Assembly: GCA_965602635.1 (NCBI GenBank)
Contig: CBFCZU010000001.1
Coordinates: forward strand, 3,522 to 67,521
DNA from: an uncultured Planctomycetales bacterium
GTDB taxonomy: Bacteria > Planctomycetota > Phycisphaerae > SM23-33
DNA length: 64,000 nt
Reading direction: 5' to 3'
Shown here piece after piece: positions 1 to 64,000 of this stretch. How positions within the stretch are numbered: position 1 is the stretch's first letter; every line of letters starts with the position of its first letter. The notes beneath the pieces were generated by a model. The model saw nothing but the letters and a program-made list of their open reading frames with translations. It made no database searches and had not been told where the DNA came from. Both the position numbers and the translations under genes were made by a program.

Positions 1-2
1 GG

Positions 3-135
3 GCCGACGGGCGGGAAGTGGCCACCATCGATGCTCCCCAGTGCAAGCGCCGCTCGATCATCCTCGACCGCAACAGCCTCAAGCTCTTCCGGCGTTCGCT
101 GTCCGAGGGGAACTTCCACGCCGCCTGGCGATGAA
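3..135 (+). CDS. 3' end (last 44 codons) of an upstream gene; product unknown
   Basis: Frame 3 is open from the window edge to TGA at 133-135 (…ADGREVATIDAPQCKRRSIILDRNSLKLFRRSLSEGNFHAAWR*); a sigma70-like promoter follows immediately. No family recognised. Confidence 0.3.
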
Positions 136-145
136 GGGGGTCGTT

Positions 146-175
146 TGACAGACCGCGCCCGCCGGGCCTACTATC
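146..175 (+). promoter_or_regulatory. sigma70-like promoter: TTGACA (146-151), 18-nt spacer, TACTAT (170-175)
   Basis: Seen directly: gtcgTTGACAgaccgcgcccgccgggccTACTATcttgcc, upstream of the DedA-family gene. Confidence 0.4.
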
Positions 176-336
176 TTGCCCCGAGCGTTTCGTGAGCAGC
201 CTGATTCAGGGAGCCAGCCATCAGCGAGTCGGCCTCGGACGCCGCGGCGATCACCTGCCGGCAGTGCCGGACGGACAACGCGCCTGGGGACCAGCGCTGC
301 GCACAGTGCGGGGCCGCCCTCGCCCCGCGCGGCCCC

Positions 337-972
337 GTGCCCTGGTGGCACATTCATCGCAGGCTCTACGACTGGACGCTGGCGTGGGCGTATCGCCCGT
401 CGTCTTCGGTGGCGCTGGTGGTGCTGAGCTTCCTGGAGAGCATCATCTTCCCCGTCCCGCCCGACGTGCTGCTGATACCGCTGACGCTGGGCAACCGCCG
501 CAAGTGGGCCAGGTACGCCGGCCTGTGCAGCGCCGCCAGCGCGGCCGGCGCGGTGGCGGCGTTCCTCATCGGCTGGCTCGCGTGGTGGGCCGTCGAGGGC
601 TGGGCATACCAATACCTCGGCTGGAGCGGGCTGACCGAGAAGAACTTCAACGACGTCTCGAAGCTGTTCGAGAAGTGGAACTTCGTGATCGTCTTCGCCG
701 CCGGCTTCACGCCGCTGCCCTTCAAGGTGTTCAACATCTTCGCCGGCGTCTTCGGCACCGGACCGGCCGTCGCCAACCCGGTGATGTTCTTCGTCTGGTT
801 CGTCGTGGCGGCGACCGCCAGCCGGGCGGCGCGGTTCTTCATCGTCACCGGCCTGATGCGGGCCTACGGGGCAAGGATCACGCCACTCATCGAGAAGTAC
901 TTCAACTGGCTGACGCTGGTCTTCGCCGTCCTGCTCGTCGGCGGCTTCGTCGTCGCGAAGTACGTGCTGTGA
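337..972 (+). CDS. DedA/YqaA (VTT/SNARE-associated) family membrane protein
   Basis: 211 aa with several TM helices; the motif run …FLESIIFPVPPDVLLIPLTL…FVIVFAAGFTPLPFKVFNIFAGV… matches the DedA/YqaA signature. ATG at 337. The same frame is open upstream to 205 and encodes a 4-Cys segment (see findings). Confidence 0.75.
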   Translation: MPWWHIHRRLYDWTLAWAYRPSSSVALVVLSFLESIIFPVPPDVLLIPLTLGNRRKWARYAGLCSAASAAGAVAAFLIGWLAWWAVEGWAYQYLGWSGLTEKNFNDVSKLFEKWNFVIVFAAGFTPLPFKVFNIFAGVFGTGPAVANPVMFFVWFVVAATASRAARFFIVTGLMRAYGARITPLIEKYFNWLTLVFAVLLVGGFVVAKYVL

Positions 973-1009
973 CGGGGCAATGCCGAACGTCCAGTGCCCC
1001 GGCCCCCGG

Positions 1010-1438
1010 TCAGCGGAGCTTCTTGAATTCCTGCCAACTGTCGCGGTCCGAGTGCGTCCCGCCGAAAATGACCAGGGGCGGCCGGCCGGCGCTCTCGACG
1101 AAGTACCATGACGCAGGCACCGCGACCCACCCCTCCTGGTCACTGTAGCCCTCATGTGTCAGCACTTTGTCCAGCTTGATATCTGCCCCGTCGAGCGTCC
1201 AGGTCCCGCCTTGCTGGAGGGGCTCGGAATTGCCCGCCAACTTGACGACCTGATGGAACTTGCCGTCGGTGCGGATCTCGATGGTGATGGTAGTCTTGCC
1301 GTGATCCGCCGTGTACTGCCACGTGCCGACTGCGTCGGCGGCGGCAACCTTCTTCTTCGTCGGTGTCGGCAGGAAGGCATGCCCGCATCCGCTGAGGATG
1401 AGGGCGAATAGGACTATCGGGAAAGAAGTTCTCATCAT
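1010..1438 (-). CDS. small lipoprotein, unknown function
   Basis: 142 aa; N-terminus MMRTSFPIVLFALILSGCGH has a lipobox (LSGC); no recognisable domain. Confidence 0.55.
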   Translation of the reverse strand: MMRTSFPIVLFALILSGCGHAFLPTPTKKKVAAADAVGTWQYTADHGKTTITIEIRTDGKFHQVVKLAGNSEPLQQGGTWTLDGADIKLDKVLTHEGYSDQEGWVAVPASWYFVESAGRPPLVIFGGTHSDRDSWQEFKKLR

Positions 1439-1472
1439 GCCGCCCCGCTGACGGCCAGGCCTGCCGCCCCGG

Positions 1473-3245
1473 TCAGCGCTGGTTGTTGTTGCCCTCGTCG
1501 CCCTCGTCGTCCTCGTCTTCGCCGCCGGGCTGCTGCGAGGGGTAGGGCACGCGGGCGTGGTACACGCCGCAGAGGCTCTTGACCAGCGACGACTCGATGC
1601 CGTGCACCTGCTTGAGCGTCATCTCGCAGTCGTCGAGCTGCCCATCGGTGAGGCGCTTGGTGACGATGGCATGGACCTGGTTCTCGATCCTCCCGGCGGT
1701 CGGCTCGGGCATGGCGCGGACGCTGGACTCCGCCGCATCGGCCAGCATGAGAATGGCCGCCTCCTTCAGCCGGGGCTTCGGGCCCGAGTAGCGGAACTCG
1801 ACCTCGTCGGGTGCGCTCTCGCCGTTGCTCTTGCGCTGGCGGGTGGCGGCGTGGTAGAAATACTCCACCAGCGTCGTGCCGTGGTGGGTGGCGATGAACT
1901 CGTGCAGAACTCGCGGCAGGGAGTACTCCTTCGCCATCTCCAGCCCGTCCTTTACGTGCCCCTTGATCAGCAGCAGGCTCATGGCCGGCGAGAGCTTGTC
2001 GTGCTTGGACGGCGAGCCCGACTGGTTCTCCACGAAGTAGGCTGGCTTGAGGATCTTCCCGATGTCGTGGTAGTAGGCCCCGACCCTGGCGAGCAGCCCG
2101 CGGGCGCCGACGGACTCGGCGGCGGCCTCGCACATCGTGCCCAGCAGCAGCGAGTGGCTGTAGGTGCCCGGCGCCTCCAGGGCCAGGCGCTTGAGCAGGG
2201 GGCGGTTGGCGTCGCACCATTCCAGCAGCGTCATGGAGGTGACGATGCGGAAGATCTTCTCGGTCACCGGGAGGATCCCCTGGGCGATGAACCCACCGGC
2301 GACGGCGGCGGCTGCGGCGAAGCCTCCGTCAACGAGGGTGAACCGCGCGGGCACGCCCGAGGCCATCTGCACCATCCACACCGCGACCAGCACCACGCCG
2401 GCCGCCACGCCGCCGGTCTCGATGAGCTTGCTGCGGGTGCGGACGTCCCGGAGCTGGAAGACGGTCGCCGCCGCCGTGGACCACAGCACCAGCATCTCGC
2501 CCAGCGACGCCCGCATCTGAAGCGCAGTGAGCACCACCAGGGCACCCGCCACGGCGAAGGCGAATCGCTGGTCGTAGGCGATCGTCAGTATGGCCGAGGC
2601 CATGAATATCCCGAATACCGCCAGGTAGCGGTTAAGCTCGCCCGTGCCGACCGCAACCTTGTTCAACAGCAGCACCCCCGCCAGCAGGGCCGTCATGGCG
2701 AAGCCGCGCCAGAAGTTCTCCATCACCCGAGGCTGGTACTTGCGGACGTAGAGCCCCAGGAGCACGACCACTCCGCCGACCATTCCCGCCCGCCCCAGCA
2801 GCAGCAGCCACCTCCGCCAGGGCCGCCTGGTCCACTGGTCGGCGAGGTAGGCCTCGTGCTCGCGGTCGAGAAGCTCAAGCTCGGAGGTCTTCAGTCCGGT
2901 TCGGATGGTCCTGCGCGCCAGCAGCGTGCCTTCCTCGACGGTCCTCGCCCCGCGGGCGGCGGCGGGGGCGCTGTCGGGGGCCTGCCTGGCGCCCGCGTCG
3001 GGCAGTGGCATGCTGAAGCGGACACGGGCGTAAGCGTCGTGGTCGAGGTATCCCCCGCGCCTGTGGGCCGGCGGATCGAGGGGCATCGCGTCGAGGAACA
3101 GCGCGGCCGAGAACAGCAGCACGGCCAGCAGAGACGAGCCCACCCCGCCGGCCTCGCGGAAGCGGGGCCACCAGCCCGGGACGGCGGGCTTGGCCCTGCG
3201 GACCTCCAGCCGACGCTGCGGAAGCTTTTTCTTAAACGGCCACAT
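1473..3245 (-). CDS. 7TM receptor with intracellular HD-domain phosphohydrolase (YqfF/7TMR-HD family)
   Basis: 590 aa; N-terminal TM/extracellular region, a central 7-TM block, and a C-terminal HD domain (…YYHDIGKILKPAYFVENQ… HHGTTLVEYFYHAA…). It follows phoH, the arrangement seen in phoH/yqfF/ybeY clusters. Confidence 0.8.
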   Translation of the reverse strand: MWPFKKKLPQRRLEVRRAKPAVPGWWPRFREAGGVGSSLLAVLLFSAALFLDAMPLDPPAHRRGGYLDHDAYARVRFSMPLPDAGARQAPDSAPAAARGARTVEEGTLLARRTIRTGLKTSELELLDREHEAYLADQWTRRPWRRWLLLLGRAGMVGGVVVLLGLYVRKYQPRVMENFWRGFAMTALLAGVLLLNKVAVGTGELNRYLAVFGIFMASAILTIAYDQRFAFAVAGALVVLTALQMRASLGEMLVLWSTAAATVFQLRDVRTRSKLIETGGVAAGVVLVAVWMVQMASGVPARFTLVDGGFAAAAAVAGGFIAQGILPVTEKIFRIVTSMTLLEWCDANRPLLKRLALEAPGTYSHSLLLGTMCEAAAESVGARGLLARVGAYYHDIGKILKPAYFVENQSGSPSKHDKLSPAMSLLLIKGHVKDGLEMAKEYSLPRVLHEFIATHHGTTLVEYFYHAATRQRKSNGESAPDEVEFRYSGPKPRLKEAAILMLADAAESSVRAMPEPTAGRIENQVHAIVTKRLTDGQLDDCEMTLKQVHGIESSLVKSLCGVYHARVPYPSQQPGGEDEDDEGDEGNNNQR

Positions 3246-3287
3246 GCCCTTTAGAGTCCGTAGTCAGCAGCCGGCCAGCCGCCCCGG

Positions 3288-4241
3288 CTACTGACCCGCG
3301 CTGTCCTGTTGCCGGTCTTTGCCGTAAGCGTCCACGATGTTCTGCACCAGGCGGTGGCGGACAATGTCCTGGCGCTCGAGCCGGATGAACATGAGCCCCT
3401 TCACGCCCGCCAGTAGCCGCTGGGCCTCCACCAGCCCGCTGGGGGTCTCGTCCGGCAGGTCGATCTGCGAATCGTCTCCGGTGACTATCATTTTTGACCC
3501 GTGCCCCATGCGGGTCAAGAACATCAGCATCTGGGCGGAGGTGGAGTTCTGGGCCTCGTCCAGAATGATGATCGAGTCGTTCAGCGTCCGCCCGCGCATG
3601 AACGCCAGCGGGATGACCTCGATGACGTCGTTGTCCATGAGCCGGCGGCTCTGCTCGAACTCCATCATGTCGTGCAGGGCGTCGAAGAGGGGGCGGAGGT
3701 ACGGGTTGACCTTGGCCTGCATGTCGCCGGGCAGGAAGCCGAGCTTCTCGCCGGCCTCGACCGCCGGGCGGGCCAGGACCATCCGCCGGGCCGTGCCCGC
3801 CTTGAGCATGTTCACGGCGATGGCCACCGCCAGGTAGGTCTTGCCCGTCCCCGCCGGGCCCATGCAGAAGACCATGTCGTGTTTGCGCATGGCCTCGATG
3901 TATCGCCTCTGGCCCGGCGAGCGGGGGCGGATTACCTCGGCGGCATAGACGTCGATTGCATCCACGCCGTCGGACGCCTGATCCTCGGCGGACGCCGAGG
4001 CCATGGCGTCGGCGATCGCCTTCGGCGTGACGGGCTCGTCGTGGCGAATCCTCCGCTGCAGCGCCGCCAGCACGGCCGCCGCCCGAGAGACGTTCTTCGC
4101 CGCCCCGGTGATCTTCACCGCGTTGCCGCGGGCGAACATCTGGACGTTCAGCACCTCGCGGATGGTCCGCAGGTTCGCGTCCGCCGGGCCGAACAGCGCC
4201 GACCGACGCTCAGGATGCTCCAGCGTGACAGTCAGCTCCAA
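3288..4241 (-). CDS. phoH: PhoH-like ATPase (PhoH/YbeZ)
   Basis: 317 aa; Walker A GPAGTGKTYLAVAIA, DEAQN box, and the PhoH C-terminal motif …MIVTGDDSQIDLP…. Confidence 0.9.
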   Translation of the reverse strand: MELTVTLEHPERRSALFGPADANLRTIREVLNVQMFARGNAVKITGAAKNVSRAAAVLAALQRRIRHDEPVTPKAIADAMASASAEDQASDGVDAIDVYAAEVIRPRSPGQRRYIEAMRKHDMVFCMGPAGTGKTYLAVAIAVNMLKAGTARRMVLARPAVEAGEKLGFLPGDMQAKVNPYLRPLFDALHDMMEFEQSRRLMDNDVIEVIPLAFMRGRTLNDSIIILDEAQNSTSAQMLMFLTRMGHGSKMIVTGDDSQIDLPDETPSGLVEAQRLLAGVKGLMFIRLERQDIVRHRLVQNIVDAYGKDRQQDSAGQ

Positions 4242-4280
4242 GCCTGCTACCTCCCATCTCCGGGCCGCTTCGGTGGCGGC

Positions 4281-5174
4281 TCATCGCAGCCACGCCAGCA
4301 GCACCAGCGCCACCGGCGCCGCCAGCAGTGGCGAGTCGATGACGTCGAGCACGCCGCCGAATCCGGGCACGGCCTGCCCGGCGTCCTTTGTGCCGGCGTC
4401 GCGCTTCAGGGCCGACTCGCACATGTCGGCCGCCTGGCCGAACAACCCCACCACGACGGCGAACGCCGCCACGGACGCCAGGGACATCCCGGCGATGTCG
4501 TGCGGGGCCAGCAGCGGCTCGATCGCGGCCACAAAGACAACGGCAGCCCCGGCCGCCAGCGCCAGACCGCCGACCAGGCCTTCCCAGCTCTTGCCCGGGC
4601 TAAGCGAGGGCGCGATCTTGTGCCTGCCGATGGCCGTGCCCGTGAAGTACGCCCCGATGTCGGCGAACTTGACCGACACCAGGAACAGGATCAGGGTGGC
4701 GACGCCGAAGATCATTCGTATCTCGAGCACCACGGCCGAGCATATTCCAAGATAGCAGATGCCCCCCAGCGTGGCGCCGATTCTTCGGATGGCGTCGGCG
4801 GCGCGGTAGCCGGAGACCTGGGCGGCGAAGACGCCCATGACGACCACGGCCATAACCGCCAGCAGCTCGGTGCCGGCGGTGTCGGTCATCTGCCGCCAGA
4901 ACGGCCAGGTGCCCACCATCATTGCCCCGAGCGTTCCTACCAGCTTCGGGACGGCGATACCCACGGCCGCGGCCATGCGGGCGTACTCCAGGTACCCCGC
5001 GGCGATCAGCAGCAGCATCAGGCACGTCAGGGGCAGTGCCCGCAGTGGACCTGCCTGCCCGCCGGGTCCGACGGCGAGCCGAGGCCAGCCCAGCCGCTCC
5101 AGATGCCAGTCCAGCCAGCCCAGGCCGCCGACGAAGGCTATCAGAATGGCTCCGACCAGGATTCGCTTGAGCAT
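4281..5174 (-). CDS. cdsA: phosphatidate cytidylyltransferase
   Basis: CdsA signatures …SPGKSWEG… and …GFGGVLDVIDS…; multi-TM. Start chosen at MLKRILVGAIL (ATG at 5174) rather than the ORF-track start at 5330, which adds an Arg-rich GC-artefact extension. Confidence 0.85.
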   Translation of the reverse strand: MLKRILVGAILIAFVGGLGWLDWHLERLGWPRLAVGPGGQAGPLRALPLTCLMLLLIAAGYLEYARMAAAVGIAVPKLVGTLGAMMVGTWPFWRQMTDTAGTELLAVMAVVVMGVFAAQVSGYRAADAIRRIGATLGGICYLGICSAVVLEIRMIFGVATLILFLVSVKFADIGAYFTGTAIGRHKIAPSLSPGKSWEGLVGGLALAAGAAVVFVAAIEPLLAPHDIAGMSLASVAAFAVVVGLFGQAADMCESALKRDAGTKDAGQAVPGFGGVLDVIDSPLLAAPVALVLLAWLR

Positions 5175-5236
5175 GGTTGCACCATTACAAGCTCTGGGCG
5201 GGGCAAATGGAAGTCCCGTCCGCCCCTGCGGGCCTG

Positions 5237-7435
5237 TCAGTCGTCCATCGGCTCTTCTTCCAGGCCGGCGACGGGCACGCCGTGGGCGGCGGCGTAGGAG
5301 TGGATGATCTCGCCCAGGGCCTGGCGCCACTGGGGCAGCTCGATGCTCTGCTCGGGTGCGATCATATAACTCATGTCGGCCCGGCGGTCGGCGAAGTGGT
5401 CCTTCACGTCGTCCATGACGTGGATGAACTCGCGCCCGCCGGCCGGGGCGTTGCGGGGATAGCAGCTCTTCTCCCAGACCGTCACCAGCCTCCGGTAGGT
5501 GATCTGGAGGTCGTCGACGATCCGCCCGACGGCGGCGTGGGCGTCGAGCATGATCCCGACGGCCTGGGCCGGCTGGCCATCAACGTTAGCGGCGGCGGCG
5601 CGGGTGAGGGTCCGCTCCGCCCCGGCCAGGGCCAGCAGCATCCGCAGGTGGTGGCGCTGGAAGTACGCCAGGGCGAGGAATACCTCCAGGTTGAACCGGT
5701 TGCGGCTGGCGCGGGGCAGGTTGGCCTGAAGCCGGGCGAGGAGGCGGTCGTTGGCGGCGAGCAGGCCCGGCGCCTCGGCCAGAAGGTTCTCGTATCGCGA
5801 GCTGAACGAGGCCGTGAACGCCAGGTCAGGCAGATTCGGCAGCGCCGGTGGCAGCAGCGTCATGTCGGACCGCCCGACGGGGCGCTTGCCGCCCGAGTAG
5901 CCGTAGCCCGGCCCGCGGACCTTCGACGGGCGGCTGTCCCAGGAGGATTGGAAGAACCTCCCCCCGGCCTGGAGGTCGCGATAGACCTCGACCATGTCGG
6001 TCACCTGCCGCCCGTAGTACAGGTCCATGAACTCCGCGACGGTCTGCTCGACGGCGGCCGCTCCGGGCGTCCATCCGCCGGCGGCCATGACCGCCCAGCC
6101 GAGCCAGAATGTCTCGTTGTGCAGACCCGAGTCGTCCCAGGCCGTCACGTAGTTGCCGATGAGCTGCCCGTCGTCGTCCTTGGTCATGGCGCAGACATCC
6201 ACGGCATCGTTCAGCCGGCCCCTGCTGAGCCGCCCGCCGGCGCTCGCGTGGTCGAAGTAGGACGGGAAGGGCATCTCCATGCCCTGGATCGGGCAGTAGG
6301 CGAACTGCCGGATGCCGTGGGCGGCCTCGGCCTGCATGTGAGCGGGGCTCTTGCCGGGGGACGCGATGCCGTCGAGGACGTCCGGCGGCAGCAGCTTGAC
6401 GTGCTCGGCCAGAAGGGGGTACTCCAGCCAGATTAACACCCGCCGCCCGCGCTTCGAGAGGAACTCGTGGGCGGCGTTGACGAAGTCCACCCACGTCAGC
6501 GAGCGGTTCTCCGGGTTGTAGGGGCGGCGGAACTTCTCGCAGATGCCCGCGTAGTACACCTCGTCGGTGGAGACGTGGAAATACTCCACCCCGGGCGTCG
6601 CCTCGCAGGCGTCCTCGTACATGTCGAAGATGAGCTTCCGCGCCTCTGGCTCGTCCATGCATATCTGGTAGTTGCTCTCGTCGCAGCGGAGGTGGGCGAA
6701 CTCCTCATGCTTGAGGACGTAGCCCAGGTGGGCCGGGGCCTGGACGTTGGGGATGATCTGGATGTGCCGCTCCAGGCCGTAGCGCGTCAGCTCCTGCATC
6801 TGCTCGGTCGTGAAGGCCTGCGGGGTGCCGATGACCGGGTGCGAGGGGTACTCGAACTTGTCCTCCAGCTCGAAAGCGATGGCGTTGGCCTTGAACCGGG
6901 CGGTCCAGTCGAGGTATCGCTTGAGGGTCTCGACGCGGTCCTGGTGGTGCTTGGTGTCCCAGTGGATGACGCGGAGCTGACATGATGGCCAGTCGCGGAT
7001 GACGCCCACCGGCAGCAGGCCGGGTTGGCGCCCGTCGCCCGCCAGCAACTGCGCGAGCGTCTGGACGCCGTAGAAGAGCCCCGCCGGGGCGTTGCCGACG
7101 ACCTCCACGGCCTGGGGCGAGATTCTCAGCAGGTACGCCTGTTCGTCGCGCGGATCGCCGGTGTTGGTCTCGACCGCCCCGGGGCGGACGGCCAGGACGA
7201 TCGTCTTGCCGCCGCCGGCCTTGCCGGATTCCAGCTCCGGGCCGATCTCGCAGGCCAGCGCCGACCGCAGCGTTCGGACGGCGATGTCGTCTCCGTCCAC
7301 CTTCTCCAGCGCAAGCTTCCATTCGGCGTCGAGGCGGGCCGAGCCGTCTTCCAGCTCCACCTGCCGGGGGGTCGGCAGCACCGCGTAGCCGCGGGCCCGC
7401 AGCTCGGTGACCACGCCTGTCTTGTCCGTGTCCAT
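5237..7435 (-). CDS. glycoside hydrolase, GH20-like (beta-N-acetylhexosaminidase-like) TIM-barrel enzyme
   Basis: ~732 aa; N-terminal alpha/beta domain followed by a barrel carrying …RVIHWDTKHHQDR…NAIAFELEDKFEY… and …YFHVSTDEVYY…, which resemble GH20 catalytic motifs. GGAGG RBS upstream of ATG 7435. Family assignment is tentative. Confidence 0.5.
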   Translation of the reverse strand: MDTDKTGVVTELRARGYAVLPTPRQVELEDGSARLDAEWKLALEKVDGDDIAVRTLRSALACEIGPELESGKAGGGKTIVLAVRPGAVETNTGDPRDEQAYLLRISPQAVEVVGNAPAGLFYGVQTLAQLLAGDGRQPGLLPVGVIRDWPSCQLRVIHWDTKHHQDRVETLKRYLDWTARFKANAIAFELEDKFEYPSHPVIGTPQAFTTEQMQELTRYGLERHIQIIPNVQAPAHLGYVLKHEEFAHLRCDESNYQICMDEPEARKLIFDMYEDACEATPGVEYFHVSTDEVYYAGICEKFRRPYNPENRSLTWVDFVNAAHEFLSKRGRRVLIWLEYPLLAEHVKLLPPDVLDGIASPGKSPAHMQAEAAHGIRQFAYCPIQGMEMPFPSYFDHASAGGRLSRGRLNDAVDVCAMTKDDDGQLIGNYVTAWDDSGLHNETFWLGWAVMAAGGWTPGAAAVEQTVAEFMDLYYGRQVTDMVEVYRDLQAGGRFFQSSWDSRPSKVRGPGYGYSGGKRPVGRSDMTLLPPALPNLPDLAFTASFSSRYENLLAEAPGLLAANDRLLARLQANLPRASRNRFNLEVFLALAYFQRHHLRMLLALAGAERTLTRAAAANVDGQPAQAVGIMLDAHAAVGRIVDDLQITYRRLVTVWEKSCYPRNAPAGGREFIHVMDDVKDHFADRRADMSYMIAPEQSIELPQWRQALGEIIHSYAAAHGVPVAGLEEEPMDD

Positions 7436-7549
7436 GAATGTCCTCCTCTGGCCAGGGAGCCCCAACTACAGCGCCGTGGCCCCGCCCGCAACCTTCTTGT
7501 CGTGGAATGACGCCCCCCGGGCGCAAACAGCTCCGGTCACGGCCTGTGC

Positions 7550-9259
7550 CTATCCCCCGTTCGACGCGGCCAGATCGCGGCGGCGGAGGATCTCCGCCGA
7601 CAGCGCGCGGTTGACGGCGCGGAGCACGAGCATGCCCGCCAGCCGGGTCTTGTCGTCGGCCCGGACCACGGGGAGGAACTCCAACTGCTGGCTGCGCATC
7701 AGCGCTATCGCGTCGGCCAGGGAAGTGTCCTCGGCGACGGTGTCGGGCACCGGCTGCATCAGGTCGGCTGCCACCAGCCAGTTGCCCATCTCCTGGAAGC
7801 GGAAGCTCTGCTTGAATTCGTGAATTGTGATCACGCCGGTGAGCTGCCCGTCGGCGTTGCTGACGGGGAAGGCGTTGGCGTCCGAGTCGGCGATAGTGGC
7901 GAGAATCTCCACCAGCGTGGTGCCCTCCTTGAAGCTGGGCGAGCTGCTGTCCATGACGTCGGCGGTGCGGTACGAGGCGATCAGATCCTCCTCGGTGACG
8001 TTCAGGCCCACTTCGCCCGCCTTCTTGACGGCGAGCTTGACGAACGGCGGGCCCACGATCTCCACCACGAAGGTCGTCACGGCGATGATGAGCATGATGG
8101 CGCTGCCGATCTCCATCCCGGCACGCTCGTCGGCGCCGGCGAAGCCGGCGCTGGCGATCAGCCCCAGCCCGACCGCAACGCCGCCCTGGCAGAACAGGCA
8201 CATCCCCAGATACCTGCGCATCACCACGGACGCGCCGGCCAAGCGCGCCCCGAGGTAAGCGCCCCCGACCTTGGCGAAGATTCGCCCCAGGCAGTATGGC
8301 AGGGCCAGCAGCCACAGCCGGTAGTCCATCCCGCCGAAGCTCAACTGCGCCCCGACCACCACGAAGAACAGCACGTAGATGGGGGCGGCGAAACGCTCAA
8401 CCAACTGGAACGCCTCCTGGCTCCGCCGCGGGGCGAGGTTCACCAGCGCCGCCCCCAGCACCATCGACGCCAGGATCAGGTTGAGCGTCAGCGCCATGGC
8501 GCCGCCCAGGACTATCGCGAGCATGCCGATGGTGAAGGTCATTGACCGTCCCTGGTCCTGCACGCGGCGGAGGACGAAGTTCAGCAGGAAAGCCGCCGCG
8601 GCGCCCAGCACCGCCGCCCCGGCCAGCTCGTACGTCACCAGGCCCAGCATTGTGAGGATCCCCCCCGAGGCCGTGCCTATCAGGCGGGAGGCGATGCTGA
8701 AGGCCAGCGCGAACAGGATAAGCGCCAGTCCGTCGTCGAGCGCCACGATGGCGTAAACCGCCCTGGTCAGCGGCCCCCGGGTCTTGTACTCCCACAACAC
8801 GTTCACCGTCGCCGCCGGCGCGGTGGCCGAGGATATCGCCCCCAACACCAGCCCCAAAGCGACCGAGACGGTCATATCGCGCGTCAGCATGAACGCCACG
8901 CCCCAGACGAGAAGGGCGACAACCACGAACGCCCCGATCCCCTGTGAGAGGAGGATAATCAGGAACTGACGGCCTTGTTCCCGCAGCGCCTTGGCGCGAA
9001 GCTCCCGCCCGATGAGGAAGCCGATCACGCCCAGGGCGAAGAAGTTGAACGGCATGAACTTGTCGATCATGGCGTCGTTGATGACGCCGAGGCCCGACTT
9101 GCCCACGAGCACGCCGATGGCGATGTACCCGACCACCTGGGGGATGCGCAGGCGCTGGAAGATCCTCGCCCCGATCGTCCCGGCAAGGATCGCAAAGCCG
9201 ATCACCAGCAGGATCGGCAGGTGTGAGAAGTCCCGGGTTGCAATAATCAGGGTCGCCAT
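7550..9259 (-). CDS. monovalent cation:proton antiporter (CPA/NhaP-Kef type) with C-terminal CBS pair
   Basis: ~12 TM helices, then two CBS-like repeats in the C-terminal ~200 aa. Start set at MATLIIATRDF (9259); the ORF-track start is 9289. Confidence 0.75.
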   Translation of the reverse strand: MATLIIATRDFSHLPILLVIGFAILAGTIGARIFQRLRIPQVVGYIAIGVLVGKSGLGVINDAMIDKFMPFNFFALGVIGFLIGRELRAKALREQGRQFLIILLSQGIGAFVVVALLVWGVAFMLTRDMTVSVALGLVLGAISSATAPAATVNVLWEYKTRGPLTRAVYAIVALDDGLALILFALAFSIASRLIGTASGGILTMLGLVTYELAGAAVLGAAAAFLLNFVLRRVQDQGRSMTFTIGMLAIVLGGAMALTLNLILASMVLGAALVNLAPRRSQEAFQLVERFAAPIYVLFFVVVGAQLSFGGMDYRLWLLALPYCLGRIFAKVGGAYLGARLAGASVVMRRYLGMCLFCQGGVAVGLGLIASAGFAGADERAGMEIGSAIMLIIAVTTFVVEIVGPPFVKLAVKKAGEVGLNVTEEDLIASYRTADVMDSSSPSFKEGTTLVEILATIADSDANAFPVSNADGQLTGVITIHEFKQSFRFQEMGNWLVAADLMQPVPDTVAEDTSLADAIALMRSQQLEFLPVVRADDKTRLAGMLVLRAVNRALSAEILRRRDLAASNGG

Positions 9260-9456
9260 GGCTTCATCTGACTCCGGCCAGACACGCAAAGATGAACATT
9301 GTACCCCGCGCGGAGGCGGCGGGCAATATGCCGCCGGCCCGGCTGGGGCCCCCTCTTGTTTATCGCTTCTGTGTCCCCGTGAAGATAAGATAAACGGCGA
9401 GGCGAAGTGGGCTTTTCGCGGGCGGAGGCATTCGCGCCGGGGGCGGATGGGAAGCT

Positions 9457-10542
9457 ATGCAAAGGCGACCTTCGACGATACTGGCGGCCGCCGGGGTGTT
9501 CCTGCTGGCGGCGATGCTGGTGCACCTGGTGCTCCAGACCCGTCCCCGGCAGCTCGCCTATCAGCCGCGGGAGGTGATGGGCACCCACTGCCTGCTGATG
9601 GCCGCCGGCTCGCGCCGCCGGGTCGATCTGAAGAAGGCGCTGAAGGCCGCCGAGGCCGAGCTACGGCGGGTCGAGGCGCTGATGAGCGTCTACCTCGCCG
9701 ACTCCCAACTGTCGCGGCTGAACTCGGCCCCGTCCGCCGAGGCCGTGGAACTCGCCCCGGAGCTGATCGGCCTGCTGCGGCGGTCGCGCGAGCTGACCGA
9801 CAGGACGCGCGGGGCATTCGACGTGACCTGCTTGCCCATCATCCGCCTGCGCAAGGCCGCCGCCGAGTCGAACAGCGACCCCGACGACCAGGCCCGGGGC
9901 AAGGCCCTGGCCCTGGCCGGTTGGCGGCACTTCCGCCTCGCGGGCGACTCCGTGACCAAGCTCGAGGCCAAGGCCGGTATCGACCTGGGCGCCGTCGCCA
10001 AGGGCTATGGCGTGGACCGGGCCGTCGAGGCGCTCAAACAGGCCGGGGCCAGCGGCGCCCTGGTGGAGGTCGGCGGCGACATCCGCTGCTTCGGCACCAC
10101 GGCCTGGAAGGAGCCTTGGCCGGTGCGCCTGCAAAGCCCGTTCGGGGAGGATCTGCTGCTCACGCTTTCGCTGACGGACAAGGCCGTCGCCACGAGCGGC
10201 GACTACCGGCGGTTCACCATTGTCGAAGGCAAGCGTTACAGCCACGTTGTCGATCCGCGCACCGCCCGACCGGTGGAGGGGTCCAGCTCGGTGACGGTGA
10301 TCGCCGACGACGCGACCACCGCCGACGCATGGGCGACGGCCCTGAGCGTGCTGGGGCAGGGCGGGCTCGAGCTGGCCGAGGCCGAGGGGCTCGAGGTGCT
10401 GATGATCCTCGGCCCGCCGGACGACTGCCGCGTCGTGCTCACGCCGGGGTTCCGCCGGTTCGTCTCGGAGGGCTGGCCCGTGCGGGCGGCGACCGCGCCG
10501 GCCGCAACTGACACCAGGCCGGGGGCGGGAAACAGCCCATGA
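9457..10542 (+). CDS. apbE: FAD:protein FMN transferase (ApbE family)
   Basis: 361 aa; N-terminal signal/TM anchor; ApbE motifs …GAVAKGYGVD…, …SHVVDPRTARP…, …TADAWATALSVLG…. Its stop overlaps the next start (ATGA). Confidence 0.85.
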   Translation: MQRRPSTILAAAGVFLLAAMLVHLVLQTRPRQLAYQPREVMGTHCLLMAAGSRRRVDLKKALKAAEAELRRVEALMSVYLADSQLSRLNSAPSAEAVELAPELIGLLRRSRELTDRTRGAFDVTCLPIIRLRKAAAESNSDPDDQARGKALALAGWRHFRLAGDSVTKLEAKAGIDLGAVAKGYGVDRAVEALKQAGASGALVEVGGDIRCFGTTAWKEPWPVRLQSPFGEDLLLTLSLTDKAVATSGDYRRFTIVEGKRYSHVVDPRTARPVEGSSSVTVIADDATTADAWATALSVLGQGGLELAEAEGLEVLMILGPPDDCRVVLTPGFRRFVSEGWPVRAATAPAATDTRPGAGNSP

Positions 10543-11936
10543 AGCGAACCTGGCGGGCATTGCCTCTGACGGTTGTCTGTGCGATGGCGCTCGGGGCGGC
10601 GGCGTCGCGGGCGGACGTGGCCTCGGAGGTCCGCGCCGCGACGGGGGCGCGGACGCGCATAGTCTGGTGCCGCGACGCCGGCAACGGGGCCGACGCATTC
10701 GCCCGCGGTGACAAGCTCCAGTTGGTGGGCTTCGACAGCCACGACGGACGGGGCGTCCGCACGATCCTCGACCGCCCGGCAAACTACGCCAAGCCGATGA
10801 TCGCACCCAAGGGAGATCGGGTCGTCTTCTCCGATCGCCTCCGGGGCAAGGTCTTCGTGGTCAACTTCGACGGCACCGGCCTGCGCGAGCTGGTGGGCGG
10901 CTTCGCCCTGGACGTCTGGGCCGAGCCCAAGACCGACCGGCTGTGGGTGTACGTCAAGACCGGCAAGGCCGAGCGGAAATCCCCCATCCGCCGCTACCGG
11001 ATCGATCGCCCGGGCGCGGGGGAGCTTGTCTGGGACAAGTCGGCGACGGACCTCGACAGCTTTCAGCTCTCGGCCGATGGGACGCGCGGCGGCGGGCAGT
11101 TCCCCTGGCCGGCGTGCGGGCTGGCGGCGCTGCCCAACCGCTCCTTCAAGCAGTTCGGCCGGGGGTGCTGGACCGCCCTGGCGCCCGACAACAGCTACCT
11201 GCTGTGGTATTTCGACGGGGTCCACCGCAACCTCACGATCCACGCCCCAACCGGGCGGCGGATCGCGAAGATCGCCATCAACTCCGCCCCCGGCATCAGC
11301 GGATACGAGGTCTACCACCCGCGGTGGAGCAACCACGTCCGCTTCATGACCATGACCGGCCCTTACAAGGTCGGGCGGGGCGCCGACCGGATTCGCGGAG
11401 GCGGCACGGACGTCGAGGTATATCTCGGGCGGTTCAGCAAGACGCTCACCGACGTCGAGAAGTGGGTCCGCATCACCTACGACAGGAAGGGCGACTTCTT
11501 CCCCGACGCGTGGGTCGAGCCCGGCAAGGGGCCTCACGAGAACGCCTACGCCGCGCCGAAGCCGACCATCGGGCCGACTACCTCCCGGCCGGCGACCAAG
11601 CGCAAGAAGCCCGAGCGGGTCGTCGTCCGCGCCAGGCTTGTCTCGGTCACCGCCACGCCAGAGCCCAGGAGCATACTGCCGTATCGCCGGGCGCTGGTGG
11701 CCTACGGCTACGAGGTGGTGGAGGTCGTCTCCGGCAAGTGCCCCGACAGGAAGATCCTGGCCGCCCACTGGTGCATCGTGGACGGCAAGGTTCAGCCGGT
11801 CGCCGGCCTCAAGCCGGGCGTAACCCGGCGGCTGACGCTCGAGCTGTTCGACGAGAAGCCCGAGCTGGAGAGCGAGCGACTCATCATGCACCCGGCTCAG
11901 TTGGACATGCCGCTGTACTATGACGTGGGCAAGTGA
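10539..11936 (+). CDS. secreted protein with TolB-like beta-propeller region; unknown function
   Basis: 465 aa; signal peptide MKRTWRALPLTVVCAMALGAAASRA; propeller-like repeats; translationally coupled to apbE. Confidence 0.55.
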   Translation: MKRTWRALPLTVVCAMALGAAASRADVASEVRAATGARTRIVWCRDAGNGADAFARGDKLQLVGFDSHDGRGVRTILDRPANYAKPMIAPKGDRVVFSDRLRGKVFVVNFDGTGLRELVGGFALDVWAEPKTDRLWVYVKTGKAERKSPIRRYRIDRPGAGELVWDKSATDLDSFQLSADGTRGGGQFPWPACGLAALPNRSFKQFGRGCWTALAPDNSYLLWYFDGVHRNLTIHAPTGRRIAKIAINSAPGISGYEVYHPRWSNHVRFMTMTGPYKVGRGADRIRGGGTDVEVYLGRFSKTLTDVEKWVRITYDRKGDFFPDAWVEPGKGPHENAYAAPKPTIGPTTSRPATKRKKPERVVVRARLVSVTATPEPRSILPYRRALVAYGYEVVEVVSGKCPDRKILAAHWCIVDGKVQPVAGLKPGVTRRLTLELFDEKPELESERLIMHPAQLDMPLYYDVGK

Positions 11937-12035
11937 CGGGTAAGTGATTTTGGGACCGCCAGAGGAGTAACGCCGCCGGCACCGGGCTCGCGTCGAGCCG
12001 CCGGGCCGCCGGCCAACCGATCAAGCGGATAGCGG

Positions 12036-13490
12036 ATGGTATTCAGCTCTCACCTGTTCATGTTCTACTTCCTGCCTCTGGCGCTGGTCGTTTACTACGT
12101 GCTGCCGCGGCGGGGCAAGCACCTGGCGCTGACGGTGCTGAGCTACGGCTTCTACGGCTGGGCCAACCCGCTGTTCATGGTGCTGATGCTCGCCTCCACG
12201 GCGGTGGACTATTTCTGCGGCCTGGTGATCTCGGGCGCCCGGCCGTGGGGGCGGGAACCCATCGGGCAGCTCGCCGCCGGCGGGCCGCGCCGCCGGACGC
12301 AGAAGGTCGCCCTGGCCGTGTCCATCTGCTCTAACCTCGCGCTGCTGGGGTTCTTCAAGTACTTCAACTTCTCCCTGGCCAACTACAACGCCGCGGCCGC
12401 CGCCCTGGGAATGCAGGGGCTGAACCTCGACCTGGCATTCAAGGTGACGCTGCCGCTGGGGATCAGCTTCTACACCTTCCAGTCGATGAGCTATTCCATC
12501 GACGTGTACCGCGGCGGCGCACGGGCGGTCCGCAGCTTCATCGACTTCGCCTGCTACGTCTCCATGTTCCCGCAGCTCGTGGCCGGGCCCATCATCCGCT
12601 TCGCCGAGGTGGCCGATCAGCTCCAGCAGCGCACCCACACCCTCGAGAAGTTCGCCCGCGGGGCCGCCTTCGTGTCACTGGGGCTGGCCAAGAAGGTCCT
12701 GCTGGCCAATCCCTGCGGCAAGGTCGCCGACCTGGCCTTCGGCGCCGCGAGCGTCTCGGCGCCCGACGCCTGGTACGGCGCGGCCGCCTACGCCTTCCAG
12801 ATATACTTCGACTTCAGCGCCTATTCCGACATGGCCATCGGCATGGGGCTGATTCTCGGATTCGTGTTCCCCAAGAACTTCGACTCGCCATACCTGGCCG
12901 GGTCGATCACCGAGTTCTGGCGGCGGTGGCACATGTCGCTGTCCAGTTGGATGCGCGACTACCTCTACATCCCTCTGGGCGGCAGCCGCAAAGGCCGCGC
13001 CCGAACCTACGCCAACATCGCCGTCGTCATGCTGCTGGGCGGGCTGTGGCACGGGGCGGCGTGGAACTTCGTCATCTGGGGCGGGATGCACGCCGCCCTC
13101 CTGGCGGCCGAGCGCGTCGCGGGAAAGCGCAGCCTCTACCACCGGCTGCCTCGCCCGGGGAGGATCGCGGTGACCTTCGTGATCCTGCTGTTCACCTGGG
13201 TGTTCTTCCGCGCCGACTCGCTGCCAGCGGCGCTGGCCTACTGCGGCAGCATGCTCGGCCTGGCCCCGGCCGGCGAATCGGCCAGGTTGCTGGCGGGCGT
13301 CATGTACCAGCCGTACTACCTGGGCACGTTCGCGATCGCGGCAGTGGTCGCCTGGGCCGCCCCCCAGACGTGGGACTTCACCAGGAGGTTGACCGCCCCC
13401 AGGGCCGTGGCGGTACTGGCGGCCCTCGCGGCGGCGCTGATCGTGCTCGCGACGCAGGCGTACAACCCGTTCATATACTTCATCTTCTAG
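12036..13490 (+). CDS. MBOAT-family membrane O-acyltransferase (AlgI/PatA/DltB-like)
   Basis: 484 aa; conserved MBOAT block …FWRRWHMSLSSWMRDYLYIPLGGSRKG… with the catalytic His region …GGLWHGAAWNFVIWGGMHA…. Confidence 0.85.
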   Translation: MVFSSHLFMFYFLPLALVVYYVLPRRGKHLALTVLSYGFYGWANPLFMVLMLASTAVDYFCGLVISGARPWGREPIGQLAAGGPRRRTQKVALAVSICSNLALLGFFKYFNFSLANYNAAAAALGMQGLNLDLAFKVTLPLGISFYTFQSMSYSIDVYRGGARAVRSFIDFACYVSMFPQLVAGPIIRFAEVADQLQQRTHTLEKFARGAAFVSLGLAKKVLLANPCGKVADLAFGAASVSAPDAWYGAAAYAFQIYFDFSAYSDMAIGMGLILGFVFPKNFDSPYLAGSITEFWRRWHMSLSSWMRDYLYIPLGGSRKGRARTYANIAVVMLLGGLWHGAAWNFVIWGGMHAALLAAERVAGKRSLYHRLPRPGRIAVTFVILLFTWVFFRADSLPAALAYCGSMLGLAPAGESARLLAGVMYQPYYLGTFAIAAVVAWAAPQTWDFTRRLTAPRAVAVLAALAAALIVLATQAYNPFIYFIF

Positions 13491-13529
13491 TCCACGAACT
13501 ACAGTCCACGAATTACACGAATTGCACGA

Positions 13530-15275
13530 ATGACAACAACGAAGGCCATGTCGGCGGGCGGGAACCCGGGCGAGAAGAAGCGGCAATTGAGTCGCAAGGA
13601 GATCGCGCTGGCTGAGCTTGGGCGAACGGCCGTCTCCCGGCCGGTGGCGTGGGCGATCGCGTGCGCCTTTGTCGGCGCGATCTTCTCGGTCTCCATCGCC
13701 CAGCACGTTCACGAGGTGGCCGCGCACCTTGCCGGGCGGCGCGACTCGCCCCTGCCGGGCTGCCTGGGCATCTTCATCTCCGGCCCGCGGGCGGTCGCCT
13801 CGGCCAGAGCCAAGCCAGGGCCCCTGGGCGGGCTCCGCGGCCGCAACGCCGCCCTGATGCGGGAGATCGATCGCTACGAGGACGCCCTGGAGGCCGATTC
13901 CGTCGTCGCCGGGGCACTCATTGGGCCCGCCCAGGCGGTGCTGACAGGCCGGCTGGGCGCGGGAAACGAGCAGGCCTACGTCGGGCGCGACGGGTGGCTG
14001 TTCTACCGCCCGGGGGTGGACTACCTGACCGCCCCGGGCTTCCTCGAGCCCGCCTGGCTCGCCCGCCGCGGCGAGGAGGGCGACGAGTGGACGCCGCCCC
14101 CGCAGCCGGACCCGCGAAAGGCCATCCTCCAGTTCCACGGGCAGCTCGCCGCTCGCGGCATCCGGCTGATAATCGTGCCCGCTCCGGCCAAGGCGGCGAT
14201 CCACCCGGAGAAGTTCTCCGCCCGCTGCGACGGGAGCGAGGCGCCGCGGAACCCCTCGCAGGGGCAGTTCAAGAGGGAGCTGGCGGCGGCGGGGGTGCTG
14301 GTCTTCGACCCGGCCGAGGCGCTGCTGGCCGCCAAGCGCCGCACCGCCCAGCCGCAGTTCCTCGAAAACGACACGCACTGGAGGCCTGAGGCGATGGAGC
14401 TTGTCGCCGAGGCCCTGAAGGCCTTCATCGACGAGCGCGTCAAGCTGCCGCCCGCGCCCCCGGCCGGCTACAAGCGCGACGCGGCGGAGATCGCCAACCT
14501 CGGCGACATCGCCGTCATGCTCAACCTGCCCAAGGGACAGACGATCTACCGCCCCCAGAAGGTCCGCATCCACCAGGTCCTGACAAAGCGCCACGAGCTT
14601 TGGAGCCCGAGCCGCTCGGCCGACGTGCTCGTGCTGGGCGACAGCTTTGCCAACGTCTATTCGCTGGAGACGATGGGCTGGGGCGACTCGGCCGGGCTCA
14701 TCGAGCAGCTCAGCTTCGTCATGCAGCGCCCGCTGGACCGCATCGCCCGCAACGACGACGGGGCCTTCGCCACCCGGCTGACCCTCAGCCGCCGGCTCGC
14801 CCGCGGGGACGATCGACTGGCGGGCAAGCGGCTGGTGATCTGGCAGTTCGCCGCCCGGGAGCTTGCCTTCGGCGACTGGAGGCTGCTGCCGATGACGCTC
14901 GGAAAGGCCGGGGACAGGCGGGTCATCGTGCCCGAATCCGGAGGGGAGATGGTCGTCAGCGGTACCATCGCGGCGATCTCCGCCGCGCCCAAGCCGGCCC
15001 GCGTGCCGTACCGCGACCACATCCTGGCCGTCCACGTGACCGACCTGGAAGGCGAGAAAGGCCCGATCCCCGACGCCGAGGCCGTCGTATACATGTGGAG
15101 CATGCGGGAGAAGGTGCTCACGCCCGCCGCGAGGTACCGCCCGGGCAGGCGGATCAAGCTGAGACTGCGGCCCTGGGGCGACTTGGGCGAGACATTCCGA
15201 AAGATCAACCGCAGCGAACTGGACGACGAGGAACTGACGCTCGAAGAGCCGTGCTGGGGCGAGGAGGTGAAATGA
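13530..15275 (+). CDS. AlgJ/AlgX-like SGNH O-acetyltransferase, membrane-anchored paralog
   Basis: 581 aa; N-terminal signal anchor (…VAWAIACAFVGAIFSVSIA…); DTHW motif (…FLENDTHWRPEAM…) and GDSF (…VLVLGDSFANVY…), as in AlgJ/AlgX/PatB. Confidence 0.7.
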   Translation: MTTTKAMSAGGNPGEKKRQLSRKEIALAELGRTAVSRPVAWAIACAFVGAIFSVSIAQHVHEVAAHLAGRRDSPLPGCLGIFISGPRAVASARAKPGPLGGLRGRNAALMREIDRYEDALEADSVVAGALIGPAQAVLTGRLGAGNEQAYVGRDGWLFYRPGVDYLTAPGFLEPAWLARRGEEGDEWTPPPQPDPRKAILQFHGQLAARGIRLIIVPAPAKAAIHPEKFSARCDGSEAPRNPSQGQFKRELAAAGVLVFDPAEALLAAKRRTAQPQFLENDTHWRPEAMELVAEALKAFIDERVKLPPAPPAGYKRDAAEIANLGDIAVMLNLPKGQTIYRPQKVRIHQVLTKRHELWSPSRSADVLVLGDSFANVYSLETMGWGDSAGLIEQLSFVMQRPLDRIARNDDGAFATRLTLSRRLARGDDRLAGKRLVIWQFAARELAFGDWRLLPMTLGKAGDRRVIVPESGGEMVVSGTIAAISAAPKPARVPYRDHILAVHVTDLEGEKGPIPDAEAVVYMWSMREKVLTPAARYRPGRRIKLRLRPWGDLGETFRKINRSELDDEELTLEEPCWGEEVK

Positions 15276-16390
15276 TTCACCGGCTCCTCTTGACCTGCCT
15301 GGCGGCGGCGGCTCTGGCCGCCGGCGAGCGCGGGCCTGCAAGCCGGCCCGCGACGGCCCCGGCCGTGGTCGAGCCCGAGGCCGCCCGCGCCTTCCGCGCC
15401 CTCTGCGCCGCCAAGGCCGCCGCCGCGGAAAAGGCCGGCAACTTCACAGCCGCCGGCAGGGACGAGTGGCTCTTCTTCGGTCCGGAGCTGCGCCACCTGG
15501 GCATCGGGACCTTCTGGGGCGGCGCGGCGGCGAAGGTCTCGCTGGCGTCAAAGAGCGACTGGGCCGACCCGATCGGGGCCATCCTCGACTTCAAGGCCCA
15601 ACTCGACCGCCTGGGCGTCGAGCTGATCTTCCTGCCCGTCCCGCCCAAGGCGATCATCTACCCCGACAAGCTTTCCGATAAGGTCGCCGTCGGCAAGGAC
15701 GGGATGCCGCCCCGGCTGGACACGCATCTCCGCGCGTTCTACAGGCTTCTCCGGGCCAGGGGGGTGGACGTCCTGGACCTGACCGACGAGTTCCGCAGGC
15801 AGCGGAAGCGCCTGGGCGGGAAGCGCAAGCTCTACTGCCAGTCTGACACGCACTGGTCGCCGACGGCCTGCTGGGTCGCGGCCCGGGCCATCCGCCGGCA
15901 CATCAAGGCGCGACCGTGGTTTGTAAAGCTCGCGCCGAAGAAAGGGCCGTTCTCTTTCTCCGGGCGGAAGATCACCATCCACGGCGACCTCTGGCGGATG
16001 CTGGGCCGAGAAGCATCCGCCAGGGAGACGCTCACCGCCCGCTACGTCTGGTACACCAATGACAAGGACCGCAAGGGCGTGCCGGACGACCGGAGCAGCC
16101 CCATCCTGCTGCTGGGCGACAGCCACTGCCTGGTCTTCCACGGCGGCAAGGAGATGCACGCCGCGGGCTCGGGCCTGGCCGATCACCTGGCCTGGGAGGC
16201 GCACAGGCCGATAGACGTGCTCGGCGTTCGCGGCTCCGGGGCCACGGCCTCGCGGATCAGCCTCTACCGGCGCGGGCGGCGCAGCGAGGGCTACCTTGCC
16301 GGCAAGAAGCTCATCATCTGGTGCCTGTCGGCCCGCGAATTCACCGAGGCCGACGGGTGGCGAAAGGTGCCGCTGGTCAAGCCCATGTAG
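15272..16390 (+). CDS. AlgX/AlgJ-like SGNH O-acetyltransferase, periplasmic paralog
   Basis: 372 aa; GAGGAGG RBS and ATGA overlap with the previous gene; cleavable signal MIHRLLLTCLAAAALAAG; …LYCQSDTHWSPTA… and …LLLGDSHCLVFHGG… motifs. Confidence 0.7.
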   Translation: MIHRLLLTCLAAAALAAGERGPASRPATAPAVVEPEAARAFRALCAAKAAAAEKAGNFTAAGRDEWLFFGPELRHLGIGTFWGGAAAKVSLASKSDWADPIGAILDFKAQLDRLGVELIFLPVPPKAIIYPDKLSDKVAVGKDGMPPRLDTHLRAFYRLLRARGVDVLDLTDEFRRQRKRLGGKRKLYCQSDTHWSPTACWVAARAIRRHIKARPWFVKLAPKKGPFSFSGRKITIHGDLWRMLGREASARETLTARYVWYTNDKDRKGVPDDRSSPILLLGDSHCLVFHGGKEMHAAGSGLADHLAWEAHRPIDVLGVRGSGATASRISLYRRGRRSEGYLAGKKLIIWCLSAREFTEADGWRKVPLVKPM

Positions 16391-16565
16391 CCGGCAGGCG
16401 GGGTGCATTAAGGTTTTGGGGGTACTGACCGCGGTGGCACACCTGCCTGCCGGTCAGGCAGGGGTTTCCAACCTGTGCGCCTGGACAGCCGGGCGCGTGC
16501 ACAGGCTACAAGCCTGTGCCACCAGAGCCCCATCCCCAAAACCTTAATGCACCCCCGGCAGGCGG
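16391..16565. mobile_element. MITE-like element: 11-bp direct repeats (ccggcaggcgg) flanking 21-22 bp terminal inverted repeats (gggtgcattaaggttttgggg) around a ~110-bp hairpin-rich core
   Basis: Seen directly: left DR 16391-16401 and left TIR 16402-16422; right TIR 16534-16554 and right DR 16555-16565. Internal perfect hairpins include CAGGCTacaaAGCCTG and cctgcctg…caggcagg. Confidence 0.55.
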
Positions 16566-16599
16566 TTTGGGCTTGCCTCGGGCGGCGTCCTGGGGGACA

Positions 16600-18333
16600 A
16601 TGTCTGTGAGGGAAAGAGGGCCGGGAATGTCCGCGCGACCTGACAGGAAGAGGCGTGCCAAACGAGGCCCGTCGCGCGTCCAGGCCGCCCTTCGACGGGC
16701 CCGCGTGCGTTGGGGGCTGAACCTGTTGCTCCAACACGCGGCCGTGGGTCTGCTGGCGGCCGGGCTGGCGGTCGCCTTGGCCGTCGCGGCCGAGCGGACG
16801 ATGGCCGTCACCGTCGTGAACCTCTGGACGGCCGCCGCCCTTGGCGGGGCGGTCGTCCTGGCCACCGTGGGGTGGTGGTATCTGACCTTTCCCAGCCGGA
16901 TGCGCGTCGCCGTGATGGTCGATGAGCGCCTGGGCCTGCGCGAGCGATTCAGCACAACCCTGGCATTTGCCGGCAGCGCCGACCCGTTCGCCGAGGCGGC
17001 CCGGTCCGAGGCCCGGGGGAAGGCGGCCCGCCTCCGGCTGCGGGAGCGGTTCCCGATACGCCTGTCGCGCCGGTGGGCGCTGACGGCCACGGCGTGGGCG
17101 ATCGCCGCGGCGGTCATCGCCTTCCTGCCGACGATGGACCTGCTGGGCAGCCTGGCGCAGCGACTCCGCCAGGAGCAGCGGCAGACCCAGCTCTCCGAGG
17201 CCCGCGCCGAGGTCCGCCAAGCGGCCCAGGCCGTCCAGGCGAAGGTCGGCGAGCTGGGCGACGCCGAACTCACTGAGGACCTGGCGGGCCTGGAACGGAT
17301 CGAGGCCGCCCAGGGCAGCGACGTCCGCCGCCAGGCCATCCGCAAGCTCGGCGATCTCTCCGAGCTGCTCAAGAAGAAGCTCTCCGCCGATGAGCTGGCG
17401 GCGACCCATGCAATGCGGCAGATGCTCAAGGGCCTGCGCGGCTCCCGCGAGGCGCTGTCCCGCGAGCTGAGCAGGGCCCTTGCCAAGGGAGACTTCGCCG
17501 CCGCGGCCGAGATGGTCAAACAGCTCCAGAAGAAGCTCGCCGAAGGCAAGCTGTCTGACCAGGAGGCCCAGGCCATGGCCAAGCAGTTGGCCGATCTCGG
17601 CAAGCAGCTTGACGACTTGGCCGAGAAGCAGAAGGAGGCCGAGAAGCTCCTCGAGCAGGAGGGGCTGGACAAGAAGCTCGCGAAGATGGGCCAGAAGGAC
17701 TTGCGGCAGGCGCTCAAGGACAAGGGGCTCAGCGACGAGGAGATCGAGAAGCTGATGCGCAAACTCGCCGCCTGCAAGGCTGCCTGTGAGAACTGCCGCG
17801 GCCTGGCCGAGGCCCTCGCCGGGGCGGGCGAGGGCATGACGCTGACGCCCGAGGAGCTCGCCGAGCTGCTCGACCGGCTCGAGGAGCTTGATGCGGTCGC
17901 CGGCAAGCTGGAGGCGGCCCAGGACTCGCTGGAGGAGATCGAGCGTGCAATCGCACTGCTGGGCGAGGGCGACTGCGAGGGGGGGGGGGCCGGCGACTGG
18001 CGGCCGGGGCTGGCTCTGGTGCAGGGCCGGGGCACCGGCGGGCCCGGCCGAGGGGCCGGTCCTCGCAAGGAGGACCCCAGCGGCCTGACGGGCACGAAGG
18101 CGACTCGCAGCCCCTCCCAGACCGGCAAGGGCAAGATCATCGCCGCCTCGTACTTCAAAGGCCGGCAGGTCAAGGGGGAGTCGAAGAAGGACTTCGCCAG
18201 GGTCGCCCAGGCAGCCAGGGACCGGGCCGCCGACGCCATCGACGAGAACAAGATTCCCCGGAAGTACGCCCCGGCCGTGAAGGACTATTTCGACAAGTTC
18301 AATAGGTCCGGCGGCCGAGAGAAGCCGCAGTGA
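16600..18333 (+). CDS. membrane-anchored coiled-coil protein, unknown function
   Basis: Two N-terminal TM helices, then a long Ala/Glu/Lys/Leu-rich coiled-coil (…KQLADLGKQLDDLAEKQKEAEKLLEQE…) and a Gly-rich C-terminal region. Start moved from the ORF-track 16516 to ATG 16600 because the upstream part overlaps the MITE. Confidence 0.5.
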   Translation: MSVRERGPGMSARPDRKRRAKRGPSRVQAALRRARVRWGLNLLLQHAAVGLLAAGLAVALAVAAERTMAVTVVNLWTAAALGGAVVLATVGWWYLTFPSRMRVAVMVDERLGLRERFSTTLAFAGSADPFAEAARSEARGKAARLRLRERFPIRLSRRWALTATAWAIAAAVIAFLPTMDLLGSLAQRLRQEQRQTQLSEARAEVRQAAQAVQAKVGELGDAELTEDLAGLERIEAAQGSDVRRQAIRKLGDLSELLKKKLSADELAATHAMRQMLKGLRGSREALSRELSRALAKGDFAAAAEMVKQLQKKLAEGKLSDQEAQAMAKQLADLGKQLDDLAEKQKEAEKLLEQEGLDKKLAKMGQKDLRQALKDKGLSDEEIEKLMRKLAACKAACENCRGLAEALAGAGEGMTLTPEELAELLDRLEELDAVAGKLEAAQDSLEEIERAIALLGEGDCEGGGAGDWRPGLALVQGRGTGGPGRGAGPRKEDPSGLTGTKATRSPSQTGKGKIIAASYFKGRQVKGESKKDFARVAQAARDRAADAIDENKIPRKYAPAVKDYFDKFNRSGGREKPQ

Positions 18334-18383
18334 CACCCCAGGCCCGCCCTGCCGGGCCCAGCCATCCGCCGGAGGTCCGATCA

Positions 18384-19391
18384 ATGAGATTACCGGCATT
18401 ACTGGCGTGTCTGCTGGCAGCGGGGGCCGTCTCCTGCGGCGGCAAGGACAAGGACCGGGACCGGCAGGTGGTGCTTTACTGCTCCGTGGATCAGGCGATC
18501 GCCGAGCCGATCGTCGCCGAGTTCGAGAAGCGCACGGGCATCGAAGTGCTTGCCCGCTACGACACCGAGCAGAGCAAGACGGTGGGGCTGGTGGCGAAGA
18601 TCCGGGCCGAGGCCGGCAGTCCCGCCGCCGACGTGTTCTGGTCCAACGAGGTCTTCCACACCGTCCGTCTTGCCGGCGAGGGGCTGCTGGCCCGGTACGA
18701 CGGCGAGGGTGTCCGCGACTGGCCCCGGCGGTTCGCCGACCCGAAGGGGCGCTGGCACGGGTTCGCCCTGCGTTGGCGTGTGATCGGCTATCACACCGCC
18801 CGTGTCTCGGCCGACGATGCCCCCAAGAGCCTTGAGGAATTGCGCGACCCGCGGTGGAAGGGGAATATCGCCATGGCCCGACCGGCGTTCGGCACCACCG
18901 GCGGCGACGTGGCCAGTTGGTTCGCCCGCTACGGCCCGGAGCAGGCCCGGGAGATCCTTCGCTCGCTCAAGGCCAACGGCGTGCGCATGGTTGACGGCAA
19001 CAGCACGGCCGTGCGCATGGTCGCCACCGGCCAGGCGCTCGTCTGCATGACCGACACCGACGACGTGTACGCCGCCCAGCGCAGGGGCTGGCCCGTCGCC
19101 ATGAACCCGCTCGACCAGGGCGGGCGCGGCGCCCTGTCGATCCCCAACACCGCCGCCCTCGTAAAGGGCGGGCCGAACCCGGCAACCGCCCGCGAGCTGA
19201 TGGCCTTCCTGCTGAGCGAGGACGTCGAGGAGATGCTCGCCGCCAGCGATTCGCACAACATGCCCATCCGCCCCGCGCTGGCCAAGCGCTTCGCCGCCTA
19301 CGCCGTCGGCAAGACGCTGGACATGAGCTACGAGCGGGTGGCCGAAGAGCTGCCCCGGGCCATCCGCGAAGCCGGGGAGATCCTCCCCTGA
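18384..19391 (+). CDS. ABC transporter periplasmic substrate-binding lipoprotein, Fe(III)-type (FbpA/AfuA-like)
   Basis: Lipoprotein signal MRLPALLACLLAAGAVSCGG; FbpA-like N-lobe …VVLYCSVDQAIAEPIVAEFEKRTGIEV…ADVFWSNEV…. Confidence 0.7.
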   Translation: MRLPALLACLLAAGAVSCGGKDKDRDRQVVLYCSVDQAIAEPIVAEFEKRTGIEVLARYDTEQSKTVGLVAKIRAEAGSPAADVFWSNEVFHTVRLAGEGLLARYDGEGVRDWPRRFADPKGRWHGFALRWRVIGYHTARVSADDAPKSLEELRDPRWKGNIAMARPAFGTTGGDVASWFARYGPEQAREILRSLKANGVRMVDGNSTAVRMVATGQALVCMTDTDDVYAAQRRGWPVAMNPLDQGGRGALSIPNTAALVKGGPNPATARELMAFLLSEDVEEMLAASDSHNMPIRPALAKRFAAYAVGKTLDMSYERVAEELPRAIREAGEILP

Positions 19392-19450
19392 TCCGTTCGG
19401 CGTCGCCAGCCCGGCAGCGGCACCTGGGCCCCACGGGCGGCCTGGCGGGA

Positions 19451-21925
19451 ATGCTGCTGGCGGGCGCGGGACTAGCGGGATGGCTGGCGGTGATCGTGGT
19501 CCCGCTGGGGTTCCTGTTCATCTCATCCTTCTCCGGTCCCTCGGCGGGCGCAGCCGCCTGGCCGGTGGGGCGGATCGCCGCCTTGACGGGCCGTTCCTTT
19601 GCCCTGGCCGGGGGAATCGCCGCACTGGCGGTCGTGCTGGGATACCTGCCCGGCAGGTGCCTGGGAACCACCCGCCGACCGGGGTTGATGCTCGCCCTGA
19701 TCCTCGCGCCGCTGCTGCTGCCCCGATACGTCGCGTATTACGCATGGTGGCTGCCGCTGAGCCCGACCACGGCGATCGGCAGGTTCCTGGCCCAGCACGG
19801 CGAGCTGTCGCGGTTCGTCCACGGCGCAACGACCTGGATGGCGCTGGTGCTGTGGTTCTGGCCCCTGGCGGCTCTGCTGATCGGGCAGGGCTGGCGGGGG
19901 ATGGACGAGGAGGTCCTCCAGAGCGCCCGCCTCGAGGCCGGCAAGGCCAGGCGCTTCGCCCGGGTGACCCTGCCGCTGCTGGCGCCCTCGCTGGTGCTGG
20001 CATTCGGAGTGTGCCTGGTGCTGGCGCTGTCGGAGCTGGGGACGTTCGACCTCGCCGGCATCGAGACCCTCGGCACGAAGATCGGGCTGGAGCTGGCGCG
20101 GACCTACCAGTTGACCGGCTCGGCCGCCGCCACTGCCCGGGCGGGCGCGCCGCTGACGGTCGTGGCCCTGGTGGTGGGGATCGCCCTGTCCCGGCGGCTG
20201 CGGGGCGAGTCGGTTCAGCCGCCCGCGGGCCCGCCAAGGGCGCCGCTGCCGGCCGCCGGGCGGGTCGTCGTCGCGCTGCTGGTGGGGCTGTCGGTTCTCG
20301 GGCCGCTGGGACTGCTCGTCGGGCACGTCAGCGAAGCGGGCCCCTACAGGGACTTCTGGCGACTGCACTCCGACGAGGTGGGCTGGTCGCTGATCACCGC
20401 CGCCGCCGCGGCAGGCCTGGCCCTGGTCATCGCGGCGGGTGCGCTGCTCAGCCGTGGCCGGGGGAGACTGGGCAGCTGGCTGTCGGGGGCGGTCTATTCC
20501 ACTATCTTCCTGGCAATGTTCCTGCCCGGGGCGCTGATCGGCATCTCGCTGCTCCGCCTGGCCTCGTCCGCGGGCCTCCCGGCGAGCATCCGCGGCGGGT
20601 GGTACTTCGTCTCGCTCGGGCAGGCGGCGCGGTTCGCCGGGCTGGCCCTCATCGTCCTGCAACTGGCGCGGGACAGCCGCGACAGACACCTGGCGGAGAT
20701 GGCCTCGACTGACGGGGCCTCCGCCGTGCAGCGCTGGCGGTACGTGCACCTTCCGCGTGTCTGGCCGACCGCGGTCGCCGCCTTCGTGCTCGTGGCCATG
20801 TTCAGCATGACGGAGCTTGCCGCCACCATGGTCCTGCTGCCGGCCGGGGTGCCGAACTTCGCCCAGAGCCTGCTCAACCAGATGCACTACCTCCGCGATC
20901 AGCAGGTGATCGCCTCCTGCCTGGCGCTGGTGGGCGTTTACGCGGCGCTGGCGGGGCTGATTGCCGGCCTGGTCTGGCTCATCCGCGCCCGCCCGGGGCG
21001 TCTGGTGGCGGTTGTGGCCCTGGCGGCGCTGGCGGTGGGCGGGTGCGAGTCGAAGCCCTCCGACAAGGGCTCGGCGAAGGTCCTGGGCGTCATCGGCCGC
21101 AGCGGCCCCGGCGACGGCGAGTTCATCTACCCCCGCGCCATCGACCTGGCCGGCGACGGGACAATCTACGTGGCGGACAAGACAGGGCGGATTCAGCGTC
21201 TCAGCCGCGACGGCCGGGCGCTGGCGGTCTTTCGGATGCCGCAGGTCCAGGCCGGCAAGACCACGGGCATCAGCCTCGGGCCCGACGGCAACCTCTACGT
21301 CGCCGACACGCACTACCACCGAGTGGTGGTCTTATCGCCGGCCGGGAAGATCGTCCGCGAGTTCGGCAGCTTCGGCACCGGCGGCGGGCAGTTCGTCTAT
21401 CCGACCGACGTGGCCTTCGCGCCCGACGGGCGCATCTTCGTCAGCGAGTACGGCGGCAACGACCGGGTCAGCGTGTTCACCGCCGCCGGCGAGTTCCTCT
21501 CCAACTTCGGCTCGCGCGGGGGCGGCGCCGGCGAGCTGTCGCGCCCGTCCGCGCTGTGCGTGGACAGCTCGGCGGGGGTGCTCTACGTCGCCGACGCGTG
21601 CAATCATCGCATCGCCCGGTACAATCTTGACGGCCGGTTGCTGGGGTACATGGCCTCGGCCGGGCAGGGGAGGGGTCAACTGCGGTATCCTTACGACCTG
21701 GCGCTGCTGCCCGACGGGCGGCTGCTGGTGTGCGAGTACGGCAACAACCGCATTCAATTGTTCAGCCGGGGCGGCGAGTCGCTGGGCGTCTTCGGCGGAC
21801 CCGGGCGGCGGCTGGGGCAACTGGCATACCCCTGGGCAGTGGCCGCCGACGCCGCCGGCCGCGTGTACGTCGTAGATGCCGGCAACGATCGCGTGCAGAT
21901 ATGGGACAACCTCCGACCATACTGA
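19451..21925 (+). CDS. two-domain ABC permease (FbpB-like) continuous with a C-terminal periplasmic NHL-repeat domain
   Basis: 824-aa single ORF. Residues 1-~518 hold two permease halves, each with an EAA-like loop (…EAGKARRFARVTLPLLAPSL… and …VQRWRYVHLPRVWPTA…). Then comes the basic tail RARPGR, a hydrophobic helix LVAVVALAALAVGG, and six NHL repeats (…YVADKTGRIQRL…, …LYVADTHYHRVVVL…, …IFVSEYGGNDRVSVF…). There is no stop and no ATG between the two parts. If separate, the NHL lipoprotein would need a GTG/CTG start near 21002-21005 and a signal peptide with no positive n-region. Confidence 0.6.
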   Translation: MLLAGAGLAGWLAVIVVPLGFLFISSFSGPSAGAAAWPVGRIAALTGRSFALAGGIAALAVVLGYLPGRCLGTTRRPGLMLALILAPLLLPRYVAYYAWWLPLSPTTAIGRFLAQHGELSRFVHGATTWMALVLWFWPLAALLIGQGWRGMDEEVLQSARLEAGKARRFARVTLPLLAPSLVLAFGVCLVLALSELGTFDLAGIETLGTKIGLELARTYQLTGSAAATARAGAPLTVVALVVGIALSRRLRGESVQPPAGPPRAPLPAAGRVVVALLVGLSVLGPLGLLVGHVSEAGPYRDFWRLHSDEVGWSLITAAAAAGLALVIAAGALLSRGRGRLGSWLSGAVYSTIFLAMFLPGALIGISLLRLASSAGLPASIRGGWYFVSLGQAARFAGLALIVLQLARDSRDRHLAEMASTDGASAVQRWRYVHLPRVWPTAVAAFVLVAMFSMTELAATMVLLPAGVPNFAQSLLNQMHYLRDQQVIASCLALVGVYAALAGLIAGLVWLIRARPGRLVAVVALAALAVGGCESKPSDKGSAKVLGVIGRSGPGDGEFIYPRAIDLAGDGTIYVADKTGRIQRLSRDGRALAVFRMPQVQAGKTTGISLGPDGNLYVADTHYHRVVVLSPAGKIVREFGSFGTGGGQFVYPTDVAFAPDGRIFVSEYGGNDRVSVFTAAGEFLSNFGSRGGGAGELSRPSALCVDSSAGVLYVADACNHRIARYNLDGRLLGYMASAGQGRGQLRYPYDLALLPDGRLLVCEYGNNRIQLFSRGGESLGVFGGPGRRLGQLAYPWAVAADAAGRVYVVDAGNDRVQIWDNLRPY

Positions 21926-21944
21926 AGATGAGCTGGAGTCGCCC

Positions 21945-24914
21945 GTGATCGCCGCGGTGGGATTCCGTTTCGCCCAGCCGTGGTGGCTGCTGGCCTGTGC
22001 GCTGGCGGTGCCGGTGGTCTGGCTGGGCTGGCGCAGCCTCGCCTCGCTCGGCAGGGCGCGGCGCGTCGCGGCCATCGGCCTGCGCGTGCTGGTCATCTGG
22101 CTGCTGGCGGCCCTGCTGGCCAGGCCGATGCTCAGCTCCAAGCACGAGGAGCTGACGCTGATCGCCGTCATCGACCGCAGCCGGTCCATCCCCACCGAGC
22201 CGGTGGACGTGCAGGCGGAGGCGATGGATTACCTGGCCCAGGCCGTCGCGAGCAAGCCCCCGGGCGACCAACTGGCCGTGATCGACGTCGGCGAGCAGGC
22301 CCTGATCGCCCGCCTGCCGTCGGTGAGCACGGAGGTCCCTCAGCGGAACATCTCGCTTCCGGGCGAGCAGAGCGCCCTGGCCGGCGGGGTGGAGCTGGCG
22401 CTGGCCATCGCGCCTCCCGATACGGCCACCAGGATATTGCTGATCAGCGACGGGAACGAGACTGCCGGCGACCTGGCCGGGGCCGCCAGGGTGGCGGCCG
22501 CCAACTCCATCCCCATCGACGTCCTGCCGGTGAGGTACAAGTACGAGCGCGAGGTGGTGTTCCGCCGGCTGGTCGCCCCGTCGCGGGCGCGGAGCGGGCA
22601 GACGGTCGACCTGCGGTTCGTGCTGGCAAGCACGGCCAAGGCACAAGGCCGGCTGACCCTCAGCCTCAACGGCCGGCCCGTGGACCTCGACCCGACCACC
22701 GTCGGCATGGCCGTGCCCGTCACCCTCCAGCCCGGCACCAACGTCAAGACCATCTCCCTGCCGCTGGGGACGCGGGGGATGCACGACTTCGAGGCTATCT
22801 TCATCCCCGACCAGGCCGACCCGCCCTTCGACCGGCTGGCCGCCAACAACCGCGCCGCGGCCATGACCTTCGTCGCCGGGCCCGGCCACGTGCTGGTCGT
22901 GGACGGCGACGGCAAGTCCGGCGCCGACCTGGCCGGCGCCCTGGGCAAGGCCGGAATGGACGTGAGGCACTGCCTGGCGTCGGAGCTGCCCGAGAACCTC
23001 ACCGCCCTGCTGGACGCCGACGCCGTCGTCCTGGTCAACGCCGAGAACAGCTCCTTCACCTTCCGCCAGCAGGAGATGCTCTGCCGGTACGTCGCCGACA
23101 TGGGCGGCGGGCTGGTCATGGTCGGCGGCCCGGAGTCGTTCGGCGCCGGCGGCTGGATCGGCTCGCCCGCCGCCAGAGTCATCCCCGTGGACCTCGACCC
23201 GCCACAGAAGAAGGTCATGCCCAAGGGCGCGCTGGTGCTGATCATGCACGCCTGCGAGATGCCGCAGGGCAACTTCTGGGGCAAGCAGACCGCCATTGCC
23301 GCGGCGAAGAGCCTCAGCCGGCGCGACCTGGTGGGTGTGCTGGATTACGGCTGGCAGGCCGGCGCCCCCAACTGGGTCTATCCGCTCAGCGAGGTCGGAG
23401 ACAAGCAGGCCGTCACCGCCGCCATCCGGAGGATGACCATGGGCGACATGCCGGACTTCGGCCCGCCCATGCAGGTGGCCTACGACAAGCTCAAGGCCTG
23501 CGACGCCGCCCAGAAGCACATCATCATTATCAGCGACGGCGACCCGCAGATGCCCAAGAAGGAGAAGGGTTTGCTCAAGAAGCTGCGCAAGGCCGGCATC
23601 ACCTGCAGCGGGGTGGCGGTGTTTCCGCACGATCCGGGGCACGTGGCCTCGCTGGTGAAGATCGCCCGGGCCACCGGCGGGCGGTTCTACAACGTCAAGG
23701 ACCCCAAGCAGCTTCCGCGGATCTTTATCAAGGAGGCACAGGTCGTCCGCCGGGCGCTGATCGTGGAAGAGAAATTCACCCCCAAGGCGACCGGCAGCAT
23801 GGCGATTCGCGGCCTGCCGCTTCGGTCGCTGCCGGACCTCGACGGGTACGTGCTCACCGGCCCCAAGAAAGGGCTGACGCGCGTGGCGCTTACCTCGGCC
23901 AGGGGCGACCCCCTGCTGGCGACCGGGCAGATGGGCATGGGCCGGGCTGTTGCCTTCACCAGCTCAGCCGACAGCCGCTGGGCCTCGCGCTGGCTGGCAT
24001 GGGGCGGCTTCCAGCGCTTCTGGGAGCAGATCGTCCGCTGGGCAGGCAAGCCCGCACAGGCGTCGGACTGCGAGGTGTACACCGACGTGCACGGGCGCAA
24101 CGTCACCGTCAGCGTCGAGGCGGTCAACGCCGCCGGCGAATTCGTGCAACTGACCGACATCGGCGGGCACGTCATCGCCCCCGACATGTCCAGGAAGGAG
24201 CTGACCGTCAGCCAGGTCGGCCCGGGCTCATACCGGGCCGGCTTCGACGCCGCACAGTTCGGCGGCTTCCTTGTCAGCCTGCGCTACCGCAAGGCCGGGG
24301 CCGACAGTACGTCGCTGATCCAGACCGTGGCCATCGTCCCGTACGCGCCCGAGTTCGAGGACCTAACCGACAATCTGCCCCTGCTCGCCCGGGTGGCGGC
24401 GAGCACGGGCGGGCGAGTTCTCGGGGGCGATCCGAGCAAGGTCAACCTGTTCGATCGGTCGGGGCTGCGCTTCCCCGAGACGCCGCTTCCGCTCACGAGG
24501 CCGCTGATGCTGATCTGGCTGGGGCTGTTCCTGCTGGACGTTGCGGTCCGGCGGGTGGCGTTGGACGTTCGCTCAGCCGCTCGACGGGTGGGGGCGGCGC
24601 TGGGGCGCCTGCGGCCGCGACGCGACGCCGCCGGCCGAACGCTGGCACGGCTCCAGGCCCGGCGACGCCAGGTGCGCGACCGGCTCGTCGCCCGTGGCCG
24701 GAAGGGCGCCGCGGCAAGACGCTACGAGGCGCCCGAGGGCGGCCCCGAGCCGCCGGAGCTTCCCCTGGCCGAGCAGCGGCCGGAGGCGCCGGCCGTCGAG
24801 CAGGGCGAAGCCCAACGCCCAACCGAGCAGCCAGAGGATGAGAGCCACCTGGGCCGGCTGCTACGCGCCAAACGCCAGGCGCGAGATCGCATGAAAAAGG
24901 ACAAGGACAAGTAG
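21945..24914 (+). CDS. large BatA-like membrane protein with VWA domains
   Basis: ~990 aa from GTG 21945 (GGAG RBS 7 nt upstream); the in-frame ATG at 21876 overlaps the previous gene. N-terminal BatA_N-like double-TM (…FRFAQPWWLLACALAVPVVWLGW…); VWA-like blocks (…LIAVIDRSRSI…, …IIIISDGDPQ…); C-terminal TM followed by a basic Arg/Lys tail. Confidence 0.7.
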   Translation: MIAAVGFRFAQPWWLLACALAVPVVWLGWRSLASLGRARRVAAIGLRVLVIWLLAALLARPMLSSKHEELTLIAVIDRSRSIPTEPVDVQAEAMDYLAQAVASKPPGDQLAVIDVGEQALIARLPSVSTEVPQRNISLPGEQSALAGGVELALAIAPPDTATRILLISDGNETAGDLAGAARVAAANSIPIDVLPVRYKYEREVVFRRLVAPSRARSGQTVDLRFVLASTAKAQGRLTLSLNGRPVDLDPTTVGMAVPVTLQPGTNVKTISLPLGTRGMHDFEAIFIPDQADPPFDRLAANNRAAAMTFVAGPGHVLVVDGDGKSGADLAGALGKAGMDVRHCLASELPENLTALLDADAVVLVNAENSSFTFRQQEMLCRYVADMGGGLVMVGGPESFGAGGWIGSPAARVIPVDLDPPQKKVMPKGALVLIMHACEMPQGNFWGKQTAIAAAKSLSRRDLVGVLDYGWQAGAPNWVYPLSEVGDKQAVTAAIRRMTMGDMPDFGPPMQVAYDKLKACDAAQKHIIIISDGDPQMPKKEKGLLKKLRKAGITCSGVAVFPHDPGHVASLVKIARATGGRFYNVKDPKQLPRIFIKEAQVVRRALIVEEKFTPKATGSMAIRGLPLRSLPDLDGYVLTGPKKGLTRVALTSARGDPLLATGQMGMGRAVAFTSSADSRWASRWLAWGGFQRFWEQIVRWAGKPAQASDCEVYTDVHGRNVTVSVEAVNAAGEFVQLTDIGGHVIAPDMSRKELTVSQVGPGSYRAGFDAAQFGGFLVSLRYRKAGADSTSLIQTVAIVPYAPEFEDLTDNLPLLARVAASTGGRVLGGDPSKVNLFDRSGLRFPETPLPLTRPLMLIWLGLFLLDVAVRRVALDVRSAARRVGAALGRLRPRRDAAGRTLARLQARRRQVRDRLVARGRKGAAARRYEAPEGGPEPPELPLAEQRPEAPAVEQGEAQRPTEQPEDESHLGRLLRAKRQARDRMKKDKDK

Positions 24915-24961
24915 TCGCCCACTGACGGCGGCAACGATACGAGCGAAGGAGAAAAGCGGAC

Positions 24962-25987
<1,026 letters not shown>

Positions 25988-26005
25988 GCGACGGGCAAAT
26001 GTCTA

Positions 26006-26920
26006 ATGACGAATGACGGGATCGCGAAAACTCGCAGCCGCCTGACCGAGCTTCTGGATCCGCAATTCATGGCCCGGCTGGACGCGCTGGACATACTCTC
26101 GCGGAAGATCCTTCAGGGCAAGGTCCATGGCGAGCGGCGGAGCAAGCGCCGCGGCCAGAGCGTCGAGTTCGCCGACCACCGCCCGTACGTGGCGGGCGAC
26201 GACCTGCGGTTCGTGGACTGGAACATCTACGCCCGGCTGGACCAGTTGTTCCTCAAGCTCTTCCTGGCCGAGGAGGACCTGACGGTGCACGTGCTGCTCG
26301 ACGCCACGGCCTCGATGGCCGGCGGCGAGCCGCCCAAGAGCCGTGCCGCCAGGCGCCTGGCCGCCGCCCTGAGCTACATCGCACTGGTCAACAACAACCG
26401 CCTCACCGTCAGCACCTTCGCCGACGGGCTGACCGGGCAGATCGCAAACATGCGCGGGCGGGGGTACCTCCACCAGATGGGCGAGTTCCTCCTGGAAGCC
26501 CCGGCCGAGGGGTCCTCCGACTTCGACAGGGCGTGCAGGCAGGTCGCCGCCGGGCGGATCGGCTCGGGGGTGATGATCGTGCTGTCGGACATGCTTCTCA
26601 AGGAAGGCTACGCCGACGGCCTGCGGCGGCTGATGAGCGGCAACTATGACCTGTACGTAATACAGATGCTCAGCCCGCAGGAGCTCTCGCCGGATCTGTC
26701 GGGCGACCTGAGGCTGCTGGACATGGAGGACGCCGACGAGGCGGAGGTGACCGTCAGCGCCGCCCTGCTGAGCTACTACAAGCGGACGGTGTCGGCCTAC
26801 TGCAACGAGCTGAAGGCCTTCTGCTCCCGGCGCGGGGCGGTGTACGTGCTGACCGACTCGGGCAAGCCCGTCGAGCCGCTGGTGCTGAACTACCTCAGGC
26901 GGAGAGGACTGTTGAGATAA
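26006..26920 (+). CDS. DUF58 protein (VWA-like partner of MoxR)
   Basis: 304 aa; DUF58 signature …GERRSKRRGQSVEFADHRPYVAGDDLRFVDWN…. Confidence 0.85.
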   Translation: MTNDGIAKTRSRLTELLDPQFMARLDALDILSRKILQGKVHGERRSKRRGQSVEFADHRPYVAGDDLRFVDWNIYARLDQLFLKLFLAEEDLTVHVLLDATASMAGGEPPKSRAARRLAAALSYIALVNNNRLTVSTFADGLTGQIANMRGRGYLHQMGEFLLEAPAEGSSDFDRACRQVAAGRIGSGVMIVLSDMLLKEGYADGLRRLMSGNYDLYVIQMLSPQELSPDLSGDLRLLDMEDADEAEVTVSAALLSYYKRTVSAYCNELKAFCSRRGAVYVLTDSGKPVEPLVLNYLRRRGLLR

Positions 26921-26985
26921 TGCATGATGACGAATGACCGATGGCCAGGCAGTCGCAGGGCCTGGCCGACAGGTACTGACCGATC

Positions 26986-28974
26986 ATGGAATTTCTTTCG
27001 CCCTGGACAGCTTTGATCGCCGCAGCGGCTGCGGTGCCGCTGTTGGTTCTGCTCTACTTCCTGAAGCTCAAGCGACGGGAGCAGTTGATCACCAGCACGC
27101 TGCTGTGGAAGCGGGCGGTGCAGGACCTCCAGGTCAACGCGCCGTTTCAGCGGCTTCGGCGGAACATCCTGCTGCTGCTGCAACTGCTCGCGATGCTGGC
27201 GGTGCTGCTGGCGCTGGCTGGGCCCGTGTCGCGTTGGATCGCCGGCGGCGGCAGGCGGTACGTGCTGCTGATCGACCGGTCCGGGAGCATGAACGCCGCC
27301 GACGAGCCGCCCCACACCCGGCTGGAGCAGGCCAAGCGCAAAGCCAAGGCGCTTATCGAGTCCCTCCGCAGCCGGCCCGGCCTGGGAATGGACGACCGGT
27401 CAGACCAGGCCATGGTCATCGCCTTCGACGACCATGCCAAGGTGCTGTGCAACTTCACGTCCGACAAGCGGCAGCTCTCGGCGGCGGTGGAGGCCGTCAG
27501 GGCGACCGACGGGGGCTCCTCGCTGGCCGAGGCCGTCGCCGTCGCCAGGGCCTTCGCGACGTCGCCTGGGGAGGATGCGAACAATCGTTCCGCCACCGAG
27601 GCGGCTGAGCTGGTGCTGTTCAGCGACGGAAAGATCCGCGATCTGGACGACGTTGTGGCGGGCCCGGACGAGCTGAAGTTCCACCGCGTGGGCGAGTCGT
27701 CCGACAACGTGGCGGTCGTCGCCATGCAGGCCAGGCGCTCTTACGAGCATCCCGAACAGGTGGCGGTCTTCGCGGGCCTGGCCAACTGCGGCGGCTCGCC
27801 CGTCAACTGCGAGGTGCAACTGAGCGTTGACGGGCACGTCCGGTCGGTCAGGCCGGTGCGCCTGCCCGCCTGGCAGGGCGGCCGCGACAAGCTGGGGCGC
27901 CTGGGCCAGGCATCGGTGAGCTTCTCGTTCTCCCAGCCGGGCTCGGCGACCGTGGAGGTCCGGCTGCTGGCCGACGATCCCCTGCCGGCCGACAACGCAG
28001 CCTGGGCGATCCTGCCCCCGCCAAAGAAGCTCAGCGTGCTGCTGGTCAGCGCGGGCAACCCCGCCCTGGCAGCGGCGCTGGAGTCCTGCTCGCTGGCCGG
28101 GCTCGACGAGGTCACGCCCGAGCAGTTCGACAAGATGGACAGCTCGGCGCTTGCCCTGAAAGAGCGCTACGACGTCATCGTCCTCGACGGGCACGCCGCC
28201 GCCAAGGCCGAGTCCCTGCCGCGGGGGCAGTATCTCGTTTTCGGCCCGCCGCCGCAGGGCATCGGCGTCCAGACCCGGCGCGTGAACGCCGGGCGTGTGA
28301 TCGTTGACTGGCAGCGGCGTCACCCCGTCCTCCAGCACGTGGACCTGGGCGGCCTGTTCGTCTCGGCCTATCAGCGCATGGTGCTTCCCCGCGACGGCCT
28401 GGCGCTGGCGGAGTTCGCCGACGCCCCGGCCGTGGCCATCCTCCGCCGCGGCGGAAGCGTCTTCCTGCTGGCCGGCTTCGACGTGATGGAAACGAACTGG
28501 CCGTTCGAGCCGGGGCTGGTGATGTTCTGCTACAACGCCACCCGCTACCTGGGCATGGAGCTGGTCCAGACGCAGCAGGCGTCGCTGGCGGCGGGCTCGG
28601 CCCTGGCGGTGCGGGCTCCCGCAGGCGATGTCTCGGAAGCGCACCTCACCGGGCCGGGCGGGCTGGACGTGAAGCTGACCCGGGACTCGTCCGGGACGTT
28701 CCGCTACCCCAAGGCCGCCCGGGCGGGCATATACACCCTCGCCGCGGGCAGGGCCGATACTCCGACCATCACCCGGCGGTTCGCCGTGAACTTCCTGAAC
28801 CCCCGCGAGAGCGACATACATCCGGCCAGTGGGCTGGTCCTCTCAGGCCGGGAGGTCCAGGCCGAAACCGCGCCGGCCCGATCCAACCGAGAGCTTTGGC
28901 CCGTGCTGGTGGCAGTGGCCTTGGCGCTTGTGTGCCTGGAGTGGCTCATCTATAATTCAAAGGTCAGAATCTGA
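26986..28974 (+). CDS. BatA-like VWA-domain membrane protein
   Basis: 662 aa; BatA N-terminus MEFLSPWTALIAAAAAVPLLVLLYFLKLKRR; VWA block …YVLLIDRSGSMNAAD…; C-terminal TM. Confidence 0.8.
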   Translation: MEFLSPWTALIAAAAAVPLLVLLYFLKLKRREQLITSTLLWKRAVQDLQVNAPFQRLRRNILLLLQLLAMLAVLLALAGPVSRWIAGGGRRYVLLIDRSGSMNAADEPPHTRLEQAKRKAKALIESLRSRPGLGMDDRSDQAMVIAFDDHAKVLCNFTSDKRQLSAAVEAVRATDGGSSLAEAVAVARAFATSPGEDANNRSATEAAELVLFSDGKIRDLDDVVAGPDELKFHRVGESSDNVAVVAMQARRSYEHPEQVAVFAGLANCGGSPVNCEVQLSVDGHVRSVRPVRLPAWQGGRDKLGRLGQASVSFSFSQPGSATVEVRLLADDPLPADNAAWAILPPPKKLSVLLVSAGNPALAAALESCSLAGLDEVTPEQFDKMDSSALALKERYDVIVLDGHAAAKAESLPRGQYLVFGPPPQGIGVQTRRVNAGRVIVDWQRRHPVLQHVDLGGLFVSAYQRMVLPRDGLALAEFADAPAVAILRRGGSVFLLAGFDVMETNWPFEPGLVMFCYNATRYLGMELVQTQQASLAAGSALAVRAPAGDVSEAHLTGPGGLDVKLTRDSSGTFRYPKAARAGIYTLAAGRADTPTITRRFAVNFLNPRESDIHPASGLVLSGREVQAETAPARSNRELWPVLVAVALALVCLEWLIYNSKVRI

Positions 28975-29005
28975 AGTGCAATCGCGTTTCCTAACGGGTG
29001 TTGAT

Positions 29006-31165
29006 ATGGGGCGACGTTGCCTGTGGATTCTCCTGGCGCTGCTTCTTGGGGCTCTCGCGCTGCCGGCGGTCTCCCTGGCGGCCGAGGAGTTCAACGTCAC
29101 GGTCACCGTGGGCTGGGAGAACTACTATCGGCCCATGGAGTGGACCCCGATAGAGATCAACATTGCCAACAGCAAGCTCAAGAAGCCCTTCGGGGGCACG
29201 CTGTTGGTTTCGGCCCAGCAGGACGGCCTCAACAAGCTGACCGTCGGGCGCGAGTTCGTGCTCACCCGCGATAGCCCCGTGGACTGCGCCATGGTGACCA
29301 AGTTCACGTACGGGGTCGCCGATTGCCTGGTGCGGATTCTCAACGCTGGTGGGCGGACGTCCTGGTCCACTGACTTCAGCTTGATGGATTTTTCCAAAGG
29401 CGTCGAGCTGGTGCCGGTGGACGACGACGCGCTGCTTATCGGCGTGGCGGGGAGGATATCCTCCAGCCTGCTGCGCCTGGGAGGCAACAGCGCCTGCGAG
29501 CACGGGAGCGAGCGAGGGAAGGTCCACGTCAAGCGAAAGGTCCTTAACCGCCTGCCCCACGACTGGACCGGCTATGCCGGGCTTGACCTTCTCGTCCTGT
29601 ACGACCCGGACTGGGACACCCTCTCCGTTCACCAGAGCCGGGCGATCGCCCTATGGGTCACCAACGGCGGGAGGCTGCTGATCGTCCTGGGCACGCGTCC
29701 GCTGCCTGCTTCGGGCCCGATAGCGGGGCTGGTCCCGTTCCGCCCGGGTCCGCTGCGGCAGATCAAGATACCCGCTTCCGCCCTGAGCGCGTGGGGCTTC
29801 GGGCGGGCAGTTGCCAACGCCGGCGCGGAAGTGAGCTGCTGGCCCCTCGACGGCGCCGCCAAGGCCGGATGGACCGCCGACGGCGGGAAGAGCAGCTTCT
29901 TTGCTTACGGGCCGGTCGCCTTCGGCAAAGTGGCCGTGCTGGGCTTCGACCCGTACCTGCTTGTCCGGCGAACCGGCCGACCGGCCACGACCGGCAGGCC
30001 GTACCTGGGCGTCCAGCCGGCACGGGCGGCGTCAGAGCTGGCCAGGTTCTGGACGGCGCAGCTCCGACACGTCCTGGGCCCCCGTCAGATCGGCCATCAG
30101 TCAGGCGGGTGGCGCGGAGACCCGGGCTACGGCTACTATGGTGGTTTCGAGCTTGGCCGCGTCGGGCGGGGCTCCAACGCCGTCGTGGGACACCTCATGA
30201 GCATCCCGGAGATGCGCCCGTTGAGCATCTGGTGGGTGATACTCCTGCTGGCCCTGCTGGCGGTGCTGCTGGGGCCGGTGGACTACATCGTCCTGAAGCG
30301 CCTGGGCAAGCTGCCGCTCACGTGGATCACATCGACGGCCCTGATCGCCCTGTTCTCGGTTGGGGCATACTACGGCGTCCAGGCCCTCCGCGCCGGGACG
30401 ATGAAGGTCCGGGTGGTATCGGTCATCGACGCGGTGGAAGGGTCCAAAGCCGTCTGGTCCACGCAGTACGCGGGCATCTTCGCCCCGGCCAGCAAGAACT
30501 ACGGCCTCAGCGGCACCCGCCCCAACGAGTGGTGGTCCGGCATAACCGCGTCCAGGGACGAGCGCTCCTTCTACCGCCCGCGCGAAATCGCCACGAGGCA
30601 AATCTCCTGTCTCCAGGAGGACGGAGGCAACAGGCCCGCGTCCCTGCCCATCAACATATGGACCATGCAGTGCCTGTTGACCGAATCGCCCGAGGAGAAG
30701 CCGCCCTTCTCGGCCAGCGTGGAGCGGGCCGGAGGCGACCTGAAGGTCAGCATCGTCAATCACTCTGACGTTCCCATCCGCAGGGGCTACGTCCGAATGG
30801 ACGGGGATCAGAAGATGGAGTTCGGGTCCGTTGACGCGGGCGGCAAGAAGGCACACCAGGGCCGGCTGTCTCGCGCCAGGGCCTGGGACGACTGCCTCTC
30901 CAGCAGCGAAACCTACGTGACGGGCTATCCGAACGGGCGGGAGGCGTTTCCCTATTTCGAGACCGACTCGGCCTACTTCGCCAGGGGCAGCCTCCGACGG
31001 ACCGGCGCCATCCAGGAATACCTGCGCCGCGGCGCGGCGGTGGTGTGCGTGGAATACCGCGAGGCGCCCGTCTCCTTCGGCGTGGCCGGAAGAACGTGCG
31101 AGTACCACCACGTCCGGTTGGCGAGGATGGTGGTCTTTCCCAAGAGATTAGCCCGCTTGCCGTAG
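29006..31165 (+). CDS. secreted/membrane protein of unknown function (two extracytoplasmic domains around a central TM pair)
   Basis: 719 aa from ATG 29006 (ORF-track start is 28829). Signal peptide MGRRCLWILLALLLGALALPAVSLA; central TM hairpin (…LSIWWVILLLALLAVLLGPV…LIALFSVGAYYGV…); sits between the Bat/MoxR genes and the ABC-2 exporter. Confidence 0.5.
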   Translation: MGRRCLWILLALLLGALALPAVSLAAEEFNVTVTVGWENYYRPMEWTPIEINIANSKLKKPFGGTLLVSAQQDGLNKLTVGREFVLTRDSPVDCAMVTKFTYGVADCLVRILNAGGRTSWSTDFSLMDFSKGVELVPVDDDALLIGVAGRISSSLLRLGGNSACEHGSERGKVHVKRKVLNRLPHDWTGYAGLDLLVLYDPDWDTLSVHQSRAIALWVTNGGRLLIVLGTRPLPASGPIAGLVPFRPGPLRQIKIPASALSAWGFGRAVANAGAEVSCWPLDGAAKAGWTADGGKSSFFAYGPVAFGKVAVLGFDPYLLVRRTGRPATTGRPYLGVQPARAASELARFWTAQLRHVLGPRQIGHQSGGWRGDPGYGYYGGFELGRVGRGSNAVVGHLMSIPEMRPLSIWWVILLLALLAVLLGPVDYIVLKRLGKLPLTWITSTALIALFSVGAYYGVQALRAGTMKVRVVSVIDAVEGSKAVWSTQYAGIFAPASKNYGLSGTRPNEWWSGITASRDERSFYRPREIATRQISCLQEDGGNRPASLPINIWTMQCLLTESPEEKPPFSASVERAGGDLKVSIVNHSDVPIRRGYVRMDGDQKMEFGSVDAGGKKAHQGRLSRARAWDDCLSSSETYVTGYPNGREAFPYFETDSAYFARGSLRRTGAIQEYLRRGAAVVCVEYREAPVSFGVAGRTCEYHHVRLARMVVFPKRLARLP

Positions 31166-31202
31166 GACTGCGTTCGACGGGCGGGCAGCGAGGAGCCGGA
31201 GA

Positions 31203-32129
31203 ATGATTCAGACCAAGGGCTTGACCAAGTACTACGGCACGCTTGGGGCACTTGTGGACCTGGACCTGAACATCGAGGGGGGTGAGATCTTCGGGTACAT
31301 AGGCCCCAACGGCGCGGGCAAGACCACCACCATGCGAATCCTGGCGACGCTGCTGGAGCCCACCAGCGGCACGGCCACCATCGACGGCAAGCTGGTCACC
31401 CGGGAGGGCAAGCGCGTCCGCAAGGTCGTCGGATACATGCCCGACTTCATGGGCGTGTACGACGACCTGAAGGTCTTCGAGTACCTGGAGTTCTTTGCCG
31501 CGGCCTTTGGCGTGCACCGCTCCAAGCGCAGGGGTGTCGTCGAGGGTGTGCTGGAGCTGACCGACTTGCAGTCCAAGGCCGCATTCAGGGTGGATAGCCT
31601 CTCACGCGGCATGCAGCAGCGACTGGGGCTGGCGCGGGTGCTCATCCACGACCCCAAGGTGCTGATCCTGGACGAGCCGGCCAGCGGGCTGGACCCCCGG
31701 GCGAGAATCGAAATCCGCGAGCTGCTCCGCGAGCTGAAGCGCATGGGCAAGACCATCATGATCTCCAGCCACATACTCAGCGAGCTGGAGGAAATGTGCG
31801 ACCGGGTGGGGATCATCGAGCAGGGCAAGATGGTCTTCAGCGGCACGCTGGACGACGTTCGCGAGCGCATGGGAGTTCATCGCAAGGTCCGCCTGCGTGT
31901 GGCCGGGGACGAGGAAAAGGCGGTCAAGCTCCTCTCGGCCCTGCCGGCGGTCGAGTCGGTCGAACGCCTCGAGGACGCCATCTTGGTGACCCTGGGCGAC
32001 AGCGGCGCCGAGGCGGGCCTCATCGCCCGGACGCTGGTCCAGGGCGGCGTGGCCGTGGCTGAACTGGTGCCCGAGAAGCTCAAACTGGACGAGGCATTCC
32101 TGCAACTGACAGAAGGGCTGGTGCACTAG
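31203..32129 (+). CDS. ABC transporter ATP-binding protein (ABC-2 exporter type)
   Basis: 308 aa; Walker A GPNGAGKTT, ABC signature LSRGMQQRLGLA, Walker B LILDEP. Confidence 0.9.
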   Translation: MIQTKGLTKYYGTLGALVDLDLNIEGGEIFGYIGPNGAGKTTTMRILATLLEPTSGTATIDGKLVTREGKRVRKVVGYMPDFMGVYDDLKVFEYLEFFAAAFGVHRSKRRGVVEGVLELTDLQSKAAFRVDSLSRGMQQRLGLARVLIHDPKVLILDEPASGLDPRARIEIRELLRELKRMGKTIMISSHILSELEEMCDRVGIIEQGKMVFSGTLDDVRERMGVHRKVRLRVAGDEEKAVKLLSALPAVESVERLEDAILVTLGDSGAEAGLIARTLVQGGVAVAELVPEKLKLDEAFLQLTEGLVH

Positions 32130-32132
32130 CCC

Positions 32133-32313
32133 GGATGTTGCACGATGCGCGTGCAACATCCGCCCCGCGGGCTTCGACGCGAGCGACTTACGTCGCTCTT
32201 GCTCGGGGCCAGCCTTGAGCGAGGCGCGAAGCGCCGAGTCGAAACCTTTGCGAGAGAACCGTCTCTCGCAAAGGCGCTTATTGCATAGACCCGGAAGGGG
32301 TCATGCAATAAGC
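32133..32313 (+). repeat. cluster of perfect hairpins in the ABC ATPase-permease spacer
   Basis: Seen directly: a 12-bp stem at 32133-32161 (ggatgttgcacg/cgtgcaacatcc); GAGCGAC/GTCGCTC at ~32181-32199; a 12-bp stem at 32246-32273 (ctttgcgagaga/tctctcgcaaag); and a nested 11+5 bp stem at 32276-32313 (gcttattgcat…gaccc ggaa ggggtc…atgcaataagc). Confidence 0.6.
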
Positions 32314-32346
32314 AGACTAGCGCTGCGGCGCTGGTCTGGTGGAAAC

Positions 32347-34128
32347 ATGGCGGCAGAGCTTGCCAGGACGTTGCTGCGACTGATCAACCCGGGTTCGATC
32401 ACCGGGCCGATCTTCGGCAAGGAGCTGCGCGTCTCCAGCCGGCGGAAGCGGAACTACGTTGTGCGCACCGCTTACGTGGCCCTGATGGCGCTGTTCATTA
32501 TCTTTACCTGGATGATGTCGATGGATGAGATAGGCTCGGCTTGGTCCAGGGTCCAGATGGCCCGGGTCGGCAGGTTCATCGTCGCCGCCATCGTCTTGTT
32601 CCAGTTCTGCGCCACCCAACTGATCGTGGTGTGCATGTTCTCCACGGCGATCAGCGACGAGATATACCGCCGCACGCTGGGCCTGCTGATGACCACGCCC
32701 ATCAACAGCTTCCAGATAATCATGGGCAAGCTCTTCAGCAAGCTGCTCCAGTTGCTGATCCTGCTGGCGATCAGCCTGCCGATGCTGGCGGTGGTGCGCG
32801 TCTTTGGCGGGGTGCCCTGGGAGTTCGTCGTCGCGGCCCTGTGCGTGACGGTCACCGCCGCGGTCTTCGCCGGGTCGGTCAGCATGTTCTTCTCCATCGG
32901 CAACCGCCGGGCCTACGTCGCCATCCTCAAGGCCATCTTCACTCTGCTGGCCCTGTTCCTGGTGGTTCCTTTCGTGACGGAGGCACTGTGGCGGCCTCGT
33001 CCGCAATGGCTGTCGATGGTGCTCACCTACGCCAACCCCTGGGGTGCGATGGCGAGGGTGTTTAGGAACTTCGTGTCGCCGTTCCCGGCGGCGCTCAGTT
33101 GGCAGGTGCACTGTCTGGTCATGCTGGGTGCCTCGGGGGCGGTGCTGGCAGTGTGCACGGCCGTGGTGCGCAAGGTCGGCCTGCGCCAGGCCACCAGCGA
33201 GGCGGGCCTGTTCGTGCGCCGCAGACAGCGCAGGCCCAAAGCCGCTGTCGCCGGCGGGGAGCAGGCGGCCGGACGCATCCGCCGCGTCCGGGGCTCGCCG
33301 GTCGTCTGGCGGGAGCTCCGCACGCCTATGTACCGAAGCAGGCTCAAGGGGATCATCGGCGCGGGCATGGTCATTGGCGGCCTGGGGGCGACATACCTGG
33401 CCTGCGCAGAGAGCCTCGACGCGGGAGTGACGCACTTGGTCTATGCGATCATCTTCATCGGCATCGGCGGCGTGGCCACGGCCGTGCTGTCCGCCACAAG
33501 CATAACCTCCGAGAAAGAGGCCCGAACCCTCCCCATACTGCTGGGCACGCCGCTGAGCGACCTGCACCTCATCGCCGGAAAGGCCATGGGCGTCTTCCGC
33601 CGATGCGTGCCCGTCTGGCTGCTGCTGGGCGGGCACATGCTGCTGTTCACGATACTGGGGTTCGTGCACCCCATCGTCCTGGTCCACCTTGCCATGCTGG
33701 TTGTGTGGCTTGTCCTCTTCCTGACCGGCACGGGAATGTATTTCAGCGCCCGCCTGCGGCGAACGACCGCGGCGGTGATGGCCAACCTCGGCCTGGGGCT
33801 GGCGCTGTGGGCCGTCCTGCCAATACTGCTGGGCCTGACGATGGCACTGTCCAAGGGCGATTCTGACTACATTAACATCGTTTTCTGCGCCAACCCGGTC
33901 GTCCAGGGGACCGTGGTTACCATCGCCGGTGCCGGCGAGGACCAAGCCTCTGAGTCGATCGAGGGCCTGGAGTACCACTGGCCCGATGATTCGGTGGGGC
34001 CCTACGCCGGCGCCCCCGGGGCGGGCGACACTACCGCCCGAATGTTCGTGAGCATCCTCGGCTACGGACTGGTGGGACTTGCCTTCGCCCTTCGGGCAAA
34101 GGCTCACCTCAGGCGGAAGCTCTTCTGA
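32347..34128 (+). CDS. ABC-2 family permease, duplicated/fused (about 12 TM)
   Basis: 594 aa from ATG 32347 (ORF-track start is 32215); two consecutive blocks of hydrophobic helices typical of ABC-2/NosY/GldF-like permeases. Confidence 0.7.
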   Translation: MAAELARTLLRLINPGSITGPIFGKELRVSSRRKRNYVVRTAYVALMALFIIFTWMMSMDEIGSAWSRVQMARVGRFIVAAIVLFQFCATQLIVVCMFSTAISDEIYRRTLGLLMTTPINSFQIIMGKLFSKLLQLLILLAISLPMLAVVRVFGGVPWEFVVAALCVTVTAAVFAGSVSMFFSIGNRRAYVAILKAIFTLLALFLVVPFVTEALWRPRPQWLSMVLTYANPWGAMARVFRNFVSPFPAALSWQVHCLVMLGASGAVLAVCTAVVRKVGLRQATSEAGLFVRRRQRRPKAAVAGGEQAAGRIRRVRGSPVVWRELRTPMYRSRLKGIIGAGMVIGGLGATYLACAESLDAGVTHLVYAIIFIGIGGVATAVLSATSITSEKEARTLPILLGTPLSDLHLIAGKAMGVFRRCVPVWLLLGGHMLLFTILGFVHPIVLVHLAMLVVWLVLFLTGTGMYFSARLRRTTAAVMANLGLGLALWAVLPILLGLTMALSKGDSDYINIVFCANPVVQGTVVTIAGAGEDQASESIEGLEYHWPDDSVGPYAGAPGAGDTTARMFVSILGYGLVGLAFALRAKAHLRRKLF

Positions 34129-34216
34129 CGGCCGCGCCTCCCTCATTTGCCCTTTCGGGCCTTGCCTGCTGCGCTTCCCTCGATTACAAGCCGGGGGCCG
34201 CGGTTCATGAACGCTG

Positions 34217-35410
34217 GTGGGAGTGCGTTGGTTGAAGAACATCGCCAGGCTTTCGGCCAGGCGGTCGCTTCGCGTGGCGGGGCTGATGTCAGGCACCTCG
34301 GCCGACGGGGTGGACGTGGCCCTGGTGGACACCGGCCCCGCGAGCGTGAAGCTGCTGGCCTTTGAGACGTTCCCCTACCGGCCGGTGGTCCGTCGGGCGA
34401 TTCTCGATCTCTGCGGGCAGGCGGCCCGGGCCGCCGACGTGTCCAGCCTGAACTTCCTGCTGGGCGAGGTATTCGCCTCGGCCGTGGTCGCCCTCGCGAG
34501 GCGCAGCGGCATTGACCTCAAGTCCATCGACCTGGTCGGCTCCCACGGGCAGACGGTCTGCCACCTCCCCGAAGGCCGCCGCCTGGCCGGGCGGCGGGTC
34601 CGCTCGACGCTCCAGATTGGCGAGCCGTGCGTGATCGCCGAGCGGACGGGCATCGCCACCGTGGCGGACTTCCGCCCGCGCGACGTTGCCGCCGGAGGCG
34701 AGGGCGCGCCGCTCGTGCCCTGCGCCGACTTCATGCTCTTCGCGGACTCCCGCCTCAACCGGGCCGTGCAGAACATCGGCGGCATCGCCAACGTCACCTT
34801 CCTGCCCGGCGGCTGCAAGATAGAGCAGGTCGTCGCCTTCGACACCGGGCCCGGAAACATGATCATCGACCGTGCGGCGGCTCGTCTAACCCGGGGGAAG
34901 CGGCGTTTCGACCGCGGCGGCAGGCTGGCGGCGGCGGGGGAGGTCAATAAGCCGCTGCTGGCCGAGCTGATGAGGCACCGGTTCCTGCGCCGTCGCCCGC
35001 CCAAGTCCACGGGCAGGGAGGAATTCGGCTGGGCGTTCGCCGACGATCTCTACCGCCGCGCCCGCCGCCGGCGGATCGCCCCGCGCGACATCCTGGCGAC
35101 GGTGACGGCCTTCACCGCCGCCAGCATCGCCGAGGCGTACCGCCGCTTCCTGCGCGGCGAGGTGCACGAGGTGATCCTCTGCGGGGGCGGGGCGCGGAAC
35201 CCGACGCTGGCAAGAATGTTGCGGGAGCGTCTGCATCCGGCGAAAGTCAGGATGTGCGATGAGTTCGGCATCAGCGCCGACGCGAAGGAGGCCGTCTCCT
35301 TCGCCGTCCTCGCGGCAGCGACGGTCCGCGGCCAGGCCGGCAACGTCCCAGCCGCCACGGGCGCGCGCAGGCCCGTCGTGCTCGGCAAGATCATCCCGGC
35401 AGGAACATGA
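34217..35410 (+). CDS. anmK: anhydro-N-acetylmuramic acid kinase
   Basis: AnmK N-terminal motif …GLMSGTSADGVDVALV… plus the conserved kinase fold blocks. The start codon (34217 versus a downstream alternative) is uncertain. Confidence 0.8.
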   Translation: MGVRWLKNIARLSARRSLRVAGLMSGTSADGVDVALVDTGPASVKLLAFETFPYRPVVRRAILDLCGQAARAADVSSLNFLLGEVFASAVVALARRSGIDLKSIDLVGSHGQTVCHLPEGRRLAGRRVRSTLQIGEPCVIAERTGIATVADFRPRDVAAGGEGAPLVPCADFMLFADSRLNRAVQNIGGIANVTFLPGGCKIEQVVAFDTGPGNMIIDRAAARLTRGKRRFDRGGRLAAAGEVNKPLLAELMRHRFLRRRPPKSTGREEFGWAFADDLYRRARRRRIAPRDILATVTAFTAASIAEAYRRFLRGEVHEVILCGGGARNPTLARMLRERLHPAKVRMCDEFGISADAKEAVSFAVLAAATVRGQAGNVPAATGARRPVVLGKIIPAGT

Positions 35411-36351
35411 AAGACCGATCGAAGCTGACGACTGAGAAGCCCAACCCCCGCAGCCGCTCCATCGACCGGCGCTCGGCGCTTGAGATCGTGGACATCATCA
35501 ATGCCGAGGACGCCAAGGTCGCCCCGGCGGTGGGGCGGCAGCGGCGGCAGATCGCCGCGGCCGTGGTGATTGTCGTCGAGGCGTTCGGGCGCGGCGGGCG
35601 GCTGTTCTACGTCGGGGCGGGCACCAGCGGGCGGCTGGGAGTGCTCGACGCGGCCGAGTGCCCGCCGACCTTCGGCACCAGGCCCGCGCAAGTCCAGGGC
35701 GTCATCGCCGGCGGGCGGCGGGCGCTGGTCCGCGCCGTCGAGGGGGCTGAAGACTCCGCGCCCGACGGGGCCGAAGCCTTGGACAAGTGCGGCGTGACGG
35801 CCAGGGACGTGATCGTGGGCATCGCCGCCTGCGGGCTGACTCCCTACGTCCGCGGCGCCATGCGCCGGGCAAGGCGGATCGGAGCCGCCACCGTGTTCAT
35901 CACCTGCGCGCCCCAGGGCCGCCAGGGCGTCCGCGCCGACGTAATCATAAACCCGGTCGTCGGGCCGGAGGTCGTCGCCGGCTCTACGCGGATGAAGGCC
36001 GGCACCGCCACTAAGCTGGTCCTCAACACACTCACCACCGCCGCGATGATCAGGACGGGCAAGGTGTACGGCAACCTGATGGTGGACCTCCGCCCGGGCA
36101 GCGCCAAGCTCCGCGAGCGGTCGGAGCGGATCGTCATGAGCGTGACGGGCTTGGCTCGCCGCCCGGCCAGGCGGCTGCTGGACCGCGCCCGAGGCCACGT
36201 AAAGATCGCCCTGCTGATGCACCTGCGGGGGCTGGAGTTCACACCCGCCGGGAAACTGCTGAAATGCTGCGGAGGTTCGCTGCGTCAGGCCGTCCGGGAC
36301 GCGCCCGCCAAGCGCAGCCGCTCTGGGCCCGAGATACGGGAGGTGACCTGA
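35407..36351 (+). CDS. murQ: N-acetylmuramic acid 6-phosphate etherase
   Basis: 314 aa; SIS-domain motifs …LFYVGAGTSGRLGVLDA…, …GSTRMKAGTATKL…; overlaps the anmK stop (ATGA). Confidence 0.85.
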   Translation: MKDRSKLTTEKPNPRSRSIDRRSALEIVDIINAEDAKVAPAVGRQRRQIAAAVVIVVEAFGRGGRLFYVGAGTSGRLGVLDAAECPPTFGTRPAQVQGVIAGGRRALVRAVEGAEDSAPDGAEALDKCGVTARDVIVGIAACGLTPYVRGAMRRARRIGAATVFITCAPQGRQGVRADVIINPVVGPEVVAGSTRMKAGTATKLVLNTLTTAAMIRTGKVYGNLMVDLRPGSAKLRERSERIVMSVTGLARRPARRLLDRARGHVKIALLMHLRGLEFTPAGKLLKCCGGSLRQAVRDAPAKRSRSGPEIREVT

Positions 36352-36352
36352 G

Positions 36353-38116
36353 TTGGCCGTCGTTGACTGGGTCATCGTCGCGGCGTACCTCGCCTTCGCA
36401 ATGGCGGTGGGGCTGTTCTTTGCCCGTCGGGCGGGCAAGAGCACTAGCGAGTTCTTCATCTCCGGCCGGAACCTGCCCTGGTGGCTGGCGGGAACCTCCA
36501 TGGTGGCCACGTCCTTCGCCGCCGACACGCCGCTGGTGGTCAGCGGCTGGGTCCGCGACGAGGGCATCAGCTTCAACTGGCTGTGGTGGTCCTTCGCCAT
36601 CGGGGGCATGTTCAGCGTGTTTCTGCTGTCGCGCCTCTGGCGCCGGGCGGAGGTGGTCACCGACGTGGAGCTGAGCGAGCTTCGCTACGGCGGCCGGCCG
36701 GCGGCCGTGCTGAGGGCCGCACGCGGGGCCTACATGGCCATACCCGTGAACTGCATCACCCTGGCGTGGGTGATACTGGCGATGGCCAAGCTGATGAACG
36801 TGCTGCTCGACATCGACCCTGGCCTGTCTGTGGCCATCTGCCTCGTGCTGACAGTGGCGTACGCGGTCCTGTCGGGCTTCTGGGGAGTGGTGGTCACCGA
36901 CCTGCTGCAATTCGTTCTGGCGATGGCCGGAGCGATAGGCCTGTGCGTGGTGACGGTAAGCAGGCTCGGCGGTCTGGCGGCCTTGCGGGCCAAAGCCGAG
37001 GCCGCAAGCCCGATGGGAGAGAGGCTCACGCACTTTTTCCCCAGGCCGCCGGCCGGGACCGGGCCCCTCCAGGCGGAGTTCTGGTCCGCGCCCATCTTCG
37101 CCTTCGCGGTGTTCATCTTCGTGCAGTGGTGGGCAAACAAGAACGCCGACGGCGGCGGAGTCGTCGTGCAGCGCATGTCCGCCGCAAAGGACGAAAGGCA
37201 TTCGCTGCTGGCGACACTGTGGTTCAACATCGCTAACTACGCCCTCCGCCCATGGCCGTGGATACTCGTGGCGCTCGGATCGGTCGTGCTCTTCCCCGAA
37301 GTCAAGGGCGAGGATGCGTATCCTCGCATGATCAAGGAACTCGCCGTGCCCGGGCTGATGGGAGTGATGATCGCCTCCTTCCTCGGAGCGTTCATGTCCA
37401 CCGTGGACACGCACCTGAACCTCTCTGCCGCGTACATCGTCAACGACGTTTACAGGCGGATGATCCGCAGGGACGCGTCGGATAAGCACTACGTGCTGGT
37501 CTCGCGAGTCGCCTCGGTGGGCTTCATGCTCCTGGCGGGCGCGATCGCCCGGGGTAGCGATTCCATCTCCGGGCTGTTCGTTTTCCTGCTGGCCTTTACC
37601 TCCGGGATCGGGCTGGTGCTGATCCTGCGCTGGTTCTGGTGGCGGATCAACGCCTGGTCGGAGCTTTCGGCCATGATCGCCTCGGCGGTGATAGCCAGCG
37701 GGCTCTATGTGCTGAAGGGCTACGTATACCCCGAGCAGCTTGGTTGGCTGACCAAGCAGCACATTCTGGCGATTACGGTCGCCGGCTCGACGGTCGTCTG
37801 GGTGGCAGTGACGTTCCTGACCGCCCCGGTGGCCGAGGAGAAGCTGGTGGCGTTCTACCGGAAGGTGCGGCCGTACGGGGCCTGGGGCCGCGTCGCCGCT
37901 GCCAGCGGCGTAACGCCGCCCAAGGGGCTGGGGCGGATGCTCACAAGCTGGCTGGCCGGGTCGGTCATGGTGCTGGCCGCGACGTTCGCCGCCGGCAAGT
38001 TCCTGCTCGCCTCGCCGGGCGAGGGGTGCGTGTACCTCACCCTGGCAGCCGGTGGGGCAGTCGTCGTCTGGCTGGACCTCCGCGGGCAGGGCAAGGGACC
38101 CGTCGCCGGGGGGTAG
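36353..38116 (+). CDS. sodium:solute symporter (SSS) family transporter
   Basis: 587 aa; TTG start with GGAGGTGA RBS immediately after murQ; SSS N-terminal motif …ISGRNLPWWLAGTSMVATSFAADT…; 13-14 TM helices. Likely imports (anhydro-)MurNAc for the operon. Confidence 0.75.
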   Translation: MAVVDWVIVAAYLAFAMAVGLFFARRAGKSTSEFFISGRNLPWWLAGTSMVATSFAADTPLVVSGWVRDEGISFNWLWWSFAIGGMFSVFLLSRLWRRAEVVTDVELSELRYGGRPAAVLRAARGAYMAIPVNCITLAWVILAMAKLMNVLLDIDPGLSVAICLVLTVAYAVLSGFWGVVVTDLLQFVLAMAGAIGLCVVTVSRLGGLAALRAKAEAASPMGERLTHFFPRPPAGTGPLQAEFWSAPIFAFAVFIFVQWWANKNADGGGVVVQRMSAAKDERHSLLATLWFNIANYALRPWPWILVALGSVVLFPEVKGEDAYPRMIKELAVPGLMGVMIASFLGAFMSTVDTHLNLSAAYIVNDVYRRMIRRDASDKHYVLVSRVASVGFMLLAGAIARGSDSISGLFVFLLAFTSGIGLVLILRWFWWRINAWSELSAMIASAVIASGLYVLKGYVYPEQLGWLTKQHILAITVAGSTVVWVAVTFLTAPVAEEKLVAFYRKVRPYGAWGRVAAASGVTPPKGLGRMLTSWLAGSVMVLAATFAAGKFLLASPGEGCVYLTLAAGGAVVVWLDLRGQGKGPVAGG

Positions 38117-38194
38117 GTGGTGCTGTCGGCGGCGTGTCGTCAGCCCTTGCAGAACGCGGCCAGATGTGTTATACGATCGTGCAGCTAATCCCAG

Positions 38195-38268
<74 letters not shown>

Positions 38269-38277
38269 TTTCCGCAA

Positions 38278-38305
38278 GTCCCTGTCAGTCAGGGACTTTC
38301 TCTTT
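38278..38305 (+). terminator. rho-independent terminator after tRNA-Arg
   Basis: GTCCCTG-tcagt-CAGGGAC (7-bp stem) followed by TTTCTCTTT. Confidence 0.6.
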
Positions 38306-38315
38306 GGGCCGGCAG

Positions 38316-39612
38316 CTGTCCTTCCCGAAAACCTCATCCGCACAGGAAGCAACGGCCTTGCGGGCTTGACTGTGGGGCCGGCGGGGATGATCGGCGCGTG
38401 ATCGGAGTGGTCGGCGATGCCGGGGGCGCTTGAGCATGGCCAAATCTGGGCATGGCGCATGGTTCTCTCGTGTGCCAGACGGGACAGGATTGATGCGGGT
38501 CCGCTACGCCGCTCTCGTGTAGCGGTGGTGCAGACCACCGAGATACGCCTTGGCTACGACCTTGCCCTGCGCCGGCGGGCAGACAGGCCGAGTAAACGGC
38601 GAGTTGCGTTCCAGCGACAGGTGCAACCGCGCCTCGTGATAATAGGTGAAGAATTCGGACAGCGTGCGGCGTAGATGATCCTCGTTCAGCACGATCAGGT
38701 GGTCCAGGCATTCACGGCGGATGGATCCGATCAGACGTTCCACGTAGGGATTCTGCCAAGGAGCCCGTGGCGCAATGAGCACTTCCTCGATCCCCATGTG
38801 CTCCACCCGGTCACGGAAGTCCTGGCCGTAGATGCCGTCGCGGTCGCGAAGCAGAAAACGAGGAACTTGGTCGTAAGGAAATGCCTCTACGATCTGCTGA
38901 GCAGCCCACTGGGCGGTGGGGTTGGCCGTCACGTTGAAGTGGACCGCTTGGCGGCGATCATGCCGCAGGATGAGGAAGACGTACAGCACGCGGAACGTCA
39001 CCGTCGGAACCGTGAAGAAGTCGACGGCCGCGATCTGGCGGGCGTGATTCTTCAGGAAGGTTCGCCAGTTCTGGGAAGGCGCCTTGGGCTGTCGGATCAT
39101 GTACTTGGCGACCGTGGATTCGGCCACCGCGTGGCCCAGCAGAAGCAACTCGGATAGAATCCGCGGGGTGCCCCACATCGGGTTCTCGCGAGACATGCTG
39201 ACCTTCTCCACGAATGGTGGGCGCGGAGCTTGTGGTTATCCGGTCATGCTTTCGAACTCGGCGGGGCTGACGTAGCCCAGCGTCTCGGGCTGGACAAGGG
39301 CCAGCGCTGACCGCCAACCTGACCAGAGCCTCGACAGCCAGACCCAGAAGATCCGGTCCCGCGTGCGGAGTTTGGGGCGCTTGACGGAGCGCTGGAGCAC
39401 AGCGATCTAGCGCCGCAGGGCCAGGTTCTCGGCCATTAGTGCGGCACGACCGGCAAAGAAGCCTCGAACGAACAACCACACTGCCTGAAGAACGGCCATC
39501 CCTGAACCTCCGTTGCCGAGATAAACAGCCGGATCCTACGGCCGATGAGGCTCTGCGGCAACGGTGCAAGCCCTTCACCTGCAAGGTGGACGGAGTTTTC
39601 GGGAGGGACAGG
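38316..39612 (-). mobile_element. defective IS481-family insertion sequence (~1.3 kb) with ~20-bp imperfect terminal inverted repeats
   Basis: Right end ctgtccttcccgaaaacctc (38316-38335) matches the reverse complement of the left end (…ggagttttcgggagggacagg ending at 39612), about 17/20. It contains the transposase pseudogene below. It lies 10 bp past the tRNA-Arg terminator. Confidence 0.6.
38504..39436 (-). pseudogene. IS481-family DDE (rve) transposase, disrupted by two in-frame stop codons
   Basis: One reading frame from ATG 39436 to stop 38504: MAENLALRR-TAG-IAVLQRSVKRPKLRTRDRIFWVWLSRLWSGWRSALALVQPETLGYVSPAEFESMTG-TAA-PQAPRPPFVEKVSMSRENPMWGTPRILSELLLLGHAVAESTV… rve core …LGGLHHRYTRAA*. 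The segment between …LVQPE and SRENPMWG looks internally deleted or rearranged. Confidence 0.65.
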
Positions 39613-40182
39613 TGTGCGCTTGGCTCATAGTCGCCCGGCATGGCAGCGGCTCTGGCCCGCCCCTTGGACAATCAAGAAAACCTGCCCAACTCAGGTGATC
39701 ACCCGATTGACAGAAACAGGATTCATGATATGATTCTGTCTCAGTGAGGGGCCTCATTGCCGGGGCCATGCCTACTCGGAGGGTAGTTCCGTCCCGAAGG
39801 GACCAGCTCAATCGCTCAGCGGTGTTGTTGTGCGCTGAGGAGCGGGTCGCTCACCCGCCTTCGCCGACGCTTCGGCGGGCGGGCCTGTTTCGTCAGCCTG
39901 AATCGGCTCAGGGCGGACGGTCCGCGCTGGACTAAACGGCTGGAATGGCCCCCAGCCGGGGAACACGGCAGGCATGAGGACGCTTCGCCCGTGAGAAGCC
40001 GACGCTTGCACGCGGAGCTTTCAGCGATGAAGGCCCACGCCGGTCGTCGGGAGAAGGCCACATGGGGAATGGCGGTTCACCTTAGGCCGGTGCGGTTGGT
40101 GGCGGATTCCGTCCTGGAACTGTCCACAGCGCCGCGGTGTCGCTGCGCCTGACCTATCGGCCGGAGAGAACAGGAGAGGGAG

Positions 40183-41259
40183 ATGGCAACGAGGAGCCTT
40201 GAACTTCGGTTTTGGGGTGGCGCTGCGTTCGTGCTCGCCGTGCTGGCGGGCACTTCCCAGCTCGGCGCGATCAACTACACGGTCACGAAAGTCGCCGACA
40301 GCGGTCAGAGCGTCGTACTAGCGGAAAACCCGTACGGAGAGATTGCCTTCAGTACGAACGGAGTGATGCTGTACTCAGACGGGGAAGTGCATGACGTGGG
40401 GCCCACCCCGCAGTACTACGCCGGTCCGGACATCAACTCCTCCGGCATGGTCGTGTTCTGGGGCTGGCCGGGCGACACTTCCCGGGGCGGGGTCTGGCTG
40501 TATGACCCCGCGGCAGGGACGACGAACATCAGCGACGATCCCACGGCGCGCTATCCCAAGATCAACGATTCGGGGACGATCGTCTGGCAAGAACAGGGCG
40601 GCATCTGGAAGTATCACAACGGTCAGATCGGCTCCGTCGCACCGGACGGAACGGATCCGGAAATCGGCAACGGCGGTCATATCGCGTGGGTAACCGCGGC
40701 GCATAGGTTACAGATCACCGACGGCGTCTCCACAGAGACCTTGCCGCAAACGGTGGTGCACCACTGGAAGGTGAGCATCAACTCATCGGGACAGGCTGCC
40801 TACGCCGCGCAGGAAGGCGGCGGCTACTCCACGTACCTATATGATGGCACCGAGGCCATCCGGGTAGGGAACGGTGGCCAAAGCTGCCCCCAGCCCAAGA
40901 TCAACGACGGGGGAGACGTTCTCTACGCCCTGGAAGATGGGAACGACGATGTCCTTGTCCTGCGCCGCGAATCGGGTGAAGAGGTCGAACTGCACCGATC
41001 AAGCTGGTCAGGGATCAACGGCTTCGACCTGAACAATCTCGGCAACTCCGTCTACTACGCCGACTACTCCAACCTGACCGTCGTGATAGGCCAGGAGCGG
41101 ACCTACCTGCCCGGCTCGGCCTCCTATGTGAACATCAACGACCACAACTTTGTCGCCTGGGCACGAGACGGCGTCTACCTGGCGGTCCCCGAACCCGCCA
41201 CGCTGTCGCTGCTGGCGATTGGGGGGCTGGCACTGATCAGGCGTCGAAGAAGGAAGTAG
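40183..41259 (+). CDS. PEP-CTERM sorting-domain protein (secreted, unknown function)
   Basis: 358 aa; signal peptide; C-terminus …VPEPATLSLLAIGGLALIRRRRRK*. Confidence 0.8.
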   Translation: MATRSLELRFWGGAAFVLAVLAGTSQLGAINYTVTKVADSGQSVVLAENPYGEIAFSTNGVMLYSDGEVHDVGPTPQYYAGPDINSSGMVVFWGWPGDTSRGGVWLYDPAAGTTNISDDPTARYPKINDSGTIVWQEQGGIWKYHNGQIGSVAPDGTDPEIGNGGHIAWVTAAHRLQITDGVSTETLPQTVVHHWKVSINSSGQAAYAAQEGGGYSTYLYDGTEAIRVGNGGQSCPQPKINDGGDVLYALEDGNDDVLVLRRESGEEVELHRSSWSGINGFDLNNLGNSVYYADYSNLTVVIGQERTYLPGSASYVNINDHNFVAWARDGVYLAVPEPATLSLLAIGGLALIRRRRRK

Positions 41260-41502
41260 CAGCGAGAGGGTGTCGCAATGCCGAGGAGCCTTGAGGGACA
41301 AGTATCACACACATGCTCCGACCTCCGCTCGGGGAAGCGGCGGAGTGGCCGGCTGAGCCTTCCCCGCCAGTGGTTCGGCGGGCGCCGGCCAAAGTCGAGG
41401 GGCAGGGCGAGTCTCGCTCGTTCGTCCCTTCCTGCCTGGCCCGCACGGGCGAGGTTCCGAGTCACGCATCCTATAGCTGGAATCTTCTGAAAGGTCACCG
41501 CA

Positions 41503-43368
41503 ATGACTACTGCCAGGCTTGCCGGAGTTTCATTGACGCTCCTCCTTCTGAGCCCCTCGACGCTGACAGCCCAGGTCGCACAGGGCGACCCTCTCTGCTT
41601 TGACTCCCAGTGGGGCGCTCTTTTCAAGTACGACATGCAGACAGGAGCCAAGACCCTTATAAGTGGCTACGGGAACGGTCCCGATCTTGTCGGGGATGGA
41701 CCAATCTGGCCCGTAAGCACGCATATCATCTACTCCCGTCAAAGGCTGCACGCGGGTACCGATGGAACCGTGTTCCTAGCGTACAGATCGCAGTTGTATG
41801 CAGTGGATCCAATGACCGGCAACCGCCGGATGTTCGACTTCGGTGGGGACTACAACAACTTAACTTGCTTGTCCGATCCCGCAGATCCCGACAGAGTTTA
41901 CGTCTTCGCCGCGGCTACCTCTACCGCATACGAGAGGCACAGGGACGTCTACGAACTCACCCTATCGACAGGCTCCAAGGTCAAACTGGCAACTGACTTT
42001 ACCATTCCTCCCGACCGGAACCCGGGATGGACTTTCGCCGAGTCCGACCCGAATGGCAGAATCGTTTTCGTCGGTGGCAGGTGGACCGGAAGCGTCGAGC
42101 ACGGGGCTTGGGTCTATGGCAGCCCCACGGGCACCGCCATTCAGCAAATTGACACATGCCCGATGTACAACCTAACGGACATCCACTTTGATTCCACGGG
42201 CAACCGCCTGCTGCTATCAGGCGACTTTGGTATATACGTCTCCCAGCTTGCGCCGGCGGGCGACTACGCGCCAATAGCGCCCATCGACATTCCGACCAAT
42301 GCATTCACAGGGCTTCAGGGCTTGTGCAATAGCGGCGGGCGCTTGTTGGGAATAGATGGTGCGCGCGTCAAGATCGTTGATATTGACGCGAGAACGACTG
42401 TCGATCTACCGAACGGTCCCGGTGTGGGATATGGGTTTGCTGCTCCACCTGGGCGAGGCATCATGAGTGGTTCGACAATACTGGGGGCCGGCGATGGTGA
42501 GTTTCTATGGGTCGATCCCGCGGCCGGCAACACCTGGACGGCGAGCGCCTTATGCCAATCGAACGACAGGATTGCGGGCGAGACTCCTGACTCTATCTAC
42601 TATAAGCAGGGGTACTACCGGGGGCCGGTGACGCGGTACGACAAGGCCACCGGCGAGGAGGAGGAGATCTTCACGCCTTCAGATATGATTACCGGCCTGG
42701 CTATGCTGGACTCGACTCACTTCGCATACACACGCGGGGCCTATGAGACCGGGTGTTTCGTATATGACACGGCTACGCAAACGACTCAAAAGGTTGCATC
42801 GGAGCACCTCTACAATGTCTATCCCGATGGACATGGGGGCATGTACGTTCTGTCGAAGTCGGATGGGTTCCATAAGTGCACGGTCGAGCGGATGTCCGCG
42901 GATGGGCAGGAGAGGGAGGTTGTTTACACGTACGATTCGCCATCGTATAGCGGATTCACGCAGTTCGTCGTTAACGCTGACGAGGAGGTGATCTACTTCG
43001 TGCCACACCGGGAGTTGGCTCTGTATTCTGGGCTCTTGGGCGGCGACACCGCTACTCGGATAAGTGGTTGCGGTGCAAACGACTATGAAAGTCCCTCGGA
43101 GTGGGTCGGAACAGGCCCTTCGTGGGGAGGAGGGCTCGTGCTATATGGCATAGCGGACGGCTTCGCGTATCTGGGTGACTCATATCACAACGGTCTGTTC
43201 AGGGTCGACCTGGCTACCGGAGAACGCGAGCTGCTCTCGGCGACGGAATACTACCGGTGGGTGGCCTTAGACGGGATTTGCACCTACATCCCCGAGCCCA
43301 CCACGCTGTCGCTGCTGGCCCTCGGGGCGGTAACGTTGATCCCCCGCAAGAGACACGCCTTTGTGTGA
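41503..43368 (+). CDS. PEP-CTERM sorting-domain protein (large beta-rich secreted protein)
   Basis: 621 aa; signal peptide MTTARLAGVSLTLLLLSPSTLTAQ; C-terminus …YIPEPTTLSLLALGAVTLIPRKRHAFV*. Confidence 0.8.
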   Translation: MTTARLAGVSLTLLLLSPSTLTAQVAQGDPLCFDSQWGALFKYDMQTGAKTLISGYGNGPDLVGDGPIWPVSTHIIYSRQRLHAGTDGTVFLAYRSQLYAVDPMTGNRRMFDFGGDYNNLTCLSDPADPDRVYVFAAATSTAYERHRDVYELTLSTGSKVKLATDFTIPPDRNPGWTFAESDPNGRIVFVGGRWTGSVEHGAWVYGSPTGTAIQQIDTCPMYNLTDIHFDSTGNRLLLSGDFGIYVSQLAPAGDYAPIAPIDIPTNAFTGLQGLCNSGGRLLGIDGARVKIVDIDARTTVDLPNGPGVGYGFAAPPGRGIMSGSTILGAGDGEFLWVDPAAGNTWTASALCQSNDRIAGETPDSIYYKQGYYRGPVTRYDKATGEEEEIFTPSDMITGLAMLDSTHFAYTRGAYETGCFVYDTATQTTQKVASEHLYNVYPDGHGGMYVLSKSDGFHKCTVERMSADGQEREVVYTYDSPSYSGFTQFVVNADEEVIYFVPHRELALYSGLLGGDTATRISGCGANDYESPSEWVGTGPSWGGGLVLYGIADGFAYLGDSYHNGLFRVDLATGERELLSATEYYRWVALDGICTYIPEPTTLSLLALGAVTLIPRKRHAFV

Positions 43369-43515
43369 GGGAATGGAGGAGGCCGTGGCGTACCGGACGG
43401 CCGCTCAAGTGCTCACGGGTTGTTGTTTGCTGATGAGCGGGCCGCTCAGCCCTTTCGTCAGCTGGAGTGAGAGAGTGTGTGCGTCGTGCGGATGCAATAG
43501 GAGAGGAGCGGGACG

Positions 43516-46500
43516 ATGAAAAGGCAAGTTGCGGCGATGTGTGCTGCTGGGCTGGTCTTGGCCTTGGGTTCGGCGGCAACGGCGACAGTGAACATCGAGA
43601 CCGTCGCCGTGGGCAACGCGGGCAATGCGCCGGACACAAGGTATGAGACGCCCGGCTATGGGGCGGTGAGCTACGAGTACAACATCGGCAAGTACGAGGT
43701 GACGGCCGGGCAGTACACCGAGTTCCTCAACGCCGTGGCGGCCACAGATACCTATGGTCTGTACAGCGGGCGTATGGCCCTGCCAGTGGCCCCGGACAAG
43801 GGCTGCAACATCCAGCGCGGCGGCAACCCGGGCAGCTACACGTACAGCCTGGCTGTCGACTGGGCGGACCGCCCGGTGAACTTCGTGAGCTGGGGCGACG
43901 CGGCGCGATTCGCCAACTGGCTGCACAACGGCCAACCGACCGGGGCGCAGGACCTGACCACGACGGAGGACGGGGCGTACTACCTTAACGGCGCCACGGG
44001 CGGTGGGCTCCTGCTGGCCGTCAGCCGCGAGGCGGACTGGACGTGGGCGATCCCGACCGAGGATGAGTGGTACAAGGCGGCCTACTACGACCCGGAGACA
44101 GCCAGCTACTACGACCATCCGACGAGCAGCCACACCCGGCCGGGCTACGTGAACGACAGCGGCAACCTGAGCGGGACGGGGAATCCCTTCGTGGAAGGGG
44201 GAACGGACCCCGGCGGCTACGCGACGTGGGACGGTGACGGCGGGACCGACGGGATCGGGATCCCCTACTACCGCACCGTAGTCGGGGAATGGGAGAACTC
44301 GGACAGCCCCTACGGCACGTTCGACCAGGGGGGCAACGTCTGGGAATGGAACGAGGCCTTCCCGTACGGTCGCGGCTTGCGGGGCGGGTCGTTCCTCAAC
44401 TCCGGCGACTTCCTGCGCGCGTCGTACCGGGGCTCGCGCGACCCGACGGACGAGGATATGAACTTCGGCTTCCGCGTTTCCGATGTCCCCGAACCCGCCA
44501 CACTGTCGCTGCTAGCGCTGGGCGGGCTGGCGTTGATCCGCCGGAGGCGGCGCGGGCTGCTGCCCGTGCTGGTGGTAGCGGCGATCGCCGTGGCGGCACT
44601 AGGGTTGGCAACGCCATGTCAGGCGGGGGGCGACTGGGTCATAAGGCCGATCGCCTCGGACCTGGTGGGCGATGCGGCGGTCGCCGTAGACAGTCAGGGG
44701 AATCCACATGTCGCATGGAGCTGCTTCACCGGGACTGGCTGGGGTGGCGACAAAGAGGAGTGGCAGTACAAGTACGCAAGGTGGGACGGCTCGAGCTGGC
44801 AAACGACGCAGTTCACTGCCCTCGCCACGCACCGGAGCAGGGACACATCGCTGGTCGTAGACGGCCAGGACAGGCCGCACATGGCTTTTTATGTCTACGA
44901 TCGGAACACTGCCATGAGCCGGCTCGTCTATGTCACGCCCGGCAGCGGCGGCGCGTGGTTGACCGAGGACGTCTTCAGCGGCCCAAGCGGGTCGGGCGCT
45001 GACCCAGATCTGGCCCTGGACAGCCAGGGGCGGCCGCACATCAGCCACGTGGGCCGGTACTCCCGCTTCGACGGGACCCAATGGCAGACGGAGGACGCTT
45101 GGCCGATCGGTTTCCGCAATAGCCTGGCCCTCGATGCCCAGGACACCCCCCACGTGGCATCGCCCGACGGTATGTACGGGTACCCCAGCTACGGCACCAA
45201 GCACCAAGGCCAATGGACCCAGACCTTCATCGTGACCCCGACAGATGCCTGGGGAATGTCCATCGACCTCGATGCCCAAGACAAGCCCCACGTTGCCTGG
45301 TGGGACTCGTCCAAGGCCGTGCCGGCGTACAGCTGGGACACGGGAAGTGGATGGGACACGGAATGGATCCCCGATCAGCACCACAGCAGCTTCGGCAGCA
45401 AGGGCGTCTCCCTGGAGCTGGACGACCAAGGCCGGGCCCACATCGCCTACAGGAGGTTCTACTCCTCCACGTCCAAAGACGCGGCGTATGCCGTGTGGGA
45501 CGGCGCATCGTGGCATCTCGACACGATCGCAGAGGATAGGTACGTCGTGGGTAAGAACTCCCTCGCGCTCGGGCTGGCCGGAGACGCCCATGTCCTCATC
45601 GGCGAGGTAACCGGGAGCATAAGCGGCGAATTCTATCACGCCTACATCCCCGAGCCCGCCACGCTGTTGCTGCTGGGCCTTGGTGCGGCGGTGCTTCTCG
45701 GCAGGCGCAGGCGTCGGGCAGCGTGGGTACCTGTGCTTGCGGCCTGCGCGGCGCTTTCGTGGCTCTCCCCATTGACAGCATCCGGTGCAACCCCCCGCTT
45801 TCAGCCGTTGGGCCATTTGGCATCGGGGCATGACGAGAGTCATGCGCACGGGGTCTCTGACGACGGTTCCACTGTCGTCGGGTCCAGCCGAGAATCTGAG
45901 TCGGAGGCCTTCCGTTGGACGGAGGAAACCGGGATGCTGCCCTTGTCGGGGGGGCGAAGTGCAGCACTGGCCGCGTCAGCGGACGGGTCCGTCGTGGTGG
46001 GCTTCCGTTGGGGCTTGTCCTCGACCGGCCAAGCGTTCCGCTGGACCGAAGAAAGCGGGACGGTGTTCTTGCCTGACCTCCCCTCTCCCCTACCGAGGAG
46101 CTGGGCCTACGACGTGTCGGCCGATGGATCAGTGGTAGTGGGGAAGAGCAACACTGATTACGATGACTCCAGTTTGCAGAATAGCGAGGCGTGGCGCTGG
46201 ACGGCCGAAGCGGGCACGGTCGGGCTCGGCGATCTGCCGGGGTGGAGATTCGACAGCATAGCCAGAGGCGTCTCGGCCGATGGTTCCGTGGTGGTGGGGC
46301 AGGGAGTCACTGGCGTCCCTTCGAAGGGCTCGCTGGCCTTTCGCTGGACCCAGGAAACCGGAATGGTGCCGTTGGGCGACCTGCCGGGGAGCCGTAGCAC
46401 CGTGGACGACAACAGTTATGCCTTTGGTGTGTCGGCCGATGGTCTGGTGGTGGTTGGCCACGGCAGCACCGACCAGGACAAAGAGGCCTTTCGCTGGACG

Positions 46501-46749
46501 GCCGCTACCGGCATGGTCGGGCTCGGTGACTTCCCCGGCGGGACTGTCCAGAGCAGCGCGTATGCTGCGTCGGGAGATGGGTCGAGAGTCGTCGGCTTCG
46601 GTGCCGCCGCCTCGGGCGTGAGGGCCGCCATCTGGGACGCCGGCCACGGCATGCGCGACTCGGGGACCTGCTTGTCAACGACTACGGCCTGGACCTCACC
46701 GGCTGGACGCTCAAGGAAGCTCACGACATCACCCCCGACGGTACAGTAA
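43516..46749 (+). CDS. fused tandem PEP-CTERM modules in one ORF: FGE-sulfatase (SUMF1-like) module, beta-propeller-repeat module, HAF-repeat module (C-terminus frameshifted)
   Basis: 1077 aa without a stop. Module 1 (43516-44553): signal peptide; FGE-sulfatase motifs (…VNFVSWGDAARFANWL…, …GNVWEWNE…, …RGGSFLNS…, …GFRVSDV…); then PEPATLSLLALGGLALIRRRRR. Module 2 (44554-45717) starts directly with GLLPVLVVAAIAVAALGLATPCQAGG, holds ~7 repeats of …DxQGxPHxAW…W.G..W…, and ends …IPEPATLLLLGLGAAVLLGRRRRR. Module 3 (45718-46749) starts directly with AAWVPVLAACAALSWLSPLTASGA and holds HAF-family repeats (…EAFRWTEETGM…GVSADGSVVVG…). The frame is lost near 46655. Confidence 0.6.
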   Translation: MKRQVAAMCAAGLVLALGSAATATVNIETVAVGNAGNAPDTRYETPGYGAVSYEYNIGKYEVTAGQYTEFLNAVAATDTYGLYSGRMALPVAPDKGCNIQRGGNPGSYTYSLAVDWADRPVNFVSWGDAARFANWLHNGQPTGAQDLTTTEDGAYYLNGATGGGLLLAVSREADWTWAIPTEDEWYKAAYYDPETASYYDHPTSSHTRPGYVNDSGNLSGTGNPFVEGGTDPGGYATWDGDGGTDGIGIPYYRTVVGEWENSDSPYGTFDQGGNVWEWNEAFPYGRGLRGGSFLNSGDFLRASYRGSRDPTDEDMNFGFRVSDVPEPATLSLLALGGLALIRRRRRGLLPVLVVAAIAVAALGLATPCQAGGDWVIRPIASDLVGDAAVAVDSQGNPHVAWSCFTGTGWGGDKEEWQYKYARWDGSSWQTTQFTALATHRSRDTSLVVDGQDRPHMAFYVYDRNTAMSRLVYVTPGSGGAWLTEDVFSGPSGSGADPDLALDSQGRPHISHVGRYSRFDGTQWQTEDAWPIGFRNSLALDAQDTPHVASPDGMYGYPSYGTKHQGQWTQTFIVTPTDAWGMSIDLDAQDKPHVAWWDSSKAVPAYSWDTGSGWDTEWIPDQHHSSFGSKGVSLELDDQGRAHIAYRRFYSSTSKDAAYAVWDGASWHLDTIAEDRYVVGKNSLALGLAGDAHVLIGEVTGSISGEFYHAYIPEPATLLLLGLGAAVLLGRRRRRAAWVPVLAACAALSWLSPLTASGATPRFQPLGHLASGHDESHAHGVSDDGSTVVGSSRESESEAFRWTEETGMLPLSGGRSAALAASADGSVVVGFRWGLSSTGQAFRWTEESGTVFLPDLPSPLPRSWAYDVSADGSVVVGKSNTDYDDSSLQNSEAWRWTAEAGTVGLGDLPGWRFDSIARGVSADGSVVVGQGVTGVPSKGSLAFRWTQETGMVPLGDLPGSRSTVDDNSYAFGVSADGLVVVGHGSTDQDKEAFRWTAATGMVGLGDFPGGTVQSSAYAASGDGSRVVGFGAAASGVRAAIWDAGHGMRDSGTCLSTTTAWTSPAGRSRKLTTSPPTVQ

Positions 46750-46751
46750 TC

Positions 46752-47375
46752 GTGGGCTGGGGCATCAATCCTGCTGGCGATCACGAGGCTTGGCGTGCCG
46801 TCATTCCCGAACCCGCCACGCTGTCGCTTCTGGCCCTCGCCGGTCTGGACGGCGTTTTTGCGCCGTCGGTGGGGAACTATGGCCGAGGGTTTCTTGCGGC
46901 TTACGGCAGCTGCGACGTCGAGGTGACCTACAACGTCGGCGACGAGACAATCGAGGGCGCCTGGGCGGTGCTCATGGGCTCCTTGTACCAGGACGACTCC
47001 GATGCGGGGCTGGCCGAGGGCCATTTCAAGGACGTTACGATCCTTCTCAACGATGCGCAGGGGCAGGCCCTACTAGAGGGATCCGTCCCTTCGCTCTACC
47101 TCCGCGAGCTGACCGACGCCGAGGGTGTGCTGGTCGGCACCGGGCTCCTGGAGATCACCGACGGCGACCTGGCCAGACGGTTTCCCTATGTCGAAGGCAA
47201 CTTCCTGGACGTCCACATCGAGCTTGACCCGCCGGAGATCGACGGCTTCGGGCAGAGCTTCGGTGGGGTATGCGAGTTGACGATCCGCCCGATCCCCGAG
47301 CCCGCCACGCTGGCGTTGCTGGCGGTTGGCGGTCTGGCTCTGATTCGGCGTCGCAAGAGACACGCCTTTGTGTGA
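46752..47375 (+). CDS. frameshifted continuation of module 3 plus a fourth domain; carries one degenerate internal and one terminal PEP-CTERM
   Basis: GTG-started ORF …GWGINPAGDHEAWRAVIPEPATLSLLALAGLDGVFAPSVG… (a PEP motif whose TM/Arg tail has been replaced) … ending …IRPIPEPATLALLAVGGLALIRRRKRHAFV*. Upstream in this frame the sequence reads DLLVNDYGLDLTGWTLKEAHDITPDGTVIV, the expected end of the HAF module. Confidence 0.55.
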   Translation: MGWGINPAGDHEAWRAVIPEPATLSLLALAGLDGVFAPSVGNYGRGFLAAYGSCDVEVTYNVGDETIEGAWAVLMGSLYQDDSDAGLAEGHFKDVTILLNDAQGQALLEGSVPSLYLRELTDAEGVLVGTGLLEITDGDLARRFPYVEGNFLDVHIELDPPEIDGFGQSFGGVCELTIRPIPEPATLALLAVGGLALIRRRKRHAFV

Positions 47376-47535
47376 GGGAATGGAGGAGGCCGTCGGGTAC
47401 CGCACGGCCGCTCAAGTGCTCAGCGGTGTTGTTGTGCGCTGAGGGAACGGGGCGCTCGCCTGTTCCGTTGGCCTTGACAAGAAGATGCGCGCCGCGTGCA
47501 ACATGCGGCCTGTCAGGCAGAAAGGGAGCGGAGCG

Positions 47536-48690
47536 ATGAAGGCAGACCGGATAGGTCGTTTGGCGATGTTGGTGGTGTGCGCAGCCGCCGGATCGGCGTT
47601 CGCGTCTGGATTCCCCCACACCACGGACACGCTCTCCGAGGCGCGGTACTACTTGTCCGCCACCACGGTGGGCAGCAAGGCCATTTTCGCTGGCGGGGCC
47701 GCCTCGACCGGCTACAGCGACGTTGTCGACATTTACGACGCCGACGCGGGCCTGTGGTCCACGGACACACTCTCCCAGGGGCGGTATTACCTGTCCGCCA
47801 CGTCGGTGGGGAACAAGGCGATCTTCGCGGGCGGATTCACCGGCCCGCCAGGCGCGATCCCCAGCAACGTGGTGGACATCTACGACGCCAGCACGGGCCT
47901 GTGGACCACGGACACGCTGTCAAAGGCGCGAGGCATAATGGCCGCGACGACGGTCGGCAGCAAGGCCATCTTCGCAGGGGGATACGTAGACGGCGTCGAG
48001 GGCTACAGCGATGTCGTGGACATCTACGATGCCGATACCGGCCTGTGGTCCACGGATACGCTCTCGCAGGCACGCTGTTATCTCGCCGCGACGACAGCAG
48101 GCGGCAAAGCCATCTTCGCGGGGGGCAGCGGTGACAGTGATGTGGTCGACATCTACGACCCCGATACAGGCTTGTGGTCGACGGACGCACTGTCGCAAGG
48201 GCGGCACTGGCTGGCGGCAACTGCGGTAGGCGACAAGGCGATTTTCGCCGGCGGGGCCATTGGTGACAGCGCCTACAGTGACGTCGTGGACATCTACGAT
48301 GCCGTCACAGGGCTGTGGTCCACGGACACGCTCTCGCAAGCGCGAGGTTATCTTGCTGCGACATCACTGGACGGCAAGGCGATGTTTGCAGGAGGCAACG
48401 GCCCCAGCGATGTCGTGGATATTCTCGATCCGGGCACGGGGCAGTGGACCACGGACGCGATCTCGCAGGGGCGATACTATCTATCCGCGACGACCGTGGG
48501 CGACATGGCGTTCTTTGCCGGTGGCGCTACTGGACCTGGACCTGACCCCAGCGGCTACAGCAACGTCGTGGACATCTACACTATTCCAGAACCGGCCACG
48601 CTCGCCCTGCTGGCCTTGGGCGGTCTATCGCTGATCCGGCGAAGGAAGAGCGGAGGAGGGTTGTTCCGCTCTATCGCTCAGCGAAGTTGA
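47536..48690 (+). CDS. Kelch-repeat PEP-CTERM protein
   Basis: Start MKADRIGRLAMLVVCAAAGSAFA. Eight ~40-aa Kelch-like repeats (…ARYYLSATTVGSKAIFAGG…SDVVDIYDADAGLWSTDTLSQ…). C-terminus …IPEPATLALLALGGLSLIRRRKSGGGLFRSIAQRS*. Confidence 0.8.
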   Translation: MKADRIGRLAMLVVCAAAGSAFASGFPHTTDTLSEARYYLSATTVGSKAIFAGGAASTGYSDVVDIYDADAGLWSTDTLSQGRYYLSATSVGNKAIFAGGFTGPPGAIPSNVVDIYDASTGLWTTDTLSKARGIMAATTVGSKAIFAGGYVDGVEGYSDVVDIYDADTGLWSTDTLSQARCYLAATTAGGKAIFAGGSGDSDVVDIYDPDTGLWSTDALSQGRHWLAATAVGDKAIFAGGAIGDSAYSDVVDIYDAVTGLWSTDTLSQARGYLAATSLDGKAMFAGGNGPSDVVDILDPGTGQWTTDAISQGRYYLSATTVGDMAFFAGGATGPGPDPSGYSNVVDIYTIPEPATLALLALGGLSLIRRRKSGGGLFRSIAQRS

Positions 48691-48716
48691 TGTGCGCTGA
48701 GGGAACGGTCGCGGGC

Positions 48717-51596
48717 CTATTCTTCGGCCAGCATGGCCGCAACGGCGGCTCGCACGCGGGCGAACTGTTCGCTGGAGAGGTTGTGGAAGATGGTCTCGCC
48801 GGCCTCGTCAAGGAAGCGCTCCTGCGTTTGGCCCTTCAGTTCGAGCAGACCTTTGAGCATCGCGCCGAGCTGTCTCCTGTCGTAGCCGCGCTTGCGGGCG
48901 AGCAGGGCGAGATACTCAACGTCCTGCTGGCCTCGCCGCAGGGCCTTCAGTCGAACGCTACAGACCACCTGCTCCTTGGGACCGCCGGGCGGCGGGGGGA
49001 CAAGTATGGCCGTCGTCGAGGCCCTGCGATGGTTGGCAGGCGAGCCGATGGTATTCCACGGCAGCAGCCCGTCGGCTCCGAGCAGATAGGCGGATACGGG
49101 CCAGGCCTCGGCGTTGAGATTGCTGGCGCGAATCGGGTTGAGGCTGCCGTAGTTATAGAACGTCATCCCCCTGCCCATCATCTCGGCGCACCGCTCGTGC
49201 TTGGTGTAGAAGGTCTTTGAGACGCACATCAGATCCACCACGCCATCCAGCCAGCGGCGCTGGCGGTGCGGGCGGCTTATGTCGCCGCGGTATATGAACC
49301 GCCCCCCCTCGGCGCCCGCGACCGCCTGCTTGAACAGACGCCCCCAGTAGGCTATCGCAAGCCAGTCGTCGCGGTTCTGCGGCTCGTCCAGGCACCAGAA
49401 GCCGAGCTTGCCCTTGGTCCACGTGGGCTTGTTGTTCAGGTAGAACTGCATCTCAGTGCGCGTCCAACCCTTTTTCTCAAAGTGGCGCATGAAGTCAGCA
49501 GTCACCGCCCGAAAGCCCCGGCCGTACTCCTCGTCCATCAACTCCTCTATGGGCCCAGCCGTCAGGAAGTGCTTCTGCAGGTCGGTGGACTTGAATGCGT
49601 AATGGTCGCGGAAGTTGATCGGCCAGGCCTCGCAGAACGGCAGGTATTGGCTGGCCAGGGGCATGCCCGCGCGGGGCATGTCCGCAAAGGCCGACCCGTC
49701 CAGCAGCGGGCCGAAGTATGCGTCGTAACCGCTCCAGTCGGCCACGCGCATCTCCGCACCCTTGCCCTGGAGCGGAATCGCATATCGCGTCTTGGCCGAG
49801 CCGTCCTGCGAGTAGGGCAGGACGTTCAGCGTGGTCCTGTGGGCGTGGGCCAGACGGAACCAGGCGTAGTCGCCGGTCAGCGGACGGGAGGAGTATGCGT
49901 TAAGCTCGCAGTTGAATGAGAGCGTATCGGGCAGGACGGGCGAGCGGACCTCCAGGCTGACGGGCACGTCGAAGGGCTCGGCGCCCTTTATCGCCACCGT
50001 GATCGTACCTCGATACCGGCCGGGCGCTGTGTCCTTCGGTATGCGGATGTCCACCAGCAGCGACTGATTGCGCTGGGAGGGCACCTTGTTGTCGGCGTTG
50101 GGTATTGCGAACGTGGTGCCCGGCCCCAGCGGAACGCACAGGTCGCCCATCCATTCGCCGTCGCGGATGTACCACTGTCGGAAGACGGATATATTGCTCG
50201 CCGGAACCTTCGCCCCGCCAGGCCCGCTGAGCGAACCAGCCGTGATACCGATGTCCGCAACCGGCGTCTCGACCGCTTCGATAAGTAATTGGAAGGCGAC
50301 TATCTCGTTTCGACAGCCCGCCAGGGTCACCACCCCGTCTCGTCCGTTCCAGTAGATGTTGCCCTTACGGTACTCGCCGGCCGGCTTGGCGCCGTATTGC
50401 TTCAGGCCCACCTCTTCCAGCAGGTTGCCCGTTACGGGGTGGGCGCTCTCGCAGTCGCCATATGCCCACAGGCGGACCTTGCCCGTGCGGATGGTCGGAG
50501 AGCCTTTGGGATTGGCCTTTATCGCCACATCCGGCACGACCGGCACCGCTAGGGCCGCCGACGCTCGCCCGTCGGTCTCTGTCGTTGTAGAAGCCAGACC
50601 GCTTGCGCCTATGGACCTGACAGCGACCGTGACGTCGCCCCTCGGCGGCAGGTCGGTTATCACCAGCGACATCTTCCCCCCACCTTTCGGCGGACGCGGG
50701 ATTTGCCAGAGCGGAAGGAGGGTGTTCGGCTTAGTCGATCCGCGCCGGCGGTATGAGACCTCTGCCCTGGCCAGGTCCTTCGGGACCGACACCGAGACCT
50801 TGACGGCCCCGGCAGTCGGGGACGCATGCGCCGGCGCGGGCCTGACGCTGAACGTCGGGGCAGTTGGCCTGCCGGTTGCCTTGCCGGCGGAGTCGACCAG
50901 GAGGTAAGGCCCGTGGCCCGACTCACGAGTGTGGAGGCGGTAGGGGATCTTGGTCTGGCCCTTCTCCTCGAACAACGCCAGTCCATACGTGCCGCCGTTT
51001 ACAAGCGCCTGGACTATCGGCGCCGGCAGTTCGATGGCCACCCAGTCGCCCTGGAGGTGACGCACGGTGGCGGTGTGACTGATGGAGTTGCCCAGGTCGA
51101 ACGTGACGTCCGTCAGCTCGCTCTGGAACCCAGCCCATCGCCGCCGGCCGAAGTCGGCCCAGTTGGCCATCGCCCCGCCGCCGGGCCTGGCGGGTTTTGT
51201 GCCCGTGCCCGTGCCTTCCTTCCAGGGCGTCGATATGGTCGACACGCTCACCACGCGGAGCTTGTCCGCATCCGGCGAGGCCGCCTGGCGGATCATCAGC
51301 ACCCCGCCGGTCAGCTCGCGGCCGCGAACCTTGGATGTGTCGAAATCGGCCAGGAAGTAAAACGCGCTGTCCTTGGCCTCCTTCGTATAGTGGATGCCGT
51401 GAAACGCCACCTCCTTGGCCGCGCCGTAGTTGATCTTGTAGATGTCGGCGCTGCTGGGGGCCTTCTTGATGTGGATGGCTGTGTCGGCTGTGCACTCAAG
51501 GCGGATGGTCTTTCGCTCTGCACCCAGTGCAAAGCATGCTGCCAGAAGAACCGTCATTACCGCTGCCCAAGTGGCCGGTGAACCAGACGTACTCAT
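48717..51596 (-). CDS. large secreted protein, possible glycoside-hydrolase-like (family unassigned)
   Basis: ~960 aa from MSTSGSPATWAAVMTVLLAACFALGA (ATG 51596; ORF-track start is 51860); long beta-rich N-terminal region; C-terminal part contains …FWCLDEPQNRDDWLAIAYWGRLFKQA…. No confident family. Confidence 0.5.
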   Translation of the reverse strand: MSTSGSPATWAAVMTVLLAACFALGAERKTIRLECTADTAIHIKKAPSSADIYKINYGAAKEVAFHGIHYTKEAKDSAFYFLADFDTSKVRGRELTGGVLMIRQAASPDADKLRVVSVSTISTPWKEGTGTGTKPARPGGGAMANWADFGRRRWAGFQSELTDVTFDLGNSISHTATVRHLQGDWVAIELPAPIVQALVNGGTYGLALFEEKGQTKIPYRLHTRESGHGPYLLVDSAGKATGRPTAPTFSVRPAPAHASPTAGAVKVSVSVPKDLARAEVSYRRRGSTKPNTLLPLWQIPRPPKGGGKMSLVITDLPPRGDVTVAVRSIGASGLASTTTETDGRASAALAVPVVPDVAIKANPKGSPTIRTGKVRLWAYGDCESAHPVTGNLLEEVGLKQYGAKPAGEYRKGNIYWNGRDGVVTLAGCRNEIVAFQLLIEAVETPVADIGITAGSLSGPGGAKVPASNISVFRQWYIRDGEWMGDLCVPLGPGTTFAIPNADNKVPSQRNQSLLVDIRIPKDTAPGRYRGTITVAIKGAEPFDVPVSLEVRSPVLPDTLSFNCELNAYSSRPLTGDYAWFRLAHAHRTTLNVLPYSQDGSAKTRYAIPLQGKGAEMRVADWSGYDAYFGPLLDGSAFADMPRAGMPLASQYLPFCEAWPINFRDHYAFKSTDLQKHFLTAGPIEELMDEEYGRGFRAVTADFMRHFEKKGWTRTEMQFYLNNKPTWTKGKLGFWCLDEPQNRDDWLAIAYWGRLFKQAVAGAEGGRFIYRGDISRPHRQRRWLDGVVDLMCVSKTFYTKHERCAEMMGRGMTFYNYGSLNPIRASNLNAEAWPVSAYLLGADGLLPWNTIGSPANHRRASTTAILVPPPPGGPKEQVVCSVRLKALRRGQQDVEYLALLARKRGYDRRQLGAMLKGLLELKGQTQERFLDEAGETIFHNLSSEQFARVRAAVAAMLAEE

Positions 51597-51823
51597 TTGA
51601 AATGCTCCCGTCGCGGCGCGTCTGCGTGAGGCGTATCGTATCACCACGCCGCCGCCATGCCAAAGGTCATCCACATACAGCATGCTCGGTCCGCCGGCAT
51701 GTCGCTTCAGGCTAAGTTGCCCAATTGACTGTGGCGTGACGGCGTGGGACATATTGGGCTTAATCCTCATCGCCCGGCCCCACGCCGAGCGAGGCCAGCG
51801 CAACGTGCAGGGCGGCCGTGCCA

Positions 51824-51860
51824 GTACCTGCAAGGTGGACGGGGTCTCCGGGAGGGACAA
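51824..51860 (+). repeat. diverged partial copy of the IS481-like left-end repeat
   Basis: acctgcaaggtggacggggtctccgggagggacaactacc matches the terminal ~37 bp of the 182-bp IS end (39576-39612 / 62550-62586). Confidence 0.45.
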
Positions 51861-54827
51861 CTACCTGGTGGACTTTCCGGTGACCGATATGTCCAGTACG
51901 AGCGGAGTGTACGGCTTCATCTTGACCCAGGCGCGGACGGGTTTGATGGTGGCGGTGCGCTTGAGGCTGTAGGGGTTGACGGTCTTGAAGTCCCGCTGGA
52001 GCGCGACCAGCAGGCTGGTCTTGATGGCCACGTCGCCGAAGCTGAGCGTGGAGGTCTCCTTGTCGCTCTTCAGGTCGGCGCTGCGCCTGACGGCGGGGAA
52101 GAAGCTAAAGATCACCGGCTCGTCGCCTTTTACGTCCAGTACACGGACCGTCACTCGCGCGGCCGTGGGCGAGATCACCTGGACCTCCAGGCGGGCCGTG
52201 AAGGTGTCGAACTCCAGCACGACCTCGTGGCCCTCGTCGGTCCGCTCCACGCGCCCCGCGGTGGGCATGTAGAAGGTTCGGCCTTTCACCTTGCGGTGGA
52301 ACGAGCCCGCCTCGGCCTGCTGTTGCGAGTTGGAGGCAGCGAGAATCGTGCCCGCGCCGCGGTGATACAGCTCGACGGCGTTCTGCGGGTCCACCCAGTA
52401 CATCCGCTCGACGATGGGGTCGATCGACAGGGCGTTGAGCCCGTAGACGAATCCGTCGCGCCGCGCGATCAGGCCCTGGCCGTCGAGGAAGGTGAATTCC
52501 GCGCGGTTGGGCATTGGCTCTTCGTCGCCGGGCTTGAAGTAGACGGCGTTTTCCGCCGTTCGGAACCAGTATTCCGGACTGGACGCGCTGGGGCGGCTGG
52601 CCGAGCGTATGCGCCGGGCGGCGCGAACGCGGGCCAGGTGTCGCCCGCGCGCCGACAGCGACAGCACGAAGTCGCCATGGGTAAACGGGTTTGCCCAGAT
52701 CACCCTGCCGTCGTGCAGCAGCGTCAGGTTCCCGGTCGGCAGGGAAGTGTGACACGAGAACTCCACGCATCGGGCCAGGCTCGGCAGGACGCTCTTGTCG
52801 GCGCTCTGCCAGTAGTACTCGCCCAGCGCGTTCATGGTCAGCCAGGTGTAATGCGTAGCCGGCACGACACGCCGCTCGGGGAAGTGCCCGTCCCGCTCAT
52901 GGGCAGCCATTGCGCGCATCTCCCTCCGGCCCAGCTCTCGCCACTTGGCGTTGTCAAGCACGACGCCGCCCGTATAGACGTTGGCTGCGTGGTAGGCGTA
53001 GTGGTTCGTGCCCGTGCCGGTCTCCGAGCTGAAGCGAGACGTCCGATTGCTCACCGGCGTTATCCAGACGGTGATCGTCGCCTCGACCAGTTCGCCCAGC
53101 CGGCGTCGCCAGTAGGCTGCCTGCTCGGCAGGCACGTCGTTCTTGAGCAGCTCGTATGTCTGGAGATAGCCCTGCAGGTGTCGGTTGGGCGGGTGCTCCA
53201 ACTGCTCGTACCAGATGGCTGGGTCGAGCGCCGCTTCCATGCCCGCCGCAGCCGAGGCCAGCATTCGCTTGTCGCCGCGATGCGGGTTCTCGGGCCAGTC
53301 GGACTTGTAGACCAGGGCGAACGGGTAGCACGCCCCGTAGCTCCATTCACTTGCGCGGAGCCTGCCGGATCGGCCAATCGAGCGATACCGTCCGTCGCCG
53401 GCCTGGATAATGTGGTAGAAGTTGCACGCGTCTGCCAGGCCCGCCCGATAGAGGGAAAGCGTTTTCAACTCGTCGATGCCCTTGCGGAACTTGTCCCACG
53501 CAGTTCGCTTCTGGGCGACGGCGCACCAGTGCTCGGCCGCTATGTCGATCGCGCCGCCATCGCCGCCGCCCGCCTTGGCCGCGGCGTAGAGATGCAGCTC
53601 GCCCTCCTTGGCACCCGACAGCTCGATCGACACCTTGCTCTTGCCGGGCATCAGCTTCTGGACCGCCCGCCCGACGCTACGATTGCCCTGCACGGCCTCG
53701 AGCGTAACCTCCGCGCCCGCCGGATCGGCGATCGCCAGCCAGAGGGCCACCTCGATGGGCCCGGCCTCGTCTGCCGTGAACGGCTTGCCCGTCTCGATGA
53801 CCAGCGGACGGGCGACCTCGGCACGATAGCTGGCGACTTTGTGCCCTTCCGCGTCCGTGATCTCGATGGCGGCCGAGCCATGGCGCTCGATCCGGGCTAT
53901 CGCCAAGCCGTCATCGCCGACGGGCACGGGGGCGCCGTTTACCCTCATGGTGCAGCCGGCCCGCCAGTTGATCAGCTTCAGCTTGCTGGACCCGACCGCC
54001 AGCGAGACAGGAAGCCGCAGCGCCGCGGATGCGGGCGGCGCTTCGTCCACCACGTCCACTCGCCCCAGGCGCGTCGGGCGGTGGGCCCAGCCGCCCCACA
54101 GATCGCGCCACGCGAAGTGCGAACCGTCGGCAGGGCGGTTACGCATGACGTTGGCGTAGAAGCGACCTTCCGGCACGCCGAGCGTCTTCATGGGCAGCGC
54201 CGCAACCATCCACCAGCCCCGCTTATCGACGCCCGCCCGAACGCGGATAGATGTCGGGTCGATTGGCTCGATAACGCCCAGTTGGTCGCGCCGGGCGCAC
54301 GGGCGAAGATACCGCAGGACGGCTGCCCTGCCTCCGGCGTTGACCTGCACGTTGACGTACGGATAAGCCGGCTTCTGCGAGTTGGTCAGCAGGACCTCAA
54401 GCGAGTCCGCTTGCCACACCTCCTGCGAGGCAGACGCCAGCAGTTCGGTGGCCTCGGCCTCCCACGCCCTATGGCCGCCCGTGCCGCGCACGATGGTGTC
54501 CGGCGTGGGGTCCAGGCACCGCGCCGCCAAGTAAAGCACCGACTCGTGCACCACCACGCGAATGTCCGTGGCCCTGTTAGCCGGCTCGGGCCTGCCTCTC
54601 GAGAACAGGCGCCCAAGCGGCTTGGCCTGCTTCCAGACGGGGTCGCCCATTGGCTCGTCGCCGTCCAACGCCGGCGCCTTGTCCACGCGCAGCACATGCC
54701 CCGCAGGGCTGTCGCACCAGACGGGCCCGGCGCCGGAGACGCCCTGGCCCCAAACGGTAGAGATCAACCATAGAACCGTTACCGCCGCCGCCACTGCGGA
54801 TTCATTGCGCATGATCGCCTCCATCAT
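51861..54827 (-). CDS. secreted polysaccharide-lyase-like protein (heparinase II/III-like core with CBM9-like N-domain), paralog 1
   Basis: ~988 aa from MMEAIMRNESAVAAAVTVLWLISTVWGQG (signal peptide). Shares long blocks with the paralog at 57753-60704 (YRAGLADACNFYH / YRAGLADAINYYR; WPENPHRGDKRML / WPENPYKGDKRFL; GTGTNHYAYH / GTGTNVFSHY; DPQNAVELYH / DPQNAIEIHH). The family name is tentative. Confidence 0.55.
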   Translation of the reverse strand: MMEAIMRNESAVAAAVTVLWLISTVWGQGVSGAGPVWCDSPAGHVLRVDKAPALDGDEPMGDPVWKQAKPLGRLFSRGRPEPANRATDIRVVVHESVLYLAARCLDPTPDTIVRGTGGHRAWEAEATELLASASQEVWQADSLEVLLTNSQKPAYPYVNVQVNAGGRAAVLRYLRPCARRDQLGVIEPIDPTSIRVRAGVDKRGWWMVAALPMKTLGVPEGRFYANVMRNRPADGSHFAWRDLWGGWAHRPTRLGRVDVVDEAPPASAALRLPVSLAVGSSKLKLINWRAGCTMRVNGAPVPVGDDGLAIARIERHGSAAIEITDAEGHKVASYRAEVARPLVIETGKPFTADEAGPIEVALWLAIADPAGAEVTLEAVQGNRSVGRAVQKLMPGKSKVSIELSGAKEGELHLYAAAKAGGGDGGAIDIAAEHWCAVAQKRTAWDKFRKGIDELKTLSLYRAGLADACNFYHIIQAGDGRYRSIGRSGRLRASEWSYGACYPFALVYKSDWPENPHRGDKRMLASAAAGMEAALDPAIWYEQLEHPPNRHLQGYLQTYELLKNDVPAEQAAYWRRRLGELVEATITVWITPVSNRTSRFSSETGTGTNHYAYHAANVYTGGVVLDNAKWRELGRREMRAMAAHERDGHFPERRVVPATHYTWLTMNALGEYYWQSADKSVLPSLARCVEFSCHTSLPTGNLTLLHDGRVIWANPFTHGDFVLSLSARGRHLARVRAARRIRSASRPSASSPEYWFRTAENAVYFKPGDEEPMPNRAEFTFLDGQGLIARRDGFVYGLNALSIDPIVERMYWVDPQNAVELYHRGAGTILAASNSQQQAEAGSFHRKVKGRTFYMPTAGRVERTDEGHEVVLEFDTFTARLEVQVISPTAARVTVRVLDVKGDEPVIFSFFPAVRRSADLKSDKETSTLSFGDVAIKTSLLVALQRDFKTVNPYSLKRTATIKPVRAWVKMKPYTPLVLDISVTGKSTR

Positions 54828-55130
54828 GCTATCTCGCGCCGCTTGGAAATGGCCATTGCTCCCGGCCGCGCAACCTGCATCGGGCCAGACGGCACCATAA
54901 GCCAAGCATGGCCATTTGTCCCAGGAGCCTGTGTAATCCGGGATTTCCCAGGTAAACGCCAGCCCACGACCAGCGTGGGCCTTTTCGACGATTCTATCGC
55001 GGCCCGGGAGATCAACAAGCCCTTTCGCAGCTCCGGCAAGGGGCCATTTGCCTGCCCTCGGGCCATGGCGATCTCCTCCCAGCAGATCGAGGAGGCTATC
55101 AAGGAGGCGATTCTCCCCTGACGCGATGGC

Positions 55131-55390
55131 TTGCCGCTCGCCGCTACAATTCCCGGCCCTATGACTTGGACACCATGGCGATTCTTCCTCGTAGCCGTTA
55201 CGGGATGGATGGACCGCAGGCAGCAAGAGGTGATCGATTACCTCAGGGAAGAGAATCGAATCCTGCGTGAGCACGTTGGCCGCAAGCGGCTTCTGCTGAA
55301 CGATGAGCAGAAGCGACGCCTGGCGGTCAATGGCAGAACCCTCGGGCGCAAGCTGCTCCAGCAGTTCGGGACGCTTTCAGCCCGGGCGGC
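55131..55390 (+). pseudogene. N-terminal remnant of an IS481-superfamily transposase gene
   Basis: …MTWTPWRFFLVAVTGWMDRRQQEVIDYLREENRILREHVGRKRLLLNDEQKRRLAVNGRTLGRKLLQQFGTLS… with no catalytic domain downstream; a second, internally deleted copy lies at 61883-61990. Confidence 0.5.
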
Positions 55391-55491
55391 GTACTCAGGT
55401 CCCATCGCCGCGAGGCCGCTCGAGCCGGATTCCCGCTGCCGTAGCGCCACTGAAACTTGGCGCTGTGTGCCCGCTGACGTATATAGACGGT

Positions 55492-56784
55492 ATGCACTCC
55501 TCTGCGGGCAGCCGAGTTGGGATCGCCAAGGCCTTGCTGAGTTTGGCCCTGCTGCCAGCGGCGGCGGACAGACGTGCTGGGGCCAAGGACTGGCCTCAGT
55601 GGCGGGGGCCCCGGCGCGATGGGGTCTCCGCCGAGAGTGGCTTGCTCAAACGCTGGCCCACGTCCGGTCCGAAGCTGTTGTGGGTTACTGAAGGCCTTGG
55701 TTCCGGCTGGGGCTGCCCGGTCATCGCCGGCAAGAGGATCTACGTCACCGGCAAACTAGGCAGGGAAGGCCTGCTCTTTGCTCTCGACTTGGACGGTCGC
55801 GTGCTGTGGAAGAAACCCTACGGCCTTGAGTGGAGCCGGAACTACCCCGGCGCCCGCCATCCGCCAACATTCGACGACGGCAGCGTGTATGTGATGAGCG
55901 GCCGGGCCGGACTGACCGCCTTCGACGCCCGCAGTGGGCAGCAGCGGTGGTCGGTCGATCTGCTCGAGCGATGCGGCGGCCGGCTGCTGGGGTTCGGGTT
56001 TACCGAATCAGTGCTGATCGACGGCGATCGACTCATCTGCTCCCCCGGGGCCCCCGATGCGTCGGTCGTCGCCCTCGACAAGCGCAACGGCAAGACCGTC
56101 TGGACGAGCAAGGGCCTCAGCGATGCGTACGGCTACTGCGCGCCGCTGCTGGTCGATCATGGCAAGACCCGTTTGGTTGTGACCATGACGGGCACAGCGA
56201 TCGTCGGCATCGAGGCCGCCACGGGCAGGCTGCTCTGGCGTCATCCCTACCGCAACAGGAACGGCGGCCATCACATCACGCCCATCTATCACGAGGGACG
56301 CGTGTTCGCCACGTGTGGCTACGGCAAAGGCGGCGTGATGCTGAAGCTGTCACCGGATGGTCGACGGGTGACCGTTGTGTGGACCAATCCTCGCCTGGAT
56401 CCTCACTATGGCGGCGTCGTGCTGCTGGACGGGCACCTGTACGGATCCACGCACAAACGCAAGACGTGGGTATGCCTCGAGTGGGCCACCGGCAAGCTCT
56501 GCTACGAGGAGAAAGGCGTTGGGAAGGGCTCCGTGGCCGCGGCCGACGGAATGCTGTACTGCTACGGCGAGAATGGAGTGGTCGCCCTTGTCAGGCCAGA
56601 CCCGAAGCGCTTCGAGGTGATCAGCTCCTTTCGGATCAGGTGGGGCACAGGCCAGCACTGGGCACATCCGGTGATCTGCGGCGGCCGGCTTTATATACGG
56701 CATGGCGACAGTCTGATGACCTTCGACGTCAGGGGCGGTGCGGGTCTTGCTGGAGACTCCAACGGCCCAGCCGCCCGCGACTGA
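55492..56784 (+). CDS. PQQ-repeat beta-propeller protein (BamB-like/PQQ enzyme repeat), secreted
   Basis: 430 aa from MHSSAGSRVGIAKALLSLALLPAAA; repeated …DWPQWRGPRRDGVS…, …GRVLWKK…, …GRLLWRHPY…, …GKLCYEE… propeller blades. Confidence 0.7.
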   Translation: MHSSAGSRVGIAKALLSLALLPAAADRRAGAKDWPQWRGPRRDGVSAESGLLKRWPTSGPKLLWVTEGLGSGWGCPVIAGKRIYVTGKLGREGLLFALDLDGRVLWKKPYGLEWSRNYPGARHPPTFDDGSVYVMSGRAGLTAFDARSGQQRWSVDLLERCGGRLLGFGFTESVLIDGDRLICSPGAPDASVVALDKRNGKTVWTSKGLSDAYGYCAPLLVDHGKTRLVVTMTGTAIVGIEAATGRLLWRHPYRNRNGGHHITPIYHEGRVFATCGYGKGGVMLKLSPDGRRVTVVWTNPRLDPHYGGVVLLDGHLYGSTHKRKTWVCLEWATGKLCYEEKGVGKGSVAAADGMLYCYGENGVVALVRPDPKRFEVISSFRIRWGTGQHWAHPVICGGRLYIRHGDSLMTFDVRGGAGLAGDSNGPAARD

Positions 56785-56966
56785 AGCAGATACCAGCGGG
56801 CGGCCAGAATCGCCTTCTGGGCCGTCCCAGACGAAACATGTAGGGGCTGAGCAAGAACGCCTGGGCCGTGGCGAACCCCCTCATGCCGAAGGTGCAGGCC
56901 GACAGGCAGGGCACTGACGGCAGGGGAGGCCAGAAGAGTGCTGGGGCCTGATTCCACCCGCCGGGG

Positions 56967-57164
56967 TCATACCCCGGAGGTCGCGATTCCCCCCCAAATT
57001 GTACATCAAACTGTACATCATTTTCTGGTAAACATGGTAAACATGGTAAACATGTGATACATGGAACGTCGATCGGAATTCGTAACGTGTTGTGGTTTCG
57101 TTAGTCCCGATCTGACAACTCTTTACGGGGAGGCCTTCGGGGTCTCATAACCCGGAGGTCGCGG
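56967..57164. repeat. two direct copies of a 19-bp tRNA-Met-like core (tcata[c/a]cccggaggtcgcg) flanking an AT-rich patch with tandem repeats
   Basis: Core copies at 56967-56985 and 57146-57164. Between them: tgtacatca x2 (57000-57008, 57012-57020) and ggtaaacat x3 in perfect tandem (57027-57053). Local GC is far below the window average. Confidence 0.6.
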
Positions 57165-57166
57165 AG

Positions 57167-57406
57167 GTGAGCAAGGGCGCCAAGGCCTGGACGGCCGAGT
57201 TTGCCATCCCATTCAAAGAGCTGGTCGAGGACCCCAAGAAGCTCAATCGTGCCTGGGCGGTCAACTTCGGCCGGATGGCGTACCTGCTTGCGCAAACCGA
57301 GGACACCGCCTGGAGCCCCGTGGGCCAGACAGACTCTCACCTTCCCGCCAAGTTCGGCTGCCTGTGGCTTGACGTCGGGAGGATGGAAAGGACGGTAGCC
57401 AAGTGA
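57167..57406 (+). pseudogene. C-terminal fragment of a CBM9-like domain
   Basis: 79-aa ORF …WTAEFAIPFKELV…WAVNFGRM…AWSPV…HLPAKFGCLWLDV… resembles the C-terminal strands of CBM9/DOMON-like modules. It begins exactly at the second att-like core with no N-terminal part. Confidence 0.4.
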
Positions 57407-57752
57407 ACGGTCGATATGTCGCATGGATCGCGATCCCCTGTATCTGTGGAATTGGGGGTCCCGTTCCTGTGCCTGGGGATGGGGCCGCCACCGATCAGCC
57501 GTATAACACGGGCGACGAGCAATGGGTCTTCAACGATAACTGGCGCAACCGCAATTCAAGGAGTGGATCGGGCAAGTCGTCGGGAAGGAAGGAGAGGATG
57601 CCTGTCGTCACGACAAGTGGTGTTGCATGATGTATCCGAGGCTGATGCTGCTCCGTGACCTACTAAGGCATAGCAGCACCTTGGAGGCCTACCTGCGCGT
57701 GATCAAGCTTCTCCGGAGATTTCTATACCGATCGGGACAGTAGCGCAGACCG

Positions 57753-60704
57753 TTAGTCCAAGACACTAACGCGAATCTCGAATGCTTCCGATTTTTTCAA
57801 CGTCACATAGGCGCGGACCGGCTTGTAGTTGTTCTCGAATCTCAGTTTATAGGGGTTGAACAACTTGTTGTCTTTCTGGATCTCTACGGGCCGGCTGCAC
57901 TCCAGGAGGACACTGTTGAATCTCAGCGTACTGTTGCCCTTCCGCACCTGGATATCGCTCGACCTGCGCACGCCGGGGAAGAAGCTGTAGACGACAGGCT
58001 CGTCTCCCTCGGCCGAGATGAGCTCGACGATTACCTTCGCGGCCTTGGGGCCTGTCACTTTGCAGCTGAGCTTGACCGAAAACGACTTGTAGGTCAGAAG
58101 CACGTCGTGCCCGTTGGCTGCCGATTGGATCTTGCCATCGGCGGGCAGGAACTCTGTCTGATCCTTCAACTTCCTCATGAAGGATCCGCCGGTGGGATGC
58201 TGCTGGGAGTTGTTCCCCCACAGAATCGGTCCAGCCTTCGCGTGGTGGATCTCTATGGCGTTCTGCGGGTCCAGCACGTACTTGTCGATAATGGGTTCCA
58301 GAGACACAGCCGACATGCCATATATGAATCCTTGCTGCCTTGCAATGAGGGCTTTGTTCTTGAGGAAATAGAACTCTTTCTCTTGCGGCCAGTCCCGTTC
58401 GTCGCCCGGCATGAAGTAGTTGGCAATGTCTGCGGCGCCACTCCAGAAGCCAGGCCCGGCCTGGCTTGGCCGACGATCGGGGTTGATGACATGAAGCAGT
58501 CTGACGCGCGCGAGTCTTCGGCCCTGCGGCGTCAGCGACAGGACGAAATCGCCCTCGCCGATCATTGGAAGCATGTAATAATTCTGGCGTCCGTCGTGCA
58601 GGCAGATCTTGAAGCCGTCGGGCAGGGAGGTCTGACAGCCGAATCGTACGCAATCGAGAAGTGCCGGTAGGACCTGCTTGTCGCGGCTGCGAAAATAGTA
58701 GTGTCCTACCGCGCTCATTGTTGTCCAGGTGTAAGCTGTAGCGGAAATGCCTTCTCGTTCTGCGAATTGGCCGTTTTCAGCGTGTCTGGCCAGACCTCGC
58801 ATCAGCTTTCGCCCATATCGCCGCCACTCGGGCCTATCAAACACTACACCGGCTGTATAGACGCTGGAAAGGTAGTGAGAGAACACATTCGTGCCGGTCC
58901 CCACGTCCCGCGTGTAGAATGTCTTGTTGTCGAGGGCCGGGGTGATCCAGATTCTAGCCAGTTCCTCCGACAGCTTCAGCAGGCGCCTTCGCCAGTAGGC
59001 TGCCTGCTGAGGTGGGATGTCGTCCTTCAGCAATTCATAAGTCAGCAGATATGGCTGCACGTACCAGGCAGGTGGGCGTTCGAGCATCTTGTGCCAGTTT
59101 GCCGGATCCAGCGCCTCCTCCATTCTCGCCCTGGCCTCGTTCAGGAAACGTTTGTCGCCCTTGTAGGGGTTCTCAGGCCAAGCGGACTTGTACACCACGG
59201 CGAGCGGATAGGCCATCCCGCCTGACGGAATGAACCTGTAGTAGTTGATGGCGTCGGCGAGTCCCGCCCTGTACATGGCTCGCGTGGGGAGCTTTTCGAT
59301 GCCCGGCCGAAAACGGTCGTACGCAACCTTACCTACGCCCAGAACGCAGGCTCGCAAGGCGGAAATCCGAATCGGTTTGGATTGATCCTCGCCGATAAGG
59401 GCCGTCGCCTCGATCTCTACCTCGCCGGTGACGGGGCTGTGAGGCAAGTCCAGCGTGTGTACGCCCGCCCTGAGATGGGCTACGCCCTTGCCCACAATCT
59501 TGCCTTGCCGTCGCGCCGTCAGCGTGGCTCTGGTCGATGTGCCGGCCGTGGTGTTCAGCGCGATGCGAAGTCGTATGGGCTTACTGACGTCATCCTGGAA
59601 AGGCTCAGTCACCGTAAGGATAAGGCCCCTGCGTACCTCGGCTGCGTACTGTACAGCTTGCGAACCATCCGGCGCCTGTATCTTCAGCCGTGCGGTACCA
59701 TGGCGCCCTATCGGGACAATGGCCTTGCCGCCGGGATCGACGACAATTGCCTTACCGTCGACGAAAAAGGTGTAACCGTCTCGCCAATGCTCCAGCAGAA
59801 TATTGTTGACGCCAATGGCCAGGCTGGACGATGGCTTTATCCGCGGGCGCGGCCGGGCCGGGCGATTGACTACAGTCAACGGGTTGAAGCGGTGCGGCAT
59901 GTTCGTGGGATATCTGAGGCGGTCAAGGCCCTTCCAGAGGTCTACCCAGGCATACTCGGACCGGTCGGCCGGCCGATTGCGGACAACATTGCCATAGAGC
60001 GTCTTATCCGGCAGATTGTGCTTCGCCAGCGGAAGAACAAGCCCAAGCCGCCAATTGTCCTTGCCGACCGCGGTTCGTACCGTGATCGAGGAGGTGTCAA
60101 CAGGCACAACGGCCGCTGGATAGTCGCCAGCAGAGCCTGGCTGTGGGTACGCCTGCCACTCAATATGGCGCCCCGATATGGTCCGATCGGCAACCAGGGC
60201 ACCGGCGGCGTTTATCAGCAGGTGAAGATAGGGATATGATCGGTCCGATTCCTCGGCAAGGAGCAACTCGATCGAGTCGTCCTGCCAGATATCCGTATCG
60301 TCCGCCCCCGGGGTAAGTGTTGTGATATCGGGCTCGAGGCATTCGGCAATGATATAGAGCGACCCCTTGTATCGCAGAAATCGCAAGGTTGTCCGTCGCT
60401 TGGGAGGCTCGGGCACGCCTTGCCTATAGAAGGGCGTCATCAGTTCCGCCGATTCCCAGACGCCCGATGCAAAAGCCTCGCCCAGATCGAGAGAGGGCGG
60501 GGTGTCAACTTGAAGAATCCTGTAGGCGGGCTCCATTGGCCAGATTGGCGCATGTTCGATCGCCTGGGACTCCTGGACGCCAAGGGCCGGCGCCCTGTCC
60601 TGGGTTGTGCCTGGCGAGTGCGGAGAACATGATACTAGAGGCAGCAACAGGCATAATGCCAGGAGGCTAATACCGCATAGAAACCTGGAGGACCGTGTGT
60701 TCAT
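57753..60704 (-). CDS. secreted polysaccharide-lyase-like lipoprotein (heparinase II/III-like core with CBM9-like N-domain), paralog 2
   Basis: 983 aa; lipoprotein signal MNTRSSRFLCGISLLALCLLLPLVSCSP; AGGAG RBS; homologous throughout to 51861-54827. Confidence 0.6.
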   Translation of the reverse strand: MNTRSSRFLCGISLLALCLLLPLVSCSPHSPGTTQDRAPALGVQESQAIEHAPIWPMEPAYRILQVDTPPSLDLGEAFASGVWESAELMTPFYRQGVPEPPKRRTTLRFLRYKGSLYIIAECLEPDITTLTPGADDTDIWQDDSIELLLAEESDRSYPYLHLLINAAGALVADRTISGRHIEWQAYPQPGSAGDYPAAVVPVDTSSITVRTAVGKDNWRLGLVLPLAKHNLPDKTLYGNVVRNRPADRSEYAWVDLWKGLDRLRYPTNMPHRFNPLTVVNRPARPRPRIKPSSSLAIGVNNILLEHWRDGYTFFVDGKAIVVDPGGKAIVPIGRHGTARLKIQAPDGSQAVQYAAEVRRGLILTVTEPFQDDVSKPIRLRIALNTTAGTSTRATLTARRQGKIVGKGVAHLRAGVHTLDLPHSPVTGEVEIEATALIGEDQSKPIRISALRACVLGVGKVAYDRFRPGIEKLPTRAMYRAGLADAINYYRFIPSGGMAYPLAVVYKSAWPENPYKGDKRFLNEARARMEEALDPANWHKMLERPPAWYVQPYLLTYELLKDDIPPQQAAYWRRRLLKLSEELARIWITPALDNKTFYTRDVGTGTNVFSHYLSSVYTAGVVFDRPEWRRYGRKLMRGLARHAENGQFAEREGISATAYTWTTMSAVGHYYFRSRDKQVLPALLDCVRFGCQTSLPDGFKICLHDGRQNYYMLPMIGEGDFVLSLTPQGRRLARVRLLHVINPDRRPSQAGPGFWSGAADIANYFMPGDERDWPQEKEFYFLKNKALIARQQGFIYGMSAVSLEPIIDKYVLDPQNAIEIHHAKAGPILWGNNSQQHPTGGSFMRKLKDQTEFLPADGKIQSAANGHDVLLTYKSFSVKLSCKVTGPKAAKVIVELISAEGDEPVVYSFFPGVRRSSDIQVRKGNSTLRFNSVLLECSRPVEIQKDNKLFNPYKLRFENNYKPVRAYVTLKKSEAFEIRVSVLD

Positions 60705-60843
60705 TCTTTTTCTCCTAGCCCACCTTATTCACGAAGTAACGAGCCTAGCGGGCGCAAGTGGTATGAACTGACAAGGTTACGACAAGAATCCGGCGGCTTA
60801 CGCCATACTTCGTTACGGCCGCGGAGCGGCGTTGACAGTCTGT

Positions 60844-61611
60844 TCAGGAAGATCGGACCGCCAGCATGCACCAGGTGTGAACAAAGGTGCTCTCGCTGCC
60901 GTGGAAACTCAGTTCAATGCCGGCGGTTCGCCCGGTCTCGCAATAGGCCCTCATGACCCCCAATACCAGGTCTGCTCGCCCCGGACTGTTGGTGATCGCA
61001 ATCCAATCCTTGAAGTCACGCCGGGTCCTCCATACGCGATCGGAGACAACTTGCAGGTCAAGTTGCCGGACGATGCCGTGCAGTTCCGATATCGGCATGG
61101 CGCGGACATGGGATGGATCGCGCAGGGTCTCCAGGGCGTTGTGCAGGCCGGCTTCCACCTTGTTCTCGCTCGTCACGATGTCAGCCAGGACAACCATGCC
61201 CCGGCGTCTGGTCACGCGGCGGAGTTCCGCGACGGCCCGAATCGGGTCCTCCAGGTGATGCAGGGCCAGTCGGCAGAAGGAGGCATCGAAATGCCCATCG
61301 GGATACGGGATGCTATCGATGTCCCCACACGCGAACTCCACGTTGCAGGCATGCGCGTCGCGGCATCTTTGTCGAGCCAGATCCAGCATCCGCTCGGTCA
61401 GGTCCAGAGCGACAAGTCGCCCGACTATCGGCGCGACCGCCACAGACAGAAGGCCCGGGCCACAACAGGCATCCAGGACAACGTCGTCAGCCTGTACGCC
61501 GCTGGCCGACAGGATGTGGTTGATGGATTCCTTCTGTCGGAGAGACAGCGACGCGGCGAAAGCCTCCGCCTGTGCAGCGAACTCTCTCTGAACGCGCTGC
61601 CTATGGTCCAT
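60844..61611 (-). CDS. class I SAM-dependent methyltransferase (Methyltransf_11/UbiE-like)
   Basis: 256 aa from MDHRQRVQREF… (ORF-track start is 61824); SAM motif I …VVLDACCGPGLLS…, post-I …ALDLTERML…, motif II …HFDASFCRLALHHL…. Confidence 0.7.
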   Translation of the reverse strand: MDHRQRVQREFAAQAEAFAASLSLRQKESINHILSASGVQADDVVLDACCGPGLLSVAVAPIVGRLVALDLTERMLDLARQRCRDAHACNVEFACGDIDSIPYPDGHFDASFCRLALHHLEDPIRAVAELRRVTRRRGMVVLADIVTSENKVEAGLHNALETLRDPSHVRAMPISELHGIVRQLDLQVVSDRVWRTRRDFKDWIAITNSPGRADLVLGVMRAYCETGRTAGIELSFHGSESTFVHTWCMLAVRSS

Positions 61612-61882
61612 CCGAAAGGGCCTCCTCGGGTATCGGGCAGCCAGGCGGCTGGCCAGAGGAGGTTCGCTGCATCTGGCCACCAGCCGGACGCTGAGCATAG
61701 CCATCTTCTCAAGCCCCGGCAAGTGAACTGACGCATGGAACGGACCAACGCAATCAGAGCCGGCCGCGCCTATGTGGAGCTGTTCACCAAGGACGGCCGA
61801 CTGGTGAAGGGCTTGCCCCTCCAAATTCCGTCCGCAGGATCGCTCCTACGGCTTCTGGCACGGCTCGTAGCCCGTCGCTACA

Positions 61883-61990
61883 ATGCCCCGTCCCATGAGA
61901 CCTTGGACATTCTTTCTGGCAGCCATCGCGGGATGGATGAACCGCAGGCAGCAGGAGGTCATCGAGTATCTCAGGGAGGAGAGCGGCCGG
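61883..61990 (+). pseudogene. second, internally deleted remnant of the same transposase N-terminus
   Basis: MPRPMRPWTFFLAAIAGWMNRRQQEVIEYLREE then a ~150-bp deletion relative to 55131-55390; DNA similarity is obvious on alignment. Confidence 0.45.
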
Positions 61991-62386
61991 GCGGACTGCT
62001 CAGGAGCCACTGCCGCGAGGCGGCCTGAGGCTCGGACGCAACCTGGAACCCCTGCTGTCTTGCAGTGCAGCAGCCCAGCAAGAGCTCCTGCCGAACGAAC
62101 GCTTCTCACTGCCCACTCTCTTGGGGCTGCAGCGATGGCAATGCATCTGTCGTAGGCAAGAGACGCCGTTCGATTGAGGCCGTCAGCGAAGCTGCATGCG
62201 CTGCCGTTTCTCGGACCTGCTCTGCCCCGTTCAGACGACTACCGGGACTACCGGATTAAGGTCGAAATACCGCGTCTACTCGCAACTGTATGCGTCTGTT
62301 TGCTACCCTTTGCGAAAGTGCCCCAACCTGGTAAGATATTGTAGGCAAAGCACTCATGGGCTTTTCGGCGGAGTGCTTACGTCGCC

Positions 62387-62586
62387 TCATAACCCGGAGG
62401 TCGCGGCCATTAGTGCGGCACGACCGGCAAAGAAGCCTCGAACGAACAACCACACTGCCTGAAGAACGGCCATCCCTGAACCTCCGTTGCCGAGATAAAC
62501 AGCCGGATCCTACGGCCGATGAGGCTCTGCGGCAACGGTGCAAGCCCTTCACCTGCAAGGTGGACGGAGTTTTCGGGAGGGACAGG
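62387..62586 (+). repeat. third tRNA-Met-like att-like core (62387-62406) abutting a solo copy (62405-62586) of the 182-bp left end of the IS at 39431-39612
   Basis: 62405-62586 appears identical to 39431-39612, including the transposase ATG on the minus strand, which is truncated after a few codons here. Confidence 0.65.
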
Positions 62587-62769
62587 GCGGAGTGGTTGAC
62601 AAGAGCAATGGCTCGAGGTCGTCCTGGTCCACGAAGAAACCTACGGTTCTCATAACCGACCTCGTAGCCCCTTGTCAGCCACGCGAGGGCCGGCTATCCT
62701 TGCGAGCATTCCGGGGCTGCATTGGCTCCTCGCGGACGACAGCAATATGCCTCTTGCAAGGAGCGCAGG

Positions 62770-63594
62770 ATGGACAAGCTACAGTTCGAGCCGATGACGG
62801 TGGGGCAGATTCTGGACAGGACATTCAGGCTTTGGCGAGCTAACTTCGTGCGATACATCGCCATGGTCGCCGTGGTGCTCGTCCCGCTCCGTATCGTCCA
62901 GTTCTTCTGGCAGACGGCTTTGATAGGGGCTGCGAACGCACGTGACCCGTCGCTGGCAGTGCCCATCATCGGGGCCATCGTCGTTATCATCCTAGCCGTA
63001 GTGGGCCAGAACCTCAGTCGCGCGGCGTTGATGAAGAGCATCTCGGAGTCGTACCTGGGCGGTGAGGCGACGGTCGGTCAATCGTACCGCGCGATCCTGC
63101 CGAGGCTGGGCGGCGTGATCCTGGCCTCCGTCATGGTGGGTTTGGTGGTCGGCCTGGGGATCCTGCTTCTTGTCGTGCCGGGCATCATCTTTTCCCTCTG
63201 GTATGCGCTGACGATCCCCGTGCTGATCCTGGAAGGCAGCAAGGCCGGCGCGTCCATGGGCCGCAGCAGGGCGCTAGTGTCCGGCAACCTCGGGAAGGTG
63301 TTCGTCCTAGCCCTCGTGGTGTTCCTCATCACGTGGATCATTAGTGCGGCCTTCGGCCTGATCGGAAGGCAAGTCGGGCTGGCCGTCAGCGGCCAAAGCG
63401 TACGCCTCTTCACATTTGTGTCCAGCCTGTTCTCGCTCGTCAGCGAGATCCTGACTGTGCCGATCAGCGCGGCCGCCTATATCCTGCTCTACTATGACCT
63501 GCGAATTCGCAAAGAAGGCTTCGACCTGGAGATGCTCGCCCAGAGCCTCCGGACCAAGGGGACAATCGCCGATGCGCCGCCGACCACACCGTAG
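62770..63594 (+). CDS. polytopic membrane protein, unknown function (DUF975-like)
   Basis: 275 aa from MDKLQFEPMTVGQILDRTF… (AGGAG RBS); 5-6 TM helices. Confidence 0.5.
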   Translation: MDKLQFEPMTVGQILDRTFRLWRANFVRYIAMVAVVLVPLRIVQFFWQTALIGAANARDPSLAVPIIGAIVVIILAVVGQNLSRAALMKSISESYLGGEATVGQSYRAILPRLGGVILASVMVGLVVGLGILLLVVPGIIFSLWYALTIPVLILEGSKAGASMGRSRALVSGNLGKVFVLALVVFLITWIISAAFGLIGRQVGLAVSGQSVRLFTFVSSLFSLVSEILTVPISAAAYILLYYDLRIRKEGFDLEMLAQSLRTKGTIADAPPTTP

Positions 63595-63597
63595 GGG

Positions 63598-64000
63598 CCG
63601 ACACGCAGTACCAGCGGCGGCGACCGTGCTGGTGGCCCTGCTGTGGGCGCCCGGCGGTGTGGCCGAGGCGGCCGGTTTGCAGTGGGCCCAACGCTCCGGT
63701 CAGAGGCTGCGCGCCCGTGCCCCCGGAGAGGCGCCTTTCGACTCGGGTCCCCGGCGCGACCTAGCCCAATGGACAAGCGGGCGGGCAGACGATGCCACCA
63801 TTCGCCAGGAGACTCAACGGGTCGTCTCGCAACCGCGGTTCGCCGCGCGATGGAACTTCTGGGAATGGCTGGGTGGGAGACTCTCGCGATTGCTGCGCTT
63901 AGCCCAGCCGGCAGGTATTTGGGGCAAGGTCGTCTTCTGGATCGTAGTCCCCTGGTGCGTTCTGGCGCTCCTGGTAATCCTGGGGCATCTTGTCTGGACG
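63598..64000 (+). CDS. partial CDS running off the window end; hypothetical, N-terminal hydrophobic segment
   Basis: Frame 1 is open from 63598 to the window end (…AATVLVALLWAPGGVAEAAG…WNFWEWLGGRLSRLLRLAQPAG…VVPWCVLALLVILG…). Start not identified; may be a GC artefact. Confidence 0.25.

Follow-up and report, generated by a model that had tools for sequence, protein, structure and literature searches.

Genes at the locus

The region described here lies at the junction between an O-acetylation gene cluster and the gene that follows it, in a 64-kb stretch of DNA which was analysed as a whole and is referred to below as the window. The cluster has the arrangement AlgI(MBOAT)-ALGX-ALGX and is closed by the second ALGX-domain gene (Table 1). 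PF16822 and PF03062 were found among the genes called on contigs identical to the window, and homologs are named AlgJ/AlgX. The left copy of a short direct repeat directly abuts the TAG stop codon of this gene, the position given for it in an earlier reading of the sequence (the first-pass annotation).

The gene on the other side of the junction specifies a 568 amino acid protein for which no Pfam family was matched. In the list of open reading frames this gene begins with a GTG codon at 16516, within the element that is the subject of this report. This start is most likely an artefact of the insertion, the true start being the ATG at 16627, and the N-terminal extension was rightly suspected in the first-pass annotation of being spurious. 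The ATG at 16627 is the start called in the orthologous contig L135, is kept even in a 63% identical ortholog (L134), and is preceded by AAAGAGG at 16613–16619. Since the -10 box of the promoter-like site listed in Table 1 overlaps another ATG, at 16600, the start at 16627 is to be preferred.

Table 1. Features at the junction between the ALGX-domain gene and the downstream gene (window coordinates)
Feature	Coordinates	Strand	Basis
Second ALGX-domain gene (AlgJ/AlgX-like SGNH), 372 aa; TAG stop codon at 16388–16390	15272..16390	+	ORF list, translation
Left copy of target-site duplication, CCGGCAGGCG, 10 bp (or 9 bp, should one terminal G/C be part of the element)	16391..16400	.	Direct repeat; single copy in orthologous loci
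Left terminal inverted repeat, GGGTGCATTAAGGTTTTGGGG; G16400 lengthens the complementarity to 22 nt	16401..16421	+	Repeat search
G+C-rich non-coding core of hairpin modules, e.g. GGTGGCACA...TGTGCG and GCACAGGCTACAAGCCTGTGCCAC	16422..16533	.	Repeats, fold
21-nt palindromic insert, CCTGCCTGCCGGTCAGGCAGG	16442..16462	.	Alignment with L038, repeat list
Right terminal inverted repeat; the + strand reads CCCCAAAACCTTAATGCACCC	16534..16554	-	Repeat search
Right copy of target-site duplication, CCGGCAGGCG	16555..16564	.	Direct repeat, empty-site comparison
Promoter-like site: -35 TTGCCT (16573–16578), 17-nt spacer, -10 GACAAT (16596–16601)	16573..16601	+	Sequence, conservation in orthologs
Downstream gene, 568 aa, coiled-coil/membrane protein; ATG at 16627	16627..18333	+	Start called in L135

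Structure of the element

Between the two genes lies a non-coding element of 154 bp (16401–16554), the limits of which were set by the ends GGGTGC...GCACCC of the family to which it belongs. Each of its inverted-repeat arms (16400–16421 and 16534–16555) measures 22 nt; the two show 100% complementarity and are separated by 112 nt, as expected from the perfect terminal repeats of 21–22 nt recognised earlier. The 22-mer arm occurs in only two places in the window, even when up to three mismatches are allowed, and none of 100 shuffles yielded two 22-mer matches. The ends of the element contain approximately 50% G+C as against approximately 70% for the window, which agrees with their having been described as AT-richer than their surroundings. 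A core of 153 bp had also been proposed; this figure comes near the length of the whole element, while the core between the repeats measures 112 nt. The segment has a predicted folding energy of -111.4 kcal/mol (z = -7.4 relative to shuffled sequences).

The element is flanked by an 11-bp direct repeat, CCGGCAGGCGG (16391–16401 and 16555–16565), which shares one or two G/C positions with the inverted repeat. The first-pass annotation took all 11 bp for a target-site duplication. The repeat is indeed present, and with the ends of the element placed according to the family the duplication is 10 (9–11) bp long, the eleventh base being the first G of the inverted repeat. It could be 9 bp instead, were one terminal G/C part of the element; comparison with the related insertion sequence (IS) and with other copies spoke neither for nor against such an extra terminal G in the window, and the duplication is reported as 9–10 bp.

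According to the ORF list and tblastn, no transposase is encoded in the element, as had been noted before, or anywhere else in the window. A scan of 16100–16900 called no consensus promoter and no intrinsic terminator, and the element has no U-tract. The earlier suggestion that the element could supply a promoter or a terminator was therefore not borne out: the element contains no consensus site, and the promoter-like site adjoining it is already present in relatives with an empty site.

The empty site in relatives

Orthologous loci were located through homologs of the upstream ALGX protein, in L135 and L133 (87% identity) and in L134 (63%). In both L135 and L133 the element is absent and the target is present as a single copy, as the first-pass annotation had predicted for an empty site; the junction reads TAG-CCGGCATGCG / TCGGCACGCG-GTTTGGGCTTGCC, and in the longer reading the bases after the target are GTTTGGGCTTGCCT. 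The rest of the intergenic region of L135 and L133 aligns with that of the window. L134 likewise lacks the element. On this comparison the element arrived after the split from the relatives at 87% identity. Both hexamers of the promoter-like site (TTGCCT and GACAAT) are invariant in L133 and L135, which indicates that this site is older than the insertion.

A family of related elements

The 64-kb window contains a single copy of the element. Further copies were anticipated in the first-pass annotation on the strength of the inverted repeats, and they were found. A 154-bp copy in contig L094, which comes from a different metagenome, is identical at 153 of 154 positions (99.4%) and lies in the reverse orientation between flanks unrelated to those of the window. 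L038 has an 85% identical copy at another locus. The palindromic insert at 16442–16462 is shared with the sister copy L094 and is missing from L038, and it thus sets the 154-bp subfamily apart from the 134-bp element of L038.

Species-representative genomes were searched for the end variant carried by the window element, GGTGCATTAAGGTTTTGG. This resulted in eight single matches, of which seven were apparently due to chance and one was real (L006, a Phycisphaerae metagenome-assembled genome); the scan missed the family because the commonest end variant reads AAC and not AAG. The L006 element, 100 bp long, combines a left end of the window type with a right end that is degenerate, and holds two 24-nt hairpin units in tandem. 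Metagenome contigs were scanned with a degenerate pattern built from the ends of the window element and of the L006 element, and here at least 120 loci with the element's ends were recovered. Among the matches listed, all lie in contigs of 53–71% G+C and the commonest end is GGGTGCATTAACGTTTTGGGG.

Both ends were found, with mismatches allowed, in at least 76 elements, and those paired among the matches listed fall into length classes of approximately 95–100, 131–134, 153–156, 179–182, 199 and 226–246 bp. In the cores of the family, short G+C-rich hairpin modules are combined in mosaic fashion and in numbers that vary from copy to copy. These hairpin units gave 13–24 matches in approximately 20 kb of element sequence versus 5–9 in the other 680 kb or so examined, and none elsewhere in the window. 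The possibility that the units constitute an independent REP-like family was considered and rejected, as they are concentrated within the elements.

An exact 9-bp duplication flanks at least 23 of the 73 elements listed; many others match at 7–8 of 9 positions, and two have a duplication of 8 bp. No matching duplication is present at L094 or at several full-length copies of the IS described below. For the latter the best explanation is that a multi-copy repeat was assembled into chimeric contigs, contigs L137/L142 of the 1389-bp IS being chimeras in which the left flank of one site is joined to the right flank of another. Contigs often stop inside elements of the family, as happens in three of the four independent assemblies that cover the window's locus, and such breaks are the usual signature of a repeat.

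The autonomous partner

The first-pass annotation also envisaged an autonomous partner recognisable by the same terminal repeats. Such an IS exists: in L070, L075, L086, L108, L123 and L132 the same 21-nt ends stand 1363–1397 bp apart around one long ORF. The encoded protein (421–445 aa) matches the ISKra4 family transposase model NF033572 of NCBIfam with 250.8 bits (cut-off 205), and also Pfam UPF0236 with 71 bits, whereas its score with the ISLre2 model (111 bits) is below the cut-off of 200. A D-x2-H motif (DFYH) is present. In L118 the ends enclose 451 bp in which the N- and C-terminal coding ends of the transposase are fused, making this an internal-deletion intermediate.

One variant is an IS of 1389 bp (L086, specifying protein P0183, and L136–L145), both ends of which are identical at 21 of 21 positions to those of the window element. 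On one side the identity extends to 23 nt; beyond these ends of 21–23 nt the window element shares nothing with the IS. According to a look-up of P0183, the 1389-bp IS occupies at least three insertion sites in samples ERZ25073474, ERZ25073485, ERZ25073490 and ERZ25073496. The first of these samples contains the window's locus as well, on contig L010, a co-occurrence at the level of the sample and not of the genome.

Approximately 300 homologs of the transposase were found (E ≤ 1e-30), nearly all on contigs of 1.4–2 kb, as is typical of a repeat assembling by itself. A protein search of the plasmid collection PLSDB revealed no close named relative; the nearest annotated ISKra4-family transposases there are approximately 30% identical, the best ones being cyanobacterial. 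The host of the family is given as Phycisphaerae-like on the basis of the names of homologous proteins and of L006. Taken as a whole, the short elements form a large and diverse family of miniature inverted-repeat transposable elements (MITEs), apparently not described before, which derives from ISKra4-group elements and resides in Phycisphaerae-type metagenomic genomes.

Position of the elements relative to promoters

The flanks of the elements were aligned outward from each element end, which gave 168 distinct flanks among the matches listed. They are enriched for TTG at +17 to +19 and for TAnnnT at +40 to +45, and to judge from the sequence this pattern corresponds to the -35 box, 17-nt spacer and -10 box of a sigma-70-type promoter directed away from the element. 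TTG starts at +17 in 40 of the 168 flanks listed and at +16, +18 and +19 in 9, 6 and 5, respectively, compared with approximately 2.5 at other offsets. The strict pattern TTGNNN-16..18-TANNNT was found 31 times at +17 in these flanks and 0–2 times away from the peak at 16–18. At least 8 of 12 consensus positions are matched in register by 63 of the 168 flanks listed, as against 2–3 in windows shifted by 12–18 nt, and at least 9 of 12 by 40 as against 2 (Fisher p = 4e-11). The signal is one-sided in each element, left or right and seldom both. Among the flanks listed, 39 of 41 classifiable promoter-bearing ones continue into an ORF with coding-type GC3 bias which reads outward. The genes on the flanks listed without a promoter either read outward as well or, in about half of the cases, read toward the element and end 1–117 nt short of it. 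These orientations indicate that the insertions are intergenic. By these counts the preferred site of insertion for the family lies approximately 16 bp upstream of a sigma-70-type -35 box.

At the window's locus the site TTGCCT-17-GACAAT begins 18 bp past the end of the element, in the tail of the family distribution (mode 16 bp). It matches 8 of 12 consensus positions, which is under the threshold of 9 of 12 used in the scan, and so went uncalled. This weak promoter-like site is probably the promoter of the downstream gene.

Comparison with known systems

The ISKra4 group, which includes ISKra4, ISCasp2 and ISLfe1, has been placed in the Mutator-like lineage p-MULT 4, the hosts of which include Planctomycetes among other phyla (Guerillot et al. 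2014, PMC3942029). Together with TnGBS and ISLre2 (p-MULT 3), elements of this group insert 13–17 bp upstream of sigma-A -35 boxes, and those with near-perfect inverted repeats do so in both orientations; their inverted repeats of 18–39 bp carry a terminal C, their direct repeats are 8 or 9 bp long, and a conserved Asp between domains N1 and N2 is a signature linked to promoter targeting (PMC3942029). A later survey located ISKra4 and ISLre2 elements preferentially 50–250 bp from genes (PMC9208149). MITE derivatives are not mentioned in PMC3942029, and no literature was found on MITEs of TnGBS, ISLre2, ISKra4 or Planctomycetes, which is absence of evidence only. Like the published members, the partner IS described here possesses inverted repeats of approximately 21 nt ending in C, direct repeats of 8–9 bp and a transposase with a D-x2-H motif, passes the model cut-off, and belongs to a family inserting approximately 16 bp upstream of the sigma-70/sigma-A -35 box, on either side of the element. 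That these features were recovered independently supports the family assignment. The window element differs in being a 154-bp non-coding derivative with a 10-bp duplication and a promoter distance of 18 bp. The TnGBS/ISLre2 elements resemble the present family in their target, 15–17 bp upstream of sigma-A promoters, and in their Mutator-like DDE transposase; they differ in that this transposase belongs to another family, that their insertion is oriented with IRr beside the promoter, and that, as ICEs or ISs found in Firmicutes, they are large, compared with a miniature element in Planctomycetota.

Classical MITEs such as Correia/NEMIS of Neisseria, ERIC, RUP, BOX, Nezha and Chunjie are short non-coding elements with terminal inverted repeats and target duplications, present in many copies in intergenic DNA and able to form long hairpins, and it is the transposase of an IS that mobilises them in trans. 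In BOX elements a variable number of internal modules lies between conserved ends. Correia, ERIC and REP/BIME sequences are known to affect mRNA stability or termination. The present family differs from these in its parent, theirs being IS630/Tc1, IS5, IS200/605-like and other ISs, and in its target, which in the classical MITEs is usually short, such as TA. None of these classical MITEs is known to insert at a fixed distance from promoters.

Proposed origin of the element

The segment 16401–16554 is interpreted as a non-autonomous MITE of an ISKra4-group (p-MULT 4 Mutator-like) IS in a Phycisphaerae-like genome, with a probability of roughly 0.92. An origin as a MITE had been proposed from the window alone, and the copies, the partner IS and the empty site all came out as this proposal predicted. 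In the scheme envisaged, the gene-free element would have kept, around its core of hairpin modules, the 21-nt terminal inverted repeats recognised by the DDE transposase of the IS. A transposase supplied by a full-length IS elsewhere would have excised or copied the element, and a staggered cut at the point of insertion would have duplicated 10 bp of the target. The transposase appears to set elements at a fixed distance upstream of a -35 box (mode 16 bp, 18 bp here), so that the element would have come to lodge between the stop codon of the ALGX gene and the next promoter-like site, with both left intact. The transposase identified here would be the one that moved the window's MITE. The effect on expression is most likely nil, or else a mild insulation or a stabilisation of the upstream transcript by a hairpin at its 3' end.

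Counted against the interpretation as an ISKra4-group MITE were the duplication of 10 bp in place of 9 bp, the distance of 18 bp, the promoter match of only 8 of 12 positions, the single copy in the 64-kb window, the fact that the partner IS is placed in the same sample only, the lack of a matching duplication at L094 and several full-length IS copies, and the low identity (approximately 30%) to the nearest annotated ISKra4-family transposases of PLSDB.

Other explanations of the segment

The element might since have been co-opted, either to block read-through as an insulator at the junction of the O-acetylation cluster or to stabilise the 3' end of the upstream mRNA, and it would then be kept on that account and not as a neutral passenger. 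If transcribed, it would place a very stable hairpin (-111 kcal/mol, z = -7.4) right after a stop codon, and in about half of the non-promoter flanks a gene ends 1–117 nt before the element, so that many copies are probably co-transcribed 3' ends. The element nevertheless has no site resembling an intrinsic terminator and no U-tract; neither of the two closest orthologous loci contains it, and both retain the promoter-like site; and its fixed position is fully accounted for by the known target choice of the transposase. A comparison of 14 distinct copies within the 100-bp subfamily showed little variation; changes in the terminal stem are one-sided or disruptive, only two inner pairs are compensatory, and covariation gives no signal of a selected RNA structure. 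Nothing in the analysis requires co-option, which is considered improbable. The same lack of compensatory changes in the long stem weighs on the idea that the segment is a structured RNA specific to this locus, such as a riboswitch-like leader or a terminator of the flanking genes. A strong predicted fold and an intergenic position close upstream of a gene would suit such an RNA, but near-identical copies stand beside unrelated genes at unrelated loci, the segment is missing from the orthologous loci, and it is bounded by a target duplication and by ends common to an IS. No Rfam family matched the region at E ≤ 10 apart from microRNA noise, and at the gathering threshold the whole window yielded only a tRNA. 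The first-pass annotation had named a lack of other copies, together with conservation of the segment in relatives, as the outcome which would speak for a structured RNA and against a mobile element; the opposite was observed, and there is next to no likelihood left for such an RNA.

REP/BIME sequences are likewise intergenic mosaics of G+C-rich palindromic units, frequently found at gene 3' ends, and the core described here, with its copy-variable number of short G+C-rich palindromic units, is superficially BIME-like; the segment might be a palindromic repeat, or a cluster of them, spread by a RAYT (IS200/IS605-like) enzyme. REPs, however, are linked to RAYTs and lack long terminal inverted repeats and duplications, whereas in the present family 9-bp duplications are the rule, the terminal repeats equal those of a DDE IS, and the hairpin units are concentrated in paired elements with none elsewhere in the window. 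This origin is regarded as extremely improbable. It might also be supposed that a full-length IS was inserted at this site and then deleted internally in place, giving a copy which never moved as a MITE. Derivatives of this kind do occur in the family, the fused transposase ends of L118 (451 bp) being an example, but the window element shares only its ends of 21–23 nt with the IS. The recurrence of the 154-bp form at L094 (one mismatch) and of a related one at L038 (85%) indicates that the short form itself was copied, and deletion in place is accordingly judged very improbable.

Implications for annotation and for promoter recognition

With the insertion recognised as a MITE, the spurious N-terminal extension is removed and the downstream gene is annotated from 16627 instead of 16516. 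The breaks in assemblies of the window's locus are also explained, and what separates the O-acetylation cluster from the gene after it is recognised as a recent insertion and not as a regulatory RNA. Promoter targeting has already been published for the parent IS family; the MITEs of the family keep this rare promoter-proximal choice. Where they have inserted, sigma-70-type promoters (TTGAC-17-TAnnnT) are marked out in a lineage for which promoter data are almost lacking; as minimal substrates, the MITEs also lend themselves to the study of how ISKra4-group transposases find promoters.

It is conceivable, though rather unlikely, that an ISKra4-group transposase needs nothing but the 21-nt ends to direct insertion to promoters. 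The protein would then be wholly responsible for the targeting, which might plausibly operate through contact with promoter-bound sigma-70/RNA polymerase, by analogy with the proposal made for TnGBS. Were this the case, each insertion would tag a real promoter 16 bp off, providing a promoter map for uncultured G+C-rich Phycisphaerae, and some copies may be co-opted insulators which separate the 3' end of one gene from the promoter of the next.

A minor observation concerns the 21-nt palindromic insert of the window element (16442–16462), within which lies the reverse complement of the target 9-mer, CCGGCAGGC.

Insertion site of the element

Where the element is absent, as at the orthologous loci L135 and L133, CAAGCCCA ... 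TGGGCTTG at the junction make up the arms of a small hairpin, which correspond to window nucleotides 16378–16385 and 16568–16575. This hairpin covers the stop codon and overlaps the -35-like TTGCCT, and the insertion point of the window element is its loop. The duplicated target includes the 9-mer CCGGCAGGC (16391–16399 and 16555–16563), which recurs within the element as an exact reverse complement at 16445–16453, inside the 21-nt palindromic insert. Since the sister copy L094, which resides at a different locus, also carries this reverse complement, the internal 9-mer was not derived from the window target; the match is either a coincidence or the sign of an unexplained affinity.

Three of the four independent assemblies of this locus end inside the element (L009:14356–14428, L010:14356–14428 and L011:4888–5046). 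L009 and L010 possess a T>C variant in its left repeat, and L011 contains one additional base, GCCGGCCCGCG versus GCCGGGCGCG in the window. The extra-base variant is also present in L038, the 85% copy.

Insertions elsewhere in the family

Some of the features discussed here and in the following section are listed in the table.

Features associated with family members, and other features of the window
Feature	Location	Strand	Remarks
Region with an IS110-family transposase gene	L019:80-1788		gene: NF033542, 153 bits; lies between two ends of the ISKra4-type MITE family
Degenerate 96-bp family member	L123:317-412		8 bp from full-length IS copy
Full-length 1397-bp IS copy	L123:421-1817		
tRNA-Arg(ACG) gene	window 38195-38268		
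ORF with rve_3 integrase-core domain	window 38504-39208	minus	after tRNA-Arg(ACG)

In contig L019 the outer 27–30 nt and the final ~115–125 nt match a MITE of the 133-bp class. These are therefore nested mobile elements, with an IS110-type element inserted just inside the MITE terminal repeat. In L123 a promoter-like site lies on the far side of the 96-bp member, and it looks as though the same promoter-proximal region was hit by repeated insertion.

The asymmetric 100-bp subfamily (L006, L027, L034, L035, L044, L065, L076, L089, L098, L101, L103 and L131) has the promoter beside the better-conserved end at ~9 loci versus ~2 with it beside the other end. Insertion in this subfamily may thus be oriented, a behaviour described for elements whose inverted repeats are unequal, but the numbers are too small for significance.

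Contigs crossing the multi-copy 1389-bp IS are sometimes chimeric (L137, L140, L142), which is why target duplications seem to be absent around some of the full-length copies. L142 combines flanks from two different insertion sites: its left flank recurs in L140, and its right flank belongs to the site in L137.

Other features of the window

Beyond the rve_3 ORF the G+C content is lower, at 0.61–0.63 between 38 and 44 kb versus ~0.68–0.71 in the first 36 kb. Together with this stretch, the region from the tRNA gene through the ORF (38195–39208) may represent a tRNA-adjacent island or an IS remnant; it has no relation to the ISKra4-type element. A second stretch of lower G+C (0.59–0.61) occupies nucleotides 56001–62000, near the window end.

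Follow-up and report, generated by a model that had tools for sequence, protein, structure and literature searches.

A predicted internal lipoprotein signal peptide joins an ABC importer permease to an NHL propeller in a planctomycete MoxR/VWA gene cluster

Gene content and synteny of the locus

The window analysed here, 64,000 nucleotides of DNA from an uncultured Planctomycetales bacterium, carries a series of forward-strand genes around an open reading frame (ORF) in which a permease and an NHL propeller are joined. Upstream lies an ORF of uncertain start (16516-18333), here called up605, which encodes two predicted transmembrane (TM) helices followed by a long coiled coil rich in E, K, A and Q and has no match in Pfam or NCBIfam; tblastn finds its orthologue directly upstream of the binding-protein gene and on the same strand, at 36-52% identity, in nearly every locus extending that far. 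The solute-binding protein (SBP) is a lipoprotein with an FbpA/HitA-like fold (Pfam SBP_bac_6/11/8/1), encoded at 18384-19391 within an ORF spanning 18330-19391, with a likely start at the ATG at 18384 (MRLPALLACLLAAGAVSC...); its N-terminal lipobox is AVSC, with the cysteine at Cys18, and an xSC lipobox is present in all 72 orthologues. Next come the permease::NHL ORF (19451-21925) and the gene for Bat1012 (21876-24914, true start probably near 21945), a large membrane protein in which Pfam recognises a pair of VWA domains and one GATase1_like (DUF1355) domain; the Bat1012 gene always comes directly after the NHL stop in loci extending past it, those of distant and split relatives included. 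Downstream are encoded a MoxR-type AAA+ ATPase (24962-25987), whose orthologues carry bpMoxR, AAA_3, AAA_5 and AAA_lid_2 domains and show 68-80% identity in syntenic loci and 57-79% in distant and split ones; its DUF58 partner (26006-26920; Pfam DUF58, 4.5e-29) and a membrane protein with BatA-N and VWA domains (26986-28974; BatA 6e-13, VWA_2 5.5e-18), both syntenic; and p778 (28829-31165, start uncertain), a conserved protein that lacks a Pfam or NCBIfam family match and is syntenic at 33-45% identity over full-length matches. Beyond it lie an ABC ATPase of the DrrA/GldA/ABCA-like ABC-2 (exporter) class (31203-32129; Pfam ABC_tran 5e-29) and its presumed partner, a double ABC-2 type permease (32215-34128; ABC2_membrane_2 at 1.5e-11 and ABC2_membrane_4, two stretches).

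As far as the contigs extend, strict synteny holds for the genes encoding the SBP, permease::NHL, VWA protein, MoxR, DUF58 and BatA, and synteny with the VWA/MoxR/DUF58/BatA genes persists at 29-35% identity; in some lineages the permease, NHL and Bat genes are present with no adjacent SBP gene. Judged by gene order, the permease-NHL pair belongs invariably to a large MoxR/VWA ("Bat"-type) envelope cluster, present in hundreds of planctomycete species. An earlier interpretation made without database searches (the sequence-only reading) had assigned the gene after the fusion to the Bat/MoxR cluster; the module itself belongs to that cluster.

Conservation of the fused frame

The ORF at 19451-21925 encodes 824 residues without interruption, with the permease, a 13th helix and the NHL propeller in one frame. 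Pfam detects BPD_transp_1 in two stretches (41.4 bits, cut-off 26.4) and NHL in four (113.9 bits, cut-off 20; 1.2e-33), and the AlphaFold2 model of the whole protein (mean pLDDT 86.9) has a helical bundle and, after it, 24 strands that make up six four-stranded blades. A single stop-free permease::NHL frame was found in 120 of 120 protein homologues among the matches listed (51-88% identity) and is open in all 81 loci first retrieved (GC 39-72.5%), which comprise the best-matching 80 from a genome-collection scan and one more retrieved separately; in a one-genome-per-species collection, at least 541 candidate stretches encode a relative of the fused protein. Such a frame could also stem from a lost stop codon, a sequencing error or a pseudogene limited to this GC-rich window, as long stop-free runs are not rare at about 70% GC, where 300 codons lack a stop with a probability of about 3e-3 (at 40-50% GC it is 1e-9 to 1e-6 for a random extension of that length). 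An artefact of this kind, to which we assign a negligible probability, is refuted by an independently assembled protein that is 99% identical to the fused one (P0001), by 119 more fused homologues among the matches listed, by the 81 fused loci with their range of GC content and by distant fused relatives. Since the frame is shared by 120 homologues and by 81 loci down to 39% GC, the fusion is not chance read-through in GC-rich DNA; on this comparative evidence, it is genuine and under selection. The sequence-only reading had described a permease ORF running without a stop into a six-blade NHL domain, and this is borne out by the ORF, Pfam, AlphaFold2 and both sets of homologues. Of its interpretation as a whole, the reality of the fusion and the topology stand, and the nature of the junction, the iron label, the gene neighbourhood and the absence of an ATPase had to be revised.

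The permease and the propeller

Residues 1-511 (19451-20983) constitute a double-domain type I ABC importer permease with two BPD_transp_1 halves and 12 TM helices, N-in/C-in. Hydropathy and the charge map place its EAA coupling loops at residues 145-175 (19883-19975) and 406-433 (20666-20749); in 120 sequences, the residues E416-M417-A418..D421-G422-A423 of the second loop are invariant or at least 90% conserved. Foldseek aligns the permease with FbpB in the cryo-EM structure of Thermus FbpBC (9j4r_A; E 7e-13, TM 0.77 on target, 24% identity). With conserved EAA loops and this fold match, the permease looks functional. Its best-conserved stretch is the periplasmic TM11-TM12 loop, residues 462-487 (LLPAGVPNFAQSLLNQMHYLRDQQVI; 20834-20911), delimited by topology and by conservation in 120 sequences, all of which share L462, L463, P464, G466, N476, Q477, M478, H479, Y480 and V486; the SBP or the propeller may dock on this loop. 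By hydropathy and the positive-inside rule, the N-terminus, both EAA loops and the RARPGR loop that follows TM12 are cytoplasmic, helix 13 crosses from inside to outside, the propeller is periplasmic and Cys532 is placed at the periplasmic membrane surface.

Residues 532-824 (21044-21925), the predicted mature lipoprotein starting at Cys532, form a six-bladed NHL beta-propeller according to Pfam, PDB and AlphaFold2 comparisons. Its 24 strands are modelled with pLDDT mostly above 90; a PDB sequence search retrieves the TRIM71/Thin NHL domain at 6e-44, and Foldseek gives a TM score of 0.9 against the NHL domains of Thin, TRIM71 and TRIM2. The conserved residues are mostly those of the canonical NHL repeat motif. 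From context, the propeller and the SBP lipoprotein may act at the periplasmic face of the permease, perhaps docking at the LLNQMHY loop, with capture, processing or transfer of a ligand as the possible role of the propeller.

The junction between the two domains

The segment between the two domains (20984-21046) comprises a basic n-region, RARPGR (20984-21001), the stretch LVAVVALAALAVGG (21002-21043) and the lipobox cysteine, Cys532 (codon TGC, 21044-21046); the h-region LVAVVALAALA runs into the lipobox A-V-G-G-C, with a predicted signal peptidase II site between G531 and C532 (21043/21044). A lipobox of the form [LVAIM][TASG..]-G-C is present in 180 of 180 unique junctions (179 identified by script, the last by eye), commonly with L (also V or A) at -3 and T, A or S at -2, and the Cys is invariant. 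Conservation reaches 0.99 at G531 and 1.00 at C532 versus 0.19-0.62 in the adjacent columns, and 0.82-0.92 for Arg at 509, 512 and 514; residues 518-532 carry no charge, the uncharged run being about 14-16 residues long, and the rest of the helix drifts. Fused relatives that are only 28-34% identical still carry the lipobox. These features identify the junction as a full type II (lipoprotein) signal peptide, so that the "basic tail plus hydrophobic helix" of the sequence-only reading is exact as a description of the sequence and falls short in missing a complete lipoprotein signal with its lipobox. In the AlphaFold2 model, both domains have high pLDDT versus 57-59 for helix 13 and below 50 for the linker at residues 530-539, which suggests that helix 13 is not an integral part of the permease fold.

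Five relatives (L082, L083/L084, L085, L089 and L091) have a clear stop after the permease, and the NHL protein is encoded by a separate adjacent gene, with a hydrophobic stretch and a lipobox at or near its N-terminus. The protein starts MTGLLRTSCSARAAAVLSAALATVATCGC in L082, MRAFALGLPVMLLMAGC in L091 and MRLTLLLIPAICLVAC in L089, and the start regions read ...LLVAAVALAGGC in L085 and ...FVAFALLPGC in L083; the lipobox Cys of these proteins is the homologue of Cys532. The split forms are a minority, scattered among the fused ones and interleaved with them as sister pairs in a neighbour-joining tree. The expectation that orthologues would be fused was correct for most of them, and the stop and start named beforehand as refuting it do occur in the five scattered relatives.

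Proposed processing of the fused protein

A full type II signal peptide with an invariant Cys suggests that the propeller is probably freed as a separate lipid-anchored protein rather than borne permanently by the permease. On balance, we favor the view that the gene encodes a permease-lipoprotein polyprotein that carries a lipid on Cys532 and is probably cleaved by signal peptidase II (LspA). The 12 helices would insert N-in/C-in, leaving the Arg-rich loop in the cytoplasm, and the 13th hydrophobic segment would then insert from inside to outside, exporting the propeller; Lgt would attach diacylglycerol to Cys532, and LspA would cut between Gly531 and Cys532. The products would be a permease of 531 residues, with the signal peptide left on it as a loosely attached 13th helix, and a propeller of 293 residues held by its lipid at the periplasmic face of the inner membrane; co-translation would supply the propeller 1:1 right beside the permease. 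If the product is cut in either case, fusion or fission should make little difference, and an interleaving of fused and split forms would be expected. Two points count against cleavage: LspA would have to reach a signal peptide tethered to 12 helices by an 11-residue loop, and split forms would be expected to be commoner than seen if cleavage made the fusion neutral. The searchable literature yielded no account of a lipoprotein signal peptide lying internally, behind a polytopic domain.

The fusion in 120 of 120 proteins among the matches listed and in 81 of 81 loci (the best-matching 80 and one further) hints at an advantage of, and selection for, the covalent link as such. Helix 13 might then be an uncleaved signal-anchor that keeps the propeller on the permease as a receptor or docking domain, much like the substrate-binding domains fused to membrane domains in some ABC importers; the predicted topology is compatible with such a tether, and permeases with a fused extracytoplasmic domain are known among ABC importers (PMC7731109). 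We nevertheless regard a permanent tether as rather unlikely, given that a mere anchor needs no lipobox and yet G-C never varies in a helix that otherwise drifts, that Cys532 corresponds to the lipobox Cys of the NHL lipoproteins encoded separately in the split relatives, and that repeated fission events show the link to be dispensable. It is far less probable still that the NHL lipoprotein is made mainly by internal initiation, with the read-through fusion as a minor by-product. The split relatives prove that an NHL protein made on its own can function, and GTG codons at 21005 and 21014 lie in frame behind a weak G-rich stretch; however, a signal peptide starting at 21005 would lack a positive n-region, a point already made in the sequence-only reading, according to which a separate NHL protein would also need a non-ATG start. 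Moreover, the junction alignment contains no conserved internal start codon and no column with conserved Met or Val, and the open frame, kept in about 200 sequences with GC as low as 39%, would not be under selection if the junction were not translated.

Ligand of the binding protein and the ATPase question

Among PDB entries, the SBP is matched best by Thermus FbpA (3WAE/4ELO, 8e-27) and HitA. In the alignment, Tyr219/Tyr220 of TtFbpA and the NNYY of HitA fall on the invariant D226/D227 of the SBP, and the His of the HitA "NGQH" motif, which we take to hold the His ligand, falls on D36. The iron-ligand role of the FbpA tyrosines has been confirmed (PMC10804667). The (near-)invariant residues of the 72 orthologues are D36, E89, R130, R132, G170-T171-T172, N206, D224, D226, D227, I253-P-N-T256 and H291. 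Since the binding pocket appears acidic, the ligand is probably not classical Tyr-bound Fe3+; the earlier label "Fe(III)-type" is appropriate for the fold only, the tyrosine iron ligands being replaced by invariant Asp226/Asp227.

The ATPase encoded at 31203-32129 is the sole nucleotide-binding domain (NBD) in the 64-kb window, 9.3 kb downstream of the NHL stop on the same strand, and an ABC-2 ATPase is found 9.0-9.8 kb past that stop in 44 of the 48 loci reaching that far. Its NCBIfam scores for drrA (241.7 bits) and GldA (236.5 bits) are both under cut-off, and its nearest PDB relatives are the NBDs of ABCA3, ABCA4 and ABCA1, 1VPL and NosF. As it is of the ABC-2 class and has its own ABC-2 permease, the window holds no importer-class partner, and none was found in 1.39 Mb of related loci (91 loci, none with such an ATPase adjoining the module), which leaves transport activity of the permease putative. 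The claim that no ATPase is encoded nearby therefore fails for ABC ATPases in general and holds for an importer-class cognate in the window. Because the EAA coupling loops are conserved, the permease presumably has an ATPase partner encoded elsewhere.

The module could be an ordinary FbpABC/HitABC ferric-iron importer with its ATPase gene elsewhere and a coincidental Bat/MoxR neighborhood, considering that ferric-binding proteins are the closest solved relatives of the SBP, that the permease fold matches Thermus FbpB and that JGI names the homologues "ABC-type Fe3+ transport system permease". This function is improbable in view of the substituted Tyr and His positions, the best NCBIfam matches, which are 2-aminoethylphosphonate binders scoring far below cut-off, the synteny kept down to 29-35% identity, the lineages without an adjacent SBP gene and the 0 of 91 loci with an importer-class ATPase beside the module.

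Comparison with known systems

The FbpABC/HitABC/SfuABC importers (e.g. Thermus thermophilus FbpA and FbpBC, 9J4R) share the SBP fold family with this module, and FbpB resembles its permease in having both BPD_transp_1 halves, 12 TM helices and the EAA loops in one chain; unlike the module, they retain the Tyr-Tyr (and His) iron ligands and an adjacent FbpC-type ATPase gene, and lack the 13th helix, lipobox, NHL propeller and MoxR/VWA setting. In importers of the OpuA/OpuABC and GlnPQ type, an extracytoplasmic domain is fused to the permease and, as here, lies in frame with the membrane domain and is exported by an extra hydrophobic segment, whereas in the present case the fused domain is an NHL propeller, the SBP is a separate lipoprotein gene and the connector has every element of a lipoprotein signal peptide, including an invariant lipobox. 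The cytochrome b-c1 precursor FbcH of Bradyrhizobium japonicum, which Thony-Meyer et al. (about 1989-1991) are said to have described as cut at an internal signal peptide, likewise combines a polytopic protein, an internal signal peptide and a periplasmic domain in one ORF and is processed into two complex subunits, but its site is of type I (leader peptidase), unlike the type II lipobox here, with its predicted Lgt lipidation and LspA cleavage. A beta-propeller fold is also found in AztD. This periplasmic metallochaperone of the AztABCD zinc ABC importer of Paracoccus denitrificans passes its ligand directly to the SBP (PMC7731109). As an accessory periplasmic protein encoded with an ABC importer, it offers by analogy a working model for a propeller beside a permease and an SBP, although AztD is soluble, not of the NHL type and neither lipidated nor fused, and metal handling by the NHL domain is hypothetical.

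Bat (Bacteroides aerotolerance)/MoxR-DUF58-VWA clusters are described from Bacteroides, Leptospira and Borrelia (PMC3557215, PMC5700661), and the first of these papers gives their function as still not established. They share with the present cluster the MoxR AAA+ ATPase, DUF58 and BatA-N/VWA membrane proteins on one strand; unlike them, the present cluster always includes the permease and NHL lipoprotein and usually the SBP, together with the double-VWA/GATase1_like protein of about 1000 residues, the coiled-coil membrane protein and usually the ABC-2 exporter pair, and TPR genes of the BatC/BatE type were not detected in it. The propeller also resembles the sensor domain of Mycobacterium tuberculosis PknD (1RWI, 3e-9), a six-bladed NHL domain held outside the cytoplasmic membrane by a single hydrophobic segment, and the NHL/PEP-CTERM protein ScyF (146.5 bits, far under the 350-bit ScyF cut-off); unlike these, it has neither a kinase nor a PEP-CTERM, and its predicted anchor is the lipobox.

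A permease and a propeller in one reading frame

The permease gene runs without a stop into an NHL domain, as the sequence-only reading had proposed: an ORF scan of the window recovers an uninterrupted frame at 19451..21925 (+) that encodes 824 aa (permease::NHL; residue numbers refer to this ORF). The membrane part matches the Pfam family BPD_transp_1 in two stretches (41.4 bits vs. a cut-off of 26.4), which gives the two domains in one chain typical of a type I ABC importer permease, and hydropathy and charge mapping places 12 transmembrane (TM) helices in it. In a Foldseek search, this part resembles FbpB of the Thermus FbpBC cryo-EM structure (9j4r_A; E 7e-13, TM 0.77 on target). Each permease half contains one K/R-rich EAA coupling loop on the cytoplasmic side (145-175 and 406-433), and the EAA residues E416-M417-A418..D421-G422-A423 and A159/L161/A163...T173-L174-P175 are invariant or at least 90% conserved in an alignment of 120 sequences. 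The second part of the protein matches NHL repeats (113.9 bits vs. a Pfam cut-off of 20). The AlphaFold2 (AF2) model built from the 120-sequence alignment (mean pLDDT 86.9) consists of a helical membrane domain followed by 24 strands that make up six four-stranded blades, that is, a six-bladed NHL β-propeller, which is similar to the NHL domains of Thin, TRIM71 and TRIM2 (TM about 0.9, Foldseek). Identity with ScyF, the scytonemin NHL PEP-CTERM protein, was considered and rejected, given a score of 146.5 bits vs. the NCBIfam cut-off of 350 and a C-terminus (...VQIWDNLRPY) that has no PEP-CTERM. The best-conserved stretch of the whole protein is a periplasmic loop, LLPAGxPNFAQxLLNQMHYxRDQQVI (residues 462-487; 20834-20911), where N476-Y480 are invariant among the 120 sequences and where docking or ligand binding could take place.

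The fusion is real and conserved. A search of 5.8 billion proteins yielded 265 matches, and the 120 of these that were listed, all 791-866 aa long and from Planctomycetota, Phycisphaerae or Sedimentisphaerales assemblies, align over 92-100% of the query with identities of 51-88% (99% in one case). When one genome per GTDB species was scanned, at least 541 stretches proved to encode a relative; the 80 best were fetched, and in these and one further locus (81 in all) the two halves share one stop-free frame. The fused frame is intact at locus GC contents from 39 to 72.5%, which rules out a read-through artefact of GC-rich DNA, and the same build occurs in relatives with only 28-34% permease identity. 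Production of the NHL protein by internal initiation is unlikely, because no start codon is shared across the aligned junctions and about 200 sequences keep the frame open. In current annotation, the homologues go by “6-bladed beta-propeller”, “ABC transporter permease subunit” or “hypothetical”. Databases already contain the family, under such generic names, but it appears to be unstudied and its genes are at present mis-annotated; no relevant paper on an NHL-permease fusion was found in the searchable literature.

An internal lipoprotein-type signal at the junction

At the junction, the DNA reads ...CGC GCC CGC CCG GGG CGT, followed by CTG GTG GCG GTT GTG GCC CTG GCG GCG CTG GCG GTG GGC GGG TGC GAG, and encodes RARPGR-LVAVVALAALAVGG-C532-ES with no stop; the tryptic peptide across the junction of the window protein is LVAVVALAALAVGGCESKPSDK. 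The loop at 505-515 is K/R-rich and hence maps, like both EAA loops, to the cytoplasmic side, so that the 13th hydrophobic segment (516-534) runs in-to-out and the propeller is periplasmic. This topology, in which the segment follows 12 TM helices and a cytoplasmic loop, agrees with the periplasmic domain envisaged from the sequence alone. That reading had described the junction as a basic tail followed by a hydrophobic helix and had overlooked a lipobox, the Cys of which (Cys532) is present in 180 of 180 unique junctions.

The lipobox pattern tested was [LVI][ASTVI][GAS]-C, which the window protein matches with AVGG-C, and a lipobox occurs in all 180 unique junctions. Position -3 is L in 103 of these and otherwise V, A, I or M; position -2 is T in 79, A in 46 and S in 23 (148 together), with G in 15; and position -1 is G in at least 178, followed by Cys in all. 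Conservation in the 120-sequence alignment reaches 99% at G531 and 100% at C532, and the remaining columns of 515-545 are at 19-62%, except for P542 (0.75) and V544 (0.88), where the first propeller strand begins. Arg is found at columns 509, 512 and 514 in 82-92% of the aligned sequences, with no charged residue at 518-532. A positive n-region thus precedes an uncharged hydrophobic h-region with a mean length of 16.3, within the 7-22 residues expected of a lipoprotein signal. Placement is where the window signal departs from the type: it lies not at the N-terminus but after 511 residues and 12 TM helices. In sequence, the junction shows every element of a type II (lipoprotein) signal peptide, in an internal position. 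The AF2 confidence is low here (pLDDT 57-59 for helix 13 and below 50 for residues 530-539), which would fit a loosely attached segment, not a core helix.

Of 179 NHL junctions, 105 have Asp directly behind the lipobox Cys, and the window has Glu (21044-21049); the solute-binding protein (SBP) lipoproteins of the same cluster have K, R, G or S there (window 18435-18440), a difference that may reflect different sorting. In E. coli, Asp at +2 signifies inner-membrane retention. We did not count this as evidence, since the +2 residue of the SBP lipoproteins is K/R/G/S and it is not established that Planctomycetota follow the rule.

Split relatives and predicted processing of the precursor

Orthologues in which the NHL domain is a separate gene, which the sequence-only reading overlooked, do exist. 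When the permease part alone was used as the query in a profile-free search against 1.84 billion cluster representatives, the best matches included both proteins of about 810-880 aa and proteins of about 500-575 aa, and gene-context look-ups identified the short ones as genuine split genes. In one such locus (L083/L084), a 358-aa NHL gene begins with an ATG that overlaps the stop codon of the permease (ATGA; L083 11620-11800). In L082, a 226-bp gap separates the permease gene from the NHL gene, the product of which starts with MTGLLRTSCSARAAAVLSAALATVATCGC, and in L085 the gap is 88 bp and the NHL protein reads ...AAVLLVAAVALAGGC. Two further loci, L091 and L089, are also split, and their NHL proteins read MRAFALGLPVMLLMAGC and MRLTLLLIPAICLVAC, respectively, in this region. 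The NHL gene as called in L083 has about 60 residues preceding the hydrophobic stretch and lipobox, so its real start may be further downstream. Only in these split loci (L082, L083, L085, L089 and L091) is the lipoprotein signal N-terminal or located behind a called or possible N-terminal extension. The separately encoded propeller, judged by its sequence, has a signal of the lipoprotein type, in which the lipobox Cys is the homologue of Cys532. In a neighbour-joining tree of permease parts, the split forms are sisters of different fused forms, so fission or fusion has occurred more than once.

The processing predicted for the fused precursor is that Lgt would lipidate Cys532 and signal peptidase II would then cut, producing a 13-helix permease and, beside it, a 293-aa lipid-anchored propeller. 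The main rival, to which some weight has to be given, is an uncleaved tether that leaves the propeller covalently attached to the permease. That nearly all close relatives retain the fusion speaks for a tether, and substrate-binding domains fused to ABC permeases are a known analogue (PMC7731109); against it, a conserved lipobox would have no reason to persist in a mere anchor, and for this reason we infer lipidation and cleavage of the precursor at Cys532. The searchable literature yielded no account of a lipoprotein signal peptide in an internal position. The nearest precedent known to us is the Bradyrhizobium cytochrome b-c1 polyprotein FbcH, which is likewise cut at an internal signal; the FbcH signal is, however, of type I, whereas that of permease::NHL is of type II.

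The binding protein and the expected ATPase partner

The SBP is encoded immediately upstream, in an ORF at 18330..19391 with a probable ATG at 18384. It matches the Pfam families SBP_bac_6/11/8/1, and an xSC lipobox is present in 72 of 72 orthologues. Its description as Fe(III)-type in the sequence-only reading holds for the fold, which is that of a class II SBP with sequence similarity to FbpA and HitA (3WAE/4ELO 8e-27; HitA 1e-24), the best solved relatives being Thermus FbpA and HitA; it does not extend to the ligands. Proteins of the HitA/hFbpA class also use His9 and Glu57 to bind iron, and the His of the HitA “NGQH” motif, which we take to be the iron-ligand His, aligns to D36 of the SBP. 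The iron-ligand tyrosines are Tyr195/196 in VmFbpA and Tyr219/220 in TtFbpA (PMC10804667), and pairwise alignments place the TtFbpA pair and the HitA NNYY motif opposite D226/D227, which are invariant in 72 SBP orthologues. Residues D36, E89, R130, R132, G170-T-T172, N206, D224, D226, D227, I253-P-N-T256 and H291 are invariant or nearly so in the same set. An acidic pocket (D36, E89, D224, D226 and D227), together with R130/R132 and the GTT loop, thus occupies the place where the Tyr/His iron ligands would be, and looks suited to a cation or zwitterion rather than to Tyr-bound Fe3+. The best NCBIfam matches, 2-aminoethylphosphonate binders, are far under the cut-off. The SBP is not an obligate neighbour: no SBP gene lies upstream in the split loci L089 (1095-6747) and L091 (8001-17587). 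In one 749-aa homologue (P0140), the permease is seemingly joined to the C-terminal half of the SBP; this is probably a frameshift or gene-call artefact but could be another fusion variant.

Conservation of the EAA loops implies that an ATPase partner is expected. The earlier statement that no ATPase gene lies nearby is correct for importer-class nucleotide-binding domains (NBDs) and overlooks one of the ABC-2 class, the DrrA/GldA-like NBD (NCBIfam) at 31203..32129. The closest solved structures are ABCA NBDs, 1VPL and NosF, and a double ABC-2 permease follows (32215..34128); the two thus form an exporter-class pair, which is not what one would expect to serve a type I importer permease. A tblastn search with this ATPase and a signature-motif scan identified no second NBD in the window beyond 31203-32126. 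No cognate importer-class ATPase (FbpC/PotA/CysA-like) is encoded alongside the permease in the 64-kb window or in the 91 loci, and in these loci (1.39 Mb) no NBD adjoins the SBP or permease gene. Of the 48 loci that extend far enough, 44 have the DrrA/GldA-like NBD at a fixed 9.0-9.8 kb past the NHL stop. The related loci also contain four sporadic, non-syntenic NBD matches, located 5.6-12 kb upstream. The predicted partner of the permease must be encoded elsewhere or shared.

The gene cluster and its surroundings

The cluster (16516-34128) spans about 17.6 kb and comprises 10-11 genes on one strand with short gaps, in the order coiled-coil membrane protein (605 aa), SBP, permease::NHL, an approximately 1000-aa double-VWA/GATase1_like protein, MoxR, DUF58, BatA-VWA, a 778-aa protein, ABC-2 ATPase and ABC-2 permease. 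By Pfam matches and synteny, the MoxR AAA+, DUF58 and BatA-N/VWA genes on one strand form a Bat (MoxR-VWA) cluster. The order is kept in 81 loci as far as contigs reach, a few being without the downstream ABC-2 part, as well as in the fused relatives L087 and L088 at 29-35% identity and in split L083, L089 and L091. Both L089 and L091 have the permease, the separate NHL and the approximately 1000-aa VWA protein; L091 additionally has MoxR, DUF58 and BatA, and the L089 contig ends inside MoxR. Such retention, extending to distant and split relatives, argues that the permease-propeller pair is integral to the Bat/MoxR-type system and not a mere neighbour. The sequence-only reading had assigned just the next gene to the Bat/MoxR cluster; these genes do follow, and synteny places the module itself within the cluster. 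According to PMC3557215, what Bat clusters do is not yet established.

The permease::NHL protein combines known kinds of component, namely an ABC importer membrane domain, a lipoprotein and a polyprotein, and it is the predicted internal lipoprotein processing that is unusual. To our knowledge, textbooks and every predictor treat lipoprotein signal peptides as strictly N-terminal. It is possible, at a confidence slightly short of even, that this is the first natural internal type II signal peptide, with Lgt/LspA separating a 12-helix protein and a lipoprotein that are synthesized as a single precursor, and that an importer-type membrane domain and a propeller lipoprotein are obligate parts not of a stand-alone nutrient importer but of a MoxR/VWA “Bat”-type envelope machine that is near-universal in Phycisphaerae and has no importer ATPase of its own in the cluster. 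If so, a lipobox behind 12 TM helices in hundreds of species would mean that Lgt and LspA act on an internal signal and that bacteria produce membrane-protein/lipoprotein polyproteins. Bat/MoxR-VWA clusters would also gain a concrete set of partners, comprising an acidic-pocket SBP, an ABC-type membrane domain and a periplasmic propeller, which may help to show the role of these clusters in the cell envelope.

Several minor features of the region were also recorded. Searches of Pfam and NCBIfam at relaxed thresholds returned nothing credible for the 605-aa and 778-aa cluster proteins, and counts from a promoter and terminator scan of 15500-35400 equal the shuffled expectation. Read from its first ATG, the double-VWA ORF (21876) would share 50 nt with the 3' end of the NHL gene; aligned orthologues favour initiation near 21945, which leaves about 20 nt after the NHL stop, a spacing compatible with translational coupling. 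In L087 (16722-17147, 23S_rRNA_IVP family) and L088 (11687-12139, PDDEXK_3), small unrelated genes are located between MoxR and DUF58, the other order being undisturbed. Directly past the cluster, 34217-38116 encodes AnmK (anhydro-MurNAc kinase, 358 bits), a SIS/GKRP-like protein that is possibly a MurQ-type etherase, and a sodium:solute symporter, likely a cell-wall sugar recycling trio.

Follow-up and report, generated by a model that had tools for sequence, protein, structure and literature searches.

PEP-CTERM signals inside one planctomycete reading frame, each followed by a signal-peptide-like segment, suggest a secreted polyprotein

Analysis of a 64,000-nt stretch of DNA (the window) revealed that one reading frame of 1077 codons, beginning with ATG, fuses three modules and carries two PEP-CTERM signals in its interior, each running directly into a segment that resembles a signal peptide (Table 1). 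We consider it probable that this is a real in-frame gene fusion whose Sec-threaded polyprotein would be cut by signal peptidase I and exosortase, and that it is a young, partly decayed member of a widespread class. The same layout in hundreds of other planctomycete-type proteins suggests that these bacteria can turn one product into many surface proteins by cleavage. Since its definition, PEP-CTERM has been regarded as a signal of the C-terminus: Haft et al. 2006 (PMC1569441) described it as C-terminal virtually without exception, with a median of 3 residues after the signal and <10 residues in 87% of cases, and regarded the few non-terminal copies as probably non-functional.

Table 1 Features of the fused reading frame and its neighbourhood (positions in the window)
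Feature	Position	Strand	Basis
Fused ORF, modules 1–3	43516..46749	+	ORF call
N-terminal Sec-type signal peptide MKRQVAAMCAAGLVLALGSAATA, cut before TVNIETV	43516..43584	+	Hydrophobic peak aa 4–21; mature N-terminus aligns with FGE-family relatives
Module 1, FGE-sulfatase (SUMF1/EgtB/PvdO-type) domain, intact	43585..44484	+	PF03781, 72.4 bits; invariant columns of alignment A1
Internal PEP-CTERM 1: VPEP, TM helix ATLSLLALGGLALI, RRRRR	44485..44553	+	Pfam/TIGRFAM matches; 35.1 bits, terminal-trained HMM
Internal signal-peptide-like segment 1: GLLPVLVVAAIAVAALGLA/TPCQA/GG	44554..44631	+	No in-frame ATG; GTGs only within hydrophobic core
Module 2, 7-bladed beta-propeller (BNR_4-like), intact	44632..45645	+	AF2 model; PDB propeller matches; stand-alone relatives
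Internal PEP-CTERM 2: IPEP, TM helix ATLLLLGLGAAVLLG, RRRRR	45646..45717	+	Pfam/TIGRFAM matches; 23.2 bits, terminal-trained HMM
Internal signal-peptide-like segment 2: AAWVPVLAACAALSWLSPLTASGA/TP	45718..45789	+	Hydrophobic peak and junction sequence
Module 3, HAF-repeat domain, in-frame part	45790..46659	+	TIGR02913, 80.6 bits; repeat family D5/D9
1-nt deletion site, gac/tcg (expected gac ctc)	46657..46662	+	Frameshifts module 3; seen in all assemblies and all cluster members
HAF module C-terminal end LGDLLVNDYGLDLTGWTLKEAHDITPDGTVIVGWGINPAGDHEAWRAV, -1 frame	46659..46802	+	61% identity, E=3e-19, to HAF module end in L082
Relic PEP-CTERM 3 IPEPATLSLLALAGL, -1 frame	46803..46847	+	Partial HMM match, 20.1 bits; lacks rest of helix, Arg cluster and subsequent signal peptide
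Module 4, small orphan domain	46848..47291	+	Weak partial matches only, outside own population
Terminal PEP-CTERM 4 IPEPATLALLAVGGLALIRRRKRHAFV and stop codon	47292..47375	+	Pfam/TIGRFAM and HMM matches
Two ordinary single-module PEP-CTERM genes, upstream	40183–41259, 41503–43368 (span 40183..43368)	+	Each with own stop and spacer
Ordinary single-module Kelch-repeat PEP-CTERM gene, downstream	47485..48690	+	ORF and domain matches

PF07589 and TIGR02595 each matched the ORF twice above cut-off, at residues 323–345 and 711–734 (the first signal itself spanning 324–346), and both junction sequences quoted in the preliminary description, which had placed two complete PEP-CTERMs inside this ORF, are present exactly. 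PEP-CTERM 1 is followed by 731 residues and PEP-CTERM 2 by 343, far from the extreme C-terminal position, and only the signal of module 4 is terminal in this chain. With an HMM trained solely on terminal PEP-CTERMs of other genomes, internal copies 1 and 2 scored 35.1 and 23.2 bits, compared with 23.7–37.2 bits for four terminal copies in neighbouring genes. The ORF contains exactly five hydrophobic peaks (15-mer Kyte-Doolittle ≥1.8), namely the N-terminal signal peptide, which passed this heuristic check (not SignalP), and two per junction, in the expected order. Sec-type n-, h- and c-regions were recognizable at junction 1 (RRRRR, GLLPVLVVAAIAVAALGLA, then GLA/T or CQA/G) and at junction 2 (RRRRR, AAWVPVLAACAALSWL, then SGA/T), in segments that start at residues 347 and 735 rather than at an N-terminus. 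No in-frame ATG occurs at either junction of the ORF, and the earlier statement that the Arg cluster passes directly into the next segment with neither stop nor Met holds. The hairpin topology proposed at the same time (out-to-in helix, Arg loop, in-to-out helix) is supported as self-consistent by the order of the peaks and by the short, strongly positive loops of relatives. Sequence evidence supports reading both junctions as a genuine PEP-CTERM followed by a genuine signal-peptide-like segment. Several PEP-CTERM proteins, as is usual for a genome with the exosortase system, are encoded here, with seven coding stretches between 41183 and 48644. Neither ~30 large ORFs of the window nor the precomputed Pfam annotation of 33.5–56.7 kb yielded an exosortase gene.

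Domain scores and structure prediction agreed with the module identities first assigned from the letters (FGE-sulfatase, 7-blade propeller and HAF repeats). The match of module 1 to PF03781 (cut-off 23.3 bits) spans model positions 35–253 of 255, and all 35 invariant columns of alignment A1 are present. The AlphaFold2 model of module 2 (pLDDT 92.3) has 28 strands, equal to seven blades, the sequence has seven D-x-Q-G/D-x-P-H motifs, and the closest PDB structures, with TM up to 0.68, are propellers of seven blades. Its nearest relatives are separate genes whose products run from a signal peptide through a propeller to a terminal PEP-CTERM; the stand-alone proteins P0121 and P0122 share 42–45% identity with it over 89–98% of the length. 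The HAF repeats of module 3 scored well above the TIGR02913 cut-off (22.65 bits), and because of a frameshift the conserved HAF C-terminal stretch and its PEP-CTERM are found only in the -1 frame.

The identical 1077-aa product was recovered on contigs of five independent assemblies (metaSPAdes, MEGAHIT, JGI, NCBI MAG) with 99.9% DNA identity to the window, including both junctions, which contain no stops; this agreement argues against an artefact, as the preliminary description had argued against a random assembly error. That an assembly or sequencing error deleted the stop codons is therefore extremely improbable, although the data are metagenomic and PEP-CTERM-coding stretches occur seven times within 41183–48644 of the window (~8 kb). 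The same sequence came from different assemblers and different samples, and an Arg cluster directly abutting a signal-peptide core is absent from unfused genes, so repeat collapse could not make the junction. Contigs several megabases long carry this architecture as well (L038, 4.6 Mb; P0047, 7.8 Mb).

A single-base deletion at ~46659/46660 frameshifts module 3, and consequently its PEP motif (46803) and module 4 (to 47375) lie in the -1 frame; the final 29 codons of the 1077-codon ORF are out of frame. Past the deletion, the -1 frame encodes a normal HAF C-terminus, the third PEP motif and then module 4, ending with a PEP-CTERM and a stop codon. The chain is ancestrally one of four modules, and the earlier count of three needs correction accordingly; junction 3, judged by its sequence, is a truncated, degraded relic. 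Given the frameshift in module 3, the loss of its in-frame PEP-CTERM and the relic state of junction 3, this copy has partly decayed. As a fusion, the gene is young; its module combination is confined to one species-level population, and beside this stands the stand-alone state of the nearest module 2 relatives. The ORF showed only 2 SNPs, both synonymous, which are too few to test selection either way. In one population variant a deletion removes a stop codon adjoining module 4, and the surroundings of the locus include an rve_3 integrase ORF as well as a 190-bp repeat.

The survey of other proteins covered 204 diverged multi-module proteins with 378 internal PEP-CTERMs, up to 9 per protein. 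Among the best 120 FGE-family matches, 62 proteins contained 78 internal junctions, and a search of 1.84 billion representative proteins with a profile of the junction alone gave 291 matches at E≤1e-10. The best 143 new proteins from this profile included 137 with at least one internal junction and 65 with at least two, and one 2500-aa ORF among the matches contained nine PEP motifs. FGE was present in only 11 of 49 sampled proteins, the others carrying Laminin_G_3, HAF/DUF3466, NHL and more. Reading frames of the relatives were continuous under table 11 wherever DNA was read. As far as these sequences indicate, the architecture is widespread, seen mainly in Planctomycetota, and the hairpin junctions are maintained in the class.

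Comparison of internal (n=378) and terminal (n=149) PEP-CTERMs revealed similar scores (22.7 vs 23.2 bits, p=0.15). A hydrophobic core with a small-x-small site followed 90% of 351 internal signals; the same heuristic passes 76% of true N-termini and 2% of random internal positions. Loops between the paired hydrophobic segments have a median length of 8 aa and a net charge of +5 (at least +2 in 99.7%), and Met is absent from 86% of 323 loops and present in ~14%. Internal junctions of relatives have an invariant PEP tripeptide and a cleavage-site Ala at -1 that is conserved to at least 90%, and mature N-termini past internal sites match those past true N-terminal signal peptides. Between the relatives P0061 and P0077, identity was 71% for module 1 with module 1 and 70% for module 2 with module 2, but 52–57% for module 1 with module 2, and the fusion thus predates their divergence. 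In a sample of 79 genome loci, 7 of 95 PEP-CTERM motifs were internal and 84 terminal, indicating that fusion is a minority state. One junction (L080) retains the downstream ATG right after the Arg cluster; with Met in ~14% of loops and an ATG kept at some junctions, some downstream modules could be translated alone.

From the positive-inside rule and the exosortase model of Haft et al. 2006 (PMC1569441), we infer how such a product might be threaded through Sec, cleaved at both kinds of site and passed on. The ancestral neighbours would have been separate genes, each encoding a signal peptide, a folded module and a PEP-CTERM; fusion would have erased, at every junction, the stretch from the stop codon through the spacer to the start of the following gene, and the Arg cluster of the PEP-CTERM would double as the positive n-region of the next signal peptide. 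The result would be a tight helical hairpin, in which the PEP-CTERM helix runs out to in, the five Arg form a cytoplasmic loop and the signal-peptide core runs in to out. A single translation product would then be threaded through SecYEG by alternating stop-transfer and re-initiation, and all modules would therefore come to lie outside the inner membrane. Signal peptidase I would cleave past the small-x-small site of each internal signal peptide, and exosortase would cleave at each PEP motif and hand the module on as for a single-module substrate; the membrane remnant would be a hairpin of ~45 residues. Later deletion of the hairpin in some proteins may have produced an ordinary multidomain protein.

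The hairpins might instead stay uncut, which after removal of the N-terminal signal peptide would leave a permanent multi-pass protein in the inner membrane, its three periplasmic domains linked by two TM hairpins. The hydrophobic segments and positive loops would give a stable 4-TM topology, and Haft et al. 2006 call the signal C-terminal virtually always. A plain anchor, however, would need neither an invariant PEP nor a conserved -1 Ala, nor internal PEP-CTERMs that score like terminal ones, and the match of mature N-termini after internal sites to those after real signal peptides also speaks against this reading, which we regard as unlikely. We judge it equally unlikely that the fusion is a mere by-product of deletions in a PEP-CTERM tandem array beside mobile-element remnants, its product being non-functional or unmade. 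Consistent with such a decaying locus are the fixed frameshift in module 3, the truncated junction 3, the orphan module 4, the nearby integrase ORF and repeat, the variant lacking a stop codon next to module 4 and the restriction of the fusion to one population; however, nothing degenerate is seen in modules 1 and 2 or in either hairpin, all of which are intact, and the same kind of junction persists in hundreds of diverged proteins and in one ~70% identical pair, so the architecture as such is not decay.

It is less probable still that downstream modules are made mainly from internal starts at the junctions, the read-through product being incidental. In-frame GTGs lie inside both internal hydrophobic cores (44566, 45733), with a GGAGG at 44543, and the ATG directly past the Arg cluster in L080 and the Met in 14% of relatives' loops point the same way. 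Against this, neither window junction has an ATG, the distance from GGAGG to GTG is 18 nt, a GTG-started product would have a signal peptide without a charged n-region, most loops of relatives (86% of 323) have no Met, and both junctions lack the conserved spacer that precedes neighbouring genes. Since no stop codon intervenes, ribosomes arriving from upstream must read through in any case.

Canonical substrates of exosortase (EpsH, Xrt) resemble the modules described here in their N-terminal signal peptide, variable extracytoplasmic module and succession of PEP, ~14-residue helix and basic cluster, but here the basic cluster is shared with the next signal peptide and the unit is repeated 2–9 times per frame. 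In the flavivirus polyprotein (prM/E/NS1), in the eukaryotic ER, an internal signal sequence comes after a stop-transfer helix and is cleaved by signal peptidase. By analogy, one product would in both cases be threaded back and forth via helical hairpins, with the second helix functioning as signal peptide for the protein that follows and being cleaved on the far side of the membrane; the flavivirus junctions, however, are viral and sequence-unrelated, have no PEP-like sorting motif on the first helix, and their proteins stay helix-anchored. FbcH of Bradyrhizobium japonicum, reportedly described by Thony-Meyer and co-workers in 1991, is said to be a cytochrome b-c1 precursor from which cleavage of an internal signal peptide yields two proteins. 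It is likewise a bacterial polyprotein with an internal Sec-type signal peptide in one ORF, but its only junction separates two subunits that belong to the same complex, and it has no sorting signal, repeated modules or surface display. LPXTG/sortase, PGF-CTERM/archaeosortase, GlyGly-CTERM/rhombosortase and IPTL-CTERM are likewise built from a motif, a helix and a basic tail, and each is served by a dedicated processing enzyme, but they are all described as strictly C-terminal. We found no paper describing repeated internal PEP-CTERM/signal-peptide polyproteins, nor any on repeated internal use of LPXTG, PGF-CTERM, GlyGly-CTERM or IPTL-CTERM signals; in one relative (P0039), signal peptides come after internal signals that resemble IPTL-CTERM. 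Ordinary tandem multidomain FGE-sulfatase proteins from the same search share these FGE modules and their order, and some of their linkers hold a relic PEP ('LPEPWVT', 'LPEPATVVIDW'), but no helices, basic cluster or signal peptide separates the domains; such proteins resemble what would remain once a hairpin had been deleted. One family shows three apparent fusion steps: separate genes, hairpin-linked polyproteins and linked domains with a relic PEP.

If the internal copies are processed, exosortase recognition would be independent of a nearby free C-terminus, and a secreted-polyprotein strategy would let several surface proteins be made from one start codon, co-regulated and in fixed stoichiometry. 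Pipelines that want a terminal signal or N-terminal signal peptides would then miscount the surface proteins of Planctomycetota; such genes are annotated by a single domain, e.g. 'SUMF1/EgtB/PvdO family nonheme iron enzyme'. To our knowledge, very little biochemistry exists on exosortase substrate requirements, and the junctions offer a simple test of them. For the class as a whole, we see the balance as even on whether Planctomycetota and relatives use PEP-CTERM/signal-peptide hairpins as cleavable punctuation, such that signal peptidase I and exosortase would divide a product of up to ~2500 residues, translated from a single mRNA, into up to ten different surface proteins; the signal then need not be C-terminal, and the hairpin would be a topologically neutral route of gene fusion, with domain accretion made visible where its later deletion gives rise to true multidomain proteins.

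Analysis of the 1077-codon ORF revealed two matches each to PF07589 and TIGR02595 above the curated cut-offs, at residues 323–345 and 711–734, and both junction sequences quoted in the preliminary description were present letter for letter in the window. The module identities proposed there were likewise recovered: an FGE-sulfatase domain was identified as module 1 (72.4 bits; cut-off 23.3), and HAF repeats make up module 3 (80.6 bits; cut-off 22.65). Module 2 gave a BNR_4-like match, its AlphaFold2 model (pLDDT 92.3) contained 28 strands, equal to seven blades, and its best-matching PDB structures were propellers. A hydropathy scan of the 1077 residues detected exactly five hydrophobic segments, namely the N-terminal signal peptide and one pair per junction, with RRRRR separating the two segments of each pair. 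The only potential start codons at the junctions were GTGs located within the hydrophobic cores. No well-spaced Shine–Dalgarno sequence was found at either junction and no sigma-70-like site between 40000 and 49500; internal promoters and ribosome-binding sites were rejected on these grounds, the sole GGAGG lying 18 nt from a GTG.

The same 1077-residue product was encoded in five independent assemblies (two metaSPAdes, one MEGAHIT, one JGI, and one NCBI MAG, GCA_964461575.1), the DNA of which was 99.9% identical to the window over 18–23 kb. Both junctions, as well as a frameshift near the end of the ORF, were identical in all five, which excludes an assembly artefact; the preliminary description had argued against a random assembly error from the twofold occurrence of the junction architecture. 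Repeat collapse is unable to create such a junction, since an Arg cluster directly abutting a signal-peptide core is absent from unfused genes. The five assemblies contained only two SNPs within the ORF, both synonymous and too few to be informative about selection within the population.

The frameshift places the final 29 codons of the ORF out of frame, one base being missing after GMRD (gac at 46657–46659). After this deletion, the −1 frame reads LGDLLVNDYGLDLTGWTLKEAHDITPDGTVIVGWGINPAGDHEAWRAVIPEPATLSLLALAGL, which matched the C-terminus of a HAF module from another genome with 61% identity (E=3e-19); therefore, module 3 once carried its own PEP-CTERM. This third signal is truncated: only half of its helix remains, the Arg cluster is missing, and a signal peptide does not come after it. 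It leads straight into an orphan fourth module, which closes with a normal PEP-CTERM in terminal position. The frameshift was present in every assembly and every cluster member. Taken with the third signal and the fourth module, its fixation indicates that the chain was ancestrally composed of four modules and that the window copy is partly decayed. A search for relatives of module 4, sought to reconstruct the third junction, found essentially none. Programmed frameshifting was rejected because the shift site (gac followed by tcg) is not slippery, and a role of RNA structure was rejected because junctions and spacers folded like shuffled sequence (z −1.25 to +0.98). The number of terminator-like matches, including one at 46838, was within chance (6 found vs 4.4 expected). 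The architecture and topology put forward in the preliminary description hold, but the frameshift and the fourth module had been overlooked, and the processing of the chain is something we infer.

Features of the window discussed in the text
Feature	Position	Strand	Remarks
MBOAT + AlgX-like O-acetylation pair	12036-15275
Solute-binding-protein gene	18330-19391		adjoins the 824-aa ORF
824-aa ORF	19451-21925	+	ABC-transporter permease match (BPD_transp_1, aa 338-502) and C-terminal NHL-repeat propeller
MoxR AAA ATPase / DUF58 / BatA-VWA aerotolerance-type operon	24962-31165	+
rve_3 integrase ORF	38504-39211	-	adjoins first copy of 190-bp repeat
190-bp direct repeat	39423-39612 and 62398-62586		98.9% identical; 23 kb apart
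Ordinary single-module PEP-CTERM gene	40183-41259		own stop and spacer
Ordinary single-module PEP-CTERM gene	41503-43368		own stop and spacer
Conserved spacer element, three copies	43345-43420, 47352-47427, 48666-48708		~76-100 nt; two copies 93% identical, third partial
1077-codon ORF	43516-46749	+	modules 1-3
Relic PEP-CTERM of module 3	46803		-1 frame
Stop of module 4	47375
Ordinary single-module PEP-CTERM gene, Kelch-type	47485-48690	+	own stop and spacer; seven tandem units of 129-147 nt, 60-84% DNA identity

The spacers of the flanking PEP-CTERM genes (110–240 nt) have a conserved element in common, which starts in the PEP-CTERM tail (RKRHAFV and the stop), reaches into the spacer, and folds no better than shuffled sequence; neither this element nor any of that spacer occurs at the fused junctions. 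The PEP-CTERM gene array, together with GH123 and PQQ-propeller genes, is flanked by the 190-bp repeat pair, which could represent the remains of an IS or a composite element. The 824-aa ORF combines its two domains in an unusual pairing. The MoxR/DUF58/BatA operon and the MBOAT/AlgX pair are ordinary chromosomal context of a polysaccharide-active planctomycete. No exosortase gene was found within the 64-kb window.

Comparison of internal with terminal signals revealed no significant difference: an HMM trained exclusively on terminal PEP-CTERMs, 83 in number and taken from the genome loci, gave medians of 22.7 bits for 378 internal signals and 23.2 bits for 149 terminal signals of the same proteins (Mann–Whitney p=0.15). 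Of 351 internal signals, 90% had a hydrophobic core plus a small-x-small site a few residues downstream, and the same heuristic recognized a signal peptide at 76% of the true N-termini of those proteins and at 2% of internal positions chosen at random. Cleavage was predicted at the same offset for internal and N-terminal positions (21 and 20 residues, respectively). In the junction alignment PEP was invariant and the −1 Ala was conserved to at least 90%. The loop between the hydrophobic segments typically measured 8 residues and carried a net charge of +5 (medians), the charge being +2 or more in 99.7% of the 323 junctions, as expected of a cytoplasmic loop under the positive-inside rule. Judging from these sequence features, the junctions look functional. 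In one pair of relatives, P0061 and P0077, corresponding modules were 71% (module 1) and 70% (module 2) identical but module 1 and module 2 only 52–57%; therefore, this two-module fusion is older than their divergence. In other pairs, the two modules within one protein were the more alike, indicative of a recent duplication or of concerted evolution.

The 120 best matches to the ORF were FGE-family proteins (38–69% identity) labelled Phycisphaerae, Planctomycetota, Pirellulales, or Sedimentisphaerales, and 62 of them contained a total of 78 internal PEP-CTERMs, with a further module after each. A junction-only profile of 53 positions, run against 1.84 billion representative proteins, gave 12,311 matches at E≤0.001, among which plain terminal signals are expected, and 291 at E≤1e-10. 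Among the best 143 new proteins, 137 carried at least one internal junction and 65 at least two, and a terminal PEP-CTERM also ended 110 of the 137. A Pfam census that covered 49 of these proteins detected PEP-CTERM in all 49 and FGE in only 11, the remainder carrying Laminin_G_3, DUF3466/HAF, NHL, FG-GAP, F5/8-type-C, and further domains; thus the layout is not special to FGE domains. A sample of 79 genome loci, which was less biased, contained 95 PEP-CTERM motifs, 84 of them terminal and 7 internal with more than 150 codons after them, so that fusion is a minority state, yet a recurrent one; in-frame fusions and out-of-frame stop losses numbered 7 vs 4 in this small sample. Under table 11, an uninterrupted frame closed by one terminal stop was seen in all of the DNA examined (the window, seven GTDB-locus junctions, and the genes of P0009, P0047, and P0261), two of these loci being on contigs of 4.6 and 7.8 Mb, and an unusual genetic code behind the database fusions was therefore rejected.

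The most extreme example found was P0261 (L088 96–7598; GCA_020427265.1, JAGQOS010000182.1), a 2500-codon ORF with nine PEP motifs, located between Laminin_G_3 and F5/8-type-C modules. Its internal signal peptides have diverged in sequence and signal-peptide features are kept in 8 of 9; the junction at residue 1937 is without a hydrophobic core. In another protein, P0039, internal IPTL-CTERM-like signals (…VPTVSEWGLVAMVMLVLSAGTVVLRR…) precede signal-peptide-like segments and more FGE modules, and a polyprotein layout of this type may extend beyond PEP-CTERM. On the 7.8-Mb contig, an Rce1-like/CPBP intramembrane protease gene (L087 19156–19857, − strand), surrounded by other PEP-CTERM genes, is located 7 kb from the two-module polyprotein P0047; fusions of EpsH with CAAX-protease-like proteins were noted previously (Haft 2006, PMC1569441).

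The combination of modules 1–3 was found in no protein of a 5.8-billion-sequence collection except members of the same population, and no fused orthologue from related species was detected. The preliminary description had raised the possibility that the modules occur as separate genes in related genomes; this is the case for the nearest relatives of module 2, P0121 and P0122 (42–45% identity over 89–98% of its length), which stand alone and are about 390 residues long, each starting with its own signal peptide and carrying its PEP-CTERM at the true C-terminus. The fusion of modules 1–3 is young. In a population variant (P0251; ENA contig of 4770 bp), a small deletion corresponding to window positions ~47369–47415 loses the stop after module 4 and lengthens the ORF by 40 codons (RHAF continuing into KCSAVLL...); therefore, deletions that remove stops at PEP-CTERM gene tails occur and are segregating in this population.

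A membrane-threaded polyprotein is the best-supported reading. The anatomy of the junctions, its conservation, and its spread are direct observations, whereas we infer how the chain is threaded, that it is cut by both enzymes, and what becomes of the products. The N-terminal signal peptide would initiate export of module 1, the PEP-CTERM helix would act as a stop-transfer sequence, and the Arg loop would remain cytoplasmic; the next hydrophobic segment would restart export of the following module and be cut by signal peptidase I, and each PEP-CTERM would be handled by exosortase like a terminal one. A rival reading is that of an uncleaved multi-pass membrane protein. That the locus is simply decaying has real local support from the frameshift in module 3 and the relic third junction. 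Independent translation of the modules from internal starts is plausible where a Met is retained, as in a minority of junctions; however, Met was absent from 86% of the loops in the 323 junctions, and the window junctions contain no in-frame ATG.

Three states coexist in the same family: separate genes, polyproteins linked by the hairpin of PEP-CTERM and signal-peptide-like segment, and directly linked tandem FGE domains. The domains of the multi-FGE proteins P0069, P0102, P0095, P0002, and P0004 are joined directly, and some such linkers retain a relic PEP without a helix (LPEPWVT, LPEPATVVIDW), the pattern that deletion of a hairpin junction would leave. The third junction of the window is an intermediate toward this directly linked state. 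The hairpin would render the fusion of genes for secreted proteins topologically harmless, because both modules would still reach the outside and remain separable; such fusions would survive and could later shed the hairpin.

Stop-transfer helices followed by an internal signal sequence that is cut by signal peptidase are found at the junctions of flavivirus structural polyproteins, and the FbcH cytochrome b-c1 precursor of Bradyrhizobium contains an internal signal peptide. These are the closest functional analogies to the hairpin polyproteins, although neither is related in sequence and neither has a sorting-enzyme motif. The internal signals are the same as canonical PEP-CTERMs in every feature except position. 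Whereas the very few long-tailed PEP-CTERM cases were previously suggested to be possibly non-functional and more variable (Haft 2006, PMC1569441), our data contradict this suggestion for the present class. Neither internal or tandem PEP-CTERMs nor exosortase polyproteins were found to be described in the open-access literature, and curators may know the pattern without having published it. Repeated canonical PEP-CTERMs inside proteins are unexpected to a specialist, and the junctions offer a direct test of what exosortase requires of its substrates.
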